This document shows positions 1 to 64,000 of a stretch of 64,000 nucleotides of DNA, piece after piece. Numbering within the stretch: the first letter of the stretch is position 1; every line of letters starts with the position of its first letter. Source of the stretch: an uncultured Gammaproteobacteria bacterium (GTDB taxonomy: Bacteria > Patescibacteriota > Patescibacteriia > UBA1558 > GWA2-36-10); assembly GCA_964604515.1 (NCBI GenBank), contig CAZRZA010000002.1, positions 1,607 through 65,606 of the forward strand, in the 5' to 3' direction. Made by a program: the position numbers and the translations under genes. The notes under the pieces were generated by a model. It saw only the letters and a list, made by a program, of their open reading frames with translations, was not told where the DNA came from and ran no database searches.

Positions 1-69
1 AAATTAAAAAGAAAGCTATAAAATTCTTTAAAACTGCATTAATATTTTTTTTCTTTTCTTTTTTCATAT

Positions 70-1257
70 TTATTCTTTCTTATTAGCATCTTCTTTAGTT
101 TCTTCTGTTTTTTTAACTTCTTTTTCTTCTTTCTTTTCTATTTTTTTCTTTTTAGTCTCTTCTTTTGTTTTGCTTACTTTATACGATAACCCTAAACGAT
201 GGTTCTTAGCCTCTATATTAAGAATAGTAAATTCATATTCCTTACCAGCATTTAATATATTTTCAGGATTATTCACCTTTTTATTACTTAGTTCAGAAAT
301 ATGTACTAAACCATGAATATCTTTATCTAATTCTACAAAAGCTCCAAAAGGATTTACTTTAATAACTTTGCCTTTTACTTTTTGTCCTTTTTTATACTTT
401 TCTTCTACTCCGGCCCAAGGATCAGTTTGTAGTTTTTTAATAGATAATGATATTTTAGTATCATCAATTTCAATAATCTCAGCCTTTACCTCATCGCCAA
501 CTTTTATAATATCACGAGGATCATCAATTCTTTGCCAAGCTAATTCAGAAATATGTACTAAACCTTCTAAGCCATCTCCAAACTCTACAAAAGCTCCAAA
601 CTTAACAACACCAGTTACTTTGCCCTCTACTTTATCTCCGGTTTTATGTTTGGATATATTTTTTCTTTGTTTATCATTCCAGGCTCCTTTTTCAGAAACT
701 ATTAATTTCTCTTCTCTTTCATTAATATCAATAATTTTAGTTTTTAAGATTTGACCAATAAAAGACTTTAAGTGAGAAAGTATTTTTTCTTTATCACCAC
801 CTTCAATACGAGGATAATGCTCAATTGTTAATTGAGAAACTGGTAAAAAACCCAAGACATTACCAACCTTAATCATTAAACCACCTTTATTAGCATCAAT
901 AACCTTACTATCAACAACTGTAGCTTCTTTTTGAAGACTTTCTAAATTATTCCAAGCCTTTTGGTGACCAGCTTCTCGAAGAGATAATTCTAAATAACCA
1001 TTTTCATTATCTAAATCAATAACTGTAGCCGTTGCTTTGTCACCAATCTTTAAAGTTGAACCGTCATCTGATTCATCATATATTTCTTTACCACGAATTA
1101 AACCTGTGGTAATACCATCTAAGTCTAAGTATATTTCATTTTTGGAAACACTTATTATGCTACCCTCTACCAAATCACCAACTTTAGGTATTTTAATAGC
1201 ATTTTCTTTATTTAGTAAATCATCCATAGGATGATTTATTTTTTGTACATCTGACAT
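70..1257 (-). CDS. rpsA: 30S ribosomal protein S1 (short 4xS1-domain form with K/E-rich C-terminal tail)
   Basis: 395-aa ORF with four repeated S1 OB-fold motifs (GxV..G.V....GaFV.l..gi.GLvHiSe) and a lysine/glutamate-rich tail. Confidence 0.8.
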   Translation of the reverse strand: MSDVQKINHPMDDLLNKENAIKIPKVGDLVEGSIISVSKNEIYLDLDGITTGLIRGKEIYDESDDGSTLKIGDKATATVIDLDNENGYLELSLREAGHQKAWNNLESLQKEATVVDSKVIDANKGGLMIKVGNVLGFLPVSQLTIEHYPRIEGGDKEKILSHLKSFIGQILKTKIIDINEREEKLIVSEKGAWNDKQRKNISKHKTGDKVEGKVTGVVKFGAFVEFGDGLEGLVHISELAWQRIDDPRDIIKVGDEVKAEIIEIDDTKISLSIKKLQTDPWAGVEEKYKKGQKVKGKVIKVNPFGAFVELDKDIHGLVHISELSNKKVNNPENILNAGKEYEFTILNIEAKNHRLGLSYKVSKTKEETKKKKIEKKEEKEVKKTEETKEDANKKE

Positions 1258-1511
1258 ATTAATTGTTAAATAATTAACCCATTATTATTAAATAATAGGC
1301 TTCCCTGCACAAGGAAATTTATTAAATAAATGAACTTTTAGTTGACTAAAATTACCACAAAAGAGAGTTTAAGTCAAGGTAGGTTGCTGCAGAGAGAAAA
1401 ACACTGTTTTTATTGGTATTTTTAGCTAAAAAAGAGTTTAAAATACCATTTACTTTTCTATTTTTTTATGCTAATATTATATAATAAAATAAGTAAAGAA
1501 AGAAGAAAAAT

Positions 1512-2117
1512 ATGCTGATTTCATGGCAAGGATTTAATAATTTTAAATTAAAAAATACCAAAAGATCTATTATCTTAAATCCATATAATTTAGATAATAA
1601 AACAAAATTAAGTAAATCAAAAACAGATATTGTTTTATTTTCTAATTCTTTAAAAATAAAAGAAGCTAAAATAGACAAAGAGTCTTTTATTGTCTCTGGT
1701 CCCGGAGAGTATGAAGTAAATGATGTTTTTATATATGGTAGAGAAATAGATAATAATATAATTTATTATCTTCTTTTTGATGATTTAAAAATCGCTTTCT
1801 TAGGAGAACTTGGTCACCAGGAATTAAGTAATGGAGACTTAGAGTTAATAGAGGGAGCTGATATATTAATTATACCAGTAGGAGGAGGAGAATTAACCAC
1901 TAGTAAAGAAGCCGTAAAGATTATTTCCCAAGTAGAGCCAAGAATTGTTATTCCTAGTTGTTATCAAGAAGGTACCTTTAAATTAAAGACAGATAGCCTG
2001 GCTACTTTTGTAAAAGATTTTGGAATTAAAGCAGAAGAAGTAGATAAGCTAAAAATAGCTAAAAAAGACCTTCCTCAAGACGAAGTAAAGTTAATAAATA
2101 TTAAAATAAATAAATGA
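1512..2117 (+). CDS. hypothetical protein, possible MBL-fold metal-dependent hydrolase
   Basis: 201-aa ORF; weak resemblance to beta-lactamase-fold hydrolases (Lactamase_B_3-like); stop overlaps next ORF start (ATGA). Confidence 0.3.
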   Translation: MLISWQGFNNFKLKNTKRSIILNPYNLDNKTKLSKSKTDIVLFSNSLKIKEAKIDKESFIVSGPGEYEVNDVFIYGREIDNNIIYYLLFDDLKIAFLGELGHQELSNGDLELIEGADILIIPVGGGELTTSKEAVKIISQVEPRIVIPSCYQEGTFKLKTDSLATFVKDFGIKAEEVDKLKIAKKDLPQDEVKLINIKINK

Positions 2118-2437
2118 TTTTATATTCTGATAATAAGAATAAATATTTTACTCTTTTTCTTTTAGCATTTATTTCTACCTCTCTTATTATTTGGCAATAT
2201 ATAAAATATAAACCATTTGAATTAAATAATAGTAAAGAGAATAATAATTTTCAAGAAGCTAGTAAAGAAATAGGAGATACATTCTTAAAAATAGGAGACA
2301 GTTGGGATTTAGCTAAAGAAATTAATAATAACTCTCAAGAAGAGTTAGAAAAAGAATTTCAGAGAGAACAATTATTAACAGAAACTAAAAAATATTTAGA
2401 AAATAAAAATAAAACAGAAGAAATTGATATTAATTAA
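2114..2437 (+). CDS. hypothetical small protein with one N-terminal TM helix
   Basis: 107-aa ORF, hydrophobic segment [16 protein letters not shown] then charged tail; overlaps flanking ORFs in operon fashion. Confidence 0.3.
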
Positions 2438-2444
2438 AAAGATA

Positions 2445-4931
2445 ATGCCTAAGAAAAAACAAGAAAATAAAAAAGAAGATATTCTAAAAGATAATAGAGG
2501 TGCGGTAGAACAATTGTCTATTGTTGAAGAAATGCAAAATTCTTACATAGACTATGCTATGTCTGTTATTGTTGCTAGAGCCTTACCAGATGTTAGAGAT
2601 GGCTTAAAGCCGGTACATCGTCGTATTCTTTATGCAATGTGGAGTCTAGGATTAAGGCATGCTGCTAAATTTCGTAAATCAGCAACAGTGGTTGGTGAGG
2701 TACTTGGTAAATACCATCCTCATGGTGATTCGGCTGTTTACGAGTCTATGGTTAGAATGGCGCAAGACTTTTCTATGCGTTATCAATTAGTAAATGGTCA
2801 GGGTAACTTTGGTTCTATTGACGGTGATAATGCAGCTGCTATGAGATACACTGAAGCAAAGTTACGGGGTATAGCTGAAGAATTAATGTTTGATTTAGAA
2901 AAGAATACAGTAGACTTTGTTCCTAATTATGATGGTTCTCAAAAAGAACCAAAAGTAATGCCTGCTAAATTACCTAATTTATTATTAAATGGCACAACAG
3001 GTATTGCGGTTGGTATGGCTACTAATATACCTCCTCATAATTTGGGGGAATTAATAGATGCCATTCTTTTATTAATAGATAATGCAGACTCTACCATTGA
3101 AGGCTTAATGCAATATATTAAGGGTCCTGACTTTCCAACGGGGGGAGTAATTTATAATATAGAAGATATTAAAACAGCTTATGCCACCGGTCGAGGAGGA
3201 ATAGTAATTAGAGGGGAAGCAGAAATATCAGAGTTAAAGTCTAATCAATTTCAAATAATTATTTCTTCTATACCTTTTCAAGTTAATAAAGGTAATCTTT
3301 TAGAAAAAATAGCCTTTTTAGTTAAAGATAAAAAAATAGAAGGTATTAAAGACTTAAGAGATGAATCAGATAAAGATGGTATTCGTATTGTTATTGAATT
3401 AAAGAGAGATGCCTATCCTAAAAAGATTTTAAATAATTTATACAAGAAAACTCAATTACAAGAAAAGTTTCATGTTAATATGCTAGCCCTAATAGATGGC
3501 ATACAACCTAGAGTATTAACCTTAAAAGATGTTTTAGAAGAATATATTAAACATCGTCAAGAAGTCATTGCTCGTCGTACTAAATTTGAATTAGACAAAG
3601 CTAAAGATAGGGCTCATATTTTGGAAGGCCTGAAAAAAGCTCTAGATAAAATAGATGCCATTATAAAAACAATAAAAGCATCTAAAGATAAAGAAGTAGC
3701 CAAAGTTAATTTAATGAAGAAATTTAAATTAACAGAAATACAAGCTATTGCTATTTTAGAAATGAAATTACAAAGTTTAGCTAATTTAGAAAAATTAAAA
3801 TTAGAGAATGAGTTAAAAGAAAAATTAAAGATAATAAAAGAATTGACAGCTATTTTAAAGAGTAAAAATAAAATATTAGATATTATTAAAAAAGAATTAA
3901 AAGAAATTAAAGATAAATACGCTGATCAGAGAAAAACTAAAGTTATTAAATCAGCTATTGATAGAATGAATACTGAAGATTTAATACCTAATGAAGCAGC
4001 TATTATTACCATGACTCATGATGGTTATATAAAGAGATTGTCTCCCGAGAATTTTAAAACTCAAGGGAGAGGTGGCAAGGGAGTGACTGGCTTAACAACT
4101 AAAGAAGAAGATCAGGTAGAGATATTCTTTGCTACTAACACTCATGCTGACTTAATGTTCTTCACGACACAAGGAAGGGTTTTTCAGTTAAAAGCATATG
4201 AAATACCTCAAATGAGTAGATCTGCTAAAGGTCAAAACATAGTTAATTTCCTACAACTTTCTCCAGAAGAAAAAGTATCTTCTGTTTTACAAAGCGAAGA
4301 TTTTGAGATATATAAATATTTTATTATGGTTACTAAAGAGGGAATAATTAAAAAAGTTCCTGTTGAACAATTTAAAAAAGTAAGAAGATCTGGTTTAATA
4401 GCTATTAAATTAAAGAAGGATGATATTTTAGGATGGGTTAAACCAGCTACTGGACAAGATGATATTATTTTAGCTACCGCTAAAGGCCAAGCTATTAGGT
4501 TTAAGGAAAAAGGTGTCAGGGCTATGGGTAGATCAGCTGGCGGCGTTAGAGGTATTAGGCTAAAGAAGGAAGACCAGTTAATAGGAGTAGACTTAATTCC
4601 GGAAGGAAAAATTAACCAAGACGAACAATTATTAGTAGTTACTAATAATGGTTATGGAAAAAGAACAGGTTTAGATGCTTACAAAGTACAAGGAAGAGGT
4701 GGTTCCGGTATTAAAACAGCTCAAGTTACCACTAAAACAGGTAATGTTTCTTCAGCTCGTATAGTTAGTAGTAAAGTAGAAGATGAAGATTTAATTATTA
4801 TTTCTAAAAAAGGACAAGTAATTCGTTTACCAATTAATTCCATAAATATTTTAAGCAGAGCAACACAAGGCATTAGATTAATGAGCTTTAAAAACCCTGA
4901 AGATACTGTTTCTTCAGTAACATTTATTTAA
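2445..4931 (+). CDS. gyrA: DNA gyrase subunit A
   Basis: Canonical GyrA N-terminus ([28 protein letters not shown]), active-site region ([10 protein letters not shown]) and C-terminal beta-pinwheel repeats; likely start at MPKKK. Confidence 0.95.
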
Positions 4932-4941
4932 TAAAAAAAAT

Positions 4942-5955
4942 ATGTCTGAAAGAGTAGTTTCTCCCCCGGAACAAGACAATGATAAGACTTGGGACTTAAC
5001 CTTAAGACCACAAAGTATTAAGGAGTATATGGGTCAAGAACAGGTTAAGGCTAATTTAGATATTGTTTTAAGAGCTGCTAAAGGAAGAAATGAGCCTTTA
5101 GATCATACTATATTTTTTGGACCCCCAGGCTTAGGTAAAACAACCTTAGCTCATATTATAGCTAAAGAAATGGGTGTTGGTATAAAAATTACTTCAGGAC
5201 CAACCATCACCAAAGCTGGAGACTTAGCAGCTATTATTACTAATTTACAAGAGGGAGACATTCTTTTTATTGATGAAATGCATAGATTAAACAAAACTAT
5301 TGAAGAGATATTATACCCGGCTATGGAAGACTTTGCCTTAGATATTATATTAGGAAAGGGTCCTTCAGCTCAAGTATTAAGATTAGACTTGCCTAAATTT
5401 ACTTTAATAGGAGCTACTACTAGATATAATTTAATTTCTTCTCCTCTTAGAGATAGGTTTGGCATTACTTTTCGTTTAGACTTCTATAAAGAAAATGAAT
5501 TAAGAGATATTATAAAAAGATCTTCAGATATTTTAGCTATTAAAACAAATAAAGAAGCCCAAAAAGAAATAGCTATACGTAGTAGAGCTACACCCCGTAT
5601 TGCTAATCGTATTTTGAAAAGAATTAGAGACTATGCTCAAGTTAAAGGAGTAAAAGAAATTAATAAACAGGTAGTACAAGAAGCTTTAGAATTAATGAAT
5701 ATAGACCAATATGGCTTAGATGAGATAGACAGAAAGTTATTAAGAATAATTGCGGATAATTTTAATGGTGGCCCAGTAGGTTTAAATACTTTAGCGGCCA
5801 CTCTCCAAGAAGAAGCAGGTACTATTGAAGAAATATTTGAACCATATTTAATGCAATTAGGATTATTAAATAGAACAGCTAAGGGCAGAATAGCAACAGC
5901 TAAAACATATAAATATTTAGGTTTAGAAATTCCAGAAGATAATAAATTATTATAA
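4942..5955 (+). CDS. ruvB: Holliday junction branch migration ATPase RuvB
   Basis: LRPQSIKEYMGQEQVK, Walker A GPPGLGKTTLA, Walker B DILFIDEMHRL, RuvB C-terminal winged helix. Confidence 0.95.
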   Translation: MSERVVSPPEQDNDKTWDLTLRPQSIKEYMGQEQVKANLDIVLRAAKGRNEPLDHTIFFGPPGLGKTTLAHIIAKEMGVGIKITSGPTITKAGDLAAIITNLQEGDILFIDEMHRLNKTIEEILYPAMEDFALDIILGKGPSAQVLRLDLPKFTLIGATTRYNLISSPLRDRFGITFRLDFYKENELRDIIKRSSDILAIKTNKEAQKEIAIRSRATPRIANRILKRIRDYAQVKGVKEINKQVVQEALELMNIDQYGLDEIDRKLLRIIADNFNGGPVGLNTLAATLQEEAGTIEEIFEPYLMQLGLLNRTAKGRIATAKTYKYLGLEIPEDNKLL

Positions 5956-6014
5956 TACAAATAGATTTATTTAATTATAATTTACTAGAAAAATTAATAG
6001 CTCAGAAATAAATT

Positions 6015-6040
6015 AAAAAACATGACAACTCATGTTTTTT
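6015..6040 (+). terminator. Rho-independent terminator after ruvB
   Basis: Hairpin acatga-caac-tcatgt followed by a T6 run. Confidence 0.6.
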
Positions 6041-6680
6041 AATTTTAAATAAGTAGAAAAGAAGTAAATAAAAAACCCCTATTGTTTTTTTATATTTTTG
6101 ATTATTTTTGATCAAAGATATTAATAGGGGTTTAAAACTTCTGTGTTTTTACTTAACTTTTTCCTGGGCTAAGTATTTTTCTCCTTTAATTATTTGAGCA
6201 GGTAGCTATTGAGGTGTTTCGCATCATCAAGGCTATCCAATACAATCCAATGAAGCGTACCTGCTCAAGTTACAATTACTTTTTGAGTTATAACAAAGTT
6301 TTTTATTTTATTTTTTTAAATAGTACTTTTTTTATTATTATCAACTATTTATATTTATTACTTTTTAGTATTAATCTTTATGAGATTATTTTACTTTTTT
6401 AGTTGAGTAACATTATAAAGTATTATTATTTTAAATGAACTTAATACATAATAAATTATACCACTTTTTTTTATTTTTGCCAATAATAATATAATAAATA
6501 GTATTTTATTAAATAAAAAACCCAGGTAAACCATAATCGTCCATCAACAATCTAAGGAGAAAATAGCTCTTGAACTTAGCTATTTATCTTTTAAAGTAGG
6601 CTTACCTGGGGAGTATTATTATTTAATGTACTTTTCTGACAAACCTATTCTAACATATATAAACAATACTGTCAATACCT

Positions 6681-7742
6681 TTAATTGAAATGAAAATAAA
6701 CAGTATCTCCGTCTTTTATTATATAATCTTTACCTTCCATTTTTATTAATCCTTTTTCTTTAGCATTTAACCAACTTTTAGCTTCTAATAGTTTTTGCCA
6801 ATTAATAACTTCTGCTCTAATAAAACCTTTAGCAAAATCAGTATGAATAACGCCAGCGGCTTGAGGAGCTTTATTTCCTCTCTCTATTGTCCAGGCTTTT
6901 GTTTCTTCTGGGCCAGTAGTAATAAAAGTAATTAAGTTTAATAAGCTATAACTAGTATTTATTAAATTATTTAAACCACTTTTTTTTATTCCTAATTCTT
7001 TTAAATATTCTTTACTATCTTCTTCATTTAAATCTGCTAAATCAGACTCTAATTTAGCACAAATACTTATAGTATTTTCTGGTAAATTAATTTCTTTTCC
7101 TAAATCATCTTCAGAAATATTATAAAGATATATAATTGGTTTAATACTTAAAAGATTTAATTGTTTTAATATTTTAAATTCCTCCTCTAACCATTCGATA
7201 CTATTTAATAATTTATTAGCCTCTAATAGTTCTCTTGCTTTTTCTAATACTCTTTTTTCTTCGTCTAAAGATTTATCATAATTACCTTTCATCTTACTAA
7301 TTATCTTTTCTAAATGTTTAGTAATAGTATCTAAATCAGCTAAGATTAATTCTAAATTAATAACTTCTTTATCATTTTCAGGATTTATTTCTCCTTGAAC
7401 ATGAATAATATCATCATTAATAAAATTACGAATAACCTGTATTAAAGCATCTACTTCCCTAATATGAGAAAGAAATTTATTACCCAAACCTTCTCCTTGA
7501 GAAGCCCCTTTTACTAAACCAGCAATATCTACAAATTCTATAGCAGTTGGTATAACTTTTTCAGAATTAGACATTTTAGCTAATTCTTCTAATCTTTTAT
7601 CAGGAACAGTAACAATACCGACATTAGGGTCAATAGTACAAAAAGGATAGTTCTCTGCGGCTACCTTATTTTTAGTTAAAGCTTGAAATATTGTTGATTT
7701 ACCAACATTAGGTAAACCTATTATTCCTAAAGAAAGTGACAT
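6681..7742 (-). CDS. ychF: ribosome-binding ATPase YchF (Obg-family GTPase)
   Basis: N-terminal G1 motif GLPNVGKST, coiled-coil insertion, C-terminal TGS domain. Confidence 0.9.
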   Translation of the reverse strand: MSLSLGIIGLPNVGKSTIFQALTKNKVAAENYPFCTIDPNVGIVTVPDKRLEELAKMSNSEKVIPTAIEFVDIAGLVKGASQGEGLGNKFLSHIREVDALIQVIRNFINDDIIHVQGEINPENDKEVINLELILADLDTITKHLEKIISKMKGNYDKSLDEEKRVLEKARELLEANKLLNSIEWLEEEFKILKQLNLLSIKPIIYLYNISEDDLGKEINLPENTISICAKLESDLADLNEEDSKEYLKELGIKKSGLNNLINTSYSLLNLITFITTGPEETKAWTIERGNKAPQAAGVIHTDFAKGFIRAEVINWQKLLEAKSWLNAKEKGLIKMEGKDYIIKDGDTVYFHFN

Positions 7743-7796
7743 AGTTTTAATTTATTTAATAGAGCAATTAAATCATAATTTATTATTTTTGTAAAT

Positions 7797-7836
7797 AAAA
7801 ACCCCTTCGTATAAACAGAGGGGTTTTAGGTTTTTT
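7797..7836. terminator. bidirectional hairpin terminator between the small ORF 7826-8086 and ychF
   Basis: aaaacccctt-cgtataaacag-aggggtttt with A/T runs on both sides. Confidence 0.5.
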
Positions 7837-8086
7837 GAAAATGCCTATCACAATATTCAATAAATGAATTATAAGCATTTTGCTTTATTTTGAAAAGAGA
7901 GCCTTGTAGTATTTCTTTATTTTTCTTGTAGAAATAATAAGAAAGGTAATTATTTACAAAAGAAATATATAAATATTTAGATTTTTTTGGTATATATATT
8001 TTATATTTATTCTTTTCAAGTTTTAAAGTAATGCTTTTACCATGATTAACAATTGAATCATAAGTAACTACTGTTCTTTTTTTCAT
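7826..8086 (-). CDS. hypothetical small basic protein
   Basis: 86-aa ORF with no recognisable motifs. Confidence 0.25.
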   Translation of the reverse strand: MKKRTVVTYDSIVNHGKSITLKLEKNKYKIYIPKKSKYLYISFVNNYLSYYFYKKNKEILQGSLFKIKQNAYNSFIEYCDRHFQKT

Positions 8087-8212
8087 TTTACCTCCTTTTT
8101 AATGAACTTATTAAGTTAAAAAATAACTTAATACTTATATTTATAACAGTAAATATTATTTATGTAAAGTTATTTGTTAAATAATATCTTTTACTATATA
8201 ATGTATAAACTT

Positions 8213-10225
8213 ATGAAAGTAGACTTTATTAAAGAATTAAATAAAGAGCAATATAAATTAGTAACAGCTAAGTCTGGGCCGCGTTTAGTTTTAGCAGGGG
8301 CTGGCTCTGGAAAGACCAGAACCTTAATATATAGAATAGCTTATTTAATAGAACAAGGTTTAAATCCTCAGAAAATACTTTTAGTTACTTTTACTAATAA
8401 GGCTGCTCAAGAAATGAAAGAGAGAACTAGGAAGATATTAAATTTAGGCATTAAAGATAAATTACCAATCTGGAGCGGCACTTTTCATTCTTTAGCTAAT
8501 AGACTTTTAAGAATATACGGAAAAGAAATAGGAATAAAGAGTAATTTTAGTATTTTAGATACCCAAGATAGTAAAGCTTTAATAAAAAAGATAGCTAAAA
8601 AATATTTTGCTTCTTTAGATAAAAACAGAAGACCTTCAGCTAATATTATTAAAGAAACAATTTCTTTTGCCACCAACTCTGGTTTTAGTATAGAGGAAAG
8701 CTTAGAAAGAAAATTTGGAGAATGGTTACCATTTTTAGAAATATTTGAAAAAATAAATAAAGAATATATTGAGAAAAAGAAGATAGCAAATTCTTTAGAT
8801 TTTGATGATTTATTATTATCTTGGAAAGAATTAACTATTCATCCTAAAATAGGACCTCTTTTGCAAAAAAAGTGGGAACATATATTAGTAGATGAATATC
8901 AGGATACTAATTATTTACAGGATCAAATAATATATAATCTAGCTTCTATTCATCAGAATATAATCGTTGTTGGTGATGATGCGCAAAGTATTTATTCTTT
9001 TCGGGCAGCTAATATAGATAATATTTTAAATTTCCCTAAAGTATATAATAATTGTCAGATTCATAAATTAGAAGTAAACTATAGATCTACTCCAGAAATA
9101 GTATCTTTAGCTAATTATATTATTAAAGAGAACAAAGAGCGGTTTCCTAAAAACCTAAAAGCAGTTTTAGCTAGTTTCTTAAAACCTAAATTATTAGCTG
9201 CTAAGAATAATATAGAAGAGGCTTTAATGATTGCTGATAATATAGAAGAATTATTAGAAGCGGGCCTAGAATTAAAGGATATTGCTGTTCTGTTTAGAGC
9301 AGCTAATCACTCCCAATCTTTAGAAATGGAATTAAATAAAAGAAATTTAGCCTATGATATGAGAGGGGGTTTAAAGTTCTTTGAAAGAGCTCATATTAAA
9401 GACATTGTTGCTTATTTAAGGGTTTTAACAAATATACACGATGAAGCTTCTTGGTCTCGTATATTACAATTATATGAAGGAATAGGAGAGGTAACTATTA
9501 ATAAAATTTTTCAAGAAATTGTTAATTGTAAAGATATAGAAGATATATTTGATTTAAACATTTCTTTATCTTCTAAGGCTCAAAAAAGTTATTTAGAAGT
9601 AATTAACTTATTTAAGAAGTTAAATAAATTTGATAAAAAAGAATTAGCTAAACTTTTAGATTTTTTAATTAAAGAATATACTCTCTATTTAAACTCTCAG
9701 TATCCAGACTATCAACAAAGAGGACTAGACTTAGATCAATTAACTATCTTTTCAGTTAATTATAAAGACTTAGATCAATTTCTAGCAGAGGTTTCTTTGC
9801 AAGAAAACTTTAATTTAAAAGATAAATTAAATAAAAATAATAATAAAATAATATTGAGCACTATTCATCAAGCAAAAGGATTAGAGTGGCCAGCCGTTTT
9901 TATTATCAATTTAAATAACCAGGCCTTTCCTAATCCGCGAGCTATAGAGTCTGGGGAAGTAGAAGAAGAAAGAAGGTTGTTTTACGTTGCTATTACCAGA
10001 GCTCAAAAGAATTTATGCTTAAGCTATCCTTTGGCTACTATTAGATTTGATGGTTATAAGAATTTACAGCCTTCAGAGTTTGTTTCTAATATAGATAATA
10101 ATTTATTAGAGTATAATTCTTTAGCTAAAGGTACTTACTTTTCAGATGCAGATGATGTACAATATATTATAGATCAAGATAATCAGGATAATGATGACTT
10201 TTTACCAGATATAAGTGATTGGTAA
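8213..10225 (+). CDS. uvrD: UvrD/PcrA-family ATP-dependent DNA helicase
   Basis: Walker A AGAGSGKT, helicase motifs (TFTNKAAQEM, GTFHS, VDEYQDTN, VVGDDAQSIYSFRAA, TIHQAKGLEW, YVAITRA); start probably MKVDF. Confidence 0.85.
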   Translation: MKVDFIKELNKEQYKLVTAKSGPRLVLAGAGSGKTRTLIYRIAYLIEQGLNPQKILLVTFTNKAAQEMKERTRKILNLGIKDKLPIWSGTFHSLANRLLRIYGKEIGIKSNFSILDTQDSKALIKKIAKKYFASLDKNRRPSANIIKETISFATNSGFSIEESLERKFGEWLPFLEIFEKINKEYIEKKKIANSLDFDDLLLSWKELTIHPKIGPLLQKKWEHILVDEYQDTNYLQDQIIYNLASIHQNIIVVGDDAQSIYSFRAANIDNILNFPKVYNNCQIHKLEVNYRSTPEIVSLANYIIKENKERFPKNLKAVLASFLKPKLLAAKNNIEEALMIADNIEELLEAGLELKDIAVLFRAANHSQSLEMELNKRNLAYDMRGGLKFFERAHIKDIVAYLRVLTNIHDEASWSRILQLYEGIGEVTINKIFQEIVNCKDIEDIFDLNISLSSKAQKSYLEVINLFKKLNKFDKKELAKLLDFLIKEYTLYLNSQYPDYQQRGLDLDQLTIFSVNYKDLDQFLAEVSLQENFNLKDKLNKNNNKIILSTIHQAKGLEWPAVFIINLNNQAFPNPRAIESGEVEEERRLFYVAITRAQKNLCLSYPLATIRFDGYKNLQPSEFVSNIDNNLLEYNSLAKGTYFSDADDVQYIIDQDNQDNDDFLPDISDW

Positions 10226-10238
10226 TAATAAAATAAAT

Positions 10239-11021
10239 ATGGAAAAAGATATAATAGTATTAGATTTAGAAACTAAAAAGACTTTTGATGAAGTTGGTGG
10301 TCAAGAGAATAGACATCTTTTGGGGGTGACCGTTGTCGGAGTATATTCATATCAAAGAGATGAATATCGTGCTTTTAGAGAAGAAGAGTTCACAGAACTT
10401 TTAGAATTATTAAAGAACACCAAATTAGTAATAGGCTTTAATAGTATTAGTTTTGATTTTACTGTTCTACAACCTTATTATAAAGAATTTGACTTAAGCA
10501 CTATACCCCATTTAGACATCCTTAAAGAAATATATGATATTTTAGGGTTTAGACTTAAATTAGAATCAGTTGCTCAAACTACCTTAGGTTATGGTAAATC
10601 AGGTAATGGTTTAGATGCTATTATCTATCATCGTAATAATGAATGGGACAAATTAATTAAATATTGTTTAGATGACGTAAAAGTAACTAAAGAATTATAT
10701 GAATATGGTTTGAATCATGGACATATTTGGTATACTAACTCCGGCCAGAAGACAAAGATTAATAGTTCTTGGTCTAATGGTGATCAGAAAATATCTGATA
10801 AAGTAATAGTAGCCTTTAAGAAGGGAGAGCAAATATTAATAGATTATATGGATAGCAGTGGTAATATTACCCAAAGAAAAATAGACATTCAAAGTATTAA
10901 TAGTAATAAAATAAAAGCTTTTTGTCATTTAAGAGATGCTATTAGACTATTTGATTTAGATAGAATAAAGAAAATAGAAACTAGTGGTAAAATGGCTAAT
11001 TGGCAAGACAGTTTATTATAA
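10239..11021 (+). CDS. DEDD-family 3'-5' exonuclease (DnaQ/RNase T-like) fused to C-terminal WYL domain
   Basis: Exo I DLET, Exo II FNSISFDFTVL, Exo III YCLDDV; C-terminus ILIDYMDSSGNITQRKIDIQSI...KAFCHLRDAIRLFDLDRI matches the WYL-domain signature (compare PafC ...WYLVAHCHLRGDVRTFRLDRI); start 13 nt after uvrD stop. Confidence 0.7.
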   Translation: MEKDIIVLDLETKKTFDEVGGQENRHLLGVTVVGVYSYQRDEYRAFREEEFTELLELLKNTKLVIGFNSISFDFTVLQPYYKEFDLSTIPHLDILKEIYDILGFRLKLESVAQTTLGYGKSGNGLDAIIYHRNNEWDKLIKYCLDDVKVTKELYEYGLNHGHIWYTNSGQKTKINSSWSNGDQKISDKVIVAFKKGEQILIDYMDSSGNITQRKIDIQSINSNKIKAFCHLRDAIRLFDLDRIKKIETSGKMANWQDSLL

Positions 11022-11037
11022 GTTATTAAAGATTTAT

Positions 11038-13188
11038 ATGAAGAAAGTAAATATAAAAATATCAGGAATGCATTGTGCTTCTTGTGCTCTTACTATAGAA
11101 AAGAATATTAAAAAAGAAAAAGGTATTAAAGAGGCTAGTGTTAATTATGCTAATAGTAAGGCCTATTTAAAATATGATGAAAATAAAATTAAAGAAAAAG
11201 ATTTAGAAAATATAATTATTAATTCTGGGGACTATAAAATAGTTAAAGGTAATGAAGAAGATTTAATAAAAAAAGCATATTTAAAATTTATTTATTCTTT
11301 GATATTAACTTTACCTTTATTTTTATCAATGTTCTATACTTATCATTTTAATATTAAATATTTTGGTATAGACCTAGAAATTTGGTTAGCTCATCACTTA
11401 GCCTTTCTAATTGTTTTTATTATTGGTAAACAATTTCATAGAGGAATGTTTAGTCAGTTAAAAAGATTTAAAGCTAATATGGATACTCTTATTTCTTTAG
11501 GTACTATCTCTGCTTATCTTTATAGTGTTTATGCTATGATTAATAATCAGGCCGTTTATTACGAAACAGCCGGCACTATTATTACTTTAATATTATTAGG
11601 AAAGTATTTAGAAGAAAAAAGTAAAGGTAAAGCTTCTTTAGCTATAAAGAAATTATTATCTTTAACCGTTAAAAAGGGCAGGGTATTAATTAATAGTAAA
11701 GAAGAAGAAAAGGACATTGAATTAATAAAAGTAGGGGATATACTTTTAATAAAAGTAGGAGAAAAAATACCTTTAGATGGAGAAATAATAGAAGGAGAAA
11801 CAGCTATAGATGAATCCATGTTAACTGGAGAGTCTATACCAGTAGAAAAAAAAGAAGGAGACATAGTATATGGAGCTACCATTAATAATCAAGGTATTAT
11901 TAAAGTAAAAGTTACTAAAATAAATCAAGATACTGCTTTGGCTCAAATTATTAAATTGGTTGAGAATGCTCAAGCCTCTAAAGCACCGATACAAAAATTA
12001 GCAGATAAAGTTTCTGGTATTTTTGTCCCAGTAGTAATAGTTATTTCTATTTTAACTTTTATTATTTGGTTTTTTATATTTAATACTTCTTTAGAGATTA
12101 GTATTATAAACGCAGTCGCTGTTTTGGTAATAGCTTGTCCTTGTGCTTTGGGATTAGCAACCCCTACTGCTATTATGGTTGGTAGTGGCAAAGGATCTTC
12201 TCAGGGTATTTTAATTAAAGATTCTCAAAGCTTAGAAATAGCTCATAAAGTTGATACTATAGTTTTTGATAAAACAGGAACATTAACAGAAGGTAAATTA
12301 AGCGTTACTGATATTAATACAGTTTCTCATGATTTAAACACAAGTCAATTAATGACCCTAGCTTATTCTTTAGAAAATAGTAGTGAACACTCTTTGGCTT
12401 CAGCTTTTATTAAATATGGTCAAGAGAATAAATTAAAATTAAAAGAAGTAAATAAAGTTGAAATTTTAAGAGGCAGAGGATTAAAGGGCAATGTAGATAA
12501 TAAAGAAATATATTTAGGAAATACTAAATTAGTAAAAGAATTAAAAATAGAGCTAAATCCTGTTTATGAAGTAGCTTTTGAACAATATGCTCAAGAGGGA
12601 AAAACCTCTATTTATTTTATTAAAGATAATAAAGTTTCAGGAGTAATAGCTGTGGTTGATATTCTTAGAAAAAATTCTCAGAAATTAATAGAAAGACTTC
12701 CTAGTAATATAGAAACTTATATTTTAAGCGGTGATCATCAGAAAACAGTTCAAGCTATGGCTCAGAAATTAAAAATTAAAAATATTATTGCTGAAGTATT
12801 ACCAGAACAAAAAGTAAAAGAAATAAGTAAATTACAAGAAGAAGGTAAGGTAGTAGCTTTTATCGGAGATGGCATTAATGATGCCCCAGCCCTTATTCAA
12901 GCTAATTTAGGAATAGCTGTTGGCAGTGGAACAGACATAGCCTTAGAATCTGGTAATATTGTTTTAATAGACAGTAATCCTTTAAAAATTATTTCTGCTA
13001 TTAATTTATCTAAAAAAACATTTAAAATAATTAAACAAAACTTATTCTTTGCTTTTTTCTATAATAGTATAGCTATTCCTTTAGCAGCCTTGGGATTATT
13101 AAATCCGATGATAGCTGCTTTAGCTATGAGCTTCTCTTCAGTTTCGGTAATAGTAAATAGTTTAAGGATTAAAACTATTGAATTATAA
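11038..13188 (+). CDS. copA: copper/heavy-metal translocating P-type ATPase
   Basis: N-terminal HMA domain GMHCASC, CPC motif in TM6 (ACPCALGLATP), DKTGTLT phosphorylation site, GDGINDAPAL hinge. Confidence 0.9.
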   Translation: MKKVNIKISGMHCASCALTIEKNIKKEKGIKEASVNYANSKAYLKYDENKIKEKDLENIIINSGDYKIVKGNEEDLIKKAYLKFIYSLILTLPLFLSMFYTYHFNIKYFGIDLEIWLAHHLAFLIVFIIGKQFHRGMFSQLKRFKANMDTLISLGTISAYLYSVYAMINNQAVYYETAGTIITLILLGKYLEEKSKGKASLAIKKLLSLTVKKGRVLINSKEEEKDIELIKVGDILLIKVGEKIPLDGEIIEGETAIDESMLTGESIPVEKKEGDIVYGATINNQGIIKVKVTKINQDTALAQIIKLVENAQASKAPIQKLADKVSGIFVPVVIVISILTFIIWFFIFNTSLEISIINAVAVLVIACPCALGLATPTAIMVGSGKGSSQGILIKDSQSLEIAHKVDTIVFDKTGTLTEGKLSVTDINTVSHDLNTSQLMTLAYSLENSSEHSLASAFIKYGQENKLKLKEVNKVEILRGRGLKGNVDNKEIYLGNTKLVKELKIELNPVYEVAFEQYAQEGKTSIYFIKDNKVSGVIAVVDILRKNSQKLIERLPSNIETYILSGDHQKTVQAMAQKLKIKNIIAEVLPEQKVKEISKLQEEGKVVAFIGDGINDAPALIQANLGIAVGSGTDIALESGNIVLIDSNPLKIISAINLSKKTFKIIKQNLFFAFFYNSIAIPLAALGLLNPMIAALAMSFSSVSVIVNSLRIKTIEL

Positions 13189-13218
13189 GTTGACATAACT
13201 TGTATTATATTCTAAATT

Positions 13219-13247
13219 AAACTACTCTTAAAAAGAGTAGTTTTTTG
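13219..13247 (+). terminator. Rho-independent terminator after copA
   Basis: Perfect hairpin aactactctt-aaaa-agagtagtt followed by T6. Confidence 0.65.
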
Positions 13248-13270
13248 AAATTAAAATAAAGGAGAAGAAA

Positions 13271-14131
13271 ATGATTAAGGTTAAAGATCTTAAAAAAAAG
13301 ATTAAGCAACTTCAGAAAAAGGTTATTTCTTTAGGAAAAAAAGAGAAGAAAGCCAGAGATCGTTGGAACAAGGCACATAATAAATTTATTAAATCTACTG
13401 GAGATTTAGTGACCATTAAAAGACATGGTACTAAAAAGGAAAGTAAATTAAAAGATATTATTTTGTCTTGGCCAGAAAAATCTATTTTTTTAACAAGTAA
13501 GCGTGATCAAATTAGGAATGATATTTCTGATATTAAAAAACAAATTGATAATTTAAAAAATAAATTATCAGAACTCGTTAAAGACATTGAATCACAGAGC
13601 AAAGAAATAGATGAAAAAGTTAATCAAGTTTTTGCGGCTAATAAAATTGTGATTTCAGCCATAGAAGCGAGAGATTCTTTTTTAGAAAACCATGTTTATA
13701 ATAAACTAGTTGATGAAAACGGTAAAATAAAATCTCAGGTAACTCTTTTAAGTTCTGATGGTAAACGTAAAGTAGTTGTTTTAACCAATACTATTGTTAT
13801 CATTAATCCTGATTTAGCAATTTTAGCCCAAAAGAAGATTGAAAATTTCTTTAGTACCTTTAAAGAAAAAATTGAATCTGAAATGGACAGTGAAACAAAA
13901 TTACTTTATAAAATTGTTTCAGAACTACTAATTGAGAAAAAGAGCTTTAAACCAGGTCAGTATTTATATCAGTTTTTAAATATTAATATTGGCCAAGAAA
14001 GTTACCCTGAATTATATGAAGCGCAAACTTTATTAAAACAAAGTTTAGGTTCTAAAAAGTCAGGTACTTATATAAAACTTTATGAAAGATTTGGTATTAA
14101 AAATTCTTTCAAGCCTTTGAGAACAAAGTGA
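13271..14131 (+). CDS. hypothetical coiled-coil protein
   Basis: 286-aa ORF with strong SD (aaggag), K-rich N-terminus and coiled-coil heptads; no confident family assignment. Confidence 0.35.
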   Translation: MIKVKDLKKKIKQLQKKVISLGKKEKKARDRWNKAHNKFIKSTGDLVTIKRHGTKKESKLKDIILSWPEKSIFLTSKRDQIRNDISDIKKQIDNLKNKLSELVKDIESQSKEIDEKVNQVFAANKIVISAIEARDSFLENHVYNKLVDENGKIKSQVTLLSSDGKRKVVVLTNTIVIINPDLAILAQKKIENFFSTFKEKIESEMDSETKLLYKIVSELLIEKKSFKPGQYLYQFLNINIGQESYPELYEAQTLLKQSLGSKKSGTYIKLYERFGIKNSFKPLRTK

Positions 14132-14213
14132 TTAATCAAAAAAGGGATATTCAACTTTTAAGTATAAAGAATCTATTTGATAAAGAACGAAGTAATCAAT
14201 CAAAAAAGGGATA

Positions 14214-15059
14214 TTATTTAATATCCCTTTTTATTTTATATAATTTTAAAGTATTATATAAGAGCATGGCGACGGTCATTGGGCCTACTCCTCCGGGGAC
14301 AGGAGTAATATGGCTTACTTTTTCAAAGACATCAGTATAATCAACATCTCCAACTATATGTTTTTGATCTATTTTATTAGTACCAATATCAATAATAATA
14401 CTATTTTTTTTAACCATTTCTTTTTTAATAAAGAAAGGATTGCCAATAGCAGCTATTAAAATGTCTGCTTCTTTACTTAATTCAGATAGATTAGTAATAC
14501 TAGGTTTTATTATTTTAGTATGTATATTTTTATCCTCTAATAATTTTTTTAAAGGCTTATAAAAAACATCAGATTTAGAAATAATTAAAGCTTCTTTATT
14601 CTTTAAATCTTCTTTAGTAGCTTCTAATAATTTAATAATACCCAAGGGTAAACCAGGAACAAAAGTATTTTTATTATCTAATATTTTTTCAATATTTTTA
14701 GGATGAAAACCATCAGCATCTTTGTTTATATCAATAGCTTCTATTATTTTATCTGTATTTAAGTGTTTTGGTAATGGTAATTGTATTAAGATAGCATCTG
14801 TATGTTTATCTTTATTAAGAAAGTCTATAGTTTCTAAAACATGTTCTTCTGAAACATCTTTAATCATTAAATATTCATGAAACTCTATACCTACTTTCTG
14901 ACAAGCTTTCTTTTTTAAATTAACATATAAATTAGAAGCAGGGTCTTCTCCAATTAAAATAACAGCTAAATTTGGTTCTAAACTTTTTTGTCTTATTTCT
15001 ACACCTATTTCTTTTTGTATATCTTTAGCTATACTTCTGCCGTCTATTATTTCTGCCAT
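14214..15059 (-). CDS. folD: bifunctional methylenetetrahydrofolate dehydrogenase/cyclohydrolase
   Basis: FolD motifs (ILIQLPLP, NPDxDGFH, TPVPGGVGPMTVAMLL). Confidence 0.9.
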   Translation of the reverse strand: MAEIIDGRSIAKDIQKEIGVEIRQKSLEPNLAVILIGEDPASNLYVNLKKKACQKVGIEFHEYLMIKDVSEEHVLETIDFLNKDKHTDAILIQLPLPKHLNTDKIIEAIDINKDADGFHPKNIEKILDNKNTFVPGLPLGIIKLLEATKEDLKNKEALIISKSDVFYKPLKKLLEDKNIHTKIIKPSITNLSELSKEADILIAAIGNPFFIKKEMVKKNSIIIDIGTNKIDQKHIVGDVDYTDVFEKVSHITPVPGGVGPMTVAMLLYNTLKLYKIKRDIK

Positions 15060-15060
15060 A

Positions 15061-16317
15061 TTATAGTTCTTTATATAAAGGAAAATTATCCATTAATTCT
15101 AATGCTTTATTTTTATTATCTTCTGTTGCTTTTTTATTCTTTAGAGTATCAATAATTAAATCAGCTATTATCTCCATTTCTTTTTCTTTTAATCCTCTAG
15201 TCGTTAAAGCAGGCGTACCTAGTCTAATACCAGAAGGATCCATAGGCTTCCTTTTGTCAAAAGGTATCATATTTTTATTAACAAAAATATAGATATTTTC
15301 TAAAAGACTTTCTGCTTCTTGACCGGATAAATCTAAATTGCTCATATCTAATAATAGTAAATGATTATCTGTTCCTCCGGAGATAATTCTTAATCCTGCT
15401 TCCTTAAATCTATTCTCTAGTATCTTAGCATTCTTGATTACTTGTTTTTGATAATCTATAAATTCTGGTTGTAAGGCTTCTTGAAAAGCAACTGCTTTCG
15501 CTGCAATAATATGTTCTAGAGGACCACCTTGCATTCCAGGAAAAACAGCAGAGTCTATTTTCTGAGCTAAACTCTTTTTACCCTCAGGATTTAATCTGTC
15601 TTCTTTCTTTGATAAAATCATTGCTCCTCTAGGACCTCTTAATGTCTTATGAGTAGTAGTGGTTATAATATCTGCCACATCTATTGGACTATTATGGAGC
15701 TTAGCAGCTATTAATCCAGCAATATGAGCCATATCAACCATTAAGTATGCTTGAACTTCATCTGCTATTTTTTTAAATTTAATAAAGTCTATTTCTCTGC
15801 TATAAGCGGAAGCTCCGGCTAATATTATTTTAGGTTTATGAACTAAAGCTTGATTCCTTACTTCATTAAAATCTATTAATTCTGTTTTTTTATCAACTCC
15901 ATAAGAAACAAAGTTGTAAAACTTACCAGAAAAATTAACAGGATGACCATGAGTTAAATGACCACCATGTGCTAAAGAAAAACCTAAGATAGTTTCATGT
16001 AATTCAGCTAAAGCAAAATAGGCTTCCATATTAGCACTAGAACCAGAATGAGGTTGAACATTAACATGTTCTGCTCCAAATAATTCTTTGGCTCTGGCTA
16101 TGGCTAAAGACTCAGCTTGATCTATATATTTATTACCACCATAGTATCTCTTATGAGGATAACCTTCGGCATACTTATTAGTTAAAATACTGCCAGCTGC
16201 TTCTAAAACAGAAGGAGAAACAAAGTTTTCAGAGGCTATCATTTCTGCTCCTATTCTTTGTCTTTTTAATTCTTTCTCAATTATTTCTGAGATTTGTTTA
16301 TCTTTTATATTATTCAT
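15061..16317 (-). CDS. glyA: serine hydroxymethyltransferase
   Basis: SHMT motifs (LIASENF, YYGG, PLP lysine region [13 protein letters not shown]). Confidence 0.95.
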
Positions 16318-16361
16318 AATATATATACTACCATATTTATCTTTTTAGACAATACTATTTA

Positions 16362-16370
16362 TGGTATACT
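16362..16370 (+). promoter_or_regulatory. extended -10 promoter (TGgTATACT)
   Basis: tggtatact upstream of the small membrane-protein ORF; same extended -10 architecture recurs at 16586, 20454 and 21817. Confidence 0.35.
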
Positions 16371-16396
16371 ATATTTATAATAATTTAAGAAAAAAT

Positions 16397-16564
16397 ATGA
16401 AAAATGAAAAAGTAAGAGTAGGGTTATTTTATTTAGCTATGGTTATTGTTATTGGTAGTCATTTATACATGCTAGCCGCTGGTTTACCAGCAGAGCAAAT
16501 GACAGCTCATGCGGTTTTAAATATAGTAGCGGGTATTATATTTGGTGTAGTTTATTATAGATAA
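16397..16564 (+). CDS. small two-TM membrane protein
   Basis: 55-aa ORF MKNEKVRVGLFYLAMVIVIG...IFGVVYYR; start placed after the promoter-like element inside the longer six-frame ORF. Confidence 0.35.
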   Translation: MKNEKVRVGLFYLAMVIVIGSHLYMLAAGLPAEQMTAHAVLNIVAGIIFGVVYYR

Positions 16565-16565
16565 C

Positions 16566-16594
16566 ATTTGTGGGGGGGGGTAAACATGGTATAC
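16566..16594 (+). promoter_or_regulatory. promoter with G8 homopolymer tract in the spacer immediately upstream of an extended -10 (TGgTATACT)
   Basis: ttgtggggggggtaaacatggtatact; G8 at 16572-16579, -10 at 16589-16594. Confidence 0.4.
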
Positions 16595-16623
16595 TATTCT
16601 TATTATAAATTAATTAGAAAATT

Positions 16624-18106
16624 ATGAAAAAATTAATATCTTTTTTTTGTGGTCATAGCATTATGTTCTATATATGCTATACCAAAGGTAAGCAAAGCTT
16701 TTAGTTTTAGAGATTTATTACCTAACTTTTCTGTAAAAACAGAAGCTCAGACTAAGGATGTTGTAGTTTCTAAGGTTGATAAGGTAACCAAAGATTCTGC
16801 GGTCAATGAGTCTAGGAGTTATACAGATTCTAGATTTAATTATTTTGATTCTAGAATTAATACTTTAAATAGTAGTTTTAAGGGACTAGAGAATCAGGTT
16901 AATAATCTAGGAGATATTTCTGATACAGAAAATAATAATACTTTAGATTCTCGTAGTTTAGTAGAAAATCCTATGACTGAGAATTTGGACGGTGGTCAAA
17001 AATGGATAACAAATATTCGTCGTTTACATATAGAAAGTTCAGAGGACTCTAATGTTAATTTTCCAGGTATTCAGGTTTCTATGAATAGTCATAATGATAA
17101 TGCAATAACAGCAGAGACTCATGGTAATAATTCATATGCAGGTTATTTTAACGCTACAGGTAATAATTCATATGCCGGAAACTTTGAGGGCGATGTTAAA
17201 ATAGATGGCGACTTCAATATAAATAGAACATATACAGGATATGAAGGGGATAGCATCTTTAGTGTTTATGATGGTGATATTGTTACTGCTGGTCCAAACG
17301 TTGATATTAATGGAGCAGATTTAACTTTGAATGATGGTAATTTACACTTTAATAATATTGGGTTTCCAGCAATTAGACTAGATGATAATGTGAGCCAATT
17401 TGATATAAGATGGGATGGTAGTTCTTCTTATTATACCTTTAGCAGAGAAGGTTTAGTTATTGCTGATGGTTCATTAGATGTGTATGGTGATATAAGGTCT
17501 AGGCCTGGAAATAAGATTAAGTCTAGTAATTTTTGTGATGGTAGTGGAAATAATTGCTTTAATATTGCGACTAGTACTAGTAATATTGGTACATGGAACT
17601 TGGGCTCTAATTTAAATTTTCATGAAGCTGATTTAGTATTTAGCAGTAATTATGGATCGGGCAGTACGGCCCATATTAAGTTAGAGGATGATGTAGAAAA
17701 TCTTAGAATTGGTTGGTGGGAGTTTAATGATAATAATAATGATTATGCTAGATATAATTTTGGGCAAGATCTTTTCAGGATTTATGAGGGAGATCTTTCA
17801 CTTTATCAAGGTAGTATTGGAATAGGAACAGATAGTCCAAATAGAAATTTACATATTAAAACAAATGAGGGTGATCAATATATGAACGCTGAAATAGATA
17901 TTCAGTCTGGCGATAATAATTACTGGGGAATTTATCAGGATCATAATGATGGTTCTTTAAATTTTTGGCATGAGGACAATAGAGTAATCTTTACTAACGA
18001 AGGCATTGAAACAGATAAAATTGATTTAGGAGAATTATGTTTAGATGATATTTGTGTAGATAGTTGGGGAAAATTAAAGTTAATATTATCAAATATGACC
18101 TATTAA
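16624..18106 (+). CDS. secreted tail-fibre-like repeat protein; N-terminal signal peptide separated by a +1 frameshift in a T8 run
   Basis: ATG 16624 encodes MKKLISFF then T8 (16641-16648); removing one T gives MKKLISFFVVIALCSIYAIPKVSKA (classic signal peptide) in frame with the 485-aa GTG-initiated ORF 16649-18106; body has GNNSYAG repeats and a SIGIGTDSPNRNLHIK motif typical of phage tail-fibre/adhesin proteins. Confidence 0.55.
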
Positions 18107-18126
18107 AATATTTATTTAGCAACAAT

Positions 18127-18156
18127 AAAACAGCTCTTTTTAAAGAGCTGTTTTTA
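18127..18156. terminator. bidirectional terminator between convergent genes
   Basis: aaacagctcttt-tt-aaagagctgttt hairpin with flanking A/T runs. Confidence 0.6.
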
Positions 18157-19755
18157 GTTTAATTCTTTAGTCATATAAGTTTCTTCTATTTTATATCCTA
18201 ATTTTTTATAATATTCTCTAACTCCTATACCAGAAATAACGGCTATTTTATTTAATTTATTTTCTTTGGTTATTTCTTCTGCTTTTTGCATTAATTTTTT
18301 ACCTAAACCAACATGTTGAGTTTTACTAATTTCATCATCTTCTTTAGTATGAACTGGAATCATTTTACCATAAACATGTAATTCTCTGACTAAGGAAGAA
18401 TTAATTAATTCAGGGAATATATTCTTTTTACTATTATCATTAAATCTTAATCTTAAGAAAGCATATACTTTATTATCATATTCATAAGAAAGAAAGTATT
18501 CTAAACCCTGAGAAGCTTCGTATTTTATAATTACTAACTCTACTTTATTAATATCTTTTGTTTTACCCTTTACTTCTCGACACCTTAAACAGTGACAGGT
18601 TTGTTTTCTTTCTGCTAATTTTTTTTGTAAGTATTGTCTTAAATTAGTTACTTTATTACCAGCGATAATACTTTCTTCAGGAATATCTCTAATTAATCTA
18701 TTTATTCTAATATAGGGAGGAGTAATTAACTTAACTTTTAATAATAATTCTAATAATTCTTTTTCTGAATATGGTTTATACTTACCATCTTCATACCATT
18801 TATTTAATTGAGCATATTCATTAACTATACAAGGGTATATTTTTATTTGATCAGGTTGTAAGTCAGGAGTATTAAAAGCATATTTAAACATTTTAAGGTC
18901 TTTGTTTGGAGTAGATCCAGGTAAATCAGGCATATAATGATGATCTACCTTAAAACCGACTTCTTTTAATAATTTAGTAGCTTTAATACTATCTTCTATA
19001 GTATGACCCCTTCTAATTAATTTAAGTATTTTATTATCACTATGTTGTATTCCTAATTGTACTCTGGTACAGCCTAAATTACGAAAGTTTTTAATTTCTT
19101 TGGCATCTATATAATCAGGCCTGGTTTCTAAAGTTAATCCTATGACCTTGTACTTAGTTGTTTCATTTATCTTTTGTTCTTCTTTTAAGCTTAAGGCTTT
19201 TCTCTTTTTAGCATTAATAGTATTAGCAGCATAGAAGAGATCTCTAATAAACTTGTCTTGATAATTTTGAGAATAAAAAGACCAGGTACCTCCTAAGATA
19301 ATTAATTCTAATTTATCTACTTGATGACCATTATTTTCTAAAGCCTTAATTCTCATTACCACCTGTCTAACAGGATCAAAGAGGTTTAATTTAGCTCTCA
19401 TCGCTGCTGGTTCATTAGATAAATAGCTTTTAGGCATATCTGGTTCTGTGGGACAATAAACACAAACATGGGGACAGGATTTTTTTGGTTTAGACAAGAC
19501 AGTAATCACAGAAACACCTGATAATGTTCTAACAGATCTTTTTATTAAGTATTTTTCTAAATTAGAATTCTTCTTTAATTTATTATTTTTTACTAATTGA
19601 CGATAAGTAGAAATAAGTGTAGCTTTAGGAAGAGGTGAAATCTTATTTTTATTAAATAATTTACGAGAAGAAATCATAAAATCTCTTTGACTAGTATATT
19701 CTACTTTAGTCAAAGACTTAACTATATCTTCTATTATATTTTGCTTAATATTCAT
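18154..19755 (-). CDS. elp3: Elp3-family radical SAM tRNA wobble-uridine (cm5U) modification enzyme with C-terminal GNAT domain
   Basis: Radical-SAM cluster motif CPHVCVYCP, Elp3 central domain, C-terminal acetyltransferase motif (HVGLGKKLMQKAEEI); 533 aa like bacterial/archaeal Elp3. Confidence 0.85.
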   Translation of the reverse strand: MNIKQNIIEDIVKSLTKVEYTSQRDFMISSRKLFNKNKISPLPKATLISTYRQLVKNNKLKKNSNLEKYLIKRSVRTLSGVSVITVLSKPKKSCPHVCVYCPTEPDMPKSYLSNEPAAMRAKLNLFDPVRQVVMRIKALENNGHQVDKLELIILGGTWSFYSQNYQDKFIRDLFYAANTINAKKRKALSLKEEQKINETTKYKVIGLTLETRPDYIDAKEIKNFRNLGCTRVQLGIQHSDNKILKLIRRGHTIEDSIKATKLLKEVGFKVDHHYMPDLPGSTPNKDLKMFKYAFNTPDLQPDQIKIYPCIVNEYAQLNKWYEDGKYKPYSEKELLELLLKVKLITPPYIRINRLIRDIPEESIIAGNKVTNLRQYLQKKLAERKQTCHCLRCREVKGKTKDINKVELVIIKYEASQGLEYFLSYEYDNKVYAFLRLRFNDNSKKNIFPELINSSLVRELHVYGKMIPVHTKEDDEISKTQHVGLGKKLMQKAEEITKENKLNKIAVISGIGVREYYKKLGYKIEETYMTKELN

Positions 19756-20419
19756 GTCTATTAAAAAAGAATTAAAAAAAATTTATAATACTATTTCCCA
19801 GGAATTCTCTAGTTCTCGTGCTTTTCCTTGGGAAGAGTTACAACTTTTTATACCATATATCAAAGATAATTTCAAGGTCTTAGACTTAGGCTGTGGTAAC
19901 GGTAGATTAATAAAGATATTAGAAGAAAATGATTGTCAGATAGAATATACAGGACTAGACTTTAGTAATAAGTTAATAGAACAGGCTAGAGAATCTTTTC
20001 CTCAATATACCTTTAAGGTAGAGGATATGAATAATATAGACTATGAAGAAAATAGTTTTGATATGGTTTTTATGATAGCTTCTTTTCATCATTTAGAAAC
20101 TAAAGAAGAGAGATTAGAATTATTAAAGAAAGTAAATAAAATATTAAAACCAGGTGGTTATTTATTCATGACTAATTGGAACTTATTTCAAAAGAAATAT
20201 TTTAAGTTTCTTTTCAAGAATATATTTAAAAAAAAATCTTGGAATGACTTTTTTATTCCTTGGCAAACTTATTCTCAGAAAGGAGAAAGGCTATGGAGAT
20301 TTTATCATAGCTTTACTAAGAGAGAGTTAGAGAATTTATTAAAAAAGGCTAACTTTAAATTAAAACCACAAGGGGTTTATAAGACAGAATTTAATATAAA
20401 TAGTTTTGTTAAAAAGTAG
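19754..20419 (+). CDS. Trm9-like class I SAM-dependent tRNA (mcm5U) methyltransferase
   Basis: Motif I VLDLGCGNG; Trm9 signature FDMVFMIASFHHLETKEERLELLKKVNKILKPGGYLFMTNWNLFQ (compare yeast Trm9 FDFAISIAVVHHWSTRERRVEVIRHVLSKLRQGGQALIYCWALEQ), DFFIPW, RFYH; start codon overlaps elp3 start (CATG). Confidence 0.75.
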   Translation: MSIKKELKKIYNTISQEFSSSRAFPWEELQLFIPYIKDNFKVLDLGCGNGRLIKILEENDCQIEYTGLDFSNKLIEQARESFPQYTFKVEDMNNIDYEENSFDMVFMIASFHHLETKEERLELLKKVNKILKPGGYLFMTNWNLFQKKYFKFLFKNIFKKKSWNDFFIPWQTYSQKGERLWRFYHSFTKRELENLLKKANFKLKPQGVYKTEFNINSFVKK

Positions 20420-20453
20420 CATTGGACGCTGCTTTTTATTTTTCCTTTATATA

Positions 20454-20462
20454 TGGTATAAT
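20454..20462 (+). promoter_or_regulatory. extended -10 promoter (TGgTATAAT) for paralog A
   Basis: tggtataat about 45 nt upstream of ATG 20507. Confidence 0.4.
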
Positions 20463-20506
20463 ATAGCTATATTAAAATATTTCTAATGTCATTATTTCAA
20501 AAAATT

Positions 20507-21733
20507 ATGAAAAAGATTAAAACTAAAGTAGGGGCTAAGATTTCTACAGAAACAAAGCTACTTTTGAGTGTAGTTATGCTTTTATCTTCCATAGGTTTTA
20601 TGGGATTTGCTAATGGTCTAGTAAGGGCACCGGCAAAAGTTATTGAAAAAAGAATTGTAAAATTAGAAAGAATTACAGAAGAAAACAATAAGAAAATAGA
20701 GAAATTGGTGGAAAAGAAGAGAATATTGAAAAATGAGTTTTTTTCTGGAGGAGAACTTGGTAATACTATTGATGATACTGAAGAAGGAAGTGTAAAATTT
20801 TACTCTGTAGGAACCTTAAACTGTTGTACAACATATGGTAGGTATGGCATGGAAGGATTAGAGGGCGGTGGATGTGCTACTGATAATATGCCAGCTTATA
20901 CAAGCTCTGCTAATGAATGTTGCTATGTAAAAGATTTTTATGAGGAAGCTCATTATGCAGGAGATGATATATACGGTTGTTATGACGAAGATCGTGGGTG
21001 TCAAGAAGACGAATGTGGAGTATGTGGTGGTGATGGCAGTTCTTGTATGGAAGAAGGGGAGCTGTTTGCATGTGATAATAATTCTCAGTGTGGATCTGAA
21101 TTTTGTAATGATAATGGATATTGTGAAGAATATGAAGTGTTTTGCCCTAACGGTGATGAATGTAATGGAGGTCAAACATGCGATAGTGAGTGTATTACCA
21201 ATGGTTTCGCGTACCCTTGTTGTGTCCCTACCTTTATTATTGATAATTCCGTAGATTGTGAGGGCACATTTAATGGAGATGTTGTCTTAGACGAATGTGG
21301 GGTATGTGGCGGTGATAATAGTTCTTGCGCAGACTGTTCTGGAACCCCAAATGGTAATGCTATGTTAGATAATTGTAATACTTGCGATGCTAATCCTAAT
21401 AATGACTGTTCTCTAGATTGTAGTGGTGTTTGGGGAGGTAATGCTTATGAGGATTATTGTGGAGTATGTGATTCTGATCCAGATAATAATAATCAATGCT
21501 CTAATTATTGTTCAGGTCATTCAGATTGTAACACTGATCAATATTGCTATAATCATATTTGTGAAACATATAGGCCAGATGGCTGTTCCTGGAACTTTCC
21601 TTGTGATGAGGGGGAGAGTGATTGTAACTTTAACTCTGATTGTGCTGGTAATTTAGTGTGTGGTACAAATAATTGTAGTTATGGCGGTATAAATGGTGTG
21701 CCAGACTTTGCAGACTGTTGTATGCAGCCATAG
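20507..21733 (+). CDS. secreted/membrane-anchored Cys-rich protein, paralog A of shared-leader family; ADAMTS-like CGVCGGD repeats
   Basis: N-terminus MKKIKTKVGAKISTETKLLLSVVMLLSSIGFMGFANG shared with ORFs 22713 and 23100; coiled-coil stalk; about 60 Cys with DECGVCGGDGSSC / DECGVCGGDNSSC / DYCGVCDSDPDNNNQC repeats. Confidence 0.65.
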   Translation: MKKIKTKVGAKISTETKLLLSVVMLLSSIGFMGFANGLVRAPAKVIEKRIVKLERITEENNKKIEKLVEKKRILKNEFFSGGELGNTIDDTEEGSVKFYSVGTLNCCTTYGRYGMEGLEGGGCATDNMPAYTSSANECCYVKDFYEEAHYAGDDIYGCYDEDRGCQEDECGVCGGDGSSCMEEGELFACDNNSQCGSEFCNDNGYCEEYEVFCPNGDECNGGQTCDSECITNGFAYPCCVPTFIIDNSVDCEGTFNGDVVLDECGVCGGDNSSCADCSGTPNGNAMLDNCNTCDANPNNDCSLDCSGVWGGNAYEDYCGVCDSDPDNNNQCSNYCSGHSDCNTDQYCYNHICETYRPDGCSWNFPCDEGESDCNFNSDCAGNLVCGTNNCSYGGINGVPDFADCCMQP

Positions 21734-21754
21734 TAAATACTAATATGAATAAAT

Positions 21755-21789
21755 AAAACACTTAATTATTTACATTAGGTGTTTTTTAC
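21755..21789 (+). terminator. Rho-independent terminator after paralog A
   Basis: aacacttaa-(loop)-ttaggtgtt hairpin followed by T6. Confidence 0.45.
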
Positions 21790-21816
21790 TACATATTTTA
21801 TTATTTTATTATTATA

Positions 21817-21825
21817 TGGTATAAT
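21817..21825 (+). promoter_or_regulatory. extended -10 promoter (TGgTATAAT) for the ClpB-fragment gene
   Basis: tggtataat about 30 nt upstream of ATG 21857. Confidence 0.4.
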
Positions 21826-21856
21826 ATTCTTATAAAGTTTAAACAAAAATAAAATT

Positions 21857-22690
21857 ATGGAATTTTTAAAAGAACCTTTTATACTTATATTTTTATTATT
21901 AATATTTTTTGTCTATTTACTATTAAAGAAGTCAGGTAATAGTAATAAAAGCATTAAAGAATTAAATATTTTTAAGAGCAAAAAGTATTCTTCTAATTTA
22001 GCTATTAGTAAATTTACTATTGATATTACTAAAACAGCTATTGTAGAAGGATTAGCTTCTGCTATTGTAGAAGGAAAGGTGCCTCAAACACTATTAAATA
22101 AAAGAGTATTAAAAATAGATATGTCATCTATATTGGCTGGTACAAAATATAGAGGAGAATTCGAAAATAGATTTAAATCTTTAATAGACAGTATCATTGC
22201 TATGGATAAACAGAATATAGTATTTATTGATGAGATTCATACTATAGTACAAGCGGGTGGTGCAGAAGGGGCTATTGATGCAGATGATATAATAAAACCG
22301 CCTTTAGCGAGAGGAGAATTACAAATGGTTGGTACTACTACCACTAAAGAGTATAAAGAATATATAATGCCGGATACTTCTTTAACTAGAAGATTTGAAC
22401 CATTAAAGATAGCGGAACCAAATAAAGTAGAAACATTAAGAATATTAAAAGGATTAAAGAAAAACTATGAAGAATATCATAATGTAATAATTAATGATGA
22501 TTTATTAAAGAAAATTATTGACTTCTCTTTTAAGACTAAAACTAGGGTTTTTCCAGACAAAGCAATAGATATCTTAGATGAAGTATGTGCTAAAGTTAGA
22601 TTAGATAATATTAAGAGTAATAAAACTATAAAGATTACAGCTAAAGACATAAAAGATATATCTAAATATTTCAAAAAACAAGAAATTTAA
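21857..22690 (+). CDS. membrane-anchored fragment of ClpB/ClpA AAA+ D1 domain with degenerate Walker A
   Basis: N-terminal TM FILIFLLLIFFVYLLL; then KTAIVEGLASAIVEGKVP...ILAGTKYRGEFENRFKSL...VFIDEIHTIVQAGG...LARGELQMVGTTT...RRFEPL...FPDKAIDILDEV collinear with ClpB D1, but P-loop GxxGxGKT is replaced (FTIDITKT) and the N-domain, M-domain and D2 are absent. Confidence 0.55.
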   Translation: MEFLKEPFILIFLLLIFFVYLLLKKSGNSNKSIKELNIFKSKKYSSNLAISKFTIDITKTAIVEGLASAIVEGKVPQTLLNKRVLKIDMSSILAGTKYRGEFENRFKSLIDSIIAMDKQNIVFIDEIHTIVQAGGAEGAIDADDIIKPPLARGELQMVGTTTTKEYKEYIMPDTSLTRRFEPLKIAEPNKVETLRILKGLKKNYEEYHNVIINDDLLKKIIDFSFKTKTRVFPDKAIDILDEVCAKVRLDNIKSNKTIKITAKDIKDISKYFKKQEI

Positions 22691-22712
22691 ATAATTAATA
22701 ATTAAAAAAAAT

Positions 22713-23075
22713 ATGAAAAAATTTAAAACAAAGATTGGAGCTAAAATCTCTACAGAAACTAAGCTATTGTTAAGTACTATGATGGTCTTAGCTGGCATGG
22801 GATTTATTGGCCTTGCTAATGGATTTGTAACACATCAAGCTAAGCCATATAAGGAACAAATAATTAAACATGAAAAACAAATAACAGAGAACGAGAACTT
22901 TGCTGAAGCACTTATAGGTTACATGAAAACACCACCTATTATGCGTGGAGCAAGCGGTTGTGGAAACGCATGTAAGGTAGGAAGCGGTTGTGTTTCTGGT
23001 TGTCCTTGTGCTCCTTACTCTGGTCTTCCTGGATGGGGAACATGTACAGGTAAACCACCAAAAGAAATAGAATAA
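22713..23075 (+). CDS. small secreted Cys/Gly-rich protein, paralog C of shared-leader family
   Basis: MKKFKTKIGAKISTETKLLLSTMMVLAGMGFIGLANG leader; C-terminus GASGCGNACKVGSGCVSGCPCAPYSGLPGWGTCTG. Confidence 0.6.
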   Translation: MKKFKTKIGAKISTETKLLLSTMMVLAGMGFIGLANGFVTHQAKPYKEQIIKHEKQITENENFAEALIGYMKTPPIMRGASGCGNACKVGSGCVSGCPCAPYSGLPGWGTCTGKPPKEIE

Positions 23076-23099
23076 TAGTATAAATAATTTAAAAAAAGT

Positions 23100-24356
23100 A
23101 TGGCAAAAACTAAATCAAAAATCGGGACTAAAATCTCTACAGAAACTAAGTTATTATTAAGTGCAGTAATGCTATTATCAGCCTTAGGTTTTATTAGATT
23201 TGCTAATATGGCGGTAAATATGGGTAATAATATATATAAACCTCAAATAGTGAGATCAAATAATATTACTAAACATAATAATGAAATAGCTCAAAAAGAG
23301 CTAAAGAGAAGAGTGGAAATAACAAAATGTAGAACAGATAAAGAATGTATTAAAGAAGGTAAGATCTGTAAAAAAGAAAGAGGACAAAGATTTGGCTCTT
23401 GTTCTTTACCTGAATTAGTAGAATTACCACCTTCCTTTCCAGAAGATGATTTTGACAACGATACTAATCCCTTAGATCAATTAACTCATTATAATATGGA
23501 TTTTGGACAAGCTCAGCCGGGTGATCCTAATATTGATGACAGATTCTGTGCGCCGTTAACCCAAACCGTAGTAGATGCCTACCTAGATGAAATAGGAAAT
23601 AATCCTGCTACGGTAGCAGATATAATAGCAGGAGGATGTTTAGAGTTAGAAGAAGATATAAACATGGGCATCGGAGCACTTTCTTTTGATGATTATAATT
23701 CTGGTTTAGAATTTAATTGTAATGGTTATGAGATTATAGGAACAGGAGCCTTTGGAATGTTCTTAAACGGAACTGTAACCGCTAATGACTGTGTTATTAG
23801 TGACAGGACGTATAATTCAGATATAACAGGCAGCGGCAGGGGACTTATGTTATATGACACCAGCACCGTAAATAACAGCACAGCTGATAATAATTATTAT
23901 GGATTTGAATTACATGACACCAGCACCGTAAATAACAGCACAGCTATTAACAGCGAGTTCTTTGGATTTAGGTTGTTTAATTTTAGTACCGTAGATAACA
24001 GCACAGCTGATAATAATTATCATGGGTTTGGATTAAATGACACCAGCGTCGTAAATAATAGCACAGCTCATAATAATTCTGAAGGATTTATATTGTCTGA
24101 CAATAGCACCGTAAATAACAGCACAGCATATGACAATGACTTAGGATTAAACAGTGGTCCTTGGGGTGAGCCAGTAAATATTATAGGAGGAAGCTTTTGT
24201 AATAACACAAACAATGATATAGAGAGTGGCAATAATGCAGCTATCTTTACAGGAATAATTCAAGTAACAGATCCTGTTATTAGCATTGGAACCTTTGATC
24301 CTCTTAACTCAGACTTTACCCTAGAAACATGTACTTCGACTACACCAGGTATTTAA
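23100..24356 (+). CDS. secreted beta-helix repeat protein, paralog D of shared-leader family
   Basis: MAKTKSKIGTKISTETKLLLSAVMLLSALGFIRFAN leader; Cys-knot-like CRTDKECIKEGKICKK; 20-aa repeats TSTVNNSTADNNYYGFELHD x5 (parallel beta-helix-like). Confidence 0.65.
   Translation: MAKTKSKIGTKISTETKLLLSAVMLLSALGFIRFANMAVNMGNNIYKPQIVRSNNITKHNNEIAQKELKRRVEITKCRTDKECIKEGKICKKERGQRFGSCSLPELVELPPSFPEDDFDNDTNPLDQLTHYNMDFGQAQPGDPNIDDRFCAPLTQTVVDAYLDEIGNNPATVADIIAGGCLELEEDINMGIGALSFDDYNSGLEFNCNGYEIIGTGAFGMFLNGTVTANDCVISDRTYNSDITGSGRGLMLYDTSTVNNSTADNNYYGFELHDTSTVNNSTAINSEFFGFRLFNFSTVDNSTADNNYHGFGLNDTSVVNNSTAHNNSEGFILSDNSTVNNSTAYDNDLGLNSGPWGEPVNIIGGSFCNNTNNDIESGNNAAIFTGIIQVTDPVISIGTFDPLNSDFTLETCTSTTPGI
23856..24155 (+). 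repeat. five tandem ~60-bp coding repeats (gacaccagcaccgtaaataacagcacagct...)
   Basis: Near-identical 60-nt units at about 23856, 23916, 23976, 24036 and 24096 inside ORF 23100-24356. Confidence 0.7.
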
Positions 24357-24420
24357 TTAATCTTTATTAAATAATTAGAGTGTGATAAAATATACTTAAT
24401 TAACTAATTAAGTATATTTT

Positions 24421-25545
24421 ATGTTCAAAAAGATAGTATTCCTCTTTATTCTCTTATTACCATTAACTGTCTTAGGTGCAGAATATCATAGTAATGGGGA
24501 GATAATAATAACTAAGGATAGCGTTGTAAATACTAATTATTATGGTATAGCTGAGAATATCTCTATTTATGGAGAAGTAAATGGGGATCTCTTTATTATT
24601 GCTGATACCGTTTTAATAGATTCAGATAATATTAATGGAGACCTTTTTATTATTGCTAAAGATATTAATATTAATAGTAAAGTAGACGGTAATATTAGAA
24701 TTATTGGTGATAAATTAAGCATCAGAGGAGAAATAGAAAAGAATACCCTATTTATCGGAGGTGTTTTTAATTTATTAAAAGAAGGCAAATTAAATGGTAG
24801 TCTTACTAACTTCTTAAGTAAATCTTCTTTAGAGGGCGAAGTAAATGGTAAGGTAGATGGCTATTTAGAGTCTTTGATAATTAAAGGAAACATAAACAAT
24901 GATCTGGATATTAATTTCTTAAGAGGTTTTTCTAATAGCTTTGTAATAGGCTCAGAAGCTATTTTAAGTGGTAATATGAAGTATCAGGCCCTAGAAGAGG
25001 TTCAAATAGAAGAAGGAGCTATAATAGGTAATATAGAGTACAGAGAGGATAGTTTTCCTATAAAACCTTTGTTTAGTATAGACAATTTATGGAATTTAGT
25101 AATACAGTTTTTTTCTTTAATGGTTTTGGGTATGATTCTTTTATATCTATTCCCCAACTTATTTAAAGGTATTAATAGAGAATTATTTGAAAAATCTTTC
25201 TTTAATATGATTAAAGGTTTATTATTCTTTATATTAATACCAGTATTTTCTATTCTTTTAATGTTTACTATTATTGGTATTCCTTTAGCTATTATTATTT
25301 TATTATTATATGGAATATTTATTTATTTAAGTAAATTATTTATAGCCTTTAGCTATTATTATTTTATTAAGATAAAATTCTTGAAAGAAAAAAATATTAA
25401 AGATAATAATAAATTAGCCTTAGGAATATTTATATATTTAATAGTATCTTATATTCCTATTATTGGACCATTAATTACTATTTATTTATTTACATTAACT
25501 TGGTCTATGTTCTATAATAAAGTATTAAATAAATTAAAAAAATAA
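24421..25545 (+). CDS. signal-peptide protein with bactofilin/polymer-forming beta-helix-like extracellular domain and C-terminal multi-TM region
   Basis: Signal peptide MFKKIVFLFILLLPLTVLGA; repeated GxIxxxGDLFIIA / NGxL motifs (DUF4097/bactofilin-like); four C-terminal TM helices. Confidence 0.5.
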   Translation: MFKKIVFLFILLLPLTVLGAEYHSNGEIIITKDSVVNTNYYGIAENISIYGEVNGDLFIIADTVLIDSDNINGDLFIIAKDININSKVDGNIRIIGDKLSIRGEIEKNTLFIGGVFNLLKEGKLNGSLTNFLSKSSLEGEVNGKVDGYLESLIIKGNINNDLDINFLRGFSNSFVIGSEAILSGNMKYQALEEVQIEEGAIIGNIEYREDSFPIKPLFSIDNLWNLVIQFFSLMVLGMILLYLFPNLFKGINRELFEKSFFNMIKGLLFFILIPVFSILLMFTIIGIPLAIIILLLYGIFIYLSKLFIAFSYYYFIKIKFLKEKNIKDNNKLALGIFIYLIVSYIPIIGPLITIYLFTLTWSMFYNKVLNKLKK

Positions 25546-25688
25546 AATGGATAATAGATTAATTGACTATTCTTTTTCTGGAAAAACAGCAGAAATAATA
25601 GCTAAACATGGTTGGAAATTTTTAGTAGTATATTTTGTTTACAAAATATTTTCTTCTATGGATATGATAACTATATTAATATAAAAAT

Positions 25689-27047
25689 ATGGATAATAAG
25701 ATATTTAAATCCTATGACATTAGGGGGATTTATAATGAAGAGTTTAAGAAAGATGATATTAAGATAATAGCCCAAGCTTATTTACAAGAAATAGCTAAAA
25801 TAGGAAAAAAAGAAATAAAAGACTTAAAAATAATAATAGCTAGAGATATTAGACATTCTTCTCCTGAAATTACCACTACTTTTATTGAAGAAGTGATTAA
25901 GTATGGAGTAGAAGTAAATGATTTAGGATTAATGCCTATTGATGCTATTTATTATTTAGTTGGTGTAGATAATTATGATGGAGGAATAATGATTACCGCT
26001 TCTCATAATCCTCCTGTTTATGGAGGAATAAAGATGTTAGCTAGAAAGGTAGAGGCTATTAGAGGAACTAGAATAAAAGAAGTAATAGCAGACTTAAAAG
26101 AAATATCATTAATAGAAGGTAGTAAAAAAGAAATAGATGTTTGGGATAACTATGTAGAGCATGTTTTGTCTTTTGTTAACTTAGATAATATAAAACCATT
26201 TAAAATAGTAATAGACTCTGGTAATGCTATGGCGGGGCTAACTATACCTAGGATATTCTCTAAGATACCCCAGATAGAGATAGTAGAATTATTCTTTGAG
26301 CCAGATGGTAATTTTCCTTCTCGAGATCCCAACCCTTTAAATGAAGGTGCTGCTGATAAATTAATAGCTAAAGTAAAAGAAGAACAGGCTGATTTGGGAG
26401 CTATATTTGATGCTGATTCTGATCGAGTATTTTTAATTGATGAAAAAGGTGATTTTATTAAAGGAGATCAAACTTTAATTCTTTTAGCAGAATCTATATT
26501 AAAAGATAATCCGGGAGCAGGTATTGTTTATAATTTAATTTGTTCTAAGTCTGTGCCAGAGATAGTAGAAAAATTGGGTGGTAAAGCTATTCGTAGTGAA
26601 GTTGGTTATGCTAATGTTAAGAAACATATGGAAGAAAATGACTGTTTAATTGGGGGAGAGGTATCGGGACACTTTTCTTTTAAAAAGAACTATTACTCCG
26701 ACTGTGCTTATGCAGCCTTATTAATGATTTTAGAAATACTATCATTAAAAGATAATAAATTATCAGAATTAGTAGCTCAGAATACTATTTATTATAGGGC
26801 TAATGAATTAAATATAACTATAGATAATATACCTTTAGCTTTAGATAAAATAAGAGAAAAGTATAAAGATAATATTAGAGATGAAATAGATGGTCTGACA
26901 GTAGAGTTTTATAATAATAAAGAATTAAATTATTGGTTTAATATTAGAGCTTCTAATACAGAGCCTTTATTAAGAATTACTGTGGAAGCTAAAGATGAAG
27001 AAACAGCAAAAAAATATCAAAAAGAACTTTTAGAATTAATTAAATGA
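25689..27047 (+). CDS. phosphomannomutase/phosphoglucomutase (alpha-D-phosphohexomutase family)
   Basis: FKSYDIRG N-terminus, active-site ITASHNP, Mg-binding FDADSDR, sugar-binding GGEVSGH. Confidence 0.85.
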   Translation: MDNKIFKSYDIRGIYNEEFKKDDIKIIAQAYLQEIAKIGKKEIKDLKIIIARDIRHSSPEITTTFIEEVIKYGVEVNDLGLMPIDAIYYLVGVDNYDGGIMITASHNPPVYGGIKMLARKVEAIRGTRIKEVIADLKEISLIEGSKKEIDVWDNYVEHVLSFVNLDNIKPFKIVIDSGNAMAGLTIPRIFSKIPQIEIVELFFEPDGNFPSRDPNPLNEGAADKLIAKVKEEQADLGAIFDADSDRVFLIDEKGDFIKGDQTLILLAESILKDNPGAGIVYNLICSKSVPEIVEKLGGKAIRSEVGYANVKKHMEENDCLIGGEVSGHFSFKKNYYSDCAYAALLMILEILSLKDNKLSELVAQNTIYYRANELNITIDNIPLALDKIREKYKDNIRDEIDGLTVEFYNNKELNYWFNIRASNTEPLLRITVEAKDEETAKKYQKELLELIK

Positions 27048-27853
27048 TAGGTATTTTTGATTCAGGATTTGGTGGTTTAACTATTTTTAAGGAAATAGAA
27101 AAAGAATTACCTTATTATGATTATATATACTTAGGTGACAATGCTCGGGCTCCTTATGGTAATCATAGTCAAGAAATAATATATGAATACACTAAACAGG
27201 GTTTAGAATACTTATTTAAACAAGGTTGTCATTTGGTTATTTTAGCTTGTCATACTGCTTCAGCAGAAGCTTTGAGTAAAATACAAAAAGAATATTTACC
27301 TCAATATCAACAGAAGAATGTTTTGGGAGTAATTAGACCATTAATAGAGGAGGCTTCAGAGTTAACTAAGAATAAAATTATAGCTGTTATGGGCACAAAG
27401 AGCACGGTATTATCAAATGCTTATCCTAAAGAATTAAAAGAAAAGAATAGCAGTATTAAAACAAAACAAAAAGCTTGCCCCTTATTAGTTCCTTTAATAG
27501 AAGAAAATTGTGAAAAAAGAGTAGAAACTAAAATGATTTTAAAGAAATACATTAAATCTTTAAAATCATATAATCCCGATATAGTTATCTTAGGTTGTAC
27601 TCATTATGGTTTTTTAGGAAAACAAATAGAGAAGTATTTTGGTAAAAATATCAAAGTATTAAACAGTGGTATTATAGTAGCTAAGAAGTTAAGAGAATAT
27701 TTAAGAAAACATAAAGACTTAGTGAAGGAGTCTAAAAATAAAAAAAGAATCTTTTTAACCACAGATAATAATATTATTTTTAATAAAGCAGCTACTAAAT
27801 TCTTAGGAAGAAAAATTAAATCAAAAACAATTAATAAATTATATGAAAAATAA
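27044..27853 (+). CDS. murI: glutamate racemase
   Basis: IFDSGFGGLT, LACHTAS and GCTHY catalytic cysteine motifs; start overlaps upstream stop (ATGA). Confidence 0.85.
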   Translation: MIGIFDSGFGGLTIFKEIEKELPYYDYIYLGDNARAPYGNHSQEIIYEYTKQGLEYLFKQGCHLVILACHTASAEALSKIQKEYLPQYQQKNVLGVIRPLIEEASELTKNKIIAVMGTKSTVLSNAYPKELKEKNSSIKTKQKACPLLVPLIEENCEKRVETKMILKKYIKSLKSYNPDIVILGCTHYGFLGKQIEKYFGKNIKVLNSGIIVAKKLREYLRKHKDLVKESKNKKRIFLTTDNNIIFNKAATKFLGRKIKSKTINKLYEK

Positions 27854-28880
27854 GAAATCAATTGCCTTTTTTGAAGTAGAAGAGTGGGAAAAAAAATATC
27901 TAAAACAGAAATTAAAGGATTTTAAGCTTTATTTTTTTGCTGATATTTTAAAAAAAGAAGATCTTCGAAAAATAAAAAATATAAATATATTATCTCCTTT
28001 TGTTTATTCGGAAATTAATAAAGATATTATTAAATCATTACCTTCCTTAGAGTTAATCACTACCCGTTCTACTGGCTTTGATCATTTAGACTTAAAAGAA
28101 ACTAAGAAAAGAAAGATAAAAGTAACTAATGTACCTTTTTATGGAGAGAATACTGTAGCAGAACATACCTTTGCTTTGATACTATCTTTAACTCGTAAAA
28201 TTCACAAAGCCTATGAAAGGACCTCTCGGGGTAATTTTTCTTTAAATGGCTTAAAGGGCTTTGATTTGAAGGATAAGACTATTGGTATTATCGGGGCAGG
28301 CCATATAGGAAAACATGTAATTAGAATGGCTAAAGGTTTTGAAATGAATATTTTAGTATTTGATCCTAGAAAGGATAATAGATTAGCTAAGAAATTAAAC
28401 TTTAAATATGTTGCTTTTAATAACTTATTAAAAAAATCAGATATAATTTCTTTACATGTGCCATATAATAAAAAGACACATCATTTAATAAATAGAAAAA
28501 ATATTAAATTAATAAAAAATAATTCTATTATAATTAATACAGCTCGCGGAGGATTAATAGATACCACTGCTTTATTGGATGGTTTAAGGAATAATAAATT
28601 ATGGGGCATAGGCTTAGATGTTTTAGAAGAAGAGAAGTTTATTATTAAAGAAGAAAAAGAATTACTATCGCCTCATTTATGTGGCTTAAGTCATAAGAAT
28701 AAAACAGACTGCTTACAAACCATAGTAGAGGGCCATAGTTTACTGGCGTCTGATAAAGTAATAATCACTCCTCACAATGCTTTTAATAGTCAGGAAGCTT
28801 TAGAGAGAATATTAGACACTACTATAGATAATATATTGGAATTTAAAAAAAATAAGAAGTTAAATAATTTAATAAAATGA
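27843..28880 (+). CDS. D-isomer-specific 2-hydroxyacid dehydrogenase (D-lactate dehydrogenase/VanH-like)
   Basis: NAD-binding GIIGAGHIGK, catalytic R/E/H arrangement (NTARGGLID ... ITPHNAF); overlaps murI end. Confidence 0.8.
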   Translation: MKNKKSIAFFEVEEWEKKYLKQKLKDFKLYFFADILKKEDLRKIKNINILSPFVYSEINKDIIKSLPSLELITTRSTGFDHLDLKETKKRKIKVTNVPFYGENTVAEHTFALILSLTRKIHKAYERTSRGNFSLNGLKGFDLKDKTIGIIGAGHIGKHVIRMAKGFEMNILVFDPRKDNRLAKKLNFKYVAFNNLLKKSDIISLHVPYNKKTHHLINRKNIKLIKNNSIIINTARGGLIDTTALLDGLRNNKLWGIGLDVLEEEKFIIKEEKELLSPHLCGLSHKNKTDCLQTIVEGHSLLASDKVIITPHNAFNSQEALERILDTTIDNILEFKKNKKLNNLIK

Positions 28881-28900
28881 CTCCTTTAGGGAGTTATTTT
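28878..28900. terminator. bidirectional hairpin terminator between 2-hydroxyacid DH gene and trpS
   Basis: gactccttt-agggagtt followed by atttt. Confidence 0.45.
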
Positions 28901-28901
28901 A

Positions 28902-29852
28902 TTAAAGGCCAATTATATTTTTAATTTCTGTTAAATTATTACTAGCTATTTTTTGAGCTTTTTTAGCTCCTTTTTTATTTATTCTATTTATTTTATTATA
29001 ATGTTTTTTATAATAACTGATATTTTTTTGAATAGGTTTGAGGAAGTTAATTAAAGATGTGGTTAATTCTTGTTTTAATTCAGAATTCATTAAACTATTA
29101 TTTTTTAAATCTTTTTTAAATTTATTTAATTTATCTTTATTACCAAAGTATTCATATAATTCTATTAAATTATTTACACCGTCTTTATCAGTAATAGACT
29201 TTCTAATCTTTCTAGCTATAGTTTCAGCATTATCTCTAATTGCTATATAGCTAGACTCTCCCAATGATTTAGACATTTTTTTTTGGGGATTATTTAAAGA
29301 CATTATTCTTGGTGTTGGAGAAAGAAGAGGTTTTATTTCTTTAAAATATTTAAAATAATTATTATTAAATTTTCTAGCTATTATTCTACTTAACTCTAAG
29401 TGCTGTAATTGATCTTCTCCAACAGGAACATACTCTCCTTTATATAATAATATATCAGCAGCCTGTAATAGTGGGTATGTTAAAAGGCCGGTATTAATAC
29501 TTTTTTCTTTTTTCTTTATATCTTTGTATTGGGTCATTCTTTCTAGTTCAGAAACAGGTATTAAACAATTAAAAATCCAAGAAAGATCAGTATGACCAAC
29601 TATATCAGACTGTTTAAAAAAAGTAGACTTCTTAGGATTTATTCCCAAAGACATTAAATCAATTGCTAAATCTTTTATTTGCTCTTGGAGGTCTTTTTTA
29701 TTTTTTTCAGTAGTTAAAGCATGATAATCAGCTAAAAAGAAGAAGCAATCATATTTATCTTGTAATTCTATCCAATTTTTAATACTTCCTAAATAATTTC
29801 CTAAATGTATTTTGCCTGTAGGCTTTATTCCTGAAACTAATATTTTTTTCAT
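28902..29852 (-). CDS. trpS: tryptophan--tRNA ligase
   Basis: HIGH-type motif KPTGKIHLGNY, KMSKS motif, class I Rossmann fold length. Confidence 0.9.
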   Translation of the reverse strand: MKKILVSGIKPTGKIHLGNYLGSIKNWIELQDKYDCFFFLADYHALTTEKNKKDLQEQIKDLAIDLMSLGINPKKSTFFKQSDIVGHTDLSWIFNCLIPVSELERMTQYKDIKKKEKSINTGLLTYPLLQAADILLYKGEYVPVGEDQLQHLELSRIIARKFNNNYFKYFKEIKPLLSPTPRIMSLNNPQKKMSKSLGESSYIAIRDNAETIARKIRKSITDKDGVNNLIELYEYFGNKDKLNKFKKDLKNNSLMNSELKQELTTSLINFLKPIQKNISYYKKHYNKINRINKKGAKKAQKIASNNLTEIKNIIGL

Positions 29853-29900
29853 ATATTTATTTATAATATCTTTATTATATCAAATAGGATGTTTTAAATC

Positions 29901-29937
29901 AAAGAAAAACCCAATTAAATTTAATTTAATTGGGTTT
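29901..29937 (-). terminator. Rho-independent terminator after small zinc-finger ORF (minus strand)
   Basis: aaacccaattaaa-tttaa-tttaattgggttt hairpin followed on the minus strand by tttttcttt. Confidence 0.5.
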
Positions 29938-29954
29938 ATAATTATAAAGAAGGT

Positions 29955-30182
29955 TTATTTGATGCTCACCTTACAGCCTGTACCACCGCAGCTATTACAA
30001 GGGTGAGTTATTGGTATAGTTTTTTCTCCAAAACATGTTCGGCATGTTTTAGTGCCACCAAAATATCTAATTTCTATACCATCACCATTACACTTTACAC
30101 ATAGTATAGACTCTGTCACTCCTTTACCATTGCCATCACAGTTAATACATTTTTCCTTTATTATTTCATATGCTTCAGCCAT
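29955..30182 (-). CDS. stand-alone DnaJ-type zinc-finger (4x CxxCxGxG) mini-protein
   Basis: 75 aa with CINCDGNG, CVKCNGDG, CRTCFGEK, CNSCGGTG. Confidence 0.5.
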   Translation of the reverse strand: MAEAYEIIKEKCINCDGNGKGVTESILCVKCNGDGIEIRYFGGTKTCRTCFGEKTIPITHPCNSCGGTGCKVSIK

Positions 30183-30203
30183 GCATTTCTCCTTTTGTTT
30201 ATT

Positions 30204-30431
30204 TTAAAATATTATTCCATCAACCTTTCCAGTACTATTACATCTATCACAGCCATTTTCTATTAATAGTTCTTTATGCCCATCACACTTAGTACATATT
30301 GTTATAATTTTTCTATATACACTAAAATTACCAGTACCATTACATTTTGGACACATTTTATAGTACTTATCTTTAGCACCAGTACCATTACAAAGTATAC
30401 AGTGTTTTTTTATTTTTCTGTATTTTACCAT
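30204..30431 (-). CDS. stand-alone DnaJ-type zinc-finger mini-protein (tandem paralog)
   Basis: 75 aa with CILCNGTG, CPKCNGTG, CTKCDGHK, CDRCNSTG. Confidence 0.5.
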   Translation of the reverse strand: MVKYRKIKKHCILCNGTGAKDKYYKMCPKCNGTGNFSVYRKIITICTKCDGHKELLIENGCDRCNSTGKVDGIIF

Positions 30432-30564
30432 TTACCTTCCTTTTTATTTAATGAACAATTACAATGAATTATTAGAATACTATAATATACTATATTTGTC
30501 AATGGGTGTTAATTGTTTAATTAAAAAAACTATTAAATAGTTACTTAACAGTTTTTTTATAGCT

Positions 30565-32421
30565 TTATACTTCTATAATAACCGGTAAGACCATAGGTCT
30601 TCTTTTTGTTTTACTAAAGATAAATTGTCCCAAGTTATTTCGTATTTTATCTTTTATATAGGTTTCATTAGCTTGAGTCTTTGTTTTATTATGTTCATTA
30701 ACAATAACCTTTACTTTAGACCTTATAGTCTCTACTAAAGCTCTGTTCTCTCTCATATATATAAACCCTCTAGAGATGATATCGGGAGAAGATATTAAGT
30801 TACCAGTTTTACCAGAAACAGTAGCAATAATAACAACCATACCATCAGCGGCCATTAATTCTCTATCTCTTAATACTATGTGAGAAACATCTCCTACTCC
30901 TAGGCCATCTACAAAAACATAGTCTGAATTTATTTTTTCATTTAATAATTTACCTTGTTTATTTTTATTAAATTCAATTACTTGACCATTATCTGCTATT
31001 AAAATGTTATTTTCTTTTAAACCAGCTTTTTGAGCTACTTTACCATGAATTTTTAGAAAAGAATGATTACCATAAACAGGAATATGATATTTTGGTTTAA
31101 CCATTTTTATCATATCATAAAGATCTTCTTGTTTAGCATGACCACCAGCATGAATGTCCATCATTTTATAATGAACAACTTCAGCTCCTTTACGGTAAAG
31201 GGTGTCTTTTAATCTTTGCACAGACCTTTCATTGCCAGGAATAACAGAAGAAGAGAAGACAACTGTGTCACCTTTTTCTATTTTTATATTTCTATGTTCA
31301 TTGGTGGCCACTCTCATTAGAACAGCATTATCTTCTCCTTGAGCACCAGTACAGATAATAATAATCTTATTATCAGGATAGGACTTCATGTCTTTTAAAG
31401 GAATTATTGTTCCTTTTTTAACTTTCATATAACCAAGTTGTTGAGCTAGTTCAACGTTTCTTTTCATACTAAATCCCTCAACAACTATTTTTTTATTTAG
31501 TTTTTCAGCAGACCAAATAATTTGCTGTATTCTACCTAAAAGAGAAGCAAATGTCCCTAAAATGATACGAGCAGGAGCTTTATCTAAAACCTCATCAATA
31601 TTTGTTTGAATACTACCTTCTGTTAACTGATGTCCTTCTTGAGTAGCATTAGTGCTATCAGCCATTAAAGCTAGAACATTTTGATTTCCCAAAGCTTTTA
31701 TCTTAGCTATTTCTGTAGGGGCATCACCAGAGGCTAAGGGGTCTAGCTTAAAGTCTCCAGTATGTATTATTTTTCCTAAAGGAGACTCTATAATAACTCC
31801 AACGGAACCGGGTATATTATGACTAACACCAAAAAATTTAATTTTAAAGTCACCTAATCTTAAAATAGTCTCTGTTGTAATAGACCTAAGTTTTAGGGGG
31901 GTAACCTGTTTAAAGTCTTCTTGTCTTTTAGCTATAATGCCTAGTGTTAAAGGAGTGCCAAATAATTGAGGATTACCCAAAGCAGGTATTAAATGAGGAA
32001 TAGCACCAATATGATCATAATGACCATGAGTAATAATAACTCCTCTAATAAATTTTTCTTTACCTTTTAAATATTCTATATTAGGAATTATATAATCAAT
32101 TCCAGGCATATCTTCTTCTGGCCATTGTAGGCCCATATCAACTATAATAATATCTTTAATATCTCGGCCATTAGACGTATATTCAAAAATAGTCATATTA
32201 CGACCAACTTCTTCATTGCCACCGACTGGAATAACTCTTAATTTAGCCCCTGCAGCAGCTTTAGTATTAGAAGTGTTTTTATAGTGTACTTTCTTCTTTT
32301 GTTTATTATCTACTTTATTATATTTCTTAAATACTTTCTTTTTTTTCTGTTTATAGTTTTTCTTCTTTTTACTATCAGTAACAGATAAAAGACTATCAGT
32401 AGAATCTTTCTTTATATTCAT
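30565..32421 (-). CDS. rnj: ribonuclease J (beta-CASP metallo-beta-lactamase RNase)
   Basis: MBL motif ITHGHYDHIG, beta-CASP domain, C-terminal RNase J domain; K-rich N-terminal extension. Confidence 0.85.
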   Translation of the reverse strand: MNIKKDSTDSLLSVTDSKKKKNYKQKKKKVFKKYNKVDNKQKKKVHYKNTSNTKAAAGAKLRVIPVGGNEEVGRNMTIFEYTSNGRDIKDIIIVDMGLQWPEEDMPGIDYIIPNIEYLKGKEKFIRGVIITHGHYDHIGAIPHLIPALGNPQLFGTPLTLGIIAKRQEDFKQVTPLKLRSITTETILRLGDFKIKFFGVSHNIPGSVGVIIESPLGKIIHTGDFKLDPLASGDAPTEIAKIKALGNQNVLALMADSTNATQEGHQLTEGSIQTNIDEVLDKAPARIILGTFASLLGRIQQIIWSAEKLNKKIVVEGFSMKRNVELAQQLGYMKVKKGTIIPLKDMKSYPDNKIIIICTGAQGEDNAVLMRVATNEHRNIKIEKGDTVVFSSSVIPGNERSVQRLKDTLYRKGAEVVHYKMMDIHAGGHAKQEDLYDMIKMVKPKYHIPVYGNHSFLKIHGKVAQKAGLKENNILIADNGQVIEFNKNKQGKLLNEKINSDYVFVDGLGVGDVSHIVLRDRELMAADGMVVIIATVSGKTGNLISSPDIISRGFIYMRENRALVETIRSKVKVIVNEHNKTKTQANETYIKDKIRNNLGQFIFSKTKRRPMVLPVIIEV

Positions 32422-32441
32422 TTTTTATTTATTAATTATAA

Positions 32442-34061
32442 TTATTTGCTTTTCTTTATAGTTCTTTTTGTTTTTATATACCAATAATTTATACTATTAA
32501 AACGATCGGCTGGTAAATTAATGAATTGTAATTCATTTAAACCTTTTATTTTTTTAGCTAAAGGATAAATATAGGTAGGATTATATAAGAAGGAAGCAAA
32601 GTGTAATTCTAATAACTTTTCTTGAAACTTAATCATTGCTTCTTCTTTAGCTATATCACTATCAGCTATTCGAGCTTCTTCTAAATATTTATCTATGTCT
32701 TTATTAGCTAAAATACTTAAATTAAGTCCTGGATATTGATTTTGACTAGAATGCCAGAAAGGATATGGCCCAGAATTAATATTTATTACCTCACCATATA
32801 AAAAGGTTTGATAGTTTCTTTCTTCAATAGTTTTTTTAATATTACTTTTAGAAATTATTTCTAATTCTGTTTTAATACCAATTGCTTCCCAGTTTTCTTT
32901 AATAATATTAAGAGATTTTACATTTTCTATTTGATCAACTGTACTTAATTTAATAGTTAGTATCTCCGGCTCTTCATCATCTTCTGTTCCTTTTTTAACC
33001 CTAAATATTCCTTCTTCAGGAAGTATATAATTTAACTCTTCTAATATTTCTTGAGCTTTAGTTATATTATATTCTTCATTTTTTAACTCTTCACTATAAC
33101 CAATTAAACCAGGTAATATAGGAGTATGAATTATTTGTCCATCACCATTAATGCCCTCACTAAGAACTCTTTCTTTATCAATGCTTAAATCCAAAACTCT
33201 TCTAAATTCTACTTCTTTTAATAATTCATTATTATTTGGGTTGAAGAATATGCTAGTATATTGAGGAAAATGTAAATTATGTAAAGTTACTTTTTTGTTT
33301 TTAAGATTCTTATTTTCTTTAGGTAAGTATATTAAACCTTCTATATTATTATTTTCTAAAGCTTCAACTCCTGTTTGAAAATCAGGATAAAATTTAAAGC
33401 TTAATTCTTCTATATAAGCAGATTTATCATAATAATTATTGAAAGGTTTTAAAGAGTATTGTTTTATATTACCTTGGGCATCTCTAAGAAGAGTATTGAA
33501 TATATAAGAACCAGAGCCAACAGGCTTTATGTTTAATTCTGCTAAAGAAGCTCCAAAGGCCGGAATACTATACCAAAGATGTTTAGGTATTATACCTATG
33601 GTTAAGATAGACAAGAAAGGTGAAAAGGGTTTTTCTAAAGTAAACTGTACAGTTCTGTCATTAATCTTATTAACCTCTATACCATTGAAACTATTTTTTA
33701 AAGGACTTTTGTATTCTATGTTTTTAATACTCTCTATAGTAAAGACTATATCTTCAGCTGTTAGAGGCTCATTATCATGCCAAGTAATATTATCTTTTAA
33801 TTCAAAAGTGTATACTTTTCTTTCAGCGTCTATAGTGTAACCACTTGCTAGGTCTGGTACTATTTGTCCATTTTCGTCATATTTAACTAAACCAGAATAA
33901 ATTAATTTAACCAAATCTCTATCAACATCATTATTTGCTAAAATAGGATTTATTAATCTTGGAGCGCCAATTAATCCCTCAGTATATGAACCACCAAAAG
34001 CAGGTATAATTATAGAATTTTTTAACCAAGATCTAGATAATAATACTGTTGTTGATGTCAT
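32442..34061 (-). CDS. ABC transporter oligopeptide/nickel substrate-binding protein (SBP family 5); N-terminal signal peptide apparently split off by a frameshift
   Basis: Family-5 SBP architecture; annotated start lacks a signal peptide. Upstream ATG at 34153-34155 (minus) plus a -1 shift in an A7 run (plus T7 34098-34104) would give MIKFQLEAIKAITKVFNKKEKLYLFIALIILMTSTTVLLS... Confidence 0.75.
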   Translation of the reverse strand: MTSTTVLLSRSWLKNSIIIPAFGGSYTEGLIGAPRLINPILANNDVDRDLVKLIYSGLVKYDENGQIVPDLASGYTIDAERKVYTFELKDNITWHDNEPLTAEDIVFTIESIKNIEYKSPLKNSFNGIEVNKINDRTVQFTLEKPFSPFLSILTIGIIPKHLWYSIPAFGASLAELNIKPVGSGSYIFNTLLRDAQGNIKQYSLKPFNNYYDKSAYIEELSFKFYPDFQTGVEALENNNIEGLIYLPKENKNLKNKKVTLHNLHFPQYTSIFFNPNNNELLKEVEFRRVLDLSIDKERVLSEGINGDGQIIHTPILPGLIGYSEELKNEEYNITKAQEILEELNYILPEEGIFRVKKGTEDDEEPEILTIKLSTVDQIENVKSLNIIKENWEAIGIKTELEIISKSNIKKTIEERNYQTFLYGEVININSGPYPFWHSSQNQYPGLNLSILANKDIDKYLEEARIADSDIAKEEAMIKFQEKLLELHFASFLYNPTYIYPLAKKIKGLNELQFINLPADRFNSINYWYIKTKRTIKKSK

Positions 34062-34351
34062 TAATATTATTAAAGCTATGAAGAGATATAGTTTTTCTTT
34101 TTTTATTAAAAACTTTGGTAATTGCTTTAATTGCTTCCAAGTTGGAACTTTATCATTACTTAGTTTAAACAGTAACTTTTTATTAGGGTCTTTTTCTGTA
34201 TAAACCTTATTAAATATAATTTTTAAGTATTTCTTTATCTTAGGATAAATAATATTAAAAATATTATTAGATTTTTGACCAATAAAAAATAAGAAATTTT
34301 TAATTTTTGAGTAATTAATCTTTATATTTTTGTTTTTAAACGTATAAATGT

Positions 34352-34570
34352 TTAATTAATAAATAGACTAGCTAAAGCAGTAGCTAGGAATATAAAACTA
34401 AGGATAATAGTAAGGCGGAAAATTGTTTTTTCAGCACCTCTTTTAGTACGATAAACAGTACTATCTCCTCCAAAAGTAGACCCTAAACCAGAGCCTTTTT
34501 GTTGTAGTAATATAATTATTATTAAAAATATTGATACAATAATTTGTACTATATATAATGTATTTTGCAT
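34352..34570 (-). CDS. secG: preprotein translocase subunit SecG
   Basis: 72 aa, two TM helices flanking the G-rich loop LQQKGSGLGSTFGG. Confidence 0.75.
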   Translation of the reverse strand: MQNTLYIVQIIVSIFLIIIILLQQKGSGLGSTFGGDSTVYRTKRGAEKTIFRLTIILSFIFLATALASLFIN

Positions 34571-34695
34571 AAAAAAGTTTACTCAATAGATATAGACTAA
34601 CAGAAAATTATTATTTTGTCAATACGCTTGACTAATACTACAGAAGGAGTAAGCTTGTATTTCATCTATTTAGTTCATTACAAAAGGAGAAAAAT

Positions 34696-34899
34696 ATGGA
34701 ACATTCTAAAAATAAATGGACCTGCCCTCACTGTGATCATAATGACAAACAGGAAGTGGTTGGTGTTAAAGAAACAGATTCAAGTCTAGCAGTATATAAA
34801 TGTAGTTCTTGTCAGGGGTTATTTACTATAGCTAGTGGTTGTGGATCATATACATCAGAAATACCATACAGAGGTCAGATTAAGAAAGAGGTTGGTTAA
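34696..34899 (+). CDS. small zinc-ribbon protein
   Basis: 67 aa with CPHC...CSSC pairs; SD aaaggag upstream. Confidence 0.4.
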   Translation: MEHSKNKWTCPHCDHNDKQEVVGVKETDSSLAVYKCSSCQGLFTIASGCGSYTSEIPYRGQIKKEVG

Positions 34900-34903
34900 A
34901 AAT

Positions 34904-34937
34904 AAAAGAGCTATTAAAAATAATAGCTCTTTTTTCT
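34904..34937 (+). terminator. Rho-independent terminator
   Basis: aaagagctatt-aaaaat-aatagctcttt followed by tttt. Confidence 0.6.
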
Positions 34938-35004
34938 TGAGGATTTAATTCTTGACTTAGTATTTTTTCTATGTTACTATTTCGAGGATTATTATATATA
35001 GTAT

Positions 35005-37836
35005 ATGAAAAAAGAAATAAGCATTAAAGGTGCTAGAGTACACAATTTAAAGAATATAGATATAAATATACCTCGTGATAAATTTGTGGTTATTACAGGT
35101 CTTTCTGGTTCTGGTAAATCTTCTTTAGCTTTTGACACTATTTATGCTGAAGGCCAAAGACGTTATGTAGAGTCATTATCTAGCTATGCTAGACAATTTT
35201 TGGATGTAATGAATAAACCGGATATAGATAAAATAGATGGTTTATCACCAGCCATATCTATAGATCAAAAATCTTCTTCTCGTAATCCCAGGTCTACGGT
35301 AGGTACTATTACAGAAATATATGATCATTTAAGGTTATTATTTGCTCGAATAGGAATACCTCATTGTTTGGAATGCTCTGAAAGGTTAATTAAACAAAAT
35401 GTCAAAGATATTACAGATAAAGTGTGGTCTTTGCCTTTAGATACAGACTTAATGATTCTTTCTCCTATTGTTAGAAATAAAAAAGGTGAACATCGTAAAT
35501 CTTTAGAAAGAATAGAGGGTGCTGGCTATAAAAGATTAAGATTAGACGGAGAAATTATTAACATTAAGAAGGCTAAAAATGTTGTTTTAGATAAGAATAA
35601 AAAACATAATATAGAAATAGTTATTGATCATATAAATAATGATAAAGAAAAGAAAACTAAAGAAAGACTAAGTAGTGCCTTAGTTAATGGTTTAGACCTA
35701 GGCAATGGTTTTATTATTATTAATTTAACCAAGGATAATAAAGATTTAAATTTTAGCGAATATTATTCTTGTCCTAAGCATAGTGAGATTAATTTATTAG
35801 AATTAGAGCCCAGAAACTTTTCTTTTAATAGTCCTCAGGGAGCTTGTCATGCTTGTTCTGGCTTAGGTACAAATTTAATTGTTGATGGTGATTTAGTAAT
35901 TCCTAATAAAAGACTATCCTTGGCAGAAGGAGCAATACGTCCTTGGTCCCGAACAGCGTCTAATCAGTCTTGGTATACAGCTATTATAGAAGCAGTTGCT
36001 AAGAAGTATAAGTTTTCTACTAGAGATCCTATTACAAAGTTAAAAGAAAAACATTTAAATATAATATTAAATGGTACTGGTGAAGAAGCATATAAGTTAA
36101 ACTTAAGTAATAATTATAAAAATACTTTTGAAGGAGTAATAGCCAATCTAAAAAGAAGACATACAGAAACAGATTCTGATTATATTCGTAGTGAAATAGA
36201 AAGATATATGAGGGTATATACCTGTCCTTCTTGTCAGGGCAAGAGATTGAATGAAGAGGCTTTAGCTGTTACATTTTTAGATAAAAATATTTCTTATATT
36301 TCTTTATTAAGCATTAAAGAGCTAACTCATTTCTTTAAAGATTTGAACAAAAGATTAAATAAAGAAGAAAACATAATAGCCGATCCTATTATCAAGGCTA
36401 TTAAAGAAAGACTTAAGTTTTTAAATAATGTTGGTTTAGATTATTTGTCTTTAAATCGTTCGGCTAATACTTTGTCAGGTGGTGAAGCACAAAGAATTCG
36501 TTTAGCTACTCAAATAGGAACTTCTTTAACGGGGGTATTATATATTTTAGATGAACCCTCTATTGGTTTACATCAAAGAGATAATAAAAAATTAATAATA
36601 GCTTTAAAAAAATTAAGAGACTCTGGTAATTCAGTAATAGTAGTAGAGCATGATGAGGAAACAATATTAGCAGCTGATTATGTTATTGACATAGGTCCTG
36701 GAGCAGGCAAAAAAGGAGGAGAAATAATCTTTGCGGGTTTAGCTAAAGATATTATCAAAGACAATAAGTCTTTAACTGGACAATACTTAAAAGGAAAAAA
36801 AAGTATCCCTATTACTAAGAAAAAAAGGAAAGGAAATAGTAAATATATAGACATTAAAGGAGCCTCTGAATTTAATTTGAAGAATATAGGTATTAAGATA
36901 CCTTTGGGCAAATTTATTAGTATTACAGGAGTATCTGGTTCTGGTAAATCTACTTTAGTTACCGAAATATTAGCTAAAGCTTTATCGCAACATTTTTATA
37001 AAACAAAGGCTAAGCCGGGCCAGTATAAAGAAATTAAAGGTTTAGAAAATATAGATAAAGTAATAAATATAGACCAATCTCCAATTGGCAGAACTCCTAG
37101 ATCTAATCCAGCAACCTATACAGGCGTCTTTACTTATATTAGGGATTTATTTGCAGAACAAAAAGAAGCTAAATTAAGAGGATATAAAGCTGGTCGCTTT
37201 TCTTTTAATGTTAGAGGAGGAAGATGTGAAGTTTGTCAGGGAGATGGTTCTGTAAAAATTGAAATGAATTTTTTAGCAAATGTTTATATAGAATGTAAAG
37301 AATGTCATGGTAAAAGATATAATACTGAAGCCTTAGAAATACATTATAATCAAAAAGATATTTCAGAAATATTAGAAATGACAGCTGAAGAAGCAGCTAA
37401 TTTCTTTATTGATATTTCTAATATCTATAATAAATTAAAAGTCTTAGTAGATGTTGGTTTGGGATACATTAGGCTAGGACAACCAGCTAATACTTTATCA
37501 GGTGGGGAAGCCCAAAGAATTAAATTAGCAACAGAATTATCTCGTAGATCTTCTGGACAGACATTATATATTTTAGATGAACCAACTACGGGTTTACACT
37601 TTGATGATATTAAAAGATTATTAGAAATATTACATCGTTTAACAGACAAGGGTAATACAGTTATAGTGGTAGAACATAATTTAGATGTTATTAAATCTTC
37701 TGATCATCTTATTGACTTGGGGCCAGAAGGAGGAGACAAAGGTGGCTATATAGTAGCAGAAGGCAAGCCAGAGGAAGTAGCCAAAATTAAAAAGAGTTAT
37801 ACGGGACAATATTTAGCTAAAGTATTTAAAAAATAA
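35005..37836 (+). CDS. uvrA: excinuclease ABC subunit A
   Basis: Two ABC modules ([12 protein letters not shown] and [11 protein letters not shown] Walker A), ABC signatures LSGGEAQR x2, zinc fingers CPxC...CxxC. Confidence 0.97.
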
Positions 37837-37846
37837 TAGTATTGTT

Positions 37847-38794
37847 ATGAATAATTTAGAAAAATCAATTTTAAAGACAATAGTTTTTGCTGATATTTTT
37901 AATTATCCCCTAACAATAACAGAAGTATATAAATGGTTATATAAACCAACTAAAATAAAAGGTAAATACCCTTCTTTATTTTTAATAAGAAAAACTTTAA
38001 AAGAATCTAAGATTATTTCAGAAAAACTTTCTCAAAGAGAAGGTTTTTATTATTTAAAAGGACGAAGAAATATTATTTATCTTCGTAAACAAAATAATAA
38101 TTTAGCTGAAAGTAAATTTTCGAGAATAGTTTCTTTAATTAAAATATATAGATTTATTCCTTTTGTGAGAATGATAGCAATTTGTAATTCTTTAGCTATT
38201 TCTAATGCTAATGAAAATAGTGATATAGACTTATTTATTATAACTAAAAAAAATAAAATTTGGTTAGCTAGATTTTTTACAGTTATTTTGGTTAAGTTTT
38301 TTGATTTACGTCCTCGTGAAGATAAGTCTAAAGATACTTTTTGTTTAAGCTTCTTTATTGATGAAGACTATTTAAATATTAAGAATATTATGATTAATCA
38401 TCATGATATTTATTTGCCTCATTGGATACAACAATTAATGCCTATTTACAATCCAGATTATTTATATGAAAAGTTTATGAAAGCTAATAATTGGTACAAA
38501 GAATATTTACCAAATGGTTATAATAATGAATTTGTTCATGAGGTTAAAGAAACTTATTTTTCTCGATTTTATAATATTATTATCAATGCTCTTTTTTCAA
38601 TACCCTTTATATCATATTATATACATGGTTTATTAAGAAAAATTCAGATTTTAATTATTGGGCATAATTTAAAAGCTTTAGTAAATTTAAATACTAAAGT
38701 AATTGTTAATAATCAGATGTTAAAGTTTCATGATAATGATAGAAGAGAAATGTTTTTTAAACAATGGAAAGAGAAATTAAATAATTTATTATGA
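37847..38794 (+). CDS. hypothetical protein, possible nucleotidyltransferase-fold
   Basis: 315 aa; SNANENSDIDLFII resembles the pol-beta-type NTase hG[GS]...DxD motif; 4-nt overlap with next ORF. Confidence 0.3.
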   Translation: MNNLEKSILKTIVFADIFNYPLTITEVYKWLYKPTKIKGKYPSLFLIRKTLKESKIISEKLSQREGFYYLKGRRNIIYLRKQNNNLAESKFSRIVSLIKIYRFIPFVRMIAICNSLAISNANENSDIDLFIITKKNKIWLARFFTVILVKFFDLRPREDKSKDTFCLSFFIDEDYLNIKNIMINHHDIYLPHWIQQLMPIYNPDYLYEKFMKANNWYKEYLPNGYNNEFVHEVKETYFSRFYNIIINALFSIPFISYYIHGLLRKIQILIIGHNLKALVNLNTKVIVNNQMLKFHDNDRREMFFKQWKEKLNNLL

Positions 38795-40059
38795 AGAATA
38801 GATATTATTTAATTTATATTAATTTATTATCTTTATTTATTATTTTATTTCCTTGGCAAATAAGATATATATTTTTTGATTATAAAATAAATGAACAAAT
38901 TTGGGAATATGGTCGTCTAAGTATTTACTTAAGCATGATTCTTCTTTTTTTAGCTACTATCTTTTATTTATTTAATAATAGTCATAAATTAAAAAGATTT
39001 TTTGCTATAAAAACTTGGTCTAGAAAATCTAAAGCCTTAGCTTTGTTTTTAATTTATTTATTTCTTGTTTCTTTATTCTCTGCTTCTAGTATTATTTCTT
39101 TATATTATTATCTTTTATTACTTTTAGCTACCATATTTGTTTGGCTTTTAAAAGATTTTCCTAGGGATAAATTTTTTAATTTATTTTTATTTAATGGCCT
39201 AATACAAGGTTTATTATCTTTTTATCAATCTTTTTCTCAAAAGGTAATAGCTAATAAATACCTGGGTATAGCTGAGCAGATTCCAGAAAGATTAGGAGCC
39301 TCTGTTTTAGAAATAGATGGTTATCGTCTTTTACGGTCTTATGGATCATTGTCACACCCTAATATTTTAGGAGGTTTTCTTTTCTTTACTATAATAATAG
39401 GTATTTATTTATGGTTACAATTTTATAGAAAAAAAAGGAATGATTTATTTTACTTTATTTTTATCATAGCTAGCATTGTAATAGCTAGCCTAGGATTATT
39501 ATTAACTTTTTCTCGAGCTAGTTTTTTAGCTTTAATTGTTTCTTTAATAATTCTAATTATATTTTCTTTATTTAAGAAAGATTATTTATCTTTATTCATA
39601 ATTTCTAAATATTTTATAATATTATTATTATCTTTTTTTGTTATAAATCTATGGTGGCCTCAAGCTTGGGCATCTCGTTTTGATTTTAATAATAGATTAG
39701 AAATTAACTCCCTAGAAGAAAGAGCAGGGGGTTTTAAACAAGTTGATTTTAATAATAATAAACAACTATTTTTAGGGCAGGGCCTAGGAATGAATACCTA
39801 CCTTAATTATTCTACTGATTTAGAGGTATATGATATCCAACCTATTCATAATATATTTCTTTTAATATTATCTGAAATAGGTATAATAGGAGTATTATTA
39901 TTTATTAATTTAATAGAAAAAAAGAAGTATAATATATTATCTTTAGGGGTATTGATAGGTTTTATTGTCCTAGGATCATTTGATCATTATCTTTGGACTT
40001 CTTGGACAGGCTTATTACTTTTTTCTCTATTATTTTATAATAATAGAGAAAAACCTTGA
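38791..40059 (+). CDS. polytopic membrane protein, O-antigen ligase/Wzy-like
   Basis: 422 aa, about 10 TM helices, one larger loop; composition typical of Wzy_C/O-antigen ligase family. Confidence 0.4.
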   Translation: MKNRYYLIYINLLSLFIILFPWQIRYIFFDYKINEQIWEYGRLSIYLSMILLFLATIFYLFNNSHKLKRFFAIKTWSRKSKALALFLIYLFLVSLFSASSIISLYYYLLLLLATIFVWLLKDFPRDKFFNLFLFNGLIQGLLSFYQSFSQKVIANKYLGIAEQIPERLGASVLEIDGYRLLRSYGSLSHPNILGGFLFFTIIIGIYLWLQFYRKKRNDLFYFIFIIASIVIASLGLLLTFSRASFLALIVSLIILIIFSLFKKDYLSLFIISKYFIILLLSFFVINLWWPQAWASRFDFNNRLEINSLEERAGGFKQVDFNNNKQLFLGQGLGMNTYLNYSTDLEVYDIQPIHNIFLLILSEIGIIGVLLFINLIEKKKYNILSLGVLIGFIVLGSFDHYLWTSWTGLLLFSLLFYNNREKP

Positions 40060-40068
40060 CAAAATAGT

Positions 40069-40100
40069 ATTAGCACTCTAAAATATAGAGTGCTAATTTT
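40069..40100 (+). terminator. Rho-independent terminator
   Basis: ttagcactcta-aaatat-agagtgctaa followed by tttt. Confidence 0.6.
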
Positions 40101-40123
40101 AATTATTAATTAAATAAAATAAT

Positions 40124-42047
<1,924 letters not shown>

Positions 42048-42051
42048 AATA

Positions 42052-42082
42052 TAACACCTCTCTTTTGAGAGGTGTTTTTTTA
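42052..42082 (+). terminator. Rho-independent terminator after groEL
   Basis: aacacctctc-tttt-gagaggtgtt followed by T7. Confidence 0.7.
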
Positions 42083-42109
42083 TTAGTGTTTTTTTGTTAT
42101 AATATAAGT

Positions 42110-42607
42110 ATGGTCAAAGAAGAAGCAAAATTAGATATAGAATATAAAGAAACTACTGAAGCTTGGGTTAAGGAAGTGGATCAAGACAAAGAAGATTTAG
42201 AAAAGTTTCAAGAAGAAAAAACAGAAGAAGCTAAAAAGATTTCTTGGATTTTATTAGTATTTATTTTATTTATAATTTCTATTTTAGGAGAAATTATAGT
42301 TTATAGCATTGGGGACTATTTTTTTATTAAGGAAATTAATATAAATATATTAATTTGGTTATGGAGAGTTATTTTGATTAATTTTTATTTATACATCTCC
42401 TATTTTAGAATACACTTACCTTTGGAAAGAATATTTATCATAGCTATTATATCTTTAGTAGCTTCTATTATAGCTTCTATTATTTTTAAAATATTATTTA
42501 TTAATGATGCCTGGGTTTACTTAAATTTATTAGTAGAACCTATTTGGATTATATTATTAATTGCTTTATTTGGTAGTTTATATATTAAATATATTTTTAA
42601 AAATTAA
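42110..42607 (+). CDS. hypothetical membrane protein
   Basis: Acidic N-terminal segment then 3-4 TM helices. Confidence 0.3.
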   Translation: MVKEEAKLDIEYKETTEAWVKEVDQDKEDLEKFQEEKTEEAKKISWILLVFILFIISILGEIIVYSIGDYFFIKEININILIWLWRVILINFYLYISYFRIHLPLERIFIIAIISLVASIIASIIFKILFINDAWVYLNLLVEPIWIILLIALFGSLYIKYIFKN

Positions 42608-42611
42608 ATTT

Positions 42612-42923
42612 ATGATAGAAAAAGATCAAAAGGATATAAATAGAAATAGACATATAGCTGCTGCTAGTTATATTTGGGTATTATGCTTAATACCCCTTTT
42701 ATTTAAAAGAGAATCTAAATTTGCTCAGTTTCACGCTAAACAAGGATTATTATTATTTATTATAGAAATATTTGGTTTTATTCTATTCCTTATCCCTATT
42801 ATCGGTCAAATATTATTCTTCATGGTAATACTATACTCTATTATTGGTGTTAAAAAAGCTTTAGATGGTAAATACTGGTCTATGCCACTTTTAAATAAAG
42901 TAGTAAATAAAATAAATATTTAG
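42612..42923 (+). CDS. small membrane protein (DUF4870-like)
   Basis: ASYIWVLCLIPLLFKRESKFAQFHAKQGLLLF pattern typical of DUF4870 family. Confidence 0.4.
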   Translation: MIEKDQKDINRNRHIAAASYIWVLCLIPLLFKRESKFAQFHAKQGLLLFIIEIFGFILFLIPIIGQILFFMVILYSIIGVKKALDGKYWSMPLLNKVVNKINI

Positions 42924-42924
42924 A

Positions 42925-44376
42925 ATGAATATTAAGAAAACAAAAATAGTTTGTACTATTGGACCATCTTCTAATAGTAAAATAATATTAAAGAAATTAA
43001 TAGGCTCTGGAATGAATGTTGCTAGGCTTAATTTTTCTCATGGAGATTATCCTTCTCACAAAAAACTAATTAATAATATCAGAAGTGTTGCTAAAGAATT
43101 AAATAAGAATATAGCTATTATTCAAGATTTACAGGGACCTCGTATTAGGGTAGCTAAAATATCTGAGCAAGGCTTAGATTTAAGAAAAGATGAAGAAATT
43201 ATTATTATCGCTAAACAAGATGCTAAAGATATTAATATTAAAGGCTTAGAACAGAGAGTGATACCCTTAGATTATAAATATATAGCAGAAGATGTAAAGA
43301 AAAATGACTATATTCTAATAAGTGATGGTTTAATTAGAATTAAAGTAATCAGAATAGCTAAAAACTTAGTACATGGTAAAGTTATAAAAGGAGGAACAAT
43401 ATTTTCTCATAAAGGAATTAATATACCGGGTGTTAAGATAAAAGAAGAGGTAATTACTAAAAAGGATAAAAAAGATTTAGCTTTTGGTATTCAGAATAAA
43501 GTAGATTTTGTTGCTATTTCTTTTGTAGAAAATTATCAAGATATAATAAAATTAAAAAAATTAATAAAAAGGAATAAACCTCAAAATGATATTAAAGTAA
43601 TAGCTAAGGTAGAAAGAATGTCTGCCTTTTTGAACAGAAAGAATATTATAGAAGAAACAGATGCTATTATGATAGCTAGAGGAGATTTAGGAATAGAAAT
43701 ACCAGATGCTAAAGTACCAATGGTACAAAAAGAGTTAATAGCTAATTGTTTAGACTTTGGTAAGCCAGTTATAGTAGCTACACAAATGTTAGATTCTATG
43801 ATTAATTGCCCTAAGCCAACTAGGGCAGAAGTTTCTGATGTAGCCAATGCTGTTTTAGATGGTACTGATGCTGTGATGCTTTCTGGAGAAACTGCTTTTG
43901 GTAAGTATCCTGTAGAAACAGTTACTATGATGGCTAGCATTATTTTAGAAACAGAAAACTCTCCTTTTAATCCCTTACGTGCCGGAGGAGCCACTAAAGA
44001 TATTCATAATAAAGACTTAATATATGCTATTTCTGATTCTGTTTTTGATTTAGCTCAAGAATCTCAAGCTAAGTACATAATAGCTGCTACTCAATCTGGG
44101 TTTACAGCTAGAATGATTGCTAGATATAGACCTGGCGTCCCTATTATGGTTATGGCTACCAAAAAACAAGTAGCAAGACATTTAGCATTAACCTGGGGAG
44201 TATATACTCATATTATAAAGAATTGTAAAAACTTTGATGATTTATTAGATTTTTCTGTCATTAAATTAAAAGAAAGTAAATTAATTAAAAAGGGGGATAA
44301 AGTAATATTTGTTGCTGGACAACCAATAATGCGCACTCAAAATATGAATTTAGTTAAGTTGCATATAGTAGAATAA
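42925..44376 (+). CDS. pyk: pyruvate kinase
   Basis: TKIVCTIGPSS N-terminus, K+/Mg2+ site residues, IMIARGDLGIEIP, MLSGETA. Confidence 0.9.
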   Translation: MNIKKTKIVCTIGPSSNSKIILKKLIGSGMNVARLNFSHGDYPSHKKLINNIRSVAKELNKNIAIIQDLQGPRIRVAKISEQGLDLRKDEEIIIIAKQDAKDINIKGLEQRVIPLDYKYIAEDVKKNDYILISDGLIRIKVIRIAKNLVHGKVIKGGTIFSHKGINIPGVKIKEEVITKKDKKDLAFGIQNKVDFVAISFVENYQDIIKLKKLIKRNKPQNDIKVIAKVERMSAFLNRKNIIEETDAIMIARGDLGIEIPDAKVPMVQKELIANCLDFGKPVIVATQMLDSMINCPKPTRAEVSDVANAVLDGTDAVMLSGETAFGKYPVETVTMMASIILETENSPFNPLRAGGATKDIHNKDLIYAISDSVFDLAQESQAKYIIAATQSGFTARMIARYRPGVPIMVMATKKQVARHLALTWGVYTHIIKNCKNFDDLLDFSVIKLKESKLIKKGDKVIFVAGQPIMRTQNMNLVKLHIVE

Positions 44377-44468
44377 TTGCTTTTCTAATTAAGCTATGAT
44401 ATAAATAATAATACCTATTAAAAAAATAGGATCAGTTCATTCAAACAAAATACAGGAGTAAAATAAAC

Positions 44469-44852
44469 ATGGAAAATAGCAATAGATACACAGATAGTTA
44501 TGTTCAGGGCCTAAGAAAGGAATATCATGTTCCTAAAAACTTAGAGCTTAATTATAATAGAATAACTAGACTACACATAAAATCAGTAGTTAAGAGTATT
44601 TTATTGAAAGACGATATTAAGATATTATCAGAACCAATTGATAGTGATTTAGAAATATGGAAAGTTTTAATAAGAAAAGACTTTTTACCATCTTTCGAAA
44701 TTGCAGACTGTAATTGTAAGATAATTGAACATGATCTAACCTTTGAATTTAGAGGAAACTTAGAATGTATTCTTGATGTGATTTCTTTGATATCAGAAAC
44801 AAAAGAAGGATTAACACTTAGTACGCCCAAGAAGGAGCTTGCTATAGTATAA
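44469..44852 (+). CDS. hypothetical protein
   Basis: 127-aa ORF, no recognisable motif. Confidence 0.25.
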   Translation: MENSNRYTDSYVQGLRKEYHVPKNLELNYNRITRLHIKSVVKSILLKDDIKILSEPIDSDLEIWKVLIRKDFLPSFEIADCNCKIIEHDLTFEFRGNLECILDVISLISETKEGLTLSTPKKELAIV

Positions 44853-44876
44853 CTCTTCCTCTGCCATTGTTTCTGT

Positions 44877-44912
44877 TAAAGCCCCATTGATTAAAATTAA
44901 TGGGGCTTTTTG
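44877..44912 (+). terminator. Rho-independent terminator
   Basis: aaagccccattgatt-aaa-attaatggggcttt followed by ttt. Confidence 0.6.
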
Positions 44913-44951
44913 TTGATTTTTTATCATTATTATCATATACTACTTGAATTA

Positions 44952-45042
44952 GGAGAGGTGGCTGAGTGGTCGAAGGCGCCTGCTTGGAAAGCAAGTGAAT
45001 GATTATATTGTTCCGCAGGTTCGAATCCTGTCCTCTCCGCCA
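44952..45042 (+). tRNA. tRNA-Ser (type II, long variable arm; anticodon probably GGA)
   Basis: GGAGAGG acceptor stem, GTGGCTGAGTGGTCGAAGGC D-arm, TTCGAATCC T-loop, CCTCTCC-G-CCA 3' end, ~19-nt variable arm; one mismatch in the anticodon stem. Confidence 0.8.
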
Positions 45043-45499
45043 TTTAAATAATAACTTTAAAGCTATTATTTATTTTATTTATTTATGTTATTATATACAT
45101 ATATAATATAAATTAATTATTATATTTAAGAGTAAAAATATACTCCGAATGAGATTCGATTTACTAAGCTTTACTAAGATTTTCTTATGAAACTTTACTT
45201 ATTTTTTCTAATTTTTCAAGTTATAATTTCTTTAAAAATAATATTAGAATCACATAATCGTACTTTATGCAATAGTTAACTTGAAATAATTATATATTAT
45301 TGTAACTTTACAAGTAGTTATCGTGTCACTTTTGTAACTTTTTAACAAAATACAAGGCGCACGAAGATCTATTGATTTATAAATAAAAAAAGTGTAGAAT
45401 ATCCTTACCGGGCTTAACGGACTGGGGTTTCAGCCCGATGTAGCCAGCCATTTTACAAAACACTTTTATTTATTAATGTATATTTGCTAGGATAAAGAT

Positions 45500-46231
45500 A
45501 TGAACAAAAGACAAAAAGACTTTTTAATTAAATTAAAAAGAAAAAAATATAGAGAAGAACATCAGAAGTTTACTATTGAAAACTTTAAGATTATTTTAGA
45601 AGAGTATAGTAATAACTTATTAGACTCTATTTATGTTACAGAAAAATTCTATAAAGAGAATGAAGATCAAATGGTTTTTAAGAATACAGATATAATTTCA
45701 GAAAAAGACTTAAAAAAAGTTTCTAATAAAGTAAATCCTCCTGGTATTATTGCTCTTTTTAATATACCACAAGAAAAGAATTTTCATTTTAAGAAAAGAT
45801 TAGTATTGCTATTAGATGATATTCAAGACCCTGGTAATTTAGGCACTATAATTAGAACAGCAGATTGGTTTGGTTTTACAGAAATATTTTGTAGTGAAAA
45901 TTGTGTAGAATTATATAATCCGAAAGTAATTTCTTCTAGTATGGGGTCTATTTTTAATTTAAATATACATAATAATGTTAATTTAAAAGATTTAATAAAA
46001 GACTTAAAGAAAGAAAGATATAGAATAGTAGTAACTGATTTAAATGGTCAGAGTATTAAATTTAATAAAAAAAATAATATTGCTTTGGTAATAGGTAGTG
46101 AGGCCAAGGGAGTTAGTAATAGGATAAAAGGCTTGGCTGATTTAAATTATAAAATAAAGAAATCAGGAAAAGCTGAGTCATTAAACGTAGCTATTGCTAC
46201 TGGTATTATAATGAATGAAATAAAATTTTAA
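45500..46231 (+). CDS. TrmH/SpoU-family RNA 2'-O-methyltransferase
   Basis: SPOUT motifs LLDDIQDPGNLGTIIRTADWFG and LVIGSEAKGV, C-terminal knot region. Confidence 0.75.
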   Translation: MNKRQKDFLIKLKRKKYREEHQKFTIENFKIILEEYSNNLLDSIYVTEKFYKENEDQMVFKNTDIISEKDLKKVSNKVNPPGIIALFNIPQEKNFHFKKRLVLLLDDIQDPGNLGTIIRTADWFGFTEIFCSENCVELYNPKVISSSMGSIFNLNIHNNVNLKDLIKDLKKERYRIVVTDLNGQSIKFNKKNNIALVIGSEAKGVSNRIKGLADLNYKIKKSGKAESLNVAIATGIIMNEIKF

Positions 46232-46234
46232 ATA

Positions 46235-46393
46235 TGAATAAAGAAAAAGAAGTTTTAGATAATATTTATCAGGAATATCAAGAAAAAATAAAAGAAATAA
46301 AGAAAAAACAAATAGAAATAAAGAAAAGAATTAGACAAAGAAAAAATAAAAATAAAATAAGTATTCTTAGGAAATTGATAAATAAGCTTTAAG
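46235..46393 (+). CDS. possible small Lys-rich ORF (52 aa), not in six-frame table
   Basis: ATG 46235, MNKEKEVLDNIYQEYQEKIKEIKKKQIEIKKRIRQRKNKNKISILRKLINKL; no independent support. Confidence 0.2.
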
Positions 46394-46395
46394 CT

Positions 46396-47451
46396 ATGAA
46401 AAATTTAGAAAAAAATAATTTTTTAGAAAAAGAAACAAACTCTTTAGAAAAGAAAAACGAATACCAAGAAGAGGTTACAAAGATATTAGCAGAAGTAGAT
46501 AGTGATCTTAATAATATAGAAGAAATAAATAAAGAGATAAGAGAAGATGATGGTGCTAATATTGAAGATAAAGAAGAGTCTTTAAAGTTAGAAAAAGAAA
46601 GCAAGGTTATTAAAGATAATTTAATAAATAGATTAAAGAGTAAGTTTAAATATTATGCTAAAGTAGGAGCTATAGTATTGGGAGTCGGGGGACCAATTAT
46701 AGGTGAGGCTTCTGCTCAAGTTAATAGTAGCTTTGATAGTAGTAATAAGACAGAGCAGGTAGTTAAAGAAAAAGAGATAATAGAAATATCTCAAGAAGAA
46801 ATAGATGATTTTATATCTAGAATAGAAATAGACTGGGCAGAAAAAAAACCTAATAAAGAGGTCATTGGTATCATTAATGAATTAATAGAAGAGTATTTTA
46901 AAGAATATGCAGATAAAGGCATGGTTTCAAATGATTTGAGCATAAAGATTGCTTTAGCATATGAAGGTTGTACAAATATAGCTACTTATGATACAGAATT
47001 TAATGATATTTACATTCCTCCTGATTTGGTTGATTTATTATCAGAAGCAGAGGCTAGGGCTATTTTTATGCATGAATTTGAACATTTTTACGATGATGGT
47101 AGTGATTACTTAAAAGATGTTCCTTATATTGATTTTGTTGTTAGCGCTGATGAAATGAGTGGCTACAGAACTCAGGTTAAATATATAGAAGATCATAAAG
47201 AAGATTTTTCTTCAGAAGAAGATTATGATATTGCTCTTAGTTATGCAAATATAAAATACAAACAACATAAAAGTGAGGTGGGGGGAATGTTAGAAGCCCT
47301 TGAAGAAGGGCAACACCTTGATGAAGATATAGTTAAAGAAATTAAAAAGAAAGCCATTGGTAGTATTATAAAAGAATATAAAGAATATGCAGCAAAATAT
47401 CCTCAAGGATCAGAGTTAAATAAAATATTAGAGAGTCGCAGAAGTAAATAA
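46396..47451 (+). CDS. single-pass membrane protein with HExxH motif (putative zinc metallopeptidase-like)
   Basis: Acidic coiled-coil N-terminus, TM AKVGAIVLGVGGPIIG, then FMHEFEHFYDDGSD. Confidence 0.4.
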   Translation: MKNLEKNNFLEKETNSLEKKNEYQEEVTKILAEVDSDLNNIEEINKEIREDDGANIEDKEESLKLEKESKVIKDNLINRLKSKFKYYAKVGAIVLGVGGPIIGEASAQVNSSFDSSNKTEQVVKEKEIIEISQEEIDDFISRIEIDWAEKKPNKEVIGIINELIEEYFKEYADKGMVSNDLSIKIALAYEGCTNIATYDTEFNDIYIPPDLVDLLSEAEARAIFMHEFEHFYDDGSDYLKDVPYIDFVVSADEMSGYRTQVKYIEDHKEDFSSEEDYDIALSYANIKYKQHKSEVGGMLEALEEGQHLDEDIVKEIKKKAIGSIIKEYKEYAAKYPQGSELNKILESRRSK

Positions 47452-47457
47452 ATAGAA

Positions 47458-49245
47458 ATGAGTCACATAGAAGAGATAAAGAATAGTTTAGACATAACAG
47501 AAGTTATATCTAATTATATTGATATACAACAAGTAGGCGGTAATTTTAAAGCTCGTTGTCCTTTTCATAATGAAAAAACAGCCTCTTTTATGGTTTCTAA
47601 AGAAAAACAAATTTATCACTGTTTTGGTTGTGATAAAGGAGGGGATATAATATCTTTCATTCAAGAATATGAAGGTCTTAATTTTAATGAAGCTTTAAAG
47701 ATATTAGCAGATAAGGCAGGCATTAGCTTGCCAGAATATAAAGGGCAAAAGAAAGAAGATTATAGTAGGGTATATGAAATAAATAAACTAGCCACAGAAT
47801 TCTATAAGAATAAATTAAAAGAAAATAATGAAGTAGTTAAAAAGGTTAAAGAGTATTTAAATAATCGTAAAATAAAAGAAGAAAGTATAAGTAAATGGGA
47901 ATTAGGATTAGCAGGAGAATCTTGGGATAGCTTATATAATTATTTAAAGAACAAGGAGTATAAAGAGGAGGAAATATTAAAAGCAGGGTTAATATTAAAG
48001 AAAAGAGATGGTCAGGGATATATAGATCGTTTTAGAAAGAGATTAATGTTTCCCATTAAAGATGCTCAAGGAAGAACCGTAGGATTTACTTCTCGTACTT
48101 TAGCTAAAATAGCATATAATGAAGAAACATTTGGTGGTAAGTATATTAATAGTCCGCAAACAGTTATTTATGACAAAAGTAAAATATTATATGGCTGGTC
48201 CTTGGCTAAAGATATCATTAGACAGAAGAAGTATATAATTATAGTAGAAGGTAATATGGATGCTATTGCTATTTCTCAAACGAAGGCTAATAATGTGGTA
48301 GCTGTTTCCGGAACAGCTTTAACAAAAGAACAAATTAAATTAATAAAAAGATATACAAACAATGTTATCTTTGCTTTTGATGGTGACAATGCAGGATCTC
48401 GAGCGGTGTTTAGGGGTATTAGTTTGGGTTGGGAAGAAGAAATGAATTTAAAGATATTAATATTACCAAACGGTAAAGATCCGGCAGATATTATTAAAGA
48501 AAATGAAGATAATTGGTATAATTTATTAAAAAATTCTTTACCAGTTATGGATTATTATTTACAAAGAATATTAGCAGGAATAGACATAAATAGGGCAGAT
48601 CATAAGAAGATAGCGGTAGAAAAACTTTTGCCTATAATTAAATTTTTAAAAAGTAATATAGAGCAAATACATTATTTAAAGATATTAGCAGATAAACTAA
48701 ACATTCCTCTTCATATTTTAGAAAAAGACTTAGAAGGAACTAAGTCATTTTTAGATGATAAGCAAAATAATAACTCTATATATAATGAGCAAAGAAAAGA
48801 AATTGTTAGATCTTTGATAGAGAAAATATTAAGTATGGCTTTTTTTAAAAAAGAGTTATTAGAAAAATTAATAGATGATATTGATTTAGAAATGATGATT
48901 GAACCATGGAAAACCCTTTACGAAAAGATAATTATCTACTATACTAAACATCAGAATTTAGATAATTTTATTGACCAAGCAGATTTAAATGAAGCAGAAA
49001 GAAAAGCTTGGATAGAATTATCATTATTAGGAGAAAAAGATAATTTAGATACAGATAATAAAGACTTATACTATAATTGGGAATTATTAATAAATAAATT
49101 AAAAAAAGATTATTATAATAAAGAAAGAGATATGTTAATTCAGGAATTAAAACAAGCTGAAATATCTAAGGACAAAGAATTAGAGGACAAAGTAGTTCAT
49201 AAAATAAATTTAATTAATAGTAAAATACAAAAAATACAAAATTAA
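47458..49245 (+). CDS. dnaG: DNA primase
   Basis: Zinc-binding domain [11 protein letters not shown]...[16 protein letters not shown] region ([17 protein letters not shown]). Confidence 0.9.
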
Positions 49246-49246
49246 T

Positions 49247-50524
49247 ATGGCCAAGATAAAAGCCAAAAAAAAGAAAGTTATTAAAAAAAGTACTTCTCAA
49301 AAAAGAAGTATTACTAAGCCAAAAAAAGTGGTTAAAAAGAAAACTGTTAAAAGTAATAAAAAGACAGTTAGTGCTAAAAAAAGTACAATAAAAAAAGTGA
49401 AGAAAAGTATTAAGAATAAAATAAAAGCTCCTAAGAAAAAATTAAACAAAGAATTAGCTCTTACTTTAATTAAAAAAGGAAGATCTCGTTCTTTTATTAC
49501 TATGGATCAGGTTTTAAGAATATTTACTGATTTAGAAGATTATGTTTCTGATTTTGAGGTATTTTTAGATGATTTATATGAGAATGGAATTCAATTAATA
49601 GAAATAGAAGGCGGTATTTTAGACTTACAAGATAATGCAGAAGAAATATTATCTTCTTCTGGGGTTTTAGGCAACTTAGAGAGGGGTGACTTAACAGATA
49701 TTGCTGCTGATTCTATTCAAATGTATTTAAGGGAAATAGGTAAAGTACCATTATTAACAGGAGAAGAAGAAGTGGCTTTAGCTAAAAGAAAAGAGAAGAA
49801 TGATATTAATGCTAAAAAACAATTAATAAAAGCTAATTTAAGGTTAGTGGTGAGCATAGCTAAAAGATTTACAGGAAGATCATTGAGTCTTTTAGATTTA
49901 ATTCAAGAAGGTAATATTGGTTTATTTAGAGCAGTAGAAAAATTTGATTATCGTAAAGGGTATAAGTTCTCTACTTATGCTACTTGGTGGATTAGACAGG
50001 CCATTACTAGAGCCTTGGCTGATCAATCTAGAACCATTAGAATACCTGTTCATATGGTAGAAACTATTAATAGATTTAATCAAATAGAAAGAAGGTTGGT
50101 GCAAGAGCTAGGTAGAGATCCTTTGCCAGAAGAAATAGCAGCTGAAATGGGAGAAGATGTAGAGAAAGTAAAACATATAAAAAAGATTTCTCAAGAAACA
50201 GTTTCTTTAGAAGCTTCTGTTGGTGATGACGACGATGATAGTAGTTTAGGAGATTTTATCGAAGATGATAAAACAATTACTCCAGACAGAGTAGCTGCTT
50301 TAAGGTTATTAAGTGATCATGTTAAAAAAATAATTGGAGACTTAACACCTCGTGAACAAAAAATATTAGAAATGCGTTTTGGTTTAACAGATGGAGTAGC
50401 TCATACCTTAGAAGAAGTAGGACAAGAATTTGGTGTAACCAGAGAACGTATTAGACAAATAGAAGCTAAGGCTTTAGAAAGAATAAAGAAGCATGAAGAT
50501 ATGCGTAAATTACAAGATTATTAA
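49247..50524 (+). CDS. rpoD: RNA polymerase sigma-70 factor RpoD with Lys-rich N-terminal extension
   Basis: Regions 1.2-4.2 conserved ([60 protein letters not shown]); the first ~70 aa are K-rich (AKKV/KKK repeats). Confidence 0.95.
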
Positions 50525-50527
50525 ATT

Positions 50528-50989
50528 ATGTTTTTAACAGCTCATACCTCAGTTGCTTTGTTAATAAGTACTAAAATAATTAATCCTTTTTTAGGTTTTA
50601 TTTTAGGTTTTATTTCTCATTTCTTAGTAGATATTATTCCCCATGGAGATGAGGAATTAGATCAGAAAATTATCCATTTAAATAGGAAAGATAAATTTAT
50701 TTTTTTAAGTTTAATTGGTTTTTTTGATTTACTTTTTTCTTTATTATTAGTTTATTTGTTTATTAAATATTCAAGTATAAATAATAATATAATTTGGTTT
50801 ACAGTAATAGGGTCTTGGTTACCAGATATGTTTTGGTTAAGTATAGATTTTTTTAAGGTAAAATTTTTAGGATTTTTTATTAAATTTCATACTTATATGC
50901 ATACTTTAATTGATTATAAGTATCCAATAATATATGGAATACCAGTACAAATTATTTTTGTGTTATTTATATCTTACTTTACATATTAA
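50528..50989 (+). CDS. hypothetical membrane protein
   Basis: 153 aa, 4 predicted TM helices, conserved-looking HGDEELD loop. Confidence 0.3.
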   Translation: MFLTAHTSVALLISTKIINPFLGFILGFISHFLVDIIPHGDEELDQKIIHLNRKDKFIFLSLIGFFDLLFSLLLVYLFIKYSSINNNIIWFTVIGSWLPDMFWLSIDFFKVKFLGFFIKFHTYMHTLIDYKYPIIYGIPVQIIFVLFISYFTY

Positions 50990-50990
50990 A

Positions 50991-51022
50991 TAAAGAAACC
51001 CCTTTTAGGGGTTTCTTTATTT
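50991..51022. terminator. bidirectional terminator between convergent membrane-protein gene and typA
   Basis: aaagaaacccc-tttta-ggggtttcttt hairpin. Confidence 0.6.
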
Positions 51023-52792
51023 AGATCTTTTTCTTTCATTTTCTTTCAAAAACTGCTTCCTTAACCTTATGTTTTCGGGGGTTATTTCTAAGTACTCATC
51101 TTCGGAAATAATTTCTAAGCCTTTTTCAATATTTAAAATATTAGGAGGAGCTAAGCTAATAGCTTCATCAGCTCCAGAGCTTCTCATATTACTTAATTGT
51201 TTACCTTTAGTTGGATTAACAACCATATCTAATCCTTTAGCAGTATTACCAATTACCATTCCTTCATAAACTTCCATACCAGGACCTATGTATAGGCTAC
51301 CACGGTCTTGTAAATTAAAGAGAGAGAATCCCAAGGCTTTTCCTGTAGCCATAGAAATCATAGAACCAACATTACGTTTTTTAATATTACCAGTATAAGG
51401 ACGATAGCCGATAGATCTAGAGCATAGTATTCCTTCGCCACGAGTATCAACTGTAAATTCTCCACGGTATCCTAATAATCCTCTGGTTGGTATTTCGAAT
51501 ATTAATTGCATTTGGTTGTTTTCATTTTTTATACCAGTATTTATACCTTTTCTTTTTCCCATCTTTTCTAAGACAATACCAGAGCTAGACTCAGGAACAT
51601 CTATGGTTACTTCTTCAAATGGTTCTGTTTTTTGACCATCTTTTTCTTCTATTATTACTTGGGGTTGAGATACTTGTAATTCAAAACCCTCTCTTCTCAT
51701 TTGCTCTATTAAGATAGCAGCATGTAACTCACCTCTACTATATACTTTAAAGATATCTCCAGAAAAACTTATTTTTAAACCAACATTTATTTCTAATTCT
51801 TTTTCTAACCTTTCTTTAATTTGTTTACTAGTTACATATTTTCCCTCACGACCAGCAAAAGGAGAATTATTTACTAAAAAATCCAAAGAAATAGTTGGCT
51901 CATCTACAATAATAGCTGGCAATGGTTTTTGTTCTTCGGAAAGACATATTGTTTCTCCAATATCAATATCTGAAAAACCAGCTACCATAACAATATCTCC
52001 GGCTTTAGCTTCAGTCACTTCTTTTCTATTTAGACCATGAAAGGTAAATATTTTAGTAACTTTACCTTTTTTATTTTCACCATTTAATTTCTTAAGAATT
52101 AAATTATTTTTATTATTTAAGCTACCTTCATATATTCTACCAATCGCTAAACGACCCAAGAAGTCATCATAGGCTAAGTTAAAAGCTTGAAATCGCAAAG
52201 GACTTTCTAAGTCTTTTTTGGCTTCAGGAACTTTTTCCAGAATAACATCTAAGAGGGGTATAATATTATCTGATTCATCTGTTAAGTATTTCTTGGCAAT
52301 ACCATTTTTCCCAATAGTATAAACAGTAGTAAAATCTAATTGTTCATTAGTGGCTCCTAATTCAATAAATAAATCAAAAACTTGTTCATGGGCTAGATTA
52401 GGGTTAGCTGCTGGCTTATCAATTTTATTAATAACTACTATTGGTTTTAAGCCTAGCTCTAAAGACTTTTTTAAAACAAATCTTGTTTGAGGCATAGGGC
52501 CCTCTTGAGCATCAACAATTAATAAAACACTGTCAATTGATTTTAATACTCTTTCTACTTCTGAGCCAAAGTCAGCATGCCCAGGAGTATCAATAATATT
52601 AATTTTAGTATCCTTATAGAAAACAGAAGCATTTTTTGAATAAATAGTAATACCACGCTCTTTTTCTAAAGCGTTGGAATCCATACTAATACTATCATCT
52701 GCTATGGAATCTGTTTGTTTTAATATTGCATCAGTTAAAGCTGTTTTACCATGATCAACGTGAGCAATGATTGCTATATTTCTAATTTTCAT
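51017..52792 (-). CDS. typA: translational GTPase TypA/BipA
   Basis: IRNIAIIAHVDHGKTAL, DTPGHADF, NKIDK and the BipA-specific C-terminal domain; start at MKIRN. Confidence 0.93.
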   Translation of the reverse strand: MKIRNIAIIAHVDHGKTALTDAILKQTDSIADDSISMDSNALEKERGITIYSKNASVFYKDTKINIIDTPGHADFGSEVERVLKSIDSVLLIVDAQEGPMPQTRFVLKKSLELGLKPIVVINKIDKPAANPNLAHEQVFDLFIELGATNEQLDFTTVYTIGKNGIAKKYLTDESDNIIPLLDVILEKVPEAKKDLESPLRFQAFNLAYDDFLGRLAIGRIYEGSLNNKNNLILKKLNGENKKGKVTKIFTFHGLNRKEVTEAKAGDIVMVAGFSDIDIGETICLSEEQKPLPAIIVDEPTISLDFLVNNSPFAGREGKYVTSKQIKERLEKELEINVGLKISFSGDIFKVYSRGELHAAILIEQMRREGFELQVSQPQVIIEEKDGQKTEPFEEVTIDVPESSSGIVLEKMGKRKGINTGIKNENNQMQLIFEIPTRGLLGYRGEFTVDTRGEGILCSRSIGYRPYTGNIKKRNVGSMISMATGKALGFSLFNLQDRGSLYIGPGMEVYEGMVIGNTAKGLDMVVNPTKGKQLSNMRSSGADEAISLAPPNILNIEKGLEIISEDEYLEITPENIRLRKQFLKENERKRSK

Positions 52793-52834
52793 AAGTTTAG
52801 ATACTAACAGAAATATAGTAATATAGCAAGGCAT

Positions 52835-53410
52835 TTAGTCTGTAGAACCAAGTTTAAAAACTTTATTTAACCAAATCTTTTTCTTTTCTTTATCTGCTTT
52901 AAAGACTGGACCTATTTTAGTTATTTTAATAGGCTTAAAACCAGAGTATTTTAAAATACTATTTTTTATTATTTTTATTCCTGGATTACCAAATAATAGT
53001 TGACTTAAAAAGGGAGAGGCATCCATAGTTATTATTATACGAGCGCTTTTATTTTTTAATAAACCAACAGGCTTTCCTTTAATATATTTTACAGCAAAAC
53101 CAGTGGTTAAGGCCCTGTCTATAAAACCTTTTAAAAGAGCAGGCATAAAACCCCACCAAAGAGGATAAATAAACACTATATGATTCGCCCACTCTATATC
53201 TTTTCTAGCTTTAATTAAGTCTATTTCTAATTTTTGTTGACCTTTTTTTTCTTTTCTAAAATTAGAATCAAATTTTAAATTAGCTACTTCTATTAATTTA
53301 GTTTTTGCAGACGAAAATTTAGCTCCAGAAAGGTATGAATTAGCCAAAGCAGAACAAAAACTATTTGTTCTAGGATGTCCCAAGATAATTAATACTTTTT
53401 TCATATTCAT
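52835..53410 (-). CDS. flavodoxin-fold NAD(P)H dehydrogenase (quinone)/FMN reductase-like protein
   Basis: MKKVLIILGHPRTNSF...HIVFIYPLWWGFMPALLKGFIDR typical of Flavodoxin_2 (MdaB/KefF-like) family. Confidence 0.65.
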   Translation of the reverse strand: MNMKKVLIILGHPRTNSFCSALANSYLSGAKFSSAKTKLIEVANLKFDSNFRKEKKGQQKLEIDLIKARKDIEWANHIVFIYPLWWGFMPALLKGFIDRALTTGFAVKYIKGKPVGLLKNKSARIIITMDASPFLSQLLFGNPGIKIIKNSILKYSGFKPIKITKIGPVFKADKEKKKIWLNKVFKLGSTD

Positions 53411-53420
53411 ATTATAGCAT

Positions 53421-53451
53421 TAAATAAAAGAACCACCTAAGGTGGTTCTTT
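53421..53451 (-). terminator. Rho-independent terminator (minus strand) after the RGG/zinc-ribbon gene
   Basis: aaagaaccacc-ttag-gtggttcttt followed on the minus strand by ttttattt. Confidence 0.55.
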
Positions 53452-53459
53452 ATATGAAT

Positions 53460-53960
53460 TTATTTTTTCTTCTTTACTACCTTTTTCTTTACTACTTTCT
53501 TAGCAGGAGCTTTCTTCTTTACTACCTTTTTCTTTACTACTTTCTTAGCAGGAGCTTTCTTCTCTTTTGTGGTTATTTTTTTAGCAGGAGTTTTTTCTCC
53601 TAAAACCTTGATAAGTTCATCGAGTTTATAATTTAAGGCTTTAATACCCTTTAATATTTCTTCATGACTTTGACCTGATCTATTATCATCCCTATTCTCA
53701 AAACGAGGCTTTCTGTCTCTTCCTCCACCAAATTTATTTTGTCTAGAACTACCACCTTGTTTTTCAAAACAACTACTACAGTAAATAGGTTTATTACCGG
53801 TAGGTTTAAATGGAACCTCACAAGAGGATTGGCAAGCATCACAAATAGCACTATGCATGCTAGGTCTTTGGCTACCACCAAAATTACGTCTAGAATTTCT
53901 ATTATTAAAACCTCCATCTCTTCTTCCTCTATCTCTATTGTCTCTATTAAAGTTTCTCAT
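53460..53960 (-). CDS. RGG-rich / CxxC...CxxC zinc-ribbon / Lys-rich-tail protein (nucleic-acid-binding-like)
   Basis: N-terminal RDNRDRGRRDGGFNNRNSRRNFGG, zinc ribbon CDACQSSCEVPFKPTGNKPIYCSSCF, C-terminal KKAPAKKVVKKKVVK x2. Confidence 0.5.
   Translation of the reverse strand: MRNFNRDNRDRGRRDGGFNNRNSRRNFGGSQRPSMHSAICDACQSSCEVPFKPTGNKPIYCSSCFEKQGGSSRQNKFGGGRDRKPRFENRDDNRSGQSHEEILKGIKALNYKLDELIKVLGEKTPAKKITTKEKKAPAKKVVKKKVVKKKAPAKKVVKKKVVKKKK
53473..53562. repeat. perfect 45-bp tandem duplication inside the Lys-rich tail coding region
   Basis: tttactacctttttctttactactttcttagcaggagctttcttc repeated twice head-to-tail (15 codons each). Confidence 0.7.
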
Positions 53961-54039
53961 ATTTTATGTTAATTATTATTAATATATCCTAGTATATTTT
54001 AGCTATTTTATCAATAGTTAGTATAGTTTAATAGCTTTA

Positions 54040-54071
54040 CAAATAAAAATCACCTTAAAAGGTGTTTTTTT
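54040..54071. terminator. terminator hairpin ending the minus-strand tRNA operon (also T7 run on plus strand)
   Basis: caccttaaaaggtg hairpin; on the minus strand followed by atttttattt. Confidence 0.5.
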
Positions 54072-54072
54072 G

Positions 54073-54149
54073 TGTGGCTCCGAGGGAGGGATTCGAACCC
54101 ACGGCCAATTGATTAACAGTCAACTGCTCTACCACTGAGCTACCTCGGA
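54073..54149 (-). tRNA. tRNA-Asn (GUU)
   Basis: Reverse complement TCCGAGGTAGCTCAGTGGTAGAGCAGTTGACTGTTAATCAATTGGCCGTGGGTTCGAATCCCTCCCTCGGAGCCA; anticodon loop CTGTTAA; one U-U mismatch in T-stem. Confidence 0.75.
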
Positions 54150-54150
54150 T

Positions 54151-54227
54151 TGGTAGCGGGGGTCGGACTTGAACCGACGACCTCCAGGTTATGGGCCTGG
54201 CGAGCTGCCAACTGCTCTACCCCGCGT
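54151..54227 (-). tRNA. initiator tRNA-fMet (CAU)
   Basis: Reverse complement CGCGGGGTAGAGCAGTTGGCAGCTCGCCAGGCCCATAACCTGGAGGTCGTCGGTTCAAGTCCGACCCCCGCTACCA; near-identical acceptor/T-arm to E. coli tRNA-fMet; unpaired 1:72 (C-U). Confidence 0.8.
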
Positions 54228-54277
54228 CATGTGATGATGTCTAGTATATGTTAAAATTATATATTTGACAAGCCTAA

Positions 54278-54354
54278 TGGTAGCAGGGGCGAGAATTGAA
54301 CTCGCGACCTCAGGCTTATGAGTCCTGCGCTCTAACCAACTGAGCTACCCTGCC
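54278..54354 (-). tRNA. elongator tRNA with CAU anticodon (Met or Ile2/lysidine)
   Basis: Reverse complement GGCAGGGTAGCTCAGTTGGTTAGAGCGCAGGACTCATAAGCCTGAGGTCGCGAGTTCAATTCTCGCCCCTGCTACCA; G1-U72 paired so not an initiator. Confidence 0.75.
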
Positions 54355-54362
54355 AAATGCAT

Positions 54363-54449
54363 TGGTACCGAAGGAGGGAGTCGAACCCACACCCTCTTGC
54401 GAGGACTGGATTTTGAATCCAGCGCGTCTACCAATTTCGCCACTTCGGC
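54363..54449 (-). tRNA. tRNA-Leu (CAA)
   Basis: Reverse complement GCCGAAGTGGCGAAATTGGTAGACGCGCTGGATTCAAAATCCAGTCCTCGCAAGAGGGTGTGGGTTCGACTCCCTCCTTCGGTACCA; long variable arm; 5' half identical to E. coli tRNA-Leu(CAA). Confidence 0.85.
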
Positions 54450-54465
54450 ATACCAGACAAAGACT

Positions 54466-54494
54466 ATTTTACAATATAATAGCAATATAGTCAA
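54466..54494 (-). promoter_or_regulatory. sigma-70 promoter for the tRNA operon (minus strand): TTGACT-17-TAAAAT
   Basis: Minus-strand ttgactatattgctattatattgtaaaat; -10 ends about 16 nt upstream of the tRNA-Leu 5' end. Confidence 0.55.
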
Positions 54495-54503
54495 TATTAT
54501 TAA

Positions 54504-54531
54504 TTGACAAATGTATATAGCGGTGTATAAT
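54504..54531 (+). promoter_or_regulatory. perfect consensus sigma-70 promoter TTGACA-17-TATAAT
   Basis: ttgacaaatgtatatagcggtgtataat, about 40 nt upstream of the SD/ATG of ORF 54573. Confidence 0.6.
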
Positions 54532-54572
54532 AATTTATTAGTTTTTGTACATTAAAAAAAGGAGAAGAGAAA

Positions 54573-54809
54573 ATGGAAAAAGAAAGAAACCCAGGAACCT
54601 TTGGTAATCGTTGTAGGCGTTGCGGTAGTTTTTTAGATGAAGGCGGTGTTTGTCAATGCTATGATCATGAAGAGGGTTGTCCTTTAATGCCAGATAGTGC
54701 ATTTTACAGAAAAATAAATTCAAGAGTAATAAAAAGAATTTGCTCTATTTGTAATGGTAAGCCATGCATTTGCAGTGTTTTAAAAGGAACTGGAATTTCA
54801 TTAAGCTAA
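54573..54809 (+). CDS. small Cys-rich protein (10 Cys in 78 aa)
   Basis: Strong SD aaaggagaagag 7 nt before ATG; CRRCGS...CQCYDHEEGCP...CSICNGKPCICS. Confidence 0.45.
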   Translation: MEKERNPGTFGNRCRRCGSFLDEGGVCQCYDHEEGCPLMPDSAFYRKINSRVIKRICSICNGKPCICSVLKGTGISLS

Positions 54810-54813
54810 ATAA

Positions 54814-54845
54814 TAAAGGTCTTTATAATAATAGAGGCCTTTTTA
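54814..54845 (+). terminator. Rho-independent terminator
   Basis: aaaggtcttt-ataataat-agaggccttt followed by tt. Confidence 0.5.
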
Positions 54846-54909
54846 ATTTTAAAACTTTATTTATTTAGATATTTTTGTTATTATTATAATAGTTTAAATA
54901 ATAAAAAAT

Positions 54910-55983
54910 ATGAATATTTTAGAAACATTTTCTCAGTTTAATTTAGGTTCTAATACAGGCTTAGATTATTTTTATGCTTTTTTAATTTTTTTAGCTAGTT
55001 TAATGGTTTTAAAGATTTTTCAAATCATAATATTAAATAGATTGTCTAAGCTAGCTCAGAAAACTAAAACAGATTTAGATGATGCTTTAATAGGTACCTT
55101 TAGAGATATTAGGCCTCCTTTTTATTTTTTAATATCTTTATATTTAAGTGTTAAAAGCTTAATACTTCCTCTTTTACTTTTAAAGATATTAAAAGTATTG
55201 CTTATTGTAGTTGTTGTCTATGAAGTAATTAGAGCCATAGAAAAGGTTTTAGATTATTTAATTAATTTATACTTTTCTAAAAAAGACAATAAAGACATTT
55301 CAATACATAGTAAAGCGATGATTAAAACTCTCCAAGGCATTATCAAGGCTTTTCTTTGGTTAATTGGTATAATTTTAATTTTATCTAATTTAGGTATTAA
55401 TATTACATCTTTAGTAGCTAGCTTAGGTATTGGTGGTATCGCTATTGCCTTAGCATTAAAGAATATTATTAGTGATATTCTTTCTTCTTTCTCTATTTAT
55501 ATAGACAAACCATTTGAAGTAGGTGATTTTATTGCTTTAGGGACAGATAAAGGAACTGTAGAAAAGATAGGATTAAAGAGTACTAGAATAAAAACACCTC
55601 AGGGTGAAGAGTTGGTAATACCTAATCAAGAATTAACTTCTGTTAGGGTTCAGAACTTTAGAAAAATGAAAGAGAGAAGAGCTTCTTTTAATTTAGGTGT
55701 TGTTTATGGTACTTCACAAATGAAATTAAAATCTATACCAAGAATTATTAAAGAAATAATAAAGAAAGAGAAATTAGCTAAATTTGATCGTTGTTATTTT
55801 ACTACCTTTGGAGACTTCTCTCTAATATATGAAGTTGTTTTTTATATTAATAGTAGGGAGTATGTAGATTTTTTAAAAACTAAACATAAAATTAATTTAG
55901 AAATATATAAACAATTTGAAAAAGAAGGGATAGAATTTGCTTATCCAACGCAAACATTAGTAGTTGATAAAGTAAATGACTAA
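54910..55983 (+). CDS. mscS: small-conductance mechanosensitive channel (MscS family)
   Basis: Three N-terminal TM helices, pore helix ASLGIGGIAIALALKNIISDILSS, beta-domain FEVGDFIALGTDKGTVEKIGLKSTRIKTPQGE. Confidence 0.85.
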   Translation: MNILETFSQFNLGSNTGLDYFYAFLIFLASLMVLKIFQIIILNRLSKLAQKTKTDLDDALIGTFRDIRPPFYFLISLYLSVKSLILPLLLLKILKVLLIVVVVYEVIRAIEKVLDYLINLYFSKKDNKDISIHSKAMIKTLQGIIKAFLWLIGIILILSNLGINITSLVASLGIGGIAIALALKNIISDILSSFSIYIDKPFEVGDFIALGTDKGTVEKIGLKSTRIKTPQGEELVIPNQELTSVRVQNFRKMKERRASFNLGVVYGTSQMKLKSIPRIIKEIIKKEKLAKFDRCYFTTFGDFSLIYEVVFYINSREYVDFLKTKHKINLEIYKQFEKEGIEFAYPTQTLVVDKVND

Positions 55984-56746
55984 AATTTTATCTTTAAATG
56001 TAAATGGAATAAGAGCTGCAGAGAGAAAAGGTTTTTTGTCTTGGTTAAATGAAGAATCCCCAGATATTATTTGCTTACAAGAAACTAAAGTTCATGATCC
56101 AGAAATATTAAGCGAAGAACTATTACAGCCAAATGGTTATAATGCTTTTTGGTCTTGTGCTACAGAGAGAAAAGGGTATAGTGGGGTGGTTATATATTCT
56201 AAGAAAAAACCCTTAAGCATTAAAACTAGTTTTGGTAATAGTATACTTTCTAAAGAAGGAAGAATGATTTTAGCAGAATATGATAAATACTACTTAATTA
56301 ACTTATATTTTCCTAATGGAGGCATGAGTCAAGCTCGAGCAGATTATAAATTAGAATTTTACAGACTATTCCTTAATTATATAAAAAAATTAGACAAGAA
56401 AAAACCTATTATCTTTTGTGGTGATATTAATACTGCTCATCAAGAAATAGACTTAGCAAGACCAAAAGAAAATAGCAAACATACAGGATTCTTACCCATA
56501 GAAAGAGAGTGGTTGTCTAAGTGGATAGCTACTGGATTTTTAGATACTTTTCGTATCTTACATCCTCAGGATAAAGAGGAATATTCTTGGTGGGATATGA
56601 AGACCAGAGCTCGAGAAAGAAATATTGGTTGGCGTATTGATTATTTTTTTATTAGCAAAAGATTAGAAAAGAACTTAAAAGAAGCTTTTATAATGCAAGA
56701 TGTAATAGGCTCTGATCATTGTCCAGTAGGCATAATATTAAAATAA
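55976..56746 (+). CDS. xth: exodeoxyribonuclease III (AP endonuclease)
   Basis: LSLNVNGIRAA, CLQETK, GDINTAHQEIDL, SDHCPV. Confidence 0.9.
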   Translation: MTKILSLNVNGIRAAERKGFLSWLNEESPDIICLQETKVHDPEILSEELLQPNGYNAFWSCATERKGYSGVVIYSKKKPLSIKTSFGNSILSKEGRMILAEYDKYYLINLYFPNGGMSQARADYKLEFYRLFLNYIKKLDKKKPIIFCGDINTAHQEIDLARPKENSKHTGFLPIEREWLSKWIATGFLDTFRILHPQDKEEYSWWDMKTRARERNIGWRIDYFFISKRLEKNLKEAFIMQDVIGSDHCPVGIILK

Positions 56747-56749
56747 TTT

Positions 56750-57949
56750 ATGAAAAAATACCTATTAATTATATTATCAATAGTAATAATTAGTATTCCT
56801 ATATATTTAAAGCCCTGGGCATCAGAAGAGAAAGAAGTAGATGTAATGGCTGAAGCATTAGATAGAGAAATTATTTTAGAAATTAAAGCAGGGGACACCT
56901 TCTCTTCTTTAACAGCTCAAGCTGGTTTGAGTCATGAATTAATGTCAGAATTATTATTAGCTAGTACAGATATTTATAATTTAGCTACTATTAGGGTTGG
57001 CAAAGAAATAATATTTATTTTTGATGCTTTTAATGAAGAATTTAAAAAATTAATTTATCCTATTGATACAGAAGAAGAATTGTATATTTATAAGGATAAA
57101 TTAGGCGAATATTTAGCAGAAAGAGAAGAGATAGAATATGAAATTAGATTAAAAACTGTAGAGGGTAGTATAGAAACCTCTTTATATGAATCAGCTTTAG
57201 AACAGGAAGTAGATATTAGAGCTATTATTGCTTTAGCAGATGTTTTTGCTTGGACCATTGACTTTGGCATGGGCATTAGAAAGGGTGATACTTATAAATT
57301 TATTTTTGAAGAAAGATATAGAGAAGGAGAGTATATAATGCCTGGCAAAATAATAGCTGCTCGTTTTTTAAATGATAATAAATTAATAGAAGGATACTAT
57401 TTTCAGGAAGGATTAGATGACAATGATAAATTAATAGAAGGCTATTATGATCCCGAAGGAGCTTCTTTACAAAAAATATTCTTAAAGAATCCAGTTAATT
57501 TTAAATACATTAGCTCAGGATACACTACTGGCCGAAGATATATATCTGCCTTTAATGTTAGCACTGGACATAGAGCAATAGATTACGCTGCTAATTATGG
57601 CACACCAATTAGAGCGGTTGGAAACGGCACCATTACTTCAGCTGGGTGGAATACCCAGGGCTATGGTAATTTAATAAGTATTAGGCATAATAGTGTTTAT
57701 AGTACAAATTATGCTCATTTAAGCAAGGTTTATGTTAATTATGGTCAAAGTATTGAGCAGGGACAGATAATTGGCACTGTTGGCTCAACAGGCTTTTCTA
57801 CTGGCCCTCATTTACACTTTGAAATGGTAAAGAATGGTACTAAAATTAATCCTAGTACTGTAGACTTACCATCTGACAAATCAATTTCTGAAGAAAAGAT
57901 GATAGAATTTAAAAAAGTAATTAAGAAATGGGAAAAAGAATTGGAATAA
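56750..57949 (+). CDS. M23 family metallopeptidase (peptidoglycan endopeptidase) with N-terminal TM and LysM/OapA-like region
   Basis: HRAIDYAANYGTPIRAVGNGTI...GYGNLISIRH...GSTGFSTGPHLHFEM. Confidence 0.85.
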   Translation: MKKYLLIILSIVIISIPIYLKPWASEEKEVDVMAEALDREIILEIKAGDTFSSLTAQAGLSHELMSELLLASTDIYNLATIRVGKEIIFIFDAFNEEFKKLIYPIDTEEELYIYKDKLGEYLAEREEIEYEIRLKTVEGSIETSLYESALEQEVDIRAIIALADVFAWTIDFGMGIRKGDTYKFIFEERYREGEYIMPGKIIAARFLNDNKLIEGYYFQEGLDDNDKLIEGYYDPEGASLQKIFLKNPVNFKYISSGYTTGRRYISAFNVSTGHRAIDYAANYGTPIRAVGNGTITSAGWNTQGYGNLISIRHNSVYSTNYAHLSKVYVNYGQSIEQGQIIGTVGSTGFSTGPHLHFEMVKNGTKINPSTVDLPSDKSISEEKMIEFKKVIKKWEKELE

Positions 57950-57950
57950 T

Positions 57951-58223
57951 ATGAAATATAGAATAAAACCTTTTCCTAAAAAAAGAGAATTGAGGTTTAA
58001 AAAAGAGAAAGAAATTAAAAAGAATGAATCGCATTTTAATTTTAGACGCCAACAATATACCCTATCATATCGTTTAAGGGGTTTGGCGTTTGGTTTAATT
58101 ATAGCTGGTATTTGGTATTATTTTTTCTTAGAACATTGGTCTTCTTATATTTTAATTATTCCTCCTATTTTTGGATATTTCCTAGGCTATTTAACGGGTA
58201 ATTTTTTATATACTAAAAAATAA
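57951..58223 (+). CDS. small membrane protein
   Basis: 90 aa, basic N-terminus and two TM helices. Confidence 0.3.
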   Translation: MKYRIKPFPKKRELRFKKEKEIKKNESHFNFRRQQYTLSYRLRGLAFGLIIAGIWYYFFLEHWSSYILIIPPIFGYFLGYLTGNFLYTKK

Positions 58224-58267
58224 TAAACTTCTTGTTTATCTTTCTTTTATTATGTATAATAGAATAG

Positions 58268-59032
58268 ATGTCTAGAATAATTTCTATAGTTAATCAAAAG
58301 GGTGGCGTAGGTAAAACTACTACTACTATAAATTTAGCGTCTTGGCTAGCAGAATTAGGCAAGCGTATTTTAATTATTGACATAGATCCTCAAGGCAACG
58401 CTTCTTCTGGACTAGGCATTGATCATCATAATCTTCAGAGGGGATTATATGAGGTATTATTAGATGATAATATAAGGATTAGAGAAGTAATTAAAGCTTA
58501 TAAACCTAATTTCCATATTTTACCAGCAACTGCTGATTTAGCAGGAGCTAGTATAGAATTAGTAGAAAAAGAAAATAGAGAATTTAGATTAAAAGAAGAA
58601 TTAAATCAAATAGATAATCTTTATGATTTTATTTTAATAGATAATCCTCCTTCCTTAGGACTGTTAACTATCAATGGTTTAACAGCTGCACAAGAGGTAT
58701 TGATACCTGTGCAATGCGAGTATTATGCTTTAGAAGGGTTATCACAGTTATTAAGTACAATTAATTTAATAAAAGAACATTTACACCCGGATTTAAAAAT
58801 ATTAGGAGCTATTATGACTATGTATGATAATCGTAATAAGTTATCTGCCGCAGTATTTCAAGAGCTATACCAACATTTTCCTCATAAAGTTTTTCGAACA
58901 GTAATACCTCGTAATGTCACTTTAGCAGAAGCTCCTTCTCATGGTTTGCCGGTTAAAGATTATGATGCTAATTCTGCAGGAGCTAGGGCTTATCGTCGCT
59001 TAGCACAAGAAATTATTTTAGAAAACAATTAA
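58268..59032 (+). CDS. parA: chromosome partitioning ATPase ParA/Soj
   Basis: Deviant Walker A KGGVGKTTTTINLA, DIDPQGNAS, IDNPPSL. Confidence 0.9.
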   Translation: MSRIISIVNQKGGVGKTTTTINLASWLAELGKRILIIDIDPQGNASSGLGIDHHNLQRGLYEVLLDDNIRIREVIKAYKPNFHILPATADLAGASIELVEKENREFRLKEELNQIDNLYDFILIDNPPSLGLLTINGLTAAQEVLIPVQCEYYALEGLSQLLSTINLIKEHLHPDLKILGAIMTMYDNRNKLSAAVFQELYQHFPHKVFRTVIPRNVTLAEAPSHGLPVKDYDANSAGARAYRRLAQEIILENN

Positions 59033-59043
59033 AATAAAAATAT

Positions 59044-59895
59044 ATGTCAACTTTAGGAAAAGGTTTAGGGTCTCTAATACCTAATAAAGTAAATAAAGAA
59101 GAAAAAAAAATAAACAATGATTTAGATTCAGAGCACAGAATTGTTTATTTACCTTTAGAAGAAATAGATATTAACCCTTATCAACCTCGTTCTCATTTTG
59201 ATAAAGAAAAATTAGATGAATTAGCAGAGTCGATTAAGAAACATGGTATATTACAACCAATAGTAGTTTCTAAGGTTAATAATAATTATGAATTAATAGC
59301 GGGAGAAAGAAGATTAAGAGCAGCTAAACTTTTAAACTTAGAAGAAGTTCCAGTAATAGTTAGAGAGGTGTCAGATAGGGATAAATTAGAATTATCTATT
59401 ATTGAAAATATTCAAAGACAGAATTTAAATCCAGTTGAAGAAGGAAAAAGCTATCAAAGATTAATGGAAGAATTTGGTTTAACTCAAGAAGAAATAGCTA
59501 AACAAGTTGGTCGAGGAATATCTATTGTTTCTAGTAGTGTTCGTATTTTAAAATTACCAATTATTATTCAAGAGGCTTTATCTGCCAGACAATTGTCTCT
59601 TTCTCATGCTAAAATTATTTTAACTTATCCTAATAAGTTAGAACAAATCAAAATATTTAAAAAAATACTTAAAAATGATTTAAGTATTAGGCAATTAAAG
59701 AATATTTCTGGTAAAGAAATAGAAAAGATAAATGAAAAGAAAGCAAAAGACCCTATCATTACTTCTTGGGAAGATAAATTAACCAAAGCTTTAGGTTCTA
59801 AGGTTAAAATAAATAAAAAAAGAGAAAGAGGAGATATTAAAATTTCTTTTTTCTCTAATGAAGAATTAAAAAATATCTTAGATAAATTAGAATAA
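59044..59895 (+). CDS. parB: chromosome partitioning protein ParB/Spo0J
   Basis: ParB box GERRLRAAKL, HTH region LTQEEIAKQVGRGISIVSSSVRIL. Confidence 0.9.
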   Translation: MSTLGKGLGSLIPNKVNKEEKKINNDLDSEHRIVYLPLEEIDINPYQPRSHFDKEKLDELAESIKKHGILQPIVVSKVNNNYELIAGERRLRAAKLLNLEEVPVIVREVSDRDKLELSIIENIQRQNLNPVEEGKSYQRLMEEFGLTQEEIAKQVGRGISIVSSSVRILKLPIIIQEALSARQLSLSHAKIILTYPNKLEQIKIFKKILKNDLSIRQLKNISGKEIEKINEKKAKDPIITSWEDKLTKALGSKVKINKKRERGDIKISFFSNEELKNILDKLE

Positions 59896-61338
59896 TCACC
59901 CTTCTTTCTTTAATTTAGCTAATTGACTTTTAATTTTGTCTTTAGCCATATGAGTGACAACCATATTTAACCAATCAGGATTTGGTTTTCTTCTATTTTT
60001 ATTTTTTAATATTTCTACAACATCTCCAGATCTCAAGGGAGTATTTAAAGAAGCTATTTGGTCATTTATTTTGGAACCAATACATTGATTACCGATATCA
60101 GTGTGAATATGATAAGCAAAGTCTAAGGGGCTAGCATTTTCTGGCAATTCAATAACATCTCCTTCGGGAGTAAAAACAAATATTTTATCTTTAAATAAAT
60201 CATTTTTAATATGCTTTAAGAACTCTTTATTATCAGTAATACTTCTTTGGATGTCTAAAAGATGTTTTATCCAAAGTGAAACTCTTTTTTGATCACCGAG
60301 AGTTTTTATTTCTTTATATCTGGTATGAGCTGCTATACCATATTCTGCTTCTTCATTCATTTCTTCTGTTCTTATTTGAAACTCTGCTATTTTACCAAAT
60401 TCTGTAAAAACAGAAGTATGCAAAGATTGATAACCATTAGGTTTTGGTTGAGCAATATAATCTTTAACCCTACCTTTTAAGGGTGTCCATTTTTTATGAA
60501 TAATACCTAAAACACTATAACAGTCTGGTATATCTTTAACTACTATTCTTAAGGCTATTAAATCATATACTTTATTAATATCTTTTCCTTTTCTAATTAG
60601 TTTTTGGTAAATGCTATATACTGTTTTTATTCTACCTATTAATTTAAAATCATTTATATTATTTTTAACCAAATCCTTTTGAATAATTTTCTTTATTTTT
60701 TCAATATACTTTATTTCACTTTTTAATCTATTCTGTATTAAATTATTAACCCATTTATATTCTTGAGGGTAAACATAAGGAAAAGAAAGGTCTTCTAATT
60801 TAGTTTTCATATCAAACATTCCCAATCTATTAGCAATAGGGGCTAATATTTCTAAAGTTTCCCTGGCTATTCTTTCTCTTTTATCTTCTCTTACTCCTTC
60901 TAAGGTTTCCATATTATGAAGACGGTCTGCTAATTTTATAATTATTACCCTTAAGTCTTTAGACATAGCTAAAAACATTTTTCTTAAACTTTCAGCATAT
61001 CTCTCAAAGCCTCTATACTTTAAAGCAGATAATTTAGTAACCCCTCTTACTAAATAATATATTTCTTTACCAAAATTATTCTTAATATCTTCTAAAGTAA
61101 AATCAGTATCCTCTGGCACATCATGTAATAAGCCAGCAGCAATAGAAGGGATATCCATTTTCATGCTAGCTAAGTTATAAGCAGTAGCTAAAGCATGATA
61201 AATATAATCTTCACCAGTTCTTCTTTTTTGTCCTTTATGGGCTTCAGAGGCAAAATGAAAAGCCTTGATAATAAGACGAGTATCTTTTTCAGGATAATTA
61301 GTAATTAATATTTTATTTAAATCTTCAAATGTAATCAT
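59896..61338 (-). CDS. short RelA/SpoT-homolog (HD hydrolase + (p)ppGpp synthetase + TGS; no ACT/C-terminal regulatory domain)
   Basis: HD motif AGLLHDVPED, synthetase motifs RIKTVYSIYQKL / DLIALRIVV / GYQSLHTSV, TGS-like VFTPEGDVIELP; 480 aa. Confidence 0.85.
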   Translation of the reverse strand: MITFEDLNKILITNYPEKDTRLIIKAFHFASEAHKGQKRRTGEDYIYHALATAYNLASMKMDIPSIAAGLLHDVPEDTDFTLEDIKNNFGKEIYYLVRGVTKLSALKYRGFERYAESLRKMFLAMSKDLRVIIIKLADRLHNMETLEGVREDKRERIARETLEILAPIANRLGMFDMKTKLEDLSFPYVYPQEYKWVNNLIQNRLKSEIKYIEKIKKIIQKDLVKNNINDFKLIGRIKTVYSIYQKLIRKGKDINKVYDLIALRIVVKDIPDCYSVLGIIHKKWTPLKGRVKDYIAQPKPNGYQSLHTSVFTEFGKIAEFQIRTEEMNEEAEYGIAAHTRYKEIKTLGDQKRVSLWIKHLLDIQRSITDNKEFLKHIKNDLFKDKIFVFTPEGDVIELPENASPLDFAYHIHTDIGNQCIGSKINDQIASLNTPLRSGDVVEILKNKNRRKPNPDWLNMVVTHMAKDKIKSQLAKLKKEG

Positions 61339-61410
61339 ATCTTTATATTAGTTTTATTTAAAAAGAAAATCAAGTCTTTTTAACTTGATTTCTTATTTTA
61401 ATCACTTTTT

Positions 61411-63597
61411 TTATTTAACAAAGTTACAACTTTCACATTTTATCTTATCTTGAGCAGCATGTAATAATAATTGTTTACATTCTGGACAGAGATCTCCAGT
61501 AGGTTTGGACCAAACAGCATGCTCACAGTCAGGGTAGGCATCACAAGCATAAAATGTTTTTCCAGCCCTAGTTCTTTTTTCAACAATATCACCTTTTTTA
61601 CACTGAGGACACTTTACTCCTAGGCTTTTACTTATATTTTGAGTTGTTTTACAATCTGGGTAATTAGAACAAGCTAGGAATTTTCCAAAACGACCTTGTT
61701 TCATAATCATAGCAGAGGAACATTTAGGACATTTTTCATCAATTTCTTCTGGTTCTTCTATTTTACCATCATCACCTAATGGTTTAGTATTTTTACAATC
61801 TGGATAATTAGAACAAGCTAGGAATTTTCCAAAACGACCTAATTTGATTATCATGCCACTTTGACATTTATCACAGATTTCGTCTGTTTTTTCTTCTGTG
61901 ATTTCTTTTTTGTCTAATTCTTTTTCTTTCATTTTTATATTTTTAATAAATGGTTTATAAAAGTTATTTAAAAGAGGTTGCCATTTTTCTTCACCAATAG
62001 CTACTTTATCTAAATCACCTTCTAATTTAGCTGTAAAGTTATAATCAACTATGTCCTTAAAATGTTCTTTTAATAAATTATTAACTATTTCTCCTATTTC
62101 TGTAGGGGCTAATCTTTTTTCTTCTTTCTCAACATATTTTCTAGCTATAATTGTTGCTATAGTAGGAGCATAAGTAGAAGGACGACCTATTTCTAGTTCT
62201 TCCATAGCCTTTACTAAACCAGCCTCTGAATATCTAGCCGGAGGAGCAGTGAAGTGTTGTAAGGCTTCTAAATTCTTTAATTTTAATTTATCATTTTCTT
62301 TTAATTCCGGCAAGACATTATCTTCTTTTTTAGAGTGGTAAATAGCTTGCCAACCTAAGAAGACCATTACTGATCCACTGGCTCTAAGAGTCCAAATAGT
62401 ATCTTTAGCCTCTATATCAACGGTTGTTGCTTCAGTTATGCTCTGAGTCATTTGAGAGGCCACAGCTCTTTGCCAAATTAGAGTATATACTTTCAATTGT
62501 TTAGGATCTAAATATTGAGCAAGACTTTCTGGATCATTCTGAGCTTCTGTTGGTCTAATAGCTTCATGAGCCTCTTGAGCTGTTTTACTTTTTTTCTTAA
62601 ATACTCTTCCTTTTTCTATGTATTCATTACCAAGTTTCTTTTCTATATAATTAGTAGCTTCATTAACAAAAGTGTCAGAGAGACTATAGGAGTCTGTTCT
62701 CATATAAGTTATTAAACCAGTATTACCTTTTTTTCCAATATTAAGACCTTCATATAATTGTTGAGCCAACATCATTGTTTGTTTAGCAGAATAGCCAAAC
62801 CTTCTATTAGCATCTTGTTGAAGGGTAGAGGTAATAAAAGGAGGTAAAGGAGATTTCTTTTGTTCGCGGGCTGTAATTTTATTAACAATTAAATCTGTTT
62901 CTTTAATTTCTTTAGTAGCTTTATTTGCTTCTTTGTCTTGCAAGTCAAATTTAGCTATTTTCTTATTATTTTTAGAATGTAAATGAACTTTAAATTCCTC
63001 TCCCTTTTTAGCTAATCCCTCTACAGTCCAATATTCTTCTGGATTAAACTTTCTAATTTCTTTTTCTCTTTCGACAATTAAACGAACGGCGACAGACTGT
63101 ACTCGCCCCGCTGATAAACCTCTGGCTACTTTTTTCCATAATAAGGGAGATAATTTATAGCCCACTAAACGATCTAAGGCTCTTCTAGCTTGTTGAGCAT
63201 CTACTAAGTCTATATTTAATTCTCGGGGATTATTAATAGCTTCTAAAATAGCCTTTTTAGTAATTTCATGAAAAACAATTCTCTTAGATTTTTTATCGGA
63301 AGCATTTAATAATATTTTTAAATGCCAAGAAATAGCCTCTCCTTCTCTGTCTTCATCAGTAGCAAAATAAATTGTTTCTGCTTTCTTAGCTAATTCCTTT
63401 AATTTCTTAACTACTTTAGCAGCTTTAACTGGTACTTCATAACTTAATTCATAATTATTATCAACATCAATGCCTAATTTACTTTTTGGTAAATCTCTAA
63501 TATGACCAAAAGAAGACTCTACTTTATAGTCTTTTCCTAAAAATCCTTTAATTGTTTTGGCTTTAGTAGGTGATTCTACTATTACTAAATTTTTCAT
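61411..63597 (-). CDS. topA: DNA topoisomerase I with C-terminal zinc ribbons
   Basis: TOPRIM N-terminus LVIVESPTKAKTI, active-site region GLITYMRTDS, three CxxC...C zinc ribbons including duplicated GRFGKFLACSNYPDCK. Confidence 0.95.
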   Translation of the reverse strand: MKNLVIVESPTKAKTIKGFLGKDYKVESSFGHIRDLPKSKLGIDVDNNYELSYEVPVKAAKVVKKLKELAKKAETIYFATDEDREGEAISWHLKILLNASDKKSKRIVFHEITKKAILEAINNPRELNIDLVDAQQARRALDRLVGYKLSPLLWKKVARGLSAGRVQSVAVRLIVEREKEIRKFNPEEYWTVEGLAKKGEEFKVHLHSKNNKKIAKFDLQDKEANKATKEIKETDLIVNKITAREQKKSPLPPFITSTLQQDANRRFGYSAKQTMMLAQQLYEGLNIGKKGNTGLITYMRTDSYSLSDTFVNEATNYIEKKLGNEYIEKGRVFKKKSKTAQEAHEAIRPTEAQNDPESLAQYLDPKQLKVYTLIWQRAVASQMTQSITEATTVDIEAKDTIWTLRASGSVMVFLGWQAIYHSKKEDNVLPELKENDKLKLKNLEALQHFTAPPARYSEAGLVKAMEELEIGRPSTYAPTIATIIARKYVEKEEKRLAPTEIGEIVNNLLKEHFKDIVDYNFTAKLEGDLDKVAIGEEKWQPLLNNFYKPFIKNIKMKEKELDKKEITEEKTDEICDKCQSGMIIKLGRFGKFLACSNYPDCKNTKPLGDDGKIEEPEEIDEKCPKCSSAMIMKQGRFGKFLACSNYPDCKTTQNISKSLGVKCPQCKKGDIVEKRTRAGKTFYACDAYPDCEHAVWSKPTGDLCPECKQLLLHAAQDKIKCESCNFVK

Positions 63598-63644
63598 AAT
63601 TTACTTTTAAACGATTTTGACTATACAAGATACTAGTTGATTTG

Positions 63645-64000
63645 TCAATTCTTACTTTTTTAATATTATTTTCTGAGCACCTTCTTTTATTAAGCTATTA
63701 GGGCCTTTACTTAATTCCCTTTTAGTTGTATCTTCCAAAGCATAAACTTCTCTGCCCTCTTCTAAGGCTACTTGAGCAGTAATTAATGTTCCAGATTTTA
63801 ATGTTCCAGAAATAACTATTATTATTTCTGAGAGACCAGCTAATATTCTATTTCTTTGGGGGAAGGTATATTTGCTAGGTTTAGTATTTTGACTATATTC
63901 AGAAAGTAATAGACCGTTATTATTAATAATATCTTGGGCTAATTTTATATTTACTTTAGGGTATATTTGATCTAATCCAGAGCCAAGAACAGCGATAGTA
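63645..64000 (-). CDS. dprA: DNA processing protein DprA/Smf (C-terminal part; truncated at window edge)
   Basis: Minus-strand translation ...IAVLGSGLDQIYP...FPQRNRILAGLSEIIIVISGTLKSGTLITAQVALEEGREVYAL... matches the DprA Rossmann-like domain; stop at 63645-63647. Confidence 0.75.

Follow-up and report, generated by a model that had tools for sequence, protein, structure and literature searches.

The genes ruvB (plus strand) and ychF (minus strand), whose identities were confirmed by Pfam, converge on a 725-bp spacer (positions 5956-6680, bounded by the two stop codons) within the window, by which we mean the whole 64-kb stretch of DNA analysed. This is the longest convergent gap in the window, where the median gap is 20.5 bp, and it ranks third in length among the stretches that lack open reading frames of at least 90 aa, in agreement with the original prediction that the spacer is unusually long. 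Its length is accounted for by the loss of queA and queH in the window's clade, as seen by comparison with the loci of relatives, and by the presence of two conserved non-coding units on the minus strand, each flanked by promoter and terminator consensus sites. Relatives were collected by searching for homologous proteins and then retrieving the contigs that encode them; a scan of genome contigs with YchF returned distant YchF genes, with no close relative among the matches listed. We considered a pseudogene relic of queA, queH or the NYN-domain gene: positions 5929-6122 match the queH/queA junction at 74-75%, overlapping better matches elsewhere, and this BLAST similarity looks like AT-rich noise. 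ARAGORN detected no tRNA or tmRNA over 5800-6800. Cumulative GC skew climbs throughout the window with no turn at 6.3 kb, which does not fit a replication terminus or origin, and no convincing dif-like site or cluster of DnaA boxes was seen on inspection. The terminator ascribed to ruvB is represented by an A/T-rich plus-strand hairpin at 6010-6045 with a perfect 16-bp arm (fold z = -7.0), and the inverted repeat reported beyond it, CCCCTATT/AATAGGGG, was found at 6076-6083 and 6123-6130.

The spacer contains a 75-nt element, E1 (6194-6268), whose GC content of 44% exceeds that of the spacer (22.5%) and of the window (28%), a difference already remarked on in the original prediction. On the plus strand TTGAGCAGGTA (6194-6204) pairs with TACCTGCTCAA (6258-6268) in a perfect helix of 11 bp; G6257 is then bulged, and the stem continues for 3 bp between GCT (6205-6207) and AGC (6254-6256). 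The placement and the perfect stem described earlier are therefore retained, whereas the element ends at 6268 rather than 6270 and its arm-to-arm loop is 49 nt rather than 53 nt. The pattern CAGGTA-N30-60-TACCTG occurs once in the window, against 0.02 occurrences expected, and the predicted fold is more stable than chance would allow (z = -3.9 on the plus strand and -3.6 on the minus strand, with 0 of 200 shuffles equally stable). Read on the minus strand as 5'-TTGAGCAGGTA-C-GCT...AGC-TACCTGCTCAA-3', the element consists of the P1a 5' arm TTGAGCAGGTA (6258-6268) followed by a one-base bulge (C6257, G on the plus strand), the P1b 5' strand GCT (6254-6256), an inner motif CCTTGATGAT (6223-6232; consensus CUUGAUGR in the family described below), an inner 3' motif CACCTCAAT (6208-6216; family consensus WWCCNMAY) immediately ahead of P1b, and a closing segment (6194-6207) that comprises the P1b 3' strand AGC (6207-6205) and the P1a 3' arm TACCTGCTCAA (6204-6194). 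The A/U-rich tail of the family, AAATAATTAAAGGAGAAAAATAC (6171-6193, minus strand), comes next and leads into a Shine-Dalgarno-like AGGAG, which is conserved in orthologues yet precedes no open reading frame in the window and no conserved one; a AAGGAGAAAA stretch also lies 3' of E1. Further copies of E1 were found neither in the window nor in the loci of relatives by BLAST, regular expressions or a covariance model run with its filters off; an apparent half-site in L060 lies inside coding sequence and is a chance match. The overlapping 62-aa open reading frame (6214-6402) begins within E1; since the interior of E1 differs by indels between orthologues, this frame is not coding, as had been proposed, and neither it nor a 47-aa frame, likewise disrupted by indels in orthologues, matches Pfam.

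Orthologues of E1 are present in two related lineages, L091 and L092. Although YchF identity among these two and the window is only 80-85%, all three retain the stem, both inner motifs and the tail, and CCTTGATGAT is invariant. With the covariance model R1 the window copy reaches 63.7 bits (E = 8e-15) when read on the minus strand and 25.9 bits when read on the plus strand, and it is the sole match in the 64 kb; the orthologues score 58.6 bits (L091) and 55.6 bits (L092). The orthologous P1a arms read GAGCAGATG/TGTCTGCTC in L091 and GAGCAGATA/TATTTGCTC in L092. In the P1 alignment 98.3% of cells are paired and 3 pairs have changed on both sides; among the three bacterial sequences one G-C pair becomes A-U and three more pairs become G·U, so that the stem is kept with compensatory changes, the outcome by which conservation in relatives was to be judged. 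E1 is thus a genuine structured element under selection. All three wobbles pair on the minus strand only. In the inner hairpin of the window copy, by contrast, a mismatch (A·C) on the minus strand corresponds to G·U pairing on the plus strand. From the wobble pairs and from the promoter and terminator consensus sites described below, we infer that E1 is transcribed from the minus strand. The element is present in one bacterial clade and absent from another, with borders that coincide with the hairpin ends. Outgroups lack it, and it has no match in relatives that keep queA, queH or the NYN-domain gene; the copy may have been gained, or lost in the sister clade.

A chance hairpin, or an intrinsic terminator of ruvB or ychF, is scarcely credible as an explanation. 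AT-rich spacers are rich in inverted repeats, and 83 pairs were detected in this one; however, the sequence after the E1 stem (AAGTTACA on the plus strand, AAATAATT on the minus) has no T-run on either strand, and a terminator scan found no terminator-like site in 5800-6800. Moreover, a hairpin of its own follows ruvB, and after ychF lie a promoter-like site and a second structured element, E2. The fold z-scores, the covariation in orthologues and a family of 80 members refute this reading, and the earlier view that E1 is neither random spacer nor a neighbour's terminator is upheld by its conservation with compensatory changes in related genomes and by its membership of a wide family.

E1 is carried by the second of the two non-coding units, Unit B. 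Its promoter-like site on the minus strand (6455-6483) reads TTGGCA-17-TATAAT preceded by TG, with 11 of 12 matches, and is conserved in L091, L092, L083, L089, L256 and L088. The very AT-rich 5' part of the unit (6304-6450, minus strand) is conserved and non-coding: it hardly varies in L091 and L092, shares 86% identity with L089 and L083, and has homologues in the outgroups L256 and L088, and the occurrence of single-base indels excludes coding. The whole of Unit B folds with z = -5.2. A small conserved minus-strand hairpin, ACTTAGC-loop-GTTAAGT (6151-6174), separates E1 from E0, the hairpin formed by CCCCTATT/AATAGGGG (6070-6133, minus strand), which is followed by TTTTTTATTT on the minus strand, folds with z = -6.4 (plus strand) and -3.9 (minus strand), and has changed in a compensatory manner to TCCCTGTT/AACAGGGA in L089 and L083. 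E0 is likely the terminator of Unit B and may be bidirectional. E1 is therefore flanked in sense by a conserved promoter-like site and by a conserved hairpin with a T-run, and the bacterial copy appears to sit, sense-oriented, in an older conserved non-coding transcription unit downstream of ychF.

The remainder of the spacer is occupied by the E2 unit (6512-6675, minus strand), with a structured element at about 6512-6640. It has a promoter-like TTGACA-17-TAGAAT (6675-6647), a closing stem (6611-6599 with 6532-6521), an inner anti-SD sequence TTTTCTCCTT and a T-run at 6520-6515, all on the minus strand. The fold has z = -4.3, and 5 of its 14 pairs show compensatory changes; E2 looks like an independent sRNA or a leader, and in relatives it precedes a gene for a NYN-domain ribonuclease. 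Model R1 does not match E2 in the window; the sole match, weak (21 bits) and on the reverse strand, falls on the E2-homologous region of L084. The CAGGUA/UACCUG arms and a UUGAUGG string give an impression of likeness to the E1 family. The informative minus strand, E2, the two promoter-like sites and the gene loss behind the length of the spacer had all been missed by the original prediction.

Pattern scans of contigs from marine viruses and marine metagenomes recovered relatives of E1: about 17 of 44 viral matches and 112 metagenome stretches gave 81 distinct sequences, of which 80 are members, the GC-rich L165 being left out as a chance hit. There are thus at least 80 distinct relatives, and more than 100 E1-type occurrences were seen in ocean metagenomes. 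The members share motifs beyond the search pattern, and R1 separates them (49-80 bits) from chance pattern matches (15-29 bits) and also discriminates sense from antisense strand. Elements are 61-87 nt long with an interior of 35-62 nt. They are closed by a stem of 10-11 bp of near-fixed sequence, (U)UGAGCAGGUA/UACCUGCUCA(A), whose P1a arm is GAGCAGGUA (10 bp, plus a U-A pair). A bulged base follows (C in 78 of 80), then a 3-bp P1b (GCU/AGC or GUU/AAC) and a dinucleotide 'YC'. The patterns used to gather the family fix the stem sequence, so the invariance of P1a among phage members is partly an effect of ascertainment; P1a covariation was seen only in the two bacterial orthologues, and a scan that left P1a free (TTGATG...CCGCAYARCT...AAWWTTT) returned L100 and otherwise only chance hits. 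P1b covaries across the 80 sequences: 72 have GCT/AGC, 8 have GTT/AAC and none is mixed, though the pattern permitted mixed pairs. The interior is variable but carries CUUGAUGR (TTGAT in 60/80 and CTTGATG in 42/80 members) and is closed by CCNMAY in 44/80; a single-stranded tail follows the stem (AAAAWUUUAA in RNA; flank consensus AAAAWTTTAA, with T at +7 in 72 of 79). No consistent secondary structure was found for the interior among members, and 10 of 14 have a slightly better minimum free energy on the antisense strand. The counts for the inner hairpin (GUGC..GCAC 9, GUGU..GCAC 8, GUGC..ACAC 0) favour the same strand as the stem wobbles. With P1a, a one-nucleotide bulge, P1b, the inner motifs and the A/U tail all on one strand, E1 of the window is by sequence a member of this family, which is otherwise seen between genes of uncultured marine phages; one marine Patescibacteria lineage (the window, L091 and L092) carries a copy. 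The family is previously uncatalogued: its arm sequences do not occur in open-access papers beyond unrelated primers.

The original prediction had proposed a small structured RNA, of the sRNA, riboswitch or ribozyme type. A compact fold with a long closing stem and conserved unpaired nucleotides would suit such a molecule, the UGAUGA-like and GAAAC strings recall ribozyme or box C cores, and the neighbouring E2 itself resembles an independent sRNA or leader. However, when Rfam 15 was searched at E <= 10, with hammerhead, twister, pistol, hatchet, riboswitches, 6S, SRP and tmRNA among the families covered, no family matched E1 or any other member of its family; over the window only tRNAs elsewhere exceeded the gathering threshold, and the best scores in 5900-6750 were 15-24 bits (E >= 1.6) against thresholds of 40-65. 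E1 lacks a promoter and a terminator of its own, and a ligand pocket would call for a less variable interior. Downstream of family members lie genes from at least 10 unrelated families, among them many families of small proteins, an HNH endonuclease and a methylase, which disfavours a riboswitch. For a hammerhead, the window has only UGC between UGAUGA and GAAAC, which leaves no stem II between CUGAUGA and GAAA, and GAAA is not conserved in the family; box D (CUGA) is likewise absent. A stand-alone sRNA, riboswitch or self-cleaving ribozyme therefore appears quite improbable. An IHF site, a sigma-54 promoter, an in-loop sigma-70 promoter, a K-turn, an 11-nt tetraloop receptor and a T7-type promoter were also set aside on inspection, since either the spacing or the conserved positions fail.

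In phages the elements lie between cistrons of replication and recombination modules, always in sense with the flanking genes. In 75 of 78 loci a sense open reading frame begins no more than 200 nt downstream, mostly at 7-35 nt from P1, and in 48 of 79 a sense frame ends within 20 nt upstream, with no such pattern on the opposite strand; typically 0-20 nt separate the element from the stop codon upstream of it, and about 10 nt from the ribosome-binding site that follows. Neighbouring open reading frames encode DnaB (9), PD-(D/E)XK nucleases (9), methylases (7), Sak/ERF annealing proteins (7) and RusA (3), as well as a primase-helicase. The element is single-copy in the window, in each locus and in each viral contig, including contigs of up to 62 kb. 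Its viral carriers are uncultured marine phages with siphovirus-like replication modules; isolated phages in GenBank have no E1-type element, and the terminase of one E1-type locus is about 29% identical to those of HMO-2011-type pelagiphages and roseophages. Several elements mark mosaic junctions (L227/L251, L152/L204, L155/L226 and L173). For example, the interiors of L227 and L251 are 0.92 identical while their flanks are 0.18 and 0.30 identical, and L173 joins the upstream flank of L251 to the downstream flank of L227. Related phages retain the element at the same junction even where interior identity falls to 43-60%, which argues for vertical retention under selection.

This context bears on whether the element acts as DNA. 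It could be a single-stranded DNA hairpin that serves as a unique cis site of the phage replication or recombination module (for single-strand initiation, for primase or helicase loading, as part of an origin, or as a site-specific recombination site), with the bacterial copy a remnant of phage DNA. One copy per locus and viral contig, the replication and recombination neighbours and the position at mosaic junctions would all fit, as would arms conserved beyond the needs of pairing with an invariant extrahelical base, reminiscent of folded single-stranded DNA sites. In the bacterial relatives, presence/absence borders at the hairpin ends and the loss of queA and queH at the same locus point the same way. 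An inert remnant is, however, hard to reconcile with compensatory stem changes and with motifs and a tail kept at 80-85% YchF identity, nor does it explain why the copy lies in sense within a conserved transcription unit; RNA-like features are the conserved single-stranded tail and the narrow, sense-specific distances to stop codons and to ribosome-binding sites. The GC skew of the window does not turn here, and no integrase or recombinase is nearby. We regard the DNA-level signal as possible and as the main rival to the reading that we prefer, though less likely. Regarding the recombination or att-type site proposed earlier, the absence of integrase domains from all 106 neighbouring open reading frames disfavours an att site, and attP/attB is further contradicted by the location in replication modules and by a likeness to the host copy that is limited to the family consensus; a weaker form, a recombination site at module-exchange junctions, is conceivable.

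A selfish palindrome of the MITE or REPIN kind, inserted between genes, tolerated in one orientation and without function for its carrier, is improbable. The terminal inverted repeats (perfect 11-bp arms) are far better conserved than the interior, the same element stands in unrelated contexts in phages and a bacterium, and its presence or absence between clades is clean, outgroups lacking it. Against this, the copies are not dispersed but single in 64 kb of the host, in each locus and in each viral contig, and no recombinase or transposase was found among the 106 neighbouring frames. No target-site duplication is recognisable: the TT..AA flanks are inverted rather than direct, and filled and empty sites are too diverged to be read. 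Retention at the same junction while the interior diverges, and conservation of strand-specific inner motifs and tail, also speak against it.

The explanation that we prefer, with a probability of about one half, is that E1 is a cis-acting RNA module recognised by a factor at a processing, stability or boundary point of the transcript. E1 would act in cis as RNA, its fixed stem and two loop motifs forming a recognition site for a host or phage factor that binds or cleaves RNA. The A/U tail would fit an RNase E-type site (RN|WUU), and the hairpin could then cap the 3' end of the upstream RNA and give the downstream RNA a defined 5' end. Arms that are identical between phages may serve as points at which flanking modules are exchanged, and such exchange could explain the arrival of a copy in the bacterium. 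That the element acts at the RNA level, that a factor exists and that its role is in processing or stability are all deduced from sequence patterns. Against this reading, general processing or punctuation signals seldom occur only once in a phage genome, and a unique site (an origin, a switch or an antiterminator) would account for this at least as well; the stem is also conserved far beyond the needs of pairing, which would equally suit a protein that binds DNA or single-stranded DNA. More speculatively, and in our view unlikely, the family might be a new functional RNA class of marine phages and Patescibacteria-like hosts, catalytic or recruiting a dedicated protein, with E2 (CAGGUA...UUGAUGR...UACCUG) part of the same system and the phage copies mimicking or hijacking a host RNA/RNase circuit. 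Candidates for a dedicated protein would be a nuclease, an antiterminator or a replication factor.

If the cis-acting RNA reading is true, a widespread and easily recognised element joins the short list of conserved non-coding signals in uncultured marine phages, and a phage element is tied to a non-coding RNA locus on the chromosome of marine Patescibacteria, in which regulatory RNAs are almost unknown. The presence of E1-type elements at mosaic junctions bears on how phages shuffle gene modules. The element lends itself to direct testing through its fixed 13-bp bulged stem, its occurrence as a single copy, its strict orientation and its place in replication/recombination modules. For genome annotation, a 725-bp 'empty' spacer is explained by the loss of queA and queH together with two predicted non-coding transcription units.

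Comparison with known systems reveals partial likenesses. TIGR-Tas guide units and box C/D RNAs (Faure et al. 2025, PMC12045711), like the E1 family, are found in parasitic bacteria as well as in phages. As in them, a stem closes E1 around variable segments and short conserved motifs, and a UGAUGA string is present; unlike them, E1 is a solitary unit rather than part of an array, has no Nop-domain Tas gene nearby (none among the 106 neighbouring frames of the family), and lacks both a box D (CUGA, or the UG/CCA pairing pattern) and a duplicated pair of motifs. UGAUGR is found in 48 of the 80 members, but neither CUGA nor a GA ahead of the stem is conserved, and a box C/D RNA or tigRNA was rejected.

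Integron attC sites have R''/R' core sites (RYYYAAC/GTTRRRY) and are found in cassette arrays served by an integron integrase. They share with the E1 family conserved inverted ends, a centre of variable length, an extrahelical base in the stem, strand-specific folding and a position directly after an open reading frame (the cassette ORF in attC). In contrast, the E1 family has ends TTGAGCAGG...CCTGCTCAA in place of R''/R' cores, lacks arrays and a nearby integrase, and is present in one copy. MITEs, Correia-type elements and REPINs have terminal inverted repeats, multiple dispersed copies and a target-site duplication. The E1 family resembles them in size, terminal inverted repeats and intergenic insertion polymorphism, and differs in being single-copy without target duplication, in its strand-specific interior motifs and in being kept at orthologous junctions.

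Polycistronic mRNAs of phages carry intercistronic hairpins that are processed by RNase III or RNase E, such as the R-sites of T7, about ten per genome. They too are sense hairpins between cistrons, just ahead of the next ribosome-binding site, and as in processing hairpins an E1-type stem could cap the upstream RNA, with a tail that fits RN|WUU. The E1 family differs from them in its single copy, a helix of only 13 bp and an irregular upper part, and its role in cleavage is putative.

The PeSLs (promoter-early stem-loops) of T4-type phages (Arbiol et al. 2010, PMC2839356; Comeau et al. 2014, PMC4122927) combine a sigma-70-like promoter (-35, N17, -10) with an adjacent short terminator stem-loop, and hyperplastic regions of one genome hold many of them. 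E1-type elements are not PeSLs: no consistent promoter was found and none stands at a fixed spacing (the distance from TTGATG to a TATAGC/TATGAT-like hexamer is 8-16 nt among members), they occur once per locus and viral contig, the closing stem is a bulged 13-bp helix around a 35-62-nt interior, the motifs (CUUGAUGR, CCNMAY and AAAAWUUUAA) are their own, and the replication modules that carry them are siphovirus-like. What the two have in common is that both are short, conserved, gene-oriented intergenic stem-loops of phages, located at junctions where unrelated modules have been exchanged, inserted or deleted.

The ruvB and ychF genes, both identified by Pfam (ORFs at 4942-5955 on the plus strand and 6681-7742 on the minus strand), are separated by a spacer of 725 bp, which ranks third among the stretches of the window that lack an ORF of at least 90 amino acids. 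The spacer is unusually long, as originally predicted, when set against the median gap of 20.5 bp in the window. Two further long stretches, at 34062-35004 (943 bp) and 29853-30564 (712 bp), contain no ORF of at least 90 amino acids, tRNA or Rfam match. A terminator hairpin follows ruvB at 6010-6045. ARAGORN found no match in the spacer, and neither did Rfam 15, whether its gathering thresholds were applied or the cutoff was relaxed to E <= 10. Just past the spacer, two independent assemblies of the window organism (L001 and L002) both break off in the 3' end of ruvB, within ~140 nt.

The GC-rich stem-loop within this spacer, termed E1 (6194-6268, minus strand), is a selected structure that folds on the sense strand of its surroundings and is a single-copy member of a new family. 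Its arms pair perfectly (TTGAGCAGGTA/TACCTGCTCAA) and the stem continues past one bulged base (G6257 on the plus strand) into a GCT/AGC pairing. The place and stem given in the original prediction stand, with the loop corrected from 53 to 49 nt and the end of the element set at 6268. E1 has a G+C content of 44% compared with 22.5% for the spacer, its fold has z scores of -3.9 (plus strand) and -3.6 (minus strand), and the window contains the arm pair a single time, where chance predicts 0.02 occurrences. Conservation in related genomes had been proposed as a check, and E1 indeed lies at the same place in two relatives, L091 (GAGCAGATG/TGTCTGCTC) and L092 (GAGCAGATA/TATTTGCTC), with stem changes that maintain pairing. 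One G-C pair is replaced by A-U, and three G·U wobbles are paired on the minus strand only; the minus strand is, as judged from sequence, the informative one for E1. All three genomes share the inner strings CCUUGAUGAU and AACCUCAAU without any change, and the hairpin between them varies in sequence and length.

The window organism is marine and Patescibacteria/Parcubacteria-like, on the basis of the names of its best YchF matches and of sample origins that include TARA. In the window, L091 (85% YchF identity) and L092-095 (80%), which form a single clade in the YchF tree, ychF converges on ruvB without genes between them, and the spacers measure 725, 624 and 673 bp respectively. All other relatives compared (L083-L090 and L256) carry the queuosine synthesis genes queA and queH in this interval: the outgroups (75% identity) have ychF facing queA, queH, ruvB and gyrA, and in L083-L090 (82-83%) one or more NYN-domain genes follow ychF in the same direction, facing queA, queH and ruvB. 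Since both relatives and outgroups possess queA and queH between ychF and ruvB, the window clade has lost them. The sister clade gained one or two NYN-domain genes in the same interval. The remaining spacer sequence is not debris; between lineages its alignment is better than that of the flanking genes. E1 is absent from the outgroups L256 and L088; in the L083/L089 lineage exactly the E1 hairpin is missing from a surrounding unit (Unit B) that is otherwise 85-86% identical. A single gain of E1 in the window clade would be the simplest history under the YchF tree, and under a helicase tree a loss in L083/L089 is possible.

Unit B runs on the minus strand in the order promoter-like site, AT-rich stretch, E1, AGGAG-containing tail, small hairpin and a terminal hairpin, E0. 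Every lineage, outgroups among them, has conserved the promoter-like site with its extended -10 (TTGGCA-17-TGgTATAAT, 6483-6455), which is followed by the very AT-rich, highly conserved stretch at 6304-6450, for which single-base indels exclude a coding role. The region 6304-6483 has 10-15% G+C and exceeds the adjacent protein genes in conservation, with 86-95% identity among relatives; even outgroups whose YchF is 75% identical have a recognisable counterpart. It has no Rfam match and contains a long-range helix (CAACUA/UAGUUG), and one hairpin of the AT-rich stretch covaries, reading UAAUCU/AGAUUA in the window and GCGCUU/AAGCGC in L256. The region looks like an old gene for a non-coding RNA in this group of Patescibacteria. 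E0 (6070-6133, minus strand) consists of CCCCTATT/AATAGGGG followed by TTTTTTATTT; inside it is an A/T helix of 13 bp, it is flanked by an A-run and, on the opposite side, a T-run, and L083 and L089 have compensatory changes in it. Since relatives have it where queA and Unit B converge, E0 probably terminates transcription in both directions.

A second minus-strand unit, E2 (6512-6675), comprises a promoter-like site (TTGACA-17-TAGAAT, 6675-6647) directly after the ychF stop and a branched element (6611-6515, z = -4.3) with a closing stem of 13-14 bp (CCCCAGGTAAGCC/GGTTTACCTGGG) that is followed by TTTTTT. E2 is retained in six lineages, with compensatory change in 5 of the 14 stem pairs. In relatives it lies immediately upstream of the AGGAGG-ATG of the NYN gene, whose domain is a predicted RNase; this position resembles that of a leader or attenuator, or of the RNA partner in a pair of the type III toxin-antitoxin style. 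The arms of E2 (CAGGUA/UACCUG) and a UUGAUGG string are similar to those of E1, and the covariance model of the E1 family does not detect E2. The conserved inner string UUUUCUCCUU is an anti-Shine-Dalgarno string, and over 10 nt it is perfectly complementary to AAGGAGAAAA, just 3' of E1 in Unit B; the wider match of 18 nt (6546-6563 with 6177-6194) is 83%, and the RNAs of E2 and Unit B could therefore pair.

Scanning viral contigs for the two arms returned 44 matches, approximately the number expected by chance, and ~17 of these have much in common beyond the arms. A more specific pattern recovered 112 metagenome stretches, all of them marine. The two sets combined comprise 81 distinct sequences, 60-87 nt long; the shortest of them, which is GC-rich and comes from L165, was rejected as a chance hit, leaving 80 members of 61-87 nt. 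The search patterns fix the arms, and the invariance of the phage arms is thus partly built in. In the orientation that corresponds to the minus strand of the window, the bulge is C in 78 of 80 members and the stem is lengthened by a U-A pair in 59 of 79. The 3-bp extension, P1b, is GCU/AGC in 72 members and GUU/AAC in 8, and mixed forms, which the pattern permitted, do not occur. YC directly follows P1b in 74/80, TTGAT is present in 60/80 (as CTTGATG in 42/80), and CCNMAY closes the interior in 44/80. An inner hairpin is found as GUGC..GCAC (9 members) or GUGU..GCAC (8) and never as GUGC..ACAC, and the interior as a whole has no agreed fold. The 3' flank reads AAAAWUUUAA; its position +7 is T in 72 of 79. 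A covariance model (R1) made from 60 members scores true members at 49-80 bits in the family orientation and 18-30 bits in reverse, and chance pattern hits at 15-29 bits; E1 of the window scores 63.7 bits and is the sole match in 64 kb. In the model alignment pairing is kept in 98.3% of the stem cells, and both sides have changed in three pairs. Isolated phages in GenBank contain no E1-type element, and the arm sequences are nowhere printed in open-access texts.

The contigs carrying E1-type elements are real phages; genes for DnaB helicase, methylases, terminase and HNH endonucleases are found in individual loci. The elements sit between cistrons and at module junctions, always intergenic and in the same orientation as the neighbouring genes. 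Downstream, 75 of 78 loci have the start of a sense ORF no more than 200 nt away, for the most part at 7-35 nt, and often preceded by AGGAG ~10 nt past the stem. Upstream, 48 of 79 loci have the end of a sense ORF no more than 20 nt away, the UGA stop overlapping the first two bases of the stem in 16 of those 48; no comparable ORF spacing is seen on the opposite strand. Some pairs of loci have near-identical elements with flanks unrelated on one or both sides, and others have two similar flanks and identical arms with interiors only 43-60% identical. Elements in L112, L119, L141 and L157 lie 22-23 nt upstream of a free-standing gene for a homing endonuclease of the HNH/endonuclease VII-like type, which is 312 aa long in L112 and L119. 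Recurrent structured-looking intergenic sequences adjoin the element in L154, L220, L235, L239, L224, L099 and L208, and in L101, L155, L160, L174, L186 and L251, where the extra sequence lies ~10-100 nt past it. One of these begins GGTACCAAGGGACAAAAGGAAGTCGTTGAGGTTAGCTACCTCTTGAAGC and another is of the type GGGGAAG..GTCGGA..GAAACC..CCCC; both lack an Rfam match at E <= 0.01.

Several known classes of element were considered for E1 and rejected. It does not have the features of a terminator, nor those of a box C/D RNA or TIGR unit; a known ribozyme is not indicated by Rfam 15, and the genes downstream of the phage elements are of many unrelated kinds, unlike those expected of a riboswitch. There is one copy per locus and per viral contig (up to 62 kb), which does not fit a multi-copy MITE. 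The commonest domains among 106 co-oriented neighbour ORFs are DnaB, PD-(D/E)XK nuclease, methylase, Sak/ERF annealing, RusA and HNH, with no integrase domain to suggest attC or attP sites. The main alternative is a unique site acting at the DNA level, such as a hairpin for single-strand initiation or an origin, or a point of recombination, for which the single copy and the replication-module context would be about as fitting as for an RNA. We consider such a site rather unlikely and prefer an RNA, because three bacterial lineages retain E1 with compensatory change inside a predicted transcription unit. That E1 works as an RNA in cis we put at a probability of about one half. The element would then serve as a processing, stability or boundary signal, a role suggested by the stop codon at its 5' foot and the ribosome-binding site past its 3' foot. 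The strict arm sequence, bulged C and two loop motifs look like a candidate protein recognition site. RNase E has a preference for RN|WUU, with which the conserved tail would be compatible.

The closest described analogue is the PeSL motif of T4-type phages, a conserved intergenic promoter and stem-loop found where modules swap (PMC2839356, PMC4122927). The two are alike in intergenic position, orientation and junction behaviour. In contrast to PeSLs, however, E1-type elements have no promoter, a different architecture and motifs of their own, and they are single-copy and are carried by phages of another group and by a bacterial chromosome.

Follow-up and report, generated by a model that had tools for sequence, protein, structure and literature searches.

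A PcrA/UvrD-like helicase and an exonuclease-WYL protein with a clamp-motif-like tail as a probable DNA-maintenance pair in Patescibacteria

Patescibacteria (CPR) have tiny genomes, and almost none of their DNA-repair proteins have been studied experimentally. A 64,000-nucleotide stretch of DNA from one such bacterium, hereafter called the window, encodes a helicase followed closely by a predicted 3'-5' exonuclease fused to a WYL domain, which raises the question of what process the two proteins serve. A first-pass annotation had left the choice between a DNA-repair module and a compact, defence-like nuclease-helicase module. The features on which the argument draws are the following.

8174..8202, + strand: promoter-like site TTGTTA-17-TATAAT just 5' of the helicase start (10/12 consensus matches)
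8213..10225, + strand: SF1A UvrD/PcrA-type DNA helicase, 670 aa (ATG at 8213, TAA at 10223-10225)
10103..10222, + strand: acidic C-terminal tail of the helicase, ending FLPDISDW (10199-10222; regex scan)
10226..10238, + strand: 13-nt spacer between the helicase and exonuclease genes, without terminator-like structure
10239..11021 (stop codon included), + strand: exonuclease-WYL protein, 260 aa (ATG at 10239, stop at 11019-11021)
10239..10772, + strand: DEDDy 3'-5' exonuclease domain, aa 1-178, with catalytic D9, E11, D73, Y142 and D146
10791..10991, + strand: WYL domain, aa 185-251, a helix leading into a beta-barrel of five strands
11004..11018, + strand: C-terminal pentapeptide QDSLL, a candidate beta-sliding-clamp-binding motif

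Both open reading frames are intact, public gene calls agree on products of 670 and 260 residues, and the 13-nt spacing reported in the first-pass annotation is exact (10226-10238); its calls of a UvrD-family helicase and of a DEDD exonuclease-WYL fusion are likewise borne out by Pfam profiles. The pair is directly flanked by ychF and copA and, more widely, by ychF, folD and glyA, with S1, gyrA, ruvB, uvrA, dnaG, an xthA-like gene, parAB and topA also within the window. The 64-kb window holds no second UvrD-like helicase, exonuclease paralogue, MrfA or PF04308 gene, and the scanned window ORFs include no DnaQ of the RNase_T type. As for transcription, we only infer that the two genes share a message: the promoter-like site upstream of the helicase is weak evidence because AT-rich sequence yields many such matches (51 against 40.8 expected), and no terminator-like site follows the pair until 14203-14232, so that the same argument would take in the downstream copA.

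The first protein matches UvrD-helicase (E=8e-77) and UvrD_C (E=2e-62) in Pfam, and its ATPase/helicase motifs, including GAGSGKT, DEYQD and VAITRAQ, are visible and intact in the translation. Among NCBIfam models PcrA fits it best, with 491 bits against an equivalog cutoff of 911, followed by the UvrD models (408-421 bits; NCBIfam UvrD at 408, under a cutoff of 1144) and Rep (403 bits); it is thus best described, from these scores, as a divergent PcrA/UvrD-like CPR helicase. PADLOC models for GajB (E=7e-90) and for a DRT-associated helicase (E=2e-93) also match it, but these matches are generic and domain-level, and at 300 bits for GajB and 312 for DRT RTasHel they fall below the 403-491 bits of PcrA, UvrD and Rep; together with the genomic context, these relative scores led us to reject a Gabija or DRT identity. 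The alignment to the PcrA profile covers positions 2-644 of 725, which indicates that the C-terminal, RNA-polymerase-binding Tudor region is missing. The protein ends in an acidic tail, and a regex scan for [FYIL]LP[DSE][VILA]x1-3[WLF]-COOH found this ending on 46 helicases of related loci as well as on the window's own, with no match on any other ORF of the window or of 80 loci. Two more matches of the scan and four further helicases terminate straight at ...LP[DE]V, so only the core [FYI]LP[DSE][VIL] is common to all motif-bearing helicases; four others that precede the exonuclease gene (L027, L029, L031 and L034) lack the tail motif.

The exonuclease domain of the second protein matches Pfam RNase_H_2 (PF13482; COG3359) at 41.6 bits, over a cutoff of 22, and an AlphaFold model of the whole protein (pLDDT 89.7, pTM 0.86) gives it the RNase H-like alpha/beta fold seen in the exonuclease clade. 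The motifs noticed in the first-pass annotation are present, with DLET at residues 9-12, FDFTVL at 72-77 and YCLDDV at 142-147; in two alignments D9, E11, D73, Y142 and D146 are invariant across the family, which thereby carries the Exo I (DxE), Exo II (Nx2-3FD) and Exo III (Y/Hx3-4D) motifs, four acidic residues and a general base included. The description of the domain as DnaQ-like holds at the superfamily level and fails below it, the protein being of the PF13482 and DEDDy type with no RNase_T match. For the same reasons we reject an epsilon/DnaQ identity at the family level, while retaining a proofreader-like role among the alternatives weighed below. The WYL-less proteins most closely related to it, at 37-40% identity, are fused to the C-terminus of MrfA/YprA helicases, whose helicase parts carry DEAD, Helicase_C, WHD_HRQ1 and MZB domains. 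Taken at the sequence level, the second gene is predicted to encode a Mg2+-dependent 3'-5' DNA exonuclease that is of the DEDDy type and belongs to the MrfB/YprB (PF13482) lineage. Public annotation calls the family 'ribonuclease H-like' or 'WYL domain-containing', one source names a member 'DNA polymerase III epsilon subunit-like', and no NCBIfam model covers the exonuclease-WYL protein. The only TPR signal, a TPR_7 match to residues 127-145, falls within the exonuclease domain and is sub-threshold, at 12.7 bits where 27.9 are required. Foldseek matches to retroviral integrases were set aside, as they reflect only the generic RNase H fold and an SH3-like barrel (TM about 0.2).

The WYL assignment, on which the first-pass annotation had staked its proposal, stands: the C-terminal domain matches PF13280 above threshold and forms an Sm/SH3-like barrel. 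Across the family alignment Y203, D216 and H230 never vary, conservation of R213 and R236 is 90% or more, and the eponymous W-Y-L triad reads K-I-K. We compared the domain with the CapW ligand-face residues S144, R164, R168 and R184: R236, conserved in at least 90% of the family, aligns with CapW R184; K226, which is variable, aligns with R168; and the position of R164 is occupied by S or G. With only R236 well kept and K226 partly so among the four CapW ssDNA-contact positions, ssDNA binding is not assured. WYL domains bind ssDNA in CapW/BrxR, in PafBC and DriD, and in bacterial Pif1 (Andis 2018, cited in PMC8053095); the exonuclease-WYL family profile also matches the Pif1-WYL chains 8bns and 8bnv. 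On present knowledge of WYL domains, ssDNA binding appears more likely here than gating by a small ligand. Our search found no relevant literature on WYL domains in Patescibacteria/CPR or on dnaQ in CPR.

The protein terminates in QDSLL, which fits the beta-clamp-binding consensus QL[S/D]LF, or more generally QxxLF (PMC12309361), as judged from the peptide's sequence. A scan for the terminal pattern Qxx[LMIFV][LFIVMY]-COOH matched every one of 120 close homologues, whose endings read Qxx[LF][LF], and just 2 of the 605 other long ORFs of the loci, and the WYL-less relatives end in ...QxxLF, ...ATLF or ...L[ST]LPF after a variable, non-conserved linker. The replicative epsilon subunit also bears a clamp-binding motif, QTSMAF (PMC12309361). 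In the model the last 10 residues have a pLDDT of 61, and the tail, seen as a flexible peptide, would most likely dock on the beta sliding clamp. The window's own tail ends in L rather than F, and it may form a structural helix instead of a docking peptide.

Clustered at 90%, the exonuclease-WYL homologues number 1612, and strict search patterns find the family in 561 of 185,579 species genomes, so that it is not obviously universal in CPR. Among the 80 listed records, nearly every one labelled with a definite lineage belongs to Patescibacteria, many other labels being generic or doubtful. Searches of 50,697 phage and 72,556 plasmid records gave no full-length homologue; the genes are chromosomal and largely restricted to Patescibacteria. 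Between lineages the exonuclease keeps 57-70% identity, on a par with ychF and folD and above the helicase, which points to strong purifying selection. Its locus is a conserved run of core genes (ychF / helicase, exonuclease / folD, glyA) whose order is stable and vertically inherited among housekeeping genes in dozens of Patescibacteria species (more than 57).

Within this run the helicase lies upstream on the same strand in 57 of the 72 related genome loci and in 3/3 WYL-bearing metagenome loci with enough upstream DNA; it is missing from the exonuclease neighbourhood in the other 15, and unrelated genes are interposed between the two in 24/72. The coupling of the two genes is therefore looser than the first-pass annotation assumed. 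The interposed genes are too heterogeneous to be a conserved third component (NUDIX, riboflavin-kinase-like, PNPOx-like, four-helix-bundle, membrane and surface proteins), and we discarded that idea. Linkage to glyA and ychF reaches more distant relatives than linkage to the helicase, and helicase adjacency is conserved no better than background synteny. Elsewhere the neighbours change: deeper lineages show xseA, lytR, a Cas4-like PD-(D/E)XK nuclease and then the exonuclease-WYL gene, with lexA adjoining; in another lineage the gene overlaps xseAB (ExoVII); an ExoIII-like gene is a further neighbour; and a YkuK-like RNase H-fold gene lies beside the exonuclease in 42/55 WYL-less loci. WYL-less orthologues at the syntenic position have no helicase nearby (0/39 loci); the correlation between helicase and WYL rests on essentially one clade. 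The exonuclease is thus the constant element, and its neighbours vary by lineage.

We consider it probable that the two genes form a vertically inherited housekeeping pair for DNA maintenance, composed of a Tudor-less PcrA/UvrD-type helicase and an MrfB-lineage exonuclease with a WYL domain and a putative clamp-docking tail. The repair option of the first-pass annotation is supported by the core-chromosome location, the vertical synteny, the MrfB-type homology and the neighbours in other lineages (ExoVII, the Cas4-like nuclease, LexA and the ExoIII-like gene). In the mechanism that we envisage, the exonuclease would be recruited through its tail by clamps sitting at nicks, gaps or primer ends; the helicase, moving 3'-5' as known for the UvrD/PcrA family, would peel off the damaged or nicked strand; and the WYL domain would keep hold of the freed ssDNA as the DEDDy site digests it from its 3' end, a last step suggested by homology to MrfB, a demonstrated 3'-5' DNA exonuclease, and to ssDNA-binding WYL domains. 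The WYL barrel, most likely an ssDNA binder, could serve as a substrate anchor or processivity module and possibly as an ssDNA-dependent switch. Direct cooperation between the helicase and the exonuclease is plausible.

It is possible, if rather doubtful, that the two genes are neighbours through inherited synteny only and that the exonuclease has no need of the helicase and acts at the replisome or clamp, either as an extrinsic proofreader and 3'-end editor for DnaE or other polymerases, functionally akin to epsilon, or as a primer or flap processor with RNase H-like partners. The family-wide conservation of the clamp-motif-like tail, with epsilon carrying such a motif too, speaks for this role, as do the helicase-free WYL-less orthologues paired with a YkuK-like gene, the loci with interposed genes, the lack of an RNase_T-type DnaQ among the scanned window ORFs and the epsilon-like label on one member; yet the enzyme belongs to the DEDDy/PF13482 and not the RNase_T/DEDDh epsilon type, shows no evident alpha-binding segment, has its nearest relatives fused to repair helicases and, under strict patterns, occurs in few of the surveyed genomes. 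Moreover, many bacteria proofread with the PHP domain of DnaE.

We also entertain, tentatively, a Patescibacteria-specific system built on a clamp-tethered 3'-5' exonuclease whose accessory module was swapped in evolution. In this scheme WYL-less forms would directly follow the YkuK-like gene and WYL-bearing forms the Tudor-less PcrA/UvrD helicase; the acidic FLPDxxxW tail of the helicase would dock on the exonuclease-WYL protein or on the same hub; the WYL domain would be an ssDNA-dependent activator and not a passive anchor; and the exonuclease-WYL protein would be the chief extrinsic nuclease for 3'-end editing or excision in these minimal genomes. Taken as a whole, this scheme is unlikely.

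That the protein is instead a 3'-5' exonuclease for RNA or oligonucleotides, like RNase D or the nanoRNase NrnC, with a WYL domain that binds RNA and no link to DNA repair, is improbable. Makarova et al. 2014 list, in passing, a 'WYL + 3'->5' exoRNase' fusion, and an RNase H-fold gene adjoins the WYL-less relatives, but the clamp-motif-like tail, the MrfA DNA-helicase fusions and the ExoVII, Cas4-like, LexA and UvrD neighbours indicate DNA, and the characterised MrfB was assayed as a 3'-5' DNA exonuclease. Least credible is a compact anti-phage module, Gabija-like or WYL-regulated, in which the WYL domain senses infection ligands or ssDNA and licenses the exonuclease: to the helicase matches above, and to the UvrD-like SF1 helicase domains shared with GajB and other defence helicases, this reading can add PADLOC matches of CRISPR- and DRT-associated WYL models to the C-terminal domain and the frequency of WYL domains on defence regulators (PMC4012209, PMC11662680), but the locus, with ychF and copA as direct neighbours and set in a stable order of housekeeping genes and not in an island or mobile context, has neither GajA (the OLD-family nuclease of Gabija) nor another defence partner, the protein lacks an HTH or WCX regulator architecture, its sequence is highly conserved, and the phage and plasmid collections hold no full-length homologue.

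This strongly conserved family joins a DEDDy exonuclease of the MrfB type to a WYL domain and a clamp-motif-like tail. If the housekeeping reading is true, the range of WYL domains, with its transcriptional sensors and helicase accessories, would grow by a clamp-associated exonuclease; a likely exonuclease for PcrA/UvrD-dependent excision or extrinsic proofreading in CPR would be named; and two short conserved peptides, one on the exonuclease and one on the helicase, would be accessible to direct partner-binding tests. The reading also cautions against labelling WYL-plus-UvrD pairs of this kind as defence systems.

Among known systems, E. coli mismatch repair offers a functional parallel: as with UvrD and Exonuclease I, ExoX or ExoVII, a 3'-5' helicase would unwind and a DEDD 3'-5' ssDNA exonuclease would degrade, both roles being predicted here. 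ExoI, too, pairs a DnaQ fold with a small SH3-like beta-barrel, and the short C-terminal peptide of the hub protein SSB recruits it; our protein has no sequence-level relationship to ExoI, its barrel is a WYL domain, and the beta clamp takes the place of SSB as its presumed hub. It differs from epsilon (DnaQ; DEDDh, RNase_T PF00929) in its DEDDy type and PF13482 membership and in the WYL domain inserted before the tail, and it bears no evident alpha (PHP)-binding C-terminal segment.

A close counterpart is the helicase and 3'-5' DNA exonuclease repair pair MrfAB (PMC11194089, PMC12458937), known as MrfA-MrfB or YprA-YprB in the mitomycin repair of Bacillus subtilis, where a helicase gene is likewise followed by a PF13482 exonuclease with a C-terminal accessory domain. 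MrfB, active on ssDNA and several dsDNA substrates, shares the homologous exonuclease domain with its long alpha-C and PolB-like variant of the DEDD fold (PMC11194089). The partner helicase here is, however, an SF1A UvrD/PcrA enzyme without MZB/DUF1998 and not an SF2 protein like MrfA, no MrfA-like sequence occurs in the window or in the flanks of the 80 loci, the general base is Tyr142 (Y-x3-D, DEDDy) where MrfB has His258 (DEDDh) (PMC11194089), and the C-terminal domain is a WYL in place of a TPR and is followed by the clamp-motif-like tail. Strict membership in MrfB is accordingly rejected on account of the DEDDy signature and the missing TPR and MrfA.

With PafBC, DriD, CapW/BrxR and Pif1-WYL, finally, the protein shares the WYL fold and a conserved Arg in the R-x-F segment (R236, equivalent to R184 of CapW). 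It departs from these WYL proteins in the W-Y-L triad, in two of the four CapW ssDNA-contact positions and in having an exonuclease as its partner domain, and without an HTH or WCX domain it is not a transcription factor. Pif1-WYL provides the precedent for a DNA enzyme that carries a WYL domain as an auxiliary module for binding ssDNA.

The exonuclease gene of the pair encodes a protein of 260 residues in which residues 30-156 match Pfam RNase_H_2 (PF13482; 41.6 bits, cutoff 22) and residues 190-247 match WYL (PF13280; 26.8 bits, cutoff 21.8). In its AlphaFold model (pLDDT 89.7, pTM 0.86), residues 1-178 fold as a DEDD alpha/beta domain, 185-194 form a helix and 197-251 a five-stranded barrel, followed by a C-terminal turn of lower confidence (pLDDT 61), so that the exonuclease-WYL fusion proposed in the first-pass annotation is borne out by both profiles and fold. 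Residues D9, E11, D73, Y142 and D146 are invariant in an 18-sequence alignment and thus compose a complete DEDDy active site; the earlier 'DnaQ-like' label holds for a DEDD exonuclease but not for the RNase_T/DnaQ type, as the enzyme is a PolB-like DEDDy member of PF13482. The WYL-region profile matches PafBC (1.5e-8), PafC, CapW, BrxR and the C-terminal WYL domain of bacterial Pif1 (8bns, 8bnv). Among the positions corresponding to the four ssDNA contacts of CapW, the well-conserved R236 aligns with R184, the variable K226 aligns with R168, and S or G stands in place of R164; as K-I-K also replaces the W-Y-L triad, the ligand face is only partly canonical. By analogy with Pif1-WYL, PafBC, DriD and CapW, the WYL domain may bind ssDNA.

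The protein terminates in WQDSLL, and all 120 of 120 close homologues end in Qxx[LMIFV][LFIVMY]-COOH, mostly as QNTLL, QKSLL or QTKLF, against a background of 2 in 605 other ORFs of 150 aa or more from the same loci. In homologous exonucleases that carry no WYL domain, the ends read ...QxxLF, ...ATLF or ...L[ST]LPF beyond a non-conserved linker of 9-30 residues, with a hydrophobic pair of this kind closing 58 of 75 such proteins in the metagenome set; versions fused to the MrfA helicase end with the exonuclease domain and have no peptide tail. The pattern is that of a short linear motif and is consistent with the beta-clamp-binding consensus QL[S/D]LF, more generally QxxLF, in which positions 1, 4 and 5 are critical and which is frequently C-terminal, as in PolC (PMC12309361). 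The tail is a candidate clamp-docking peptide.

In the window, whose G+C content is 26-31%, the two genes are intact and co-directional, and public annotations of identical metagenome contigs list the same 670-aa and 260-aa products. The features of the pair and its flanks are as follows.

Helicase-exonuclease pair and flanking features
7826-8086, reverse strand: 86-aa ORF between ychF and the helicase, also called in public records, with no Pfam match
8174-8202: promoter-like hexamer pair upstream of the helicase
8213 (ATG) to 10223-10225 (TAA), forward strand: helicase ORF, 670 aa
10103-10222, forward strand: acidic helicase tail of about 40 residues
10239 (ATG) to 11019-11021 (stop), forward strand: exonuclease-WYL ORF, 260 aa
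10984-14131: two genes between exonuclease and folD, copA (HMA, E1-E2 ATPase and hydrolase domains) and a coiled-coil ORF of 286 aa that matches no Pfam family
12594-12609, forward strand: weak 5-bp stem within copA
14203-14232, forward strand: first terminator-like hairpin past the pair

The ORF coordinates give exactly the 13-nt gap between helicase stop and exonuclease start that had been reported. The co-transcription claimed alongside it is plausible, because apart from the weak stem no terminator-like hairpin occurs on the forward strand before 14203-14232, yet it is not specific to the pair, since copA, the copper P-type ATPase gene that begins 13-47 nt past the exonuclease stop, is equally covered. 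Only one of 80 related genome loci (L013) shares copA at this position, and relative to most relatives copA and the 286-aa ORF look like an insertion into a conserved block.

That block, ychF (reverse), helicase and exonuclease-WYL (forward), folD and glyA (reverse), recurs in the 80 related loci. Among the 72 with enough upstream DNA, the helicase lies directly upstream of the exonuclease in 33, is separated from it by unrelated genes in 24, and is missing within 6 kb in 15. The intervening genes are varied (NUDIX hydrolases, riboflavin-kinase-like, PNPOx-like and membrane proteins, and surface proteins of ~1000 aa). In four relatives the insert codes for a protein of 925-1114 aa that is membrane-anchored and probably exposed at the surface (L003:3002-5977, L018:3202-5979, L022:2893-5976, L024:2635-5979), whose N-terminal anchor is conserved and whose body is highly divergent. 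Linkage to ychF and glyA reaches more distant relatives than linkage to the helicase, and helicase adjacency thus does not exceed the background synteny in conservation. The main rival to a cooperating pair is that adjacency reflects synteny only and that the exonuclease, acting alone at the clamp, edits 3' ends in the manner of a proofreader.

In a more distant clade of 43-48% identity (L073-L077, L079 and L080, e.g. L074:2912-7740; one of them under the label Kerfeldbacteria), xseA is followed by a lytR-family gene, the gene of a stand-alone Cas4-like PD-(D/E)XK nuclease (PF12705) and exonuclease-WYL, the last two overlapping or within ~20 nt, with genes for a small HhH protein and LexA convergent to them; this is a DNA-damage gene cluster. 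In other lineages, exonuclease-WYL overlaps xseA-xseB, has both an ExoIII-like and a PF04308 gene beside it, or lacks repair-gene neighbours. The WYL-less relatives in metagenomes have a UvrD-like helicase upstream in 0 of 39 loci, compared with 3 of the 3 WYL-bearing metagenome loci that have enough upstream DNA. Of the 55 WYL-less loci whose upstream DNA is available, 42 carry, directly before the exonuclease, a gene for a PF04308 protein (YkuK/DUF458, ~160 aa, RNase H1-like fold); these pairs (L095-L174, e.g. L100:5500-6560, and L087, L091 and L093) come mostly from unlabelled metagenome contigs, one cluster being named Patescibacteria, and constitute a conserved two-nuclease gene pair that is apparently undescribed. 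Apart from the ExoIII-like neighbourhood noted above, PF04308 genes are absent near the WYL-bearing forms, and the window has none. One WYL-less locus, L091, has nearly the window's neighbours (Lactamase_B_3, rpsA ... exonuclease ... glyA ... folD), though there glyA and folD share the exonuclease's strand instead of being convergent with it, and its exonuclease is probably the orthologue of the window's. The exonuclease is thus the constant element, while its partners are exchanged between a YkuK-like nuclease, a Cas4-like nuclease with ExoVII, and a PcrA-like helicase; helicase adjacency tracks the WYL form, though essentially within one clade.

A word-indexed search returned 1612 homologues of the exonuclease-WYL protein, the best 120 at 56-100% identity, and a scan in which each species was represented by one genome located relatives in 561 genomes. 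Named homologues come from Parcubacteria, Komeilibacteria, Nomurabacteria and unclassified Patescibacteria; they are labelled 'WYL domain-containing' or 'ribonuclease H-like domain-containing', or are hypothetical proteins. Many MAG records with a Patescibacteria-type locus (L002, L006, L013 and others) are titled 'uncultured Gammaproteobacteria bacterium', one record 'Candidatus Aerophobetes' and one protein 'Ignavibacteriales'; such third-party titles are probably mislabelled or mis-binned entries. In two loci of the P0141 cluster (L085/L086), a 251-aa exonuclease with WYL ending in ...STPLF adjoins an inositol-monophosphatase-family gene in large genomes (contigs of 0.9-4.9 Mb), so that the architecture is not strictly CPR-limited. 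An exhaustive profile search retrieved 3288 proteins at E<=1e-3, of which 335 reached E<=1e-30. Some 40 full-length clusters rank first; next come exonucleases of 175-200 aa that stand alone, and then proteins of 900-1180 aa with the exonuclease domain at their C terminus. The sampled large proteins are MrfA/YprA helicases with DEAD, Helicase_C, WHD_HRQ1 and MZB domains, and two of them, one from Desantisbacteria, showed 37-40% identity to the window's exonuclease domain by tblastn. In B. subtilis, MrfAB is a repair pair of a helicase and a 3'-5' DNA exonuclease (PMC11194089, PMC12458937, PMC3985635). MrfB is PF13482-like, as is the window's exonuclease, but uses His258 as general base where the latter family has Tyr, and carries a TPR tail in place of WYL. 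From its homology to MrfB and to the exonuclease domains of polymerases, the protein is predicted to have 3'-5' DNA exonuclease activity; Makarova et al. (2014) listed a 'WYL + 3'->5' exoRNase' fusion without further analysis, and RNA as the substrate is possible but disfavoured. Our literature search found no published study of the family.

Pfam places the helicase in the UvrD family (UvrD-helicase E=8e-77, UvrD_C E=2e-62). Its best NCBIfam models (PcrA 491 bits, UvrD 408-421 bits, Rep 403 bits) all score below their equivalog cutoffs, as expected of a divergent CPR helicase, and because the PcrA alignment ends at position 644 of 725, the usual C-terminal Tudor-like domain is missing. In its place stands the acidic tail (...DNDDFLPDISDW), ending in FLPDISDW. 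A scan of the ORFs of the window and the 80 loci with the regular expression [FYIL]LP[DSE][VILA]x1-3[WLF]-COOH matched 46 helicases of related loci, the window's own helicase and no non-helicase ORF. Six further helicases stop immediately after ...LP[DE]V, and some lineages read ...QYLPEV; the common core is therefore only [FYI]LP[DSE][VIL], and four helicases (L027, L029, L031, L034) lack the motif. The tail, conserved on nearly all helicases upstream of the exonuclease, looks like a candidate docking peptide; FLPDISDW is unlike both the clamp consensus and the SSB tip.

The pair sits in core chromosome, in the order ribosomal protein S1, gyrA, ruvB, ychF, pair, copA, folD, glyA, with groEL, pyruvate kinase, dnaG, typA, parA, parB, relA/spoT and topA also in the window, together with the following.

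Further features of the window
35005-37836: uvrA
55976-56746: ExoIII-like gene
16649-18106, 20486-21733, 23100-24356, 37847-38794, 42065-42607 and 50528-50989: six ORFs (153-485 aa) with no Pfam match at E<=1e-5, typical CPR 'dark' proteins

The presence of uvrA indicates nucleotide excision repair, which requires a UvrD/PcrA helicase, and the 64-kb window holds no second UvrD-like gene, exonuclease paralogue, MrfA, PF04308 or RNase_T protein. The PADLOC GajB and DRT-helicase models match the helicase at 300-312 bits, below the housekeeping models, and phage and plasmid collections yielded no full-length exonuclease-WYL homologue; a defence role of the pair is unlikely.

A housekeeping exonuclease associated with repair or replication is the best-supported reading of exonuclease-WYL. 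We propose that the clamp would recruit the enzyme, which, anchored on ssDNA, would degrade 3'-ended strands; in the window's lineage the substrate would plausibly be strands freed by the adjacent PcrA/UvrD-like helicase, with which the exonuclease may cooperate. This model offers a concrete, testable hypothesis for CPR DNA maintenance and introduces no new principle; the components of the protein and of the pair are of known kinds. What appears undescribed is the combination of an MrfB-lineage DEDDy exonuclease with WYL and a clamp-motif-like tail, its restriction mainly to Patescibacteria together with partner swapping, and a PcrA-like helicase that lacks the Tudor domain and has a conserved terminal peptide of its own. 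If the exonuclease does act on helicase-released strands, its functional analogues would be UvrD with ExoI or ExoX, as in E. coli, and MrfA with MrfB.

Follow-up and report, generated by a model that had tools for sequence, protein, structure and literature searches.

An uncultivated marine Komeilibacteria-like bacterium of the CPR (Patescibacteria) carries, in front of a conserved gene that neighbors glyA, a promoter-proximal poly-G tract whose length differs by one base between near-identical genomes. The locus comprises the promoter and the 5′ end of this gene, which probably encodes a secreted fiber-like protein and which is frameshifted within its signal peptide at a run of eight T's. The arrangement that we favor, and consider probable, is that of a hypermutable promoter poly-G lying beside a fixed frameshift allele that is either null or leaky. 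Simple-sequence contingency tracts are a known kind of mutable tract, and the present one is found in a member of the CPR/Patescibacteria. The original prediction for this DNA had read both homopolymers as slipped-strand switches; as an observation it was partly confirmed, and its interpretation was partly supported.

The window, by which we mean the whole stretch of 64,000 nucleotides that was analyzed, has a GC content of 28%. The glyA product was 77 to 83% identical at the protein level to those of Komeilibacteria/Parcubacteria MAGs (glyA scan, taxonomy and synteny), and in the window lineage the fiber gene stands divergent from the adjacent glyA, an arrangement shared by related lineages as far as named Komeilibacteria MAGs. 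Scanning GTDB genomes with a protein pattern returned no relative, and the window genome apparently does not serve as one of the species representatives. An Rfam scan found tRNAs only. All features given with coordinates here lie on the plus strand. Between glyA and the fiber gene is a small open reading frame (ORF) of 55 aa with two predicted transmembrane segments (16397 to 16564), present in the window lineage and in L010 only. It is probably driven by an upstream copy of the extended −10 element TGGTATACT (16362 to 16370); this copy is part of a repeat, ATGGTATACTAT, that occurs at 16361 to 16372 and at 16586 to 16597 and flanks a lineage-specific segment of about 225 nt.

The downstream copy of TGGTATACT (TGgTATACT), at 16587 to 16595, is the putative extended −10 element of the fiber gene, as judged from consensus and conservation. 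The motif TGnTATAMT was conserved in all 10 sequences compared, lying 27 to 30 nt upstream of the ATG in nine of them and 47 nt upstream in L097, and this conserved spacing supports its being the −10. The poly-G tract, G9 in the window (16572 to 16580), extends from about −30 to −22 relative to the −10 hexamer and ends 6 nt upstream of the TG, with TAAACA in between. A G tract immediately upstream of an extended −10 element had been predicted at this place, and both elements are real, although their details needed correction: direct reading gives G9 rather than G8 at 16572 to 16579, and the −10 element lies one base to the right of the predicted 16586 to 16594. A weak −35-like hexamer of putative function, TTGTGG (16568 to 16573; three of six matches), has the counterpart TTGCGG in a sister lineage. 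Its distance from the −10 is 16 nt with G9 and 15 nt with G8, and G10 would give 17 nt. A consensus promoter scan called no classical −35/−10 promoter at the G tract. Extended −10 promoters can function without a −35, and a 1-bp shift in spacing could therefore be neutral. No terminator-like site was found between the 55-aa small ORF and the fiber gene, and since the small ORF would have its own promoter, read-through could bypass or blunt an effect of the tract.

The G9 tract is the sole run of G or C of at least 7 in the 64 kb, and among 100 dinucleotide-preserving shuffles, 2 produced a G run of at least 9. The strain was represented by eight independent assemblies, namely, the window and contigs from ENA (L001, L002, and L014), Logan (L003), and JGI (L013, which is one contig with L096 and L100, L015, and L101). 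Four of these had G9 (the window, L001, L002, and L013) and four had G8 (L003, L014, L015, and L101), which bears out the length variability that had been predicted for the tract. Differences from the window were limited to a 64-nt indel, three glyA single nucleotide polymorphisms (SNPs) in L014, and the length of the G tract; the G8/G9 indel alone separates the window from L003 (4169 nt) and L015 (1272 nt). Three further apparent SNPs relative to L001 and L002 were alignment-edge artifacts of the 64-nt indel. In the same alignments, A/T runs of at least 7 changed length in none of 53 comparisons, 23 of which involved runs of at least 8. The tract lay mid-contig in L014, L015, and L101 (G8) and in L001, L002, L013, and the window (G9). 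Both alleles were also recovered within single pipelines, at JGI (3300008625 versus 3300007504 and 3300007512) and at ENA (SAMN10231923 versus SAMN10231912). Searching the literature for the sample accessions gave no result. L003 begins 3 nt before the G tract, so that the tract lies at the contig end, and L014 and L015 are short contigs, probably of low coverage.

The sister lineage, which shares 81 to 83% nucleotide identity in the flanking glyA/folD and radical-SAM gene and has an intact fiber gene of 494 aa, has a G8 of its own in the corresponding place, 6 nt before TGTTATAAT. Its tract was constant in four of four assemblies from the same pipelines, a control for consensus error, and this constancy argues against such error at G8/G9. 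G8 and G9 are a real natural polymorphism of the promoter-proximal tract. Over a wider range, a long uninterrupted G run was present in only 2 of about 8 lineages. At the same site, L010 has an interrupted GTGGGTGG, L005, L008, and L012 have AGGGATAATAAG, L102 has ATACATAGA, and L004 and L011 have no tract; TGnTATAMT is retained in each of these lineages. These states suggest that the site is a turnover hotspot at which two species have a long uninterrupted run, and the two haplotypes would fit a single mutational event in either direction. Length variation was confined to the lineage in which a frameshift already breaks the gene, a distribution that matches the expectation of neutral drift.

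The gene itself opens with an ATG at 16624 that encodes MKKLISFF and leads into the T8 tract (16641 to 16648), which is one T longer than the in-frame T7 (TCT TTT TTT G). These first eight codons correspond to the n-region and the beginning of the h-region of the putative ancestral signal peptide. With T8, the frame of this ancestral start is a 26-codon out-of-frame ORF, MKKLISFFCGHSIMFYICYTKGKQSF (16624 to 16704), which ends at a TAG stop (16702 to 16704). The 485-codon body of the fiber-like protein begins with GTG at 16649 and extends to 18106; because a TAA at 16634 to 16636 closes the body frame just upstream, GTG 16649 is its sole possible start. When one T was deleted in silico, MKKLISFFVVIALCSIYAIPKVSKA came into frame with the body and was followed by FSF, for a total of 493 aa. 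By inspection, this T7 reconstruction has the features of a Sec-type signal peptide: a charged n-region (MKK), then LISFFVVIALCSIYAI, then PKVSKA followed by F. The hydrophobic core spans 16 residues, and positions −3 and −1 are occupied by small ones. The pattern is kept in all orthologues. The original prediction had the ATG, the T8 tract, the GTG, and the 485-aa ORF exactly right, and it was also correct that T8 puts the signal peptide out of frame and that T7 would fuse it to the body, an in-frame signal peptide being the ancestral arrangement.

By itself, the T8 tract is ordinary for this genome, since the window contains 24 A/T runs of at least 8, many of them within intact genes; it is a by-product of the codons TCT TTT TTT (Ser-Phe-Phe). 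It was also the only homopolymer found to split a gene among the roughly 50 ORFs of the window that were checked, and because no other gene is split in this way, the assembly is evidently not prone to homopolymer errors. T8 was invariant in all eight assemblies, which derive from different samples and pipelines, and the same 485-aa ORF was present on the seven contigs besides the window. The suggestion that T8 was a consensus sequencing error is contradicted by this recurrence. The 493-aa "ON" (T7) form was absent from the 90%-identity cluster, drawn from about 15 billion sequences, which held only the 485-aa form; since the T7 allele was not found, a T-tract switch is unsupported.

Orthologues in seven other lineages all have an in-frame MKK… signal peptide with T runs of four to six. 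The pattern MKK(L/S)I(T/I)F…YAIPK(V/I)(T/S)KA followed by FSF was in frame in L004, L005, L008, L010, L011, L012, L097 to L099, and L102. The run is T5 in L004 and L011 (MKKSITFLMVIT…), in L005, L008, and L012, and in L010, T6 in L097 to L099 and L006 (MKKLMTFFVVIVL…), and T4 in L102. The Komeilibacteria sequences L023 and L028 likewise have an in-frame signal peptide (MNK…). A long T tract is maintained in none of these orthologues. An apparent frameshift in L006 proved to be a rearrangement or a chimeric contig, with no homopolymer event, and an N-terminal profile search for more relatives gained only two short fragments. Because all orthologues are in frame with T4 to T6, T8 is a genuine, lineage-specific +1 insertion of the slippage type that is fixed in the strain population. 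Before this insertion, the run had grown from T6 to T7 by an A-to-T substitution. A comparison with related genomes had been proposed as a check on the T tract: T8 is uniform in the strain, which speaks against a T switch, and the N terminus of the orthologues is the same signal peptide, in frame. The fiber ORF has not decayed, as all 18 invariant and 11 nearly invariant columns of the family are kept, which indicates that the frameshift is recent or that the gene is still in use.

In the window lineage, gene callers start the fiber ORF at GTG 16649; for L004 and L006, the called start is an internal ATG. The internal-ATG calls in these two orthologues mimic the truncated start of the window gene, and the called starts conceal both the signal peptide and the frameshift.

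Behind the signal peptide, the protein has a conserved N-terminal region of about 120 aa that includes a stretch predicted to be helical (coiled-coil-like); its middle is hypervariable, and its C-terminal domain is again conserved, with the motif GIGTxxPNxxLH…NAEIDIQSG…W…FW…C…C. When the family profile (A3) was searched against PDB, it matched the beta-helix of Bd2133 from Bdellovibrio bacteriovorus (PDB 8OND; E value of 2.7e-7) through a repeated G-x-G-I-G-T-x-x-P-x-x-x-L-H-V motif, and the coiled-coil stalks of YadA and Vomp gave weak, nonsignificant matches. The window protein alone had no significant match in PDB, with only weak matches to the YadA stalk (E value of 0.06), and scans of the protein and its relatives against Pfam, PHROGs, and NCBIfam returned no significant family. 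An AF2 monomer model from a 15-sequence alignment was poor (pLDDT of 41), with a helical N terminus. Its relatives carry either no name or the label of hypothetical protein, and those few with a named source come from Komeilibacteria/Parcubacteria. Taken together, the protein is probably a secreted, fiber-like, trimeric surface protein, and the predicted label of a tail-fiber-like secreted protein is reasonable at the level of a fiber-adhesin-like family. Bd2133 is a "mosaic adhesive trimer" (MAT) fiber that is related to phage tail fibers and used in prey handling, and MAT adhesins have a conserved beta-rich N-terminal domain of about 130 aa and, in one subgroup, an S74 chaperone-protease (PMC10769870). 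As in the MAT fibers, the signal peptide is followed here by a conserved N-terminal module and by a distal part that varies, and both organisms depend on cell contact. However, the protein described here is much shorter (493 versus about 1,000 aa), the Pfam scan detected no S74 domain, and the beta-rich N-terminal domain was not detected in a protein whose N terminus is predicted to be helical. It can be counted among the MAT proteins proper only tentatively.

In the reading that we favor, a slippage-type +1 T (T7 to T8) in the Phe-Phe codons of the signal peptide has become fixed in the strain population and has cut ATG 16624 and the charged MKK n-region off from the 485-codon body. Translation from this ATG would stop after 26 codons, and the body would be made only from GTG 16649, without the charged n-region, or via rare slippage. 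The allele would therefore be null or strongly leaky-OFF for the exported protein, and a defect in export is to be expected of it. Upstream, the poly-G may behave as a hypermutable simple-sequence repeat, with G8 and G9 coexisting in nature while the surrounding sequence is otherwise identical. Most likely, a change in tract length would displace the TTG-containing DNA on its upstream side with respect to the −10 and thereby tune promoter strength; a spacing-dependent effect of this kind on transcription is plausible by analogy with meningococcal porA.

The main rival is a neutral reading, in which the gene is dead, T8 marks early pseudogenization, and the poly-G is a drifting run without a regulatory role whose G8 and G9 alleles reflect only the high neutral indel rate that long G runs show. 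We consider this possible but hold it to be rather less likely than our own account. It draws on the restriction of G variation to the frameshifted lineage, the intact-gene lineage having G8 in four of four assemblies, and also on the absence of the G tract from most lineages, the weakness of the −35-like element, and the fact that the haplotypes require one event only. On the other hand, a run of G8 to G9 at the same position in lineages that have diverged by about 19%, at 28% GC, would be hard to keep without selection; the fiber ORF shows no further decay, and the interrupted GTGGGTGG at the same place in L010 suggests the birth and turnover of tracts. That either tract is instead an artifact, T8 being a homopolymer miscall or G8/G9 an Illumina poly-G error, seems very unlikely. 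Assemblies often break at error-prone sites, and the start of L003 so close to the tract could be read in that way, as could the short and probably low-coverage L014 and L015. Against this stand the identity of T8 across eight assemblies, the mid-contig position of the G tract in three contigs with G8 and four with G9, the presence of both G alleles inside one pipeline, the constant G8 of the four sister-lineage assemblies, and the lack of any other indel, the 64-nt one aside, in any comparison.

The remaining alternatives give the T tract a function. Frameshifted genes in AT-rich endosymbionts such as Buchnera and Blochmannia are rescued by transcriptional slippage at poly(A/T) tracts, and the T8 allele could likewise still be functional, whether through such slippage on U8, through initiation at GTG 16649 with MVIALCSIYAIPKVSKA serving as a short signal peptide, or through a +1 ribosomal shift on UUU UUU U. 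The parallel lies in a reduced, AT-rich genome, a frameshift at an A/T homopolymer, and an intact downstream ORF, here with all conserved residues kept; however, the tract is 8 long, and rescued tracts are usually 9 to 10 or more. Shine-Dalgarno motifs occur in only 4 of 41 genes of this genome, so a short AU-rich leader is normal here and initiation from one at the nearby GTG is conceivable, and tRNA-Phe could, from the sequence, re-pair perfectly at +1 on U8. Nevertheless, the GTG product would lack a positively charged n-region, the ORF from the upstream ATG overlaps the GTG and would compete with it, and the many in-frame A8/T8 runs in essential genes imply that slippage at this length is low. 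Programmed recoding is unlikely: sites of that kind are conserved among orthologues, whereas those of this gene are all in frame and lack a long slippery tract; a candidate frameshift-stimulating hairpin 3′ of T8 was rejected (z = −1.7; consensus energy of −2.5 kcal/mol), having no compensatory pairs and hence no covariation support. We judge a functional T8 allele to be unlikely overall. It is slightly harder still to credit that both tracts are reversible switches, with G length setting transcription and T7/T8 toggling export at high frequency. The geometry is a familiar one: in the account given in PMC5084427 (Fig. 4a and b), variable repeats of Neisseria meningitidis lie between alternative starts or remove a membrane-spanning or signal segment. 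Here, too, T8 separates two possible starts, ATG 16624 and GTG 16649, and a full signal peptide would result from one length and a truncated N terminus from the other; the A-to-T change that made T7 from T6 would have raised the potential for slippage, and the G tract does vary. But T8 stayed the same in eight of eight assemblies although the G tract changed, the ON form is missing from the protein cluster, no orthologue has a long T tract, and other genes of this genome contain many A8/T8 runs that remain stable. An intragenic ON/OFF tract would be expected to be polymorphic in length and maintained across lineages, and the T tract was neither in the eight assemblies and the orthologues compared.

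Phase variation through promoter homopolymers in N. meningitidis was reportedly described by van der Ende in 1995, in a study cited by PMC5084427, which itself covers variable repeats located in promoters. The porA promoter has a poly-G between −35 and −10, and opc has a poly-C. The locus described here resembles these in that a poly-G directly precedes the −10 of a gene for a surface protein, that near-clonal sequences differ by one base in its length, and that this length would alter the spacing from the upstream TTG to the −10 (15 nt with G8 and 16 nt with G9). It differs in that the −35-like hexamer is weak and the putative promoter is of the extended −10 type, that only two tract lengths were seen, and that the organism is an uncultivated CPR bacterium rather than a host-adapted pathogen. 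A second point of comparison is Campylobacter jejuni NCTC11168, whose genome of about 30% GC has 29 poly-G/C tracts of at least 7 (PMC4965091). Both genomes are small and AT rich, a long G run is a statistical outlier in both, the density is comparable (one per 64 kb here), and the tract is likewise tied to a gene for a surface structure. However, the C. jejuni tracts are mostly intragenic ON/OFF switches with measured switching rates, whereas here one tract is known and it is intergenic.

The poly-G thus combines features of a contingency locus: G9 is a slip-prone and over-represented homopolymer, it lies beside the core promoter (as placed by consensus and conservation) of a secreted-protein gene, and it is polymorphic in length among near-identical genomes. 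A working contingency locus, in which selection would keep the poly-G across species as a stochastic volume control on the promoter of a host-attachment fiber gene and the T tract would be a second, slower export switch, is in our view an unlikely reading. Our preferred reading, a hypermutable promoter tract beside a fixed frameshift, keeps the variability of the G tract and treats T8 as a real allele, one that should not be "polished" out of assemblies.

An attached life on other cells is assumed for CPR bacteria, which cannot be grown alone. To our knowledge, almost nothing is known of how their attachment proteins are regulated, and a full-text literature search yielded no paper that connects phase variation to Patescibacteria or CPR. 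The length-polymorphic promoter poly-G at a fiber-like gene would give this group a concrete phase-variation candidate. If it does act in this way, an ultra-small putative episymbiont would be using slipped-strand mutation to diversify its attachment apparatus, much as host-adapted pathogens do.

The promoter of the fibre gene (16649-18106, + strand) is duplicated, since a segment of approximately 225 nt (16361-16597) has a repeat of ATGGTATACTAT at both of its flanks. Inside this segment lies a 55-amino-acid open reading frame (16397-16564) with two predicted transmembrane helices, for which no family match was found. The segment was confined to the lineage of the window and to L010, another lineage bearing the fibre orthologue, in which the junction differs.

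In L006, which groups with the orthologue-bearing L097, 1,921 nt are 100% identical to L097 before divergence begins within the fibre gene (L006 1921-2940); the fibre product is cut to 299 amino acids, and the next gene belongs to the TumE family. This divergence reflects either a rearrangement or a replacement of the fibre tip, or else a chimeric L006 contig. Close to the fibre gene, a gene encoding a Cys-rich secreted or membrane-anchored protein (20486-21733) varies from strain to strain: it has ~84 nt extra around 21353-21444 in the assembly L001, with called products of 436 amino acids in L001 versus 415 in the window; the 682 nt after this difference hold 10 mismatches. The Cys-rich gene is thus a second variable gene for a surface protein in this neighbourhood. 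Downstream of the fibre gene lies an ELP3-like radical-SAM gene (18154-19755, - strand; 533 amino acids, with Radical_SAM_C), an arrangement conserved across all close relatives as well as Komeilibacteria MAGs.

A 64-nt segment bordered by an 18-nt direct repeat, AATCAAAAAAGGGATATT, was observed at 14134-14215, in the terminator region between folD and the convergent gene at 13271-14131. Assembly comparison placed it in the window only; it was missing in L001, L002, L100, and L101, all from the same strain.

The nearest glyA relatives (83% and 80%) were MAGs labeled "uncultured Gammaproteobacteria" (L016, L017 and other GTDB records), and the GC content, noted at least for L016, was CPR-like at 27%. 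These MAGs are probably mislabeled Patescibacteria bins.

Across the window, extended -10 elements of the TGnTATAAT type were recurrent (15 sites with at most one mismatch). AU-rich leaders precede the 41 long-ORF starts, only 4 of which have a Shine-Dalgarno-like motif even under a loose definition. Judged from sequence, Shine-Dalgarno pairing appears to be largely dispensable for translation initiation in this organism.

Follow-up and report, generated by a model that had tools for sequence, protein, structure and literature searches.

The locus analysed here, at positions 18154-20419 of the window (the whole 64,000-nucleotide stretch of DNA that was analysed), bears on a question of the Elp3 field, namely whether xcm5U34 derivatives exist in bacteria. 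Two divergent genes meet there at their start codons, one for a homologue of Elp3, the other for a methyltransferase resembling Trm9. The mcm5(s2)U nucleoside has so far been regarded as eukaryotic and archaeal. A 2017 review of Trm112 described bacterial homologues of the methyltransferases partnered by Trm112 as undetectable, a 2020 review confined bacterial Elp3 to Dehalococcoides, and xcm5U34 in bacteria was without direct evidence according to a 2020 review. Judging from the sequences, the two genes probably form a tRNA wobble-uridine module in which Elp3 would make cm5U34 and the Trm9-like methyltransferase would convert it into mcm5U34.

The elp3 reading frame occupies 18154-19755 on the minus strand (533 aa) and that of the methyltransferase 19754-20419 on the plus strand (221 aa). 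Read directly, positions 19750-19759 of the window are attCATGtct, so that elp3 starts on the minus strand at CAT (19753-19755) and the methyltransferase gene at ATG (19754-19756); the two divergent starts share 2 nt within the CATG junction (19753-19756). The shared palindrome proposed in the first-pass annotation is borne out both by this sequence and by its recurrence in relatives. Exact CATG was found in at least seven other species (loci L095, L097, L007, L023, L030, L033 and L072), and locus L024 has CATATG. Because the exact junction recurs, the start-overlapping arrangement is real, conserved and beyond chance. The motifs quoted at the same time (CPHVCVYCP, VLDLGCGNG, IASFHHLETKEERLELLKKVNKILKPGGYLFMTNWNLFQ, DFFIPW and RFYH) were each located in the translations.

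Some gene callers choose an alternative Elp3 start at M27, giving 507 aa. This start was rejected, as relatives carry V, S or R at that position. Since M27 is unconserved while the junction Met and the following 26 residues are kept in L095, L097 and L007, the true start is the one that gives 533 aa. For the methyltransferase no second start could serve: Y11, F18 and R22 are invariant, and none of the codons between residue 1 and these positions is an in-frame start.

With abutting divergent starts the regulatory or 5' regions must overlap, which would couple the expression of elp3 and the methyltransferase gene. The earlier suggestion that the promoters lie within the partner's coding sequence stands as a reasonable inference from this geometry; the promoter scan, on the other hand, lends it nothing, with 9 sigma-70 sites round the junction against 6.6 +/- 2.9 expected, which is chance level. 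The best site (11/12, minus strand, 19760-19733) was treated as AT-rich noise because transcription from it would begin within the conserved Elp3 N-terminus. Leaderless transcripts are an alternative to promoters inside the partner gene. At the 3' end of the methyltransferase gene, a terminator-like hairpin with a T-run lies at 20410-20438 on the plus strand (one found, 0.2 expected). A 12-bp palindromic hairpin at 18127-18154, terminator-like on both strands, separates a convergent 485-aa reading frame from the 3' end of elp3.

The methyltransferase is claimed by no curated family, in libraries that held no Trm9-specific curated HMM, and its sequence identifies it as Trm9-like. Pfam returned only generic Methyltransf_25/11 matches (about 1e-22). 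No NCBIfam model reached its cut-off: BioC scored 55.2 against 185, UbiE 47.7 against 216, MenG/UbiE 43 against 158, CmoA 33 against 193 and DVU_1556 60.1 against 155, with UbiG also among the weak matches. The profiles of both libraries thus place the enzyme in no unrelated class I family above cut-off. Among sequences of the PDB, the top match was Yarrowia Trm9 (5cm2_Z, 59.3 bits with the single sequence, residues 20-208), and a profile of 30 bacterial homologues scored the same chain at 98.8 bits and the runner-up at 83.8 bits. By these sequence scores the enzyme appears nearer to Trm9 than to other methyltransferases, with a moderate margin. Its AF2 model (pLDDT 93.4) has the Rossmann-type strand order. 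Foldseek comparison of this model with the PDB placed Trm9 second (target-normalised TM-score, TMt, 0.83), just below the uncharacterised Methyltransferase 3sm3 of M. mazei, and did not separate Trm9 from generic methyltransferases.

Mutation of R29, D72, H116, W145, W168, R241, Y243 or N271 was reported to abolish or cripple the activity of yeast Trm9 (ScTrm9; PMC4678810). These residues correspond to R22, D44, H113, W142, W170, R182, Y184 and N214 of the window enzyme, and ScTrm9 Y18 and H115 to Y11 and H112. Seven of them (R22, D44, H113, W142, W170, R182 and Y184) pair directly in the alignment with Yarrowia Trm9 (A1); Y11 and N214, both outside the aligned Trm9 fragment, were placed by inference, the former from its 11-residue spacing to R22 and the latter from position and pattern. 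The N-terminal Trm9 motif IYNTISQEFSSSR (19784-19819, plus strand) contains Y11 and R22, which are predicted to contact the cm5U carboxylate. Both residues are invariant in the 30 homologues, and the 11-residue spacing is the same in yeast and Yarrowia Trm9. SAM-binding motif I, VLDLGCGNG with D44, was recognised in the translation and alignments at 19877-19903, plus strand. His112-His113 (20087-20092, plus strand) is invariant in the alignments with Yarrowia Trm9 and with the 30 homologues, and the HH pair is present in 61-62 of 64 sequences. All signature residues are invariant in the 30 bacterial homologues (A2) except W170, which may be W, F or Y; Y-R-D-HH-W-W-R is nearly invariant across 62 species, and Y184 and N214 vary in Chloroflexota homologues. 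The first-pass assignment to the Trm9 type therefore holds, in that the signature defined by mutagenesis is present and Trm9 is the best solved relative.

A different reading accepts cm5U34 formation by Elp3 and gives the methyltransferase another target, such as some other intermediate made by Elp3, another position in the tRNA or Elp3 itself, so that the pathway would end in a product other than mcm5U (cm5U or ncm5U alone, for instance). It would agree with the want of a curated family, the unspecific fold match, the absence of Trm112 nearby and the two signature positions that vary in Chloroflexota. This reading is nevertheless unlikely, given that the residues with which Trm9 places the cm5U carboxylate and the uridine ring are kept at equal spacing and that the linkage to Elp3 is as expected of consecutive steps of a pathway.

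The partner gene (18154-19755, minus strand) encodes a radical-SAM/GNAT homologue of the tRNA U34 carboxymethyl (cm5U) synthase Elp3, recognised by TIGR01211, Pfam and solved relatives. The TIGR01211 ELP3 model scored 530.7 bits against a cut-off of 350 and aligned residues 21-532 with model positions 12-522; the curated cut-off is thus passed across the whole length, in agreement with the earlier description of a full-length Elp3. Pfam detected Radical_SAM, Radical_SAM_C and Acetyltransf_1 domains, and the solved relatives are Elp3 of M. infernus (6iaz, 1.9e-117) and of D. mccartyi (5l7j, 2e-106). Residues 1-75 (19531-19755, minus strand) form a basic N-terminal extension with 17 K/R and 5 D/E, the sequence of which is kept in L095, L097 and L007. 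A comparable extension of archaeal Elp3 is required for tRNA binding, and D. mccartyi Elp3 is without one (PMC6367351). The radical-SAM [4Fe-4S] motif CPHVCVYCP lies at 19450-19476 on the minus strand; its C94, C98 and C101 align with the cysteines of the cluster in solved Elp3 structures and do not vary in the Elp3 alignment (A3), and CX3CX2CP was present in 52/52 bacterial Elp3 reading frames examined. The linker Cys triad CHCLRC (C387, C389 and C392; 18588-18605, minus strand) aligns to CRCIRC of the M. infernus and D. mccartyi proteins, where it is the zinc site of bacterial and archaeal Elp3 (PMC6367351). The C-terminal GNAT/KAT (acetyl-CoA) domain at 18193-18501, minus strand, was matched by Acetyltransf_1 over residues 419-521 (23.3 bits, cut-off 20.7). 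It includes QHVGLGKKL, a Q-x-x-G-x-G acetyl-CoA-binding motif that aligns to QHMGYGRML of M. infernus Elp3, and Q480, H481 and G485 are invariant in A3. Both the cysteines and the GNAT domain claimed at first pass were thus present on re-inspection.

The second-best NCBIfam match of this protein was TIGR01212 (MnmL/YtqA), and the adjacency of MnmL and MnmM is documented (bioRxiv 10.64898/2026.05.18.725915), so the pair might be read as a relative of MnmL/MnmM (YtqA/YtqB), acting downstream of MnmEG from cmnm5(s2)U via nm5 to mnm5(s2)U. TIGR01212, however, scores 82.3 bits (cut-off 180) over residues 201-377 only, compared with the full-length 530.7 bits of TIGR01211; the GNAT domain and the linker Cys triad, which define Elp3, are present; the best solved relative of the methyltransferase is Trm9, and no MnmM-named chain occurs among the 60 PDB matches listed. 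Such a relationship is very improbable and is largely refuted by the curated cut-offs already.

The conservation of the pair was followed from both sides. Elp3 is divergent and adjacent at 39/56 species-representative methyltransferase loci and lies within 6 kb at 49/56. In the Elp3-side search, 45/64 metagenome loci had the methyltransferase gene immediately upstream and on the other strand. Counted from either side, roughly a quarter of the loci have no partner nearby; at the 17 Elp3 loci that lack the methyltransferase, no alternative neighbour recurred. The neighbouring genes vary between lineages, and Elp3 and the methyltransferase are the only two families conserved in the neighbourhood, the search for a third conserved neighbour having yielded antisense shadow reading frames only. 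The pair was found across Patescibacteria and Chloroflexota, including a divergent pair with 43 bp between the genes in D. mccartyi (CP019867.1), and a Crenarchaeota MAG (L035) carries both genes side by side on one strand. The methyltransferase of Robinsoniella (L081) has neither the Trm9 signature nor an Elp3 neighbour. The pairing is not due to chance, and conservation of the neighbourhood from both sides strongly supports a functional coupling of Elp3 and the methyltransferase. The description of the pair as unusual for a bacterium is accurate relative to model bacteria only, since it is common in Patescibacteria and Chloroflexota.

These counts also bear on the reading that the methyltransferase stands beside Elp3 by accident and is a common small-molecule or other class I enzyme (UbiE/MenG, BioC or CmoA/CmoM-like). 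The generic Pfam matches, the weak NCBIfam matches to BioC, UbiE, UbiG and CmoA and the name UbiE given by JGI to some homologues would suit such an enzyme, but all the NCBIfam scores are far under their cut-offs (BioC 55/185, UbiE 48/216, CmoA 33/193), other homologues are named TRM9 or alkB family 8, the Trm9-specific residues are conserved, and the adjacency is kept in dozens of species despite differing neighbourhoods. An accidental neighbour has hardly any probability left and, given the synteny statistics, is refuted for practical purposes.

According to the preferred reading, in which both genes serve one wobble-uridine pathway, Elp3 would act alone, as in archaea, its radical-SAM [4Fe-4S] cluster and acetyl-CoA-binding GNAT domain adding a carboxymethyl group to C5 of U34, with the basic N-terminal extension probably helping tRNA binding. 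This step is suggested by orthology. That the Elp3 homologue is instead a protein (lysine) acetyltransferase in a pair with a non-tRNA role, as the original description of Elp3 as a histone acetyltransferase and the name kept in PDB entries might imply, is the least probable reading of all, since acetyl-CoA hydrolysis by the Elp3 of bacteria, archaea and eukaryotes requires tRNA as its trigger (PMC6367351) and cm5U formation was reconstituted with archaeal Elp3 (PMC13315578). The Trm9-like enzyme would then transfer a methyl group from SAM to the cm5U carboxylate, yielding the ester mcm5U34; conserved catalytic residues and gene linkage point to this step. The carboxylate would be placed by R22 and H113, with H112, W142, W170 and N214 keeping the uridine bound. 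2-Thiolation may come later on some tRNAs.

The host is a small-genome bacterium of the Patescibacteria (CPR), and has gyrA, ruvB, rpsA, groEL, uvrA, dnaG, relA, bacterial topA and the gene of RNase J. The GC and GC3 of the elp3/methyltransferase pair match those of housekeeping genes, and the local synteny of the pair is kept in relatives. A recent horizontal transfer, as the phrase "horizontally acquired" in the first-pass annotation may be understood, is not supported in view of this composition, the conserved synteny and the spread of the pair over whole phyla.

Trm112, which Trm9 of eukaryotes and archaea requires, was sought in two ways. Pfam found no match to Trm112p (PF03966) in six small reading frames of the window, Cys-rich candidates included; it returned two DnaJ-type zinc-finger mini-proteins and weak zinc-ribbon matches, and nothing else. 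With approximate Trm112/YcaR queries, phmmer found no Trm112-like reading frame in the window (30 aa or longer) or in about 80 related loci (45 aa or longer). MnmE and MnmG genes were absent within the 64-kb window. It is conceivable, as a tentative proposal, that the bacterial Trm9 homologue is Trm112-free and that the pair is the native xm5U34 route in much of Patescibacteria and Chloroflexota, replacing MnmE/MnmG. Were this so, mcm5(s2)U would be a normal wobble nucleoside across a large part of the bacteria, and the recurrent CATG starts would reflect co-regulation from one shared, overlapping control region.

The literature searched contained nothing on Trm9 in Chloroflexi, nothing on MnmG in Patescibacteria and nothing relevant on Elp3 in Patescibacteria, and the earlier description of the system as under-described fits the 2017 Trm112 review and the 2020 Elp3 review. 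The pair is conserved in two large bacterial groups, is undescribed there in the literature searched, and would extend a known pathway to bacteria. If the proposed function is true, the Elp3/Trm9 route to mcm5U34 is used in bacteria as well as in archaea and eukaryotes, and the textbook division, which assigns MnmEG to bacteria and Elongator to archaea and eukaryotes, changes. These would be the first bacterial Trm9 orthologues, as compared with the 2017 review that detected none, and, being compact and possibly independent of Trm112, they would lend themselves to structural and mechanistic studies of Trm9. In Patescibacteria and Chloroflexota, thousands of genes annotated as "class I SAM-dependent methyltransferase" or "UbiE" could be given a new name. 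Since D. mccartyi is culturable and carries the pair, the prediction of mcm5U is directly testable.

Among known systems, E. coli CmoM converts cmo5U34 into mcmo5U34 by methyl esterification. The chemistry is analogous, being a class I, SAM-dependent methyl esterification of the carboxyl group on the U34 C5 side chain, but the substrate arises by a different route, through ho5U/cmo5U and CmoA/CmoB. No CmoM or CmoA match above cut-off was obtained with NCBIfam, and no CmoM chain occurs among the 60 PDB matches listed. MnmL-MnmM of Bacillota (YtqA-YtqB) likewise joins an Elp3-related radical-SAM enzyme to a class I methyltransferase, adjacent or fused, that act on the U34 C5 side chain. The chemistry differs, being a demodification of cmnm5U followed by N-methylation, and depends on MnmEG. 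MnmL is without the GNAT domain that the window Elp3 has, and the latter scores below the MnmL cut-off and above that of Elp3.

The eukaryotic system comprises Elongator (Elp3) with Trm9-Trm112 in yeast or ALKBH8-TRMT112 in mammals and converts cm5U34 into mcm5U34 by the same two activities as are predicted here. The domain architecture and cofactor motifs of Elp3 match, and the active-site residues of Trm9 are conserved one for one. In contrast, the bacterial module lacks the Elp1, 2, 4, 5 and 6 subunits, so that its Elp3 would be stand-alone, as in archaea; it has no Trm112 gene in its neighbourhood, and its genes are physically paired, whereas the eukaryotic counterparts are unpaired. The bacterial radical-SAM motif is the canonical CX3CX2C, and the archaeal and eukaryotic spacing is longer.

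Like archaeal Elp3, the window protein is stand-alone and has the basic N-terminal extension and the linker Cys triad. An Elp3-Trm9 gene cluster was already noted in Sulfolobus solfataricus (PMC5372719, PMC6144793), Trm9 of H. volcanii was reported to produce mcm5U (PMC7663514), and the two genes are also clustered in the Crenarchaeota MAG. The differences are that the window host is a bacterium, that the bacterial pair is divergent with start codons often abutting whereas the genes of L035 are co-directional, that Trm112 is a demonstrated partner of archaeal Trm9, and that M. infernus Elp3 has CX4CX2C. The structural model of bacterial Elp3 is that of D. mccartyi (PDB 5L7J), whose methyltransferase neighbour is unmentioned in the literature searched, Glatt et al. 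2016 lying outside its scope. This protein has CX3CX2C and is 42% identical to the window Elp3 (A3), but is without the roughly 70-residue basic N-terminal extension of the latter and of other Patescibacteria Elp3s. Upstream of its gene, at a distance of 43 bp, there likewise lies a divergent gene for a Trm9-like methyltransferase, an enzyme that is more divergent in sequence, with N at the position of D44 and GCGCG for GCGNG.

The gene pair is best explained by a two-step route to mcm5U34, in which a stand-alone Elp3 would form cm5U34 and the Trm9-like enzyme would convert it into mcm5U34 by methyl-esterification. Formation of cm5U34 has been demonstrated for archaeal Elp3 (PMC13315578). The methyltransferase gene (19754-20419, plus strand) encodes 221 aa, assigned by Pfam to generic class I families only. 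No NCBIfam model reached its cut-off, and the UbiE, BioC and CmoA-type identities were rejected on these scores. The best solved relative is Trm9 of Yarrowia lipolytica in the Trm9-Trm112 complex (5cm2_Z, 4e-15, residues 20-208 aligned). It remains at the top when the search uses a profile built from 30 bacterial homologues, Trm9 left out, scoring 98.8 bits vs 83.8 for the chain ranked second. In a Foldseek search with the AF2 model (pLDDT 93.4), Trm9 ranks second (target-normalised TM-score 0.83), after an uncharacterised M. mazei methyltransferase; this predicted-structure ranking is consistent with the Trm9 assignment and has no discriminating power. JGI pipelines label family members variously as 'TRM9', 'alkB family 8' or UbiE.

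The active site of yeast Trm9 (ScTrm9) was mapped by Létoquart et al. (PMC4678810). Activity is lost or crippled in R29A, D72A, H116A, W145A, W168A, R241A, Y243A and N271A, and contacts to cm5U were modelled for Y18, H115 and R241. Most of the correspondences to the window protein were taken from the alignment with Yarrowia Trm9: R29 is R22, D72 is D44, H115 and H116 are H112 and H113, W145 is W142, W168 is W170, R241 is R182 and Y243 is Y184. Y18 and N271 fall beyond the aligned Trm9 fragment and probably correspond to Y11, judged by its distance from R22, and N214, judged from position and pattern. The spacings from Y to R (11 residues) and from HH to W (29) are equal in the two proteins, which also have R-x-Y in common. 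These residues are invariant in 30 bacterial homologues save W170 (W, F or Y), and the string Y-R-D-HH-W-W-R is almost invariant in 62 species-representative homologues. Chloroflexota homologues drift at Y184 and N214, and a Robinsoniella methyltransferase has neither the signature nor an Elp3 neighbour. Action on a substrate different from cm5U34 is possible but disfavoured, since the carboxylate- and uridine-binding residues are kept. The Trm9-type identity proposed in the first-pass annotation is therefore upheld by both the nearest structure and the active-site residues.

The minus-strand ORF (18154-19755, 533 aa) scores 530.7 bits (cut-off 350) with TIGR01211, the curated ELP3 model, in a full-length match. 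Its nearest solved structures are Elp3 of M. infernus (1.9e-117) and D. mccartyi (2e-106), followed by the yeast and human structures at about 1e-89. The radical-SAM cysteines (C94, C98, C101) are all in place, as are the linker triad (C387, C389, C392), the GNAT acetyl-CoA motif QHVGLGKKL and the C-terminal block GIGVREYYKKLGY. The full-length Elp3 with radical-SAM cluster and GNAT domain claimed earlier was thus recovered, and every motif quoted for both ORFs was found in their translations. MnmL/MnmM, the known adjoining radical-SAM and methyltransferase pair acting on U34, is excluded, since the window Elp3 scores just 82.3 with the MnmL/YtqA model (cut-off 180) while passing that of ELP3, and carries a GNAT domain. 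The 75 N-terminal residues are basic (17 K/R vs 5 D/E); such an extension is required for tRNA binding by archaeal Elp3 and is missing from D. mccartyi Elp3 (PMC6367351). CX3CX2CP spacing was found in all 52 bacterial Elp3 ORFs retrieved from the relatives' loci L015-L094 and in the window's own, whereas archaeal M. infernus Elp3 has CX4CX2C; the canonical spacing may mark a bacterial Elp3 clade.

The methyltransferase profile, run against a single genome for each GTDB species, found 80 loci. The counts use the 56 of these in which the family member is full-length and the upstream sequence measures at least 1.8 kb. Elp3 lies directly upstream on the opposite strand in 39, elsewhere within the 6-kb flank in 10 further loci, and is absent from that flank in 7. 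The records are labelled as many Patescibacteria classes, WWE3, Dojkabacteria, Chloroflexota (Anaerolineae and others) and Fermentibacteria; two of the MAGs are archaeal, and in the Crenarchaeota one (L035) the two genes are co-directional neighbours. Individual look-ups showed wholly different surrounding genes between lineages, and clustering of all ORFs in the 80 loci left just two broadly kept families, the methyltransferase and Elp3. An independent reciprocal scan from the Elp3 side, on metagenome contigs, yielded 64 loci in which the upstream flank reaches at least 1 kb. A divergent Trm9-like gene adjoins Elp3 in 45 of them; the gene is 1-2 kb away in 2 and absent from the flank in 17. 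Chance adjacency is excluded by the counts from both sides, and the check across related genomes proposed earlier shows the pairing to be conserved. The structurally characterised D. mccartyi Elp3, rebuilt from the PDB alignment and placed in CP019867.1 (L098 4283-6380), has a divergent 224-aa methyltransferase 43 bp upstream, 34% identical to the window's and retaining FHH, W, PW, RYY and N. The Elp3 literature searched, with Glatt et al. 2016 outside it, makes no mention of this neighbour.

The divergent start codons overlap by 2 bases within the palindrome CATG (19753-19756; attCATGtct at 19750-19759), as the first-pass annotation had noted. Several gene callers start Elp3 at M27, giving 507 aa. 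This start was ruled out, and the 533-aa one is judged genuine, because in three relatives (L007, L095 and L097; methyltransferases 56-81% identical to the window's) the initial Met stands exactly at the CATG junction and residues 1-26 are kept, while the M27 position is V, S or R. The window methyltransferase ORF has no alternative start upstream of the invariant Y11, F18 and R22. The identical junction occurs in four further loci (L023, L030, L033 and L072), the last being a 56% GC contig labelled Anaerolineae; L024 has CATATG, and other species have spacers of 10-300 bp. Only exact junctions were relied on, because distances between maximal ORFs exaggerate overlap. Because the two start codons abut, there is no room for a promoter between the genes. 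Either the promoter and 5' UTR of each gene sit within the coding sequence of its partner, or the transcripts are leaderless. The earlier placement of the promoters within each other's genes is a reasonable reading of the abutting starts; a sigma-70 consensus scan around the junction gave a count at chance level for AT-rich DNA. The best two matches, 19733-19760(-) and 19761-19789(+), are both within coding sequence, and one TATAAT arises from the methyltransferase codons for the conserved Tyr11-Asn12. Both genes end in terminator-like hairpins.

In L097, whose methyltransferase is 66% identical to the window's, the Trm9-like gene is directly followed by genes for a 420-aa Peptidase_U32 protein and a small 4Fe-4S ferredoxin of 78 aa (3685-5192). 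U32 proteins include TrhP, which with a ferredoxin hydroxylates U34 to ho5U, and these genes may represent another set of enzymes for the wobble uridine that clusters with the pair. The one-carbon genes folD and glyA adjoin elp3 in the window, 14214-16317(-), and in L007, L095 and L097; SHMT-like ORFs are present in 8 of the 80 species loci, and this may be local synteny only. Just downstream of the methyltransferase gene, 20486-21733(+) and 22713-23075(+) encode Cys-rich proteins with no Pfam match. Their N-termini are nearly identical (K-[IV]-GAKISTETKLLLS, then a hydrophobic stretch), and the two are probably paralogues that are secreted or anchored. A 277-aa protein with AAA and AAA_lid_9 domains only, Clp/Hsp100-like and far shorter than a full Clp ATPase, is encoded at 21857-22690(+); L095 has a 319-aa counterpart in the same position. 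A 712-bp 'gap' separating larger genes holds the coding regions of two tandem 75-aa proteins, 29955-30182(-) and 30204-30431(-), built purely of CXXCXGXG zinc-finger repeats of the DnaJ type (Pfam DnaJ_CXXCXGXG; the Anti-TRAP matches are weaker). In many bacteria rsmG, mnmG and mnmE flank parA and parB; here (58268-59895, +) the two par genes have an M23 peptidase gene and relA/spoT as neighbours, and neither mnmE nor mnmG occurs within the 64-kb window. The window tRNAs comprise a cluster of four at 54075-54449(-) (Asn-GTT, two Met-CAT, Leu-CAA) and tRNA-Ser(GGA) at 44952-45042(+); none of the five has U34, and therefore none is a candidate substrate of the pair.

The window DNA is bacterial, coding for GyrA, RuvB, ribosomal protein S1, GroEL/GroES, UvrA, bacterial DnaG and TopA, RelA/SpoT, RNase J, sigma-70 and ParAB. 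Because of this content, and since the named methyltransferase relatives are Komeilibacteria, Parcubacteria and 'Patescibacteria group' MAGs, the host is a Patescibacteria (CPR) bacterium. Horizontal acquisition as a recent event, raised earlier, is not supported, because the pair resembles the housekeeping genes of the window (GC 26-26.5%, GC3 0.15 and 0.23; window GC 28%), the order folD-glyA-elp3/trm9 is common to the relatives and the pair spans phyla.

Trm112, the obligate partner of eukaryotic Trm9, also demonstrated as a partner in H. volcanii, was not found in the 64-kb window, nor close to the pair in any of the loci searched. Bacterial Elp3 is already known, from 'some bacterial clades' and as 'a rare example' (PMC6367351), from 'one specific anaerobic bacterial clade' (2020 review) and from 'numerous bacteria' (PMC13315578). 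Bacterial homologues of Trm112-partner methyltransferases were not detectable according to a 2017 Trm112 review, and the 2020 review found direct evidence for xcm5U34 lacking in bacteria. Nothing relevant on Trm9 in Chloroflexi, or on Elp3 or MnmG in Patescibacteria, appeared in the literature searched, in which the pair is under-described, as had been suspected. Enzyme identity and gene linkage support the proposed bacterial wobble-modification module, whose product would be mcm5U34, and the pathway is directly testable. The pair is a bacterial case of the known pathway, widespread in Patescibacteria and Chloroflexota.
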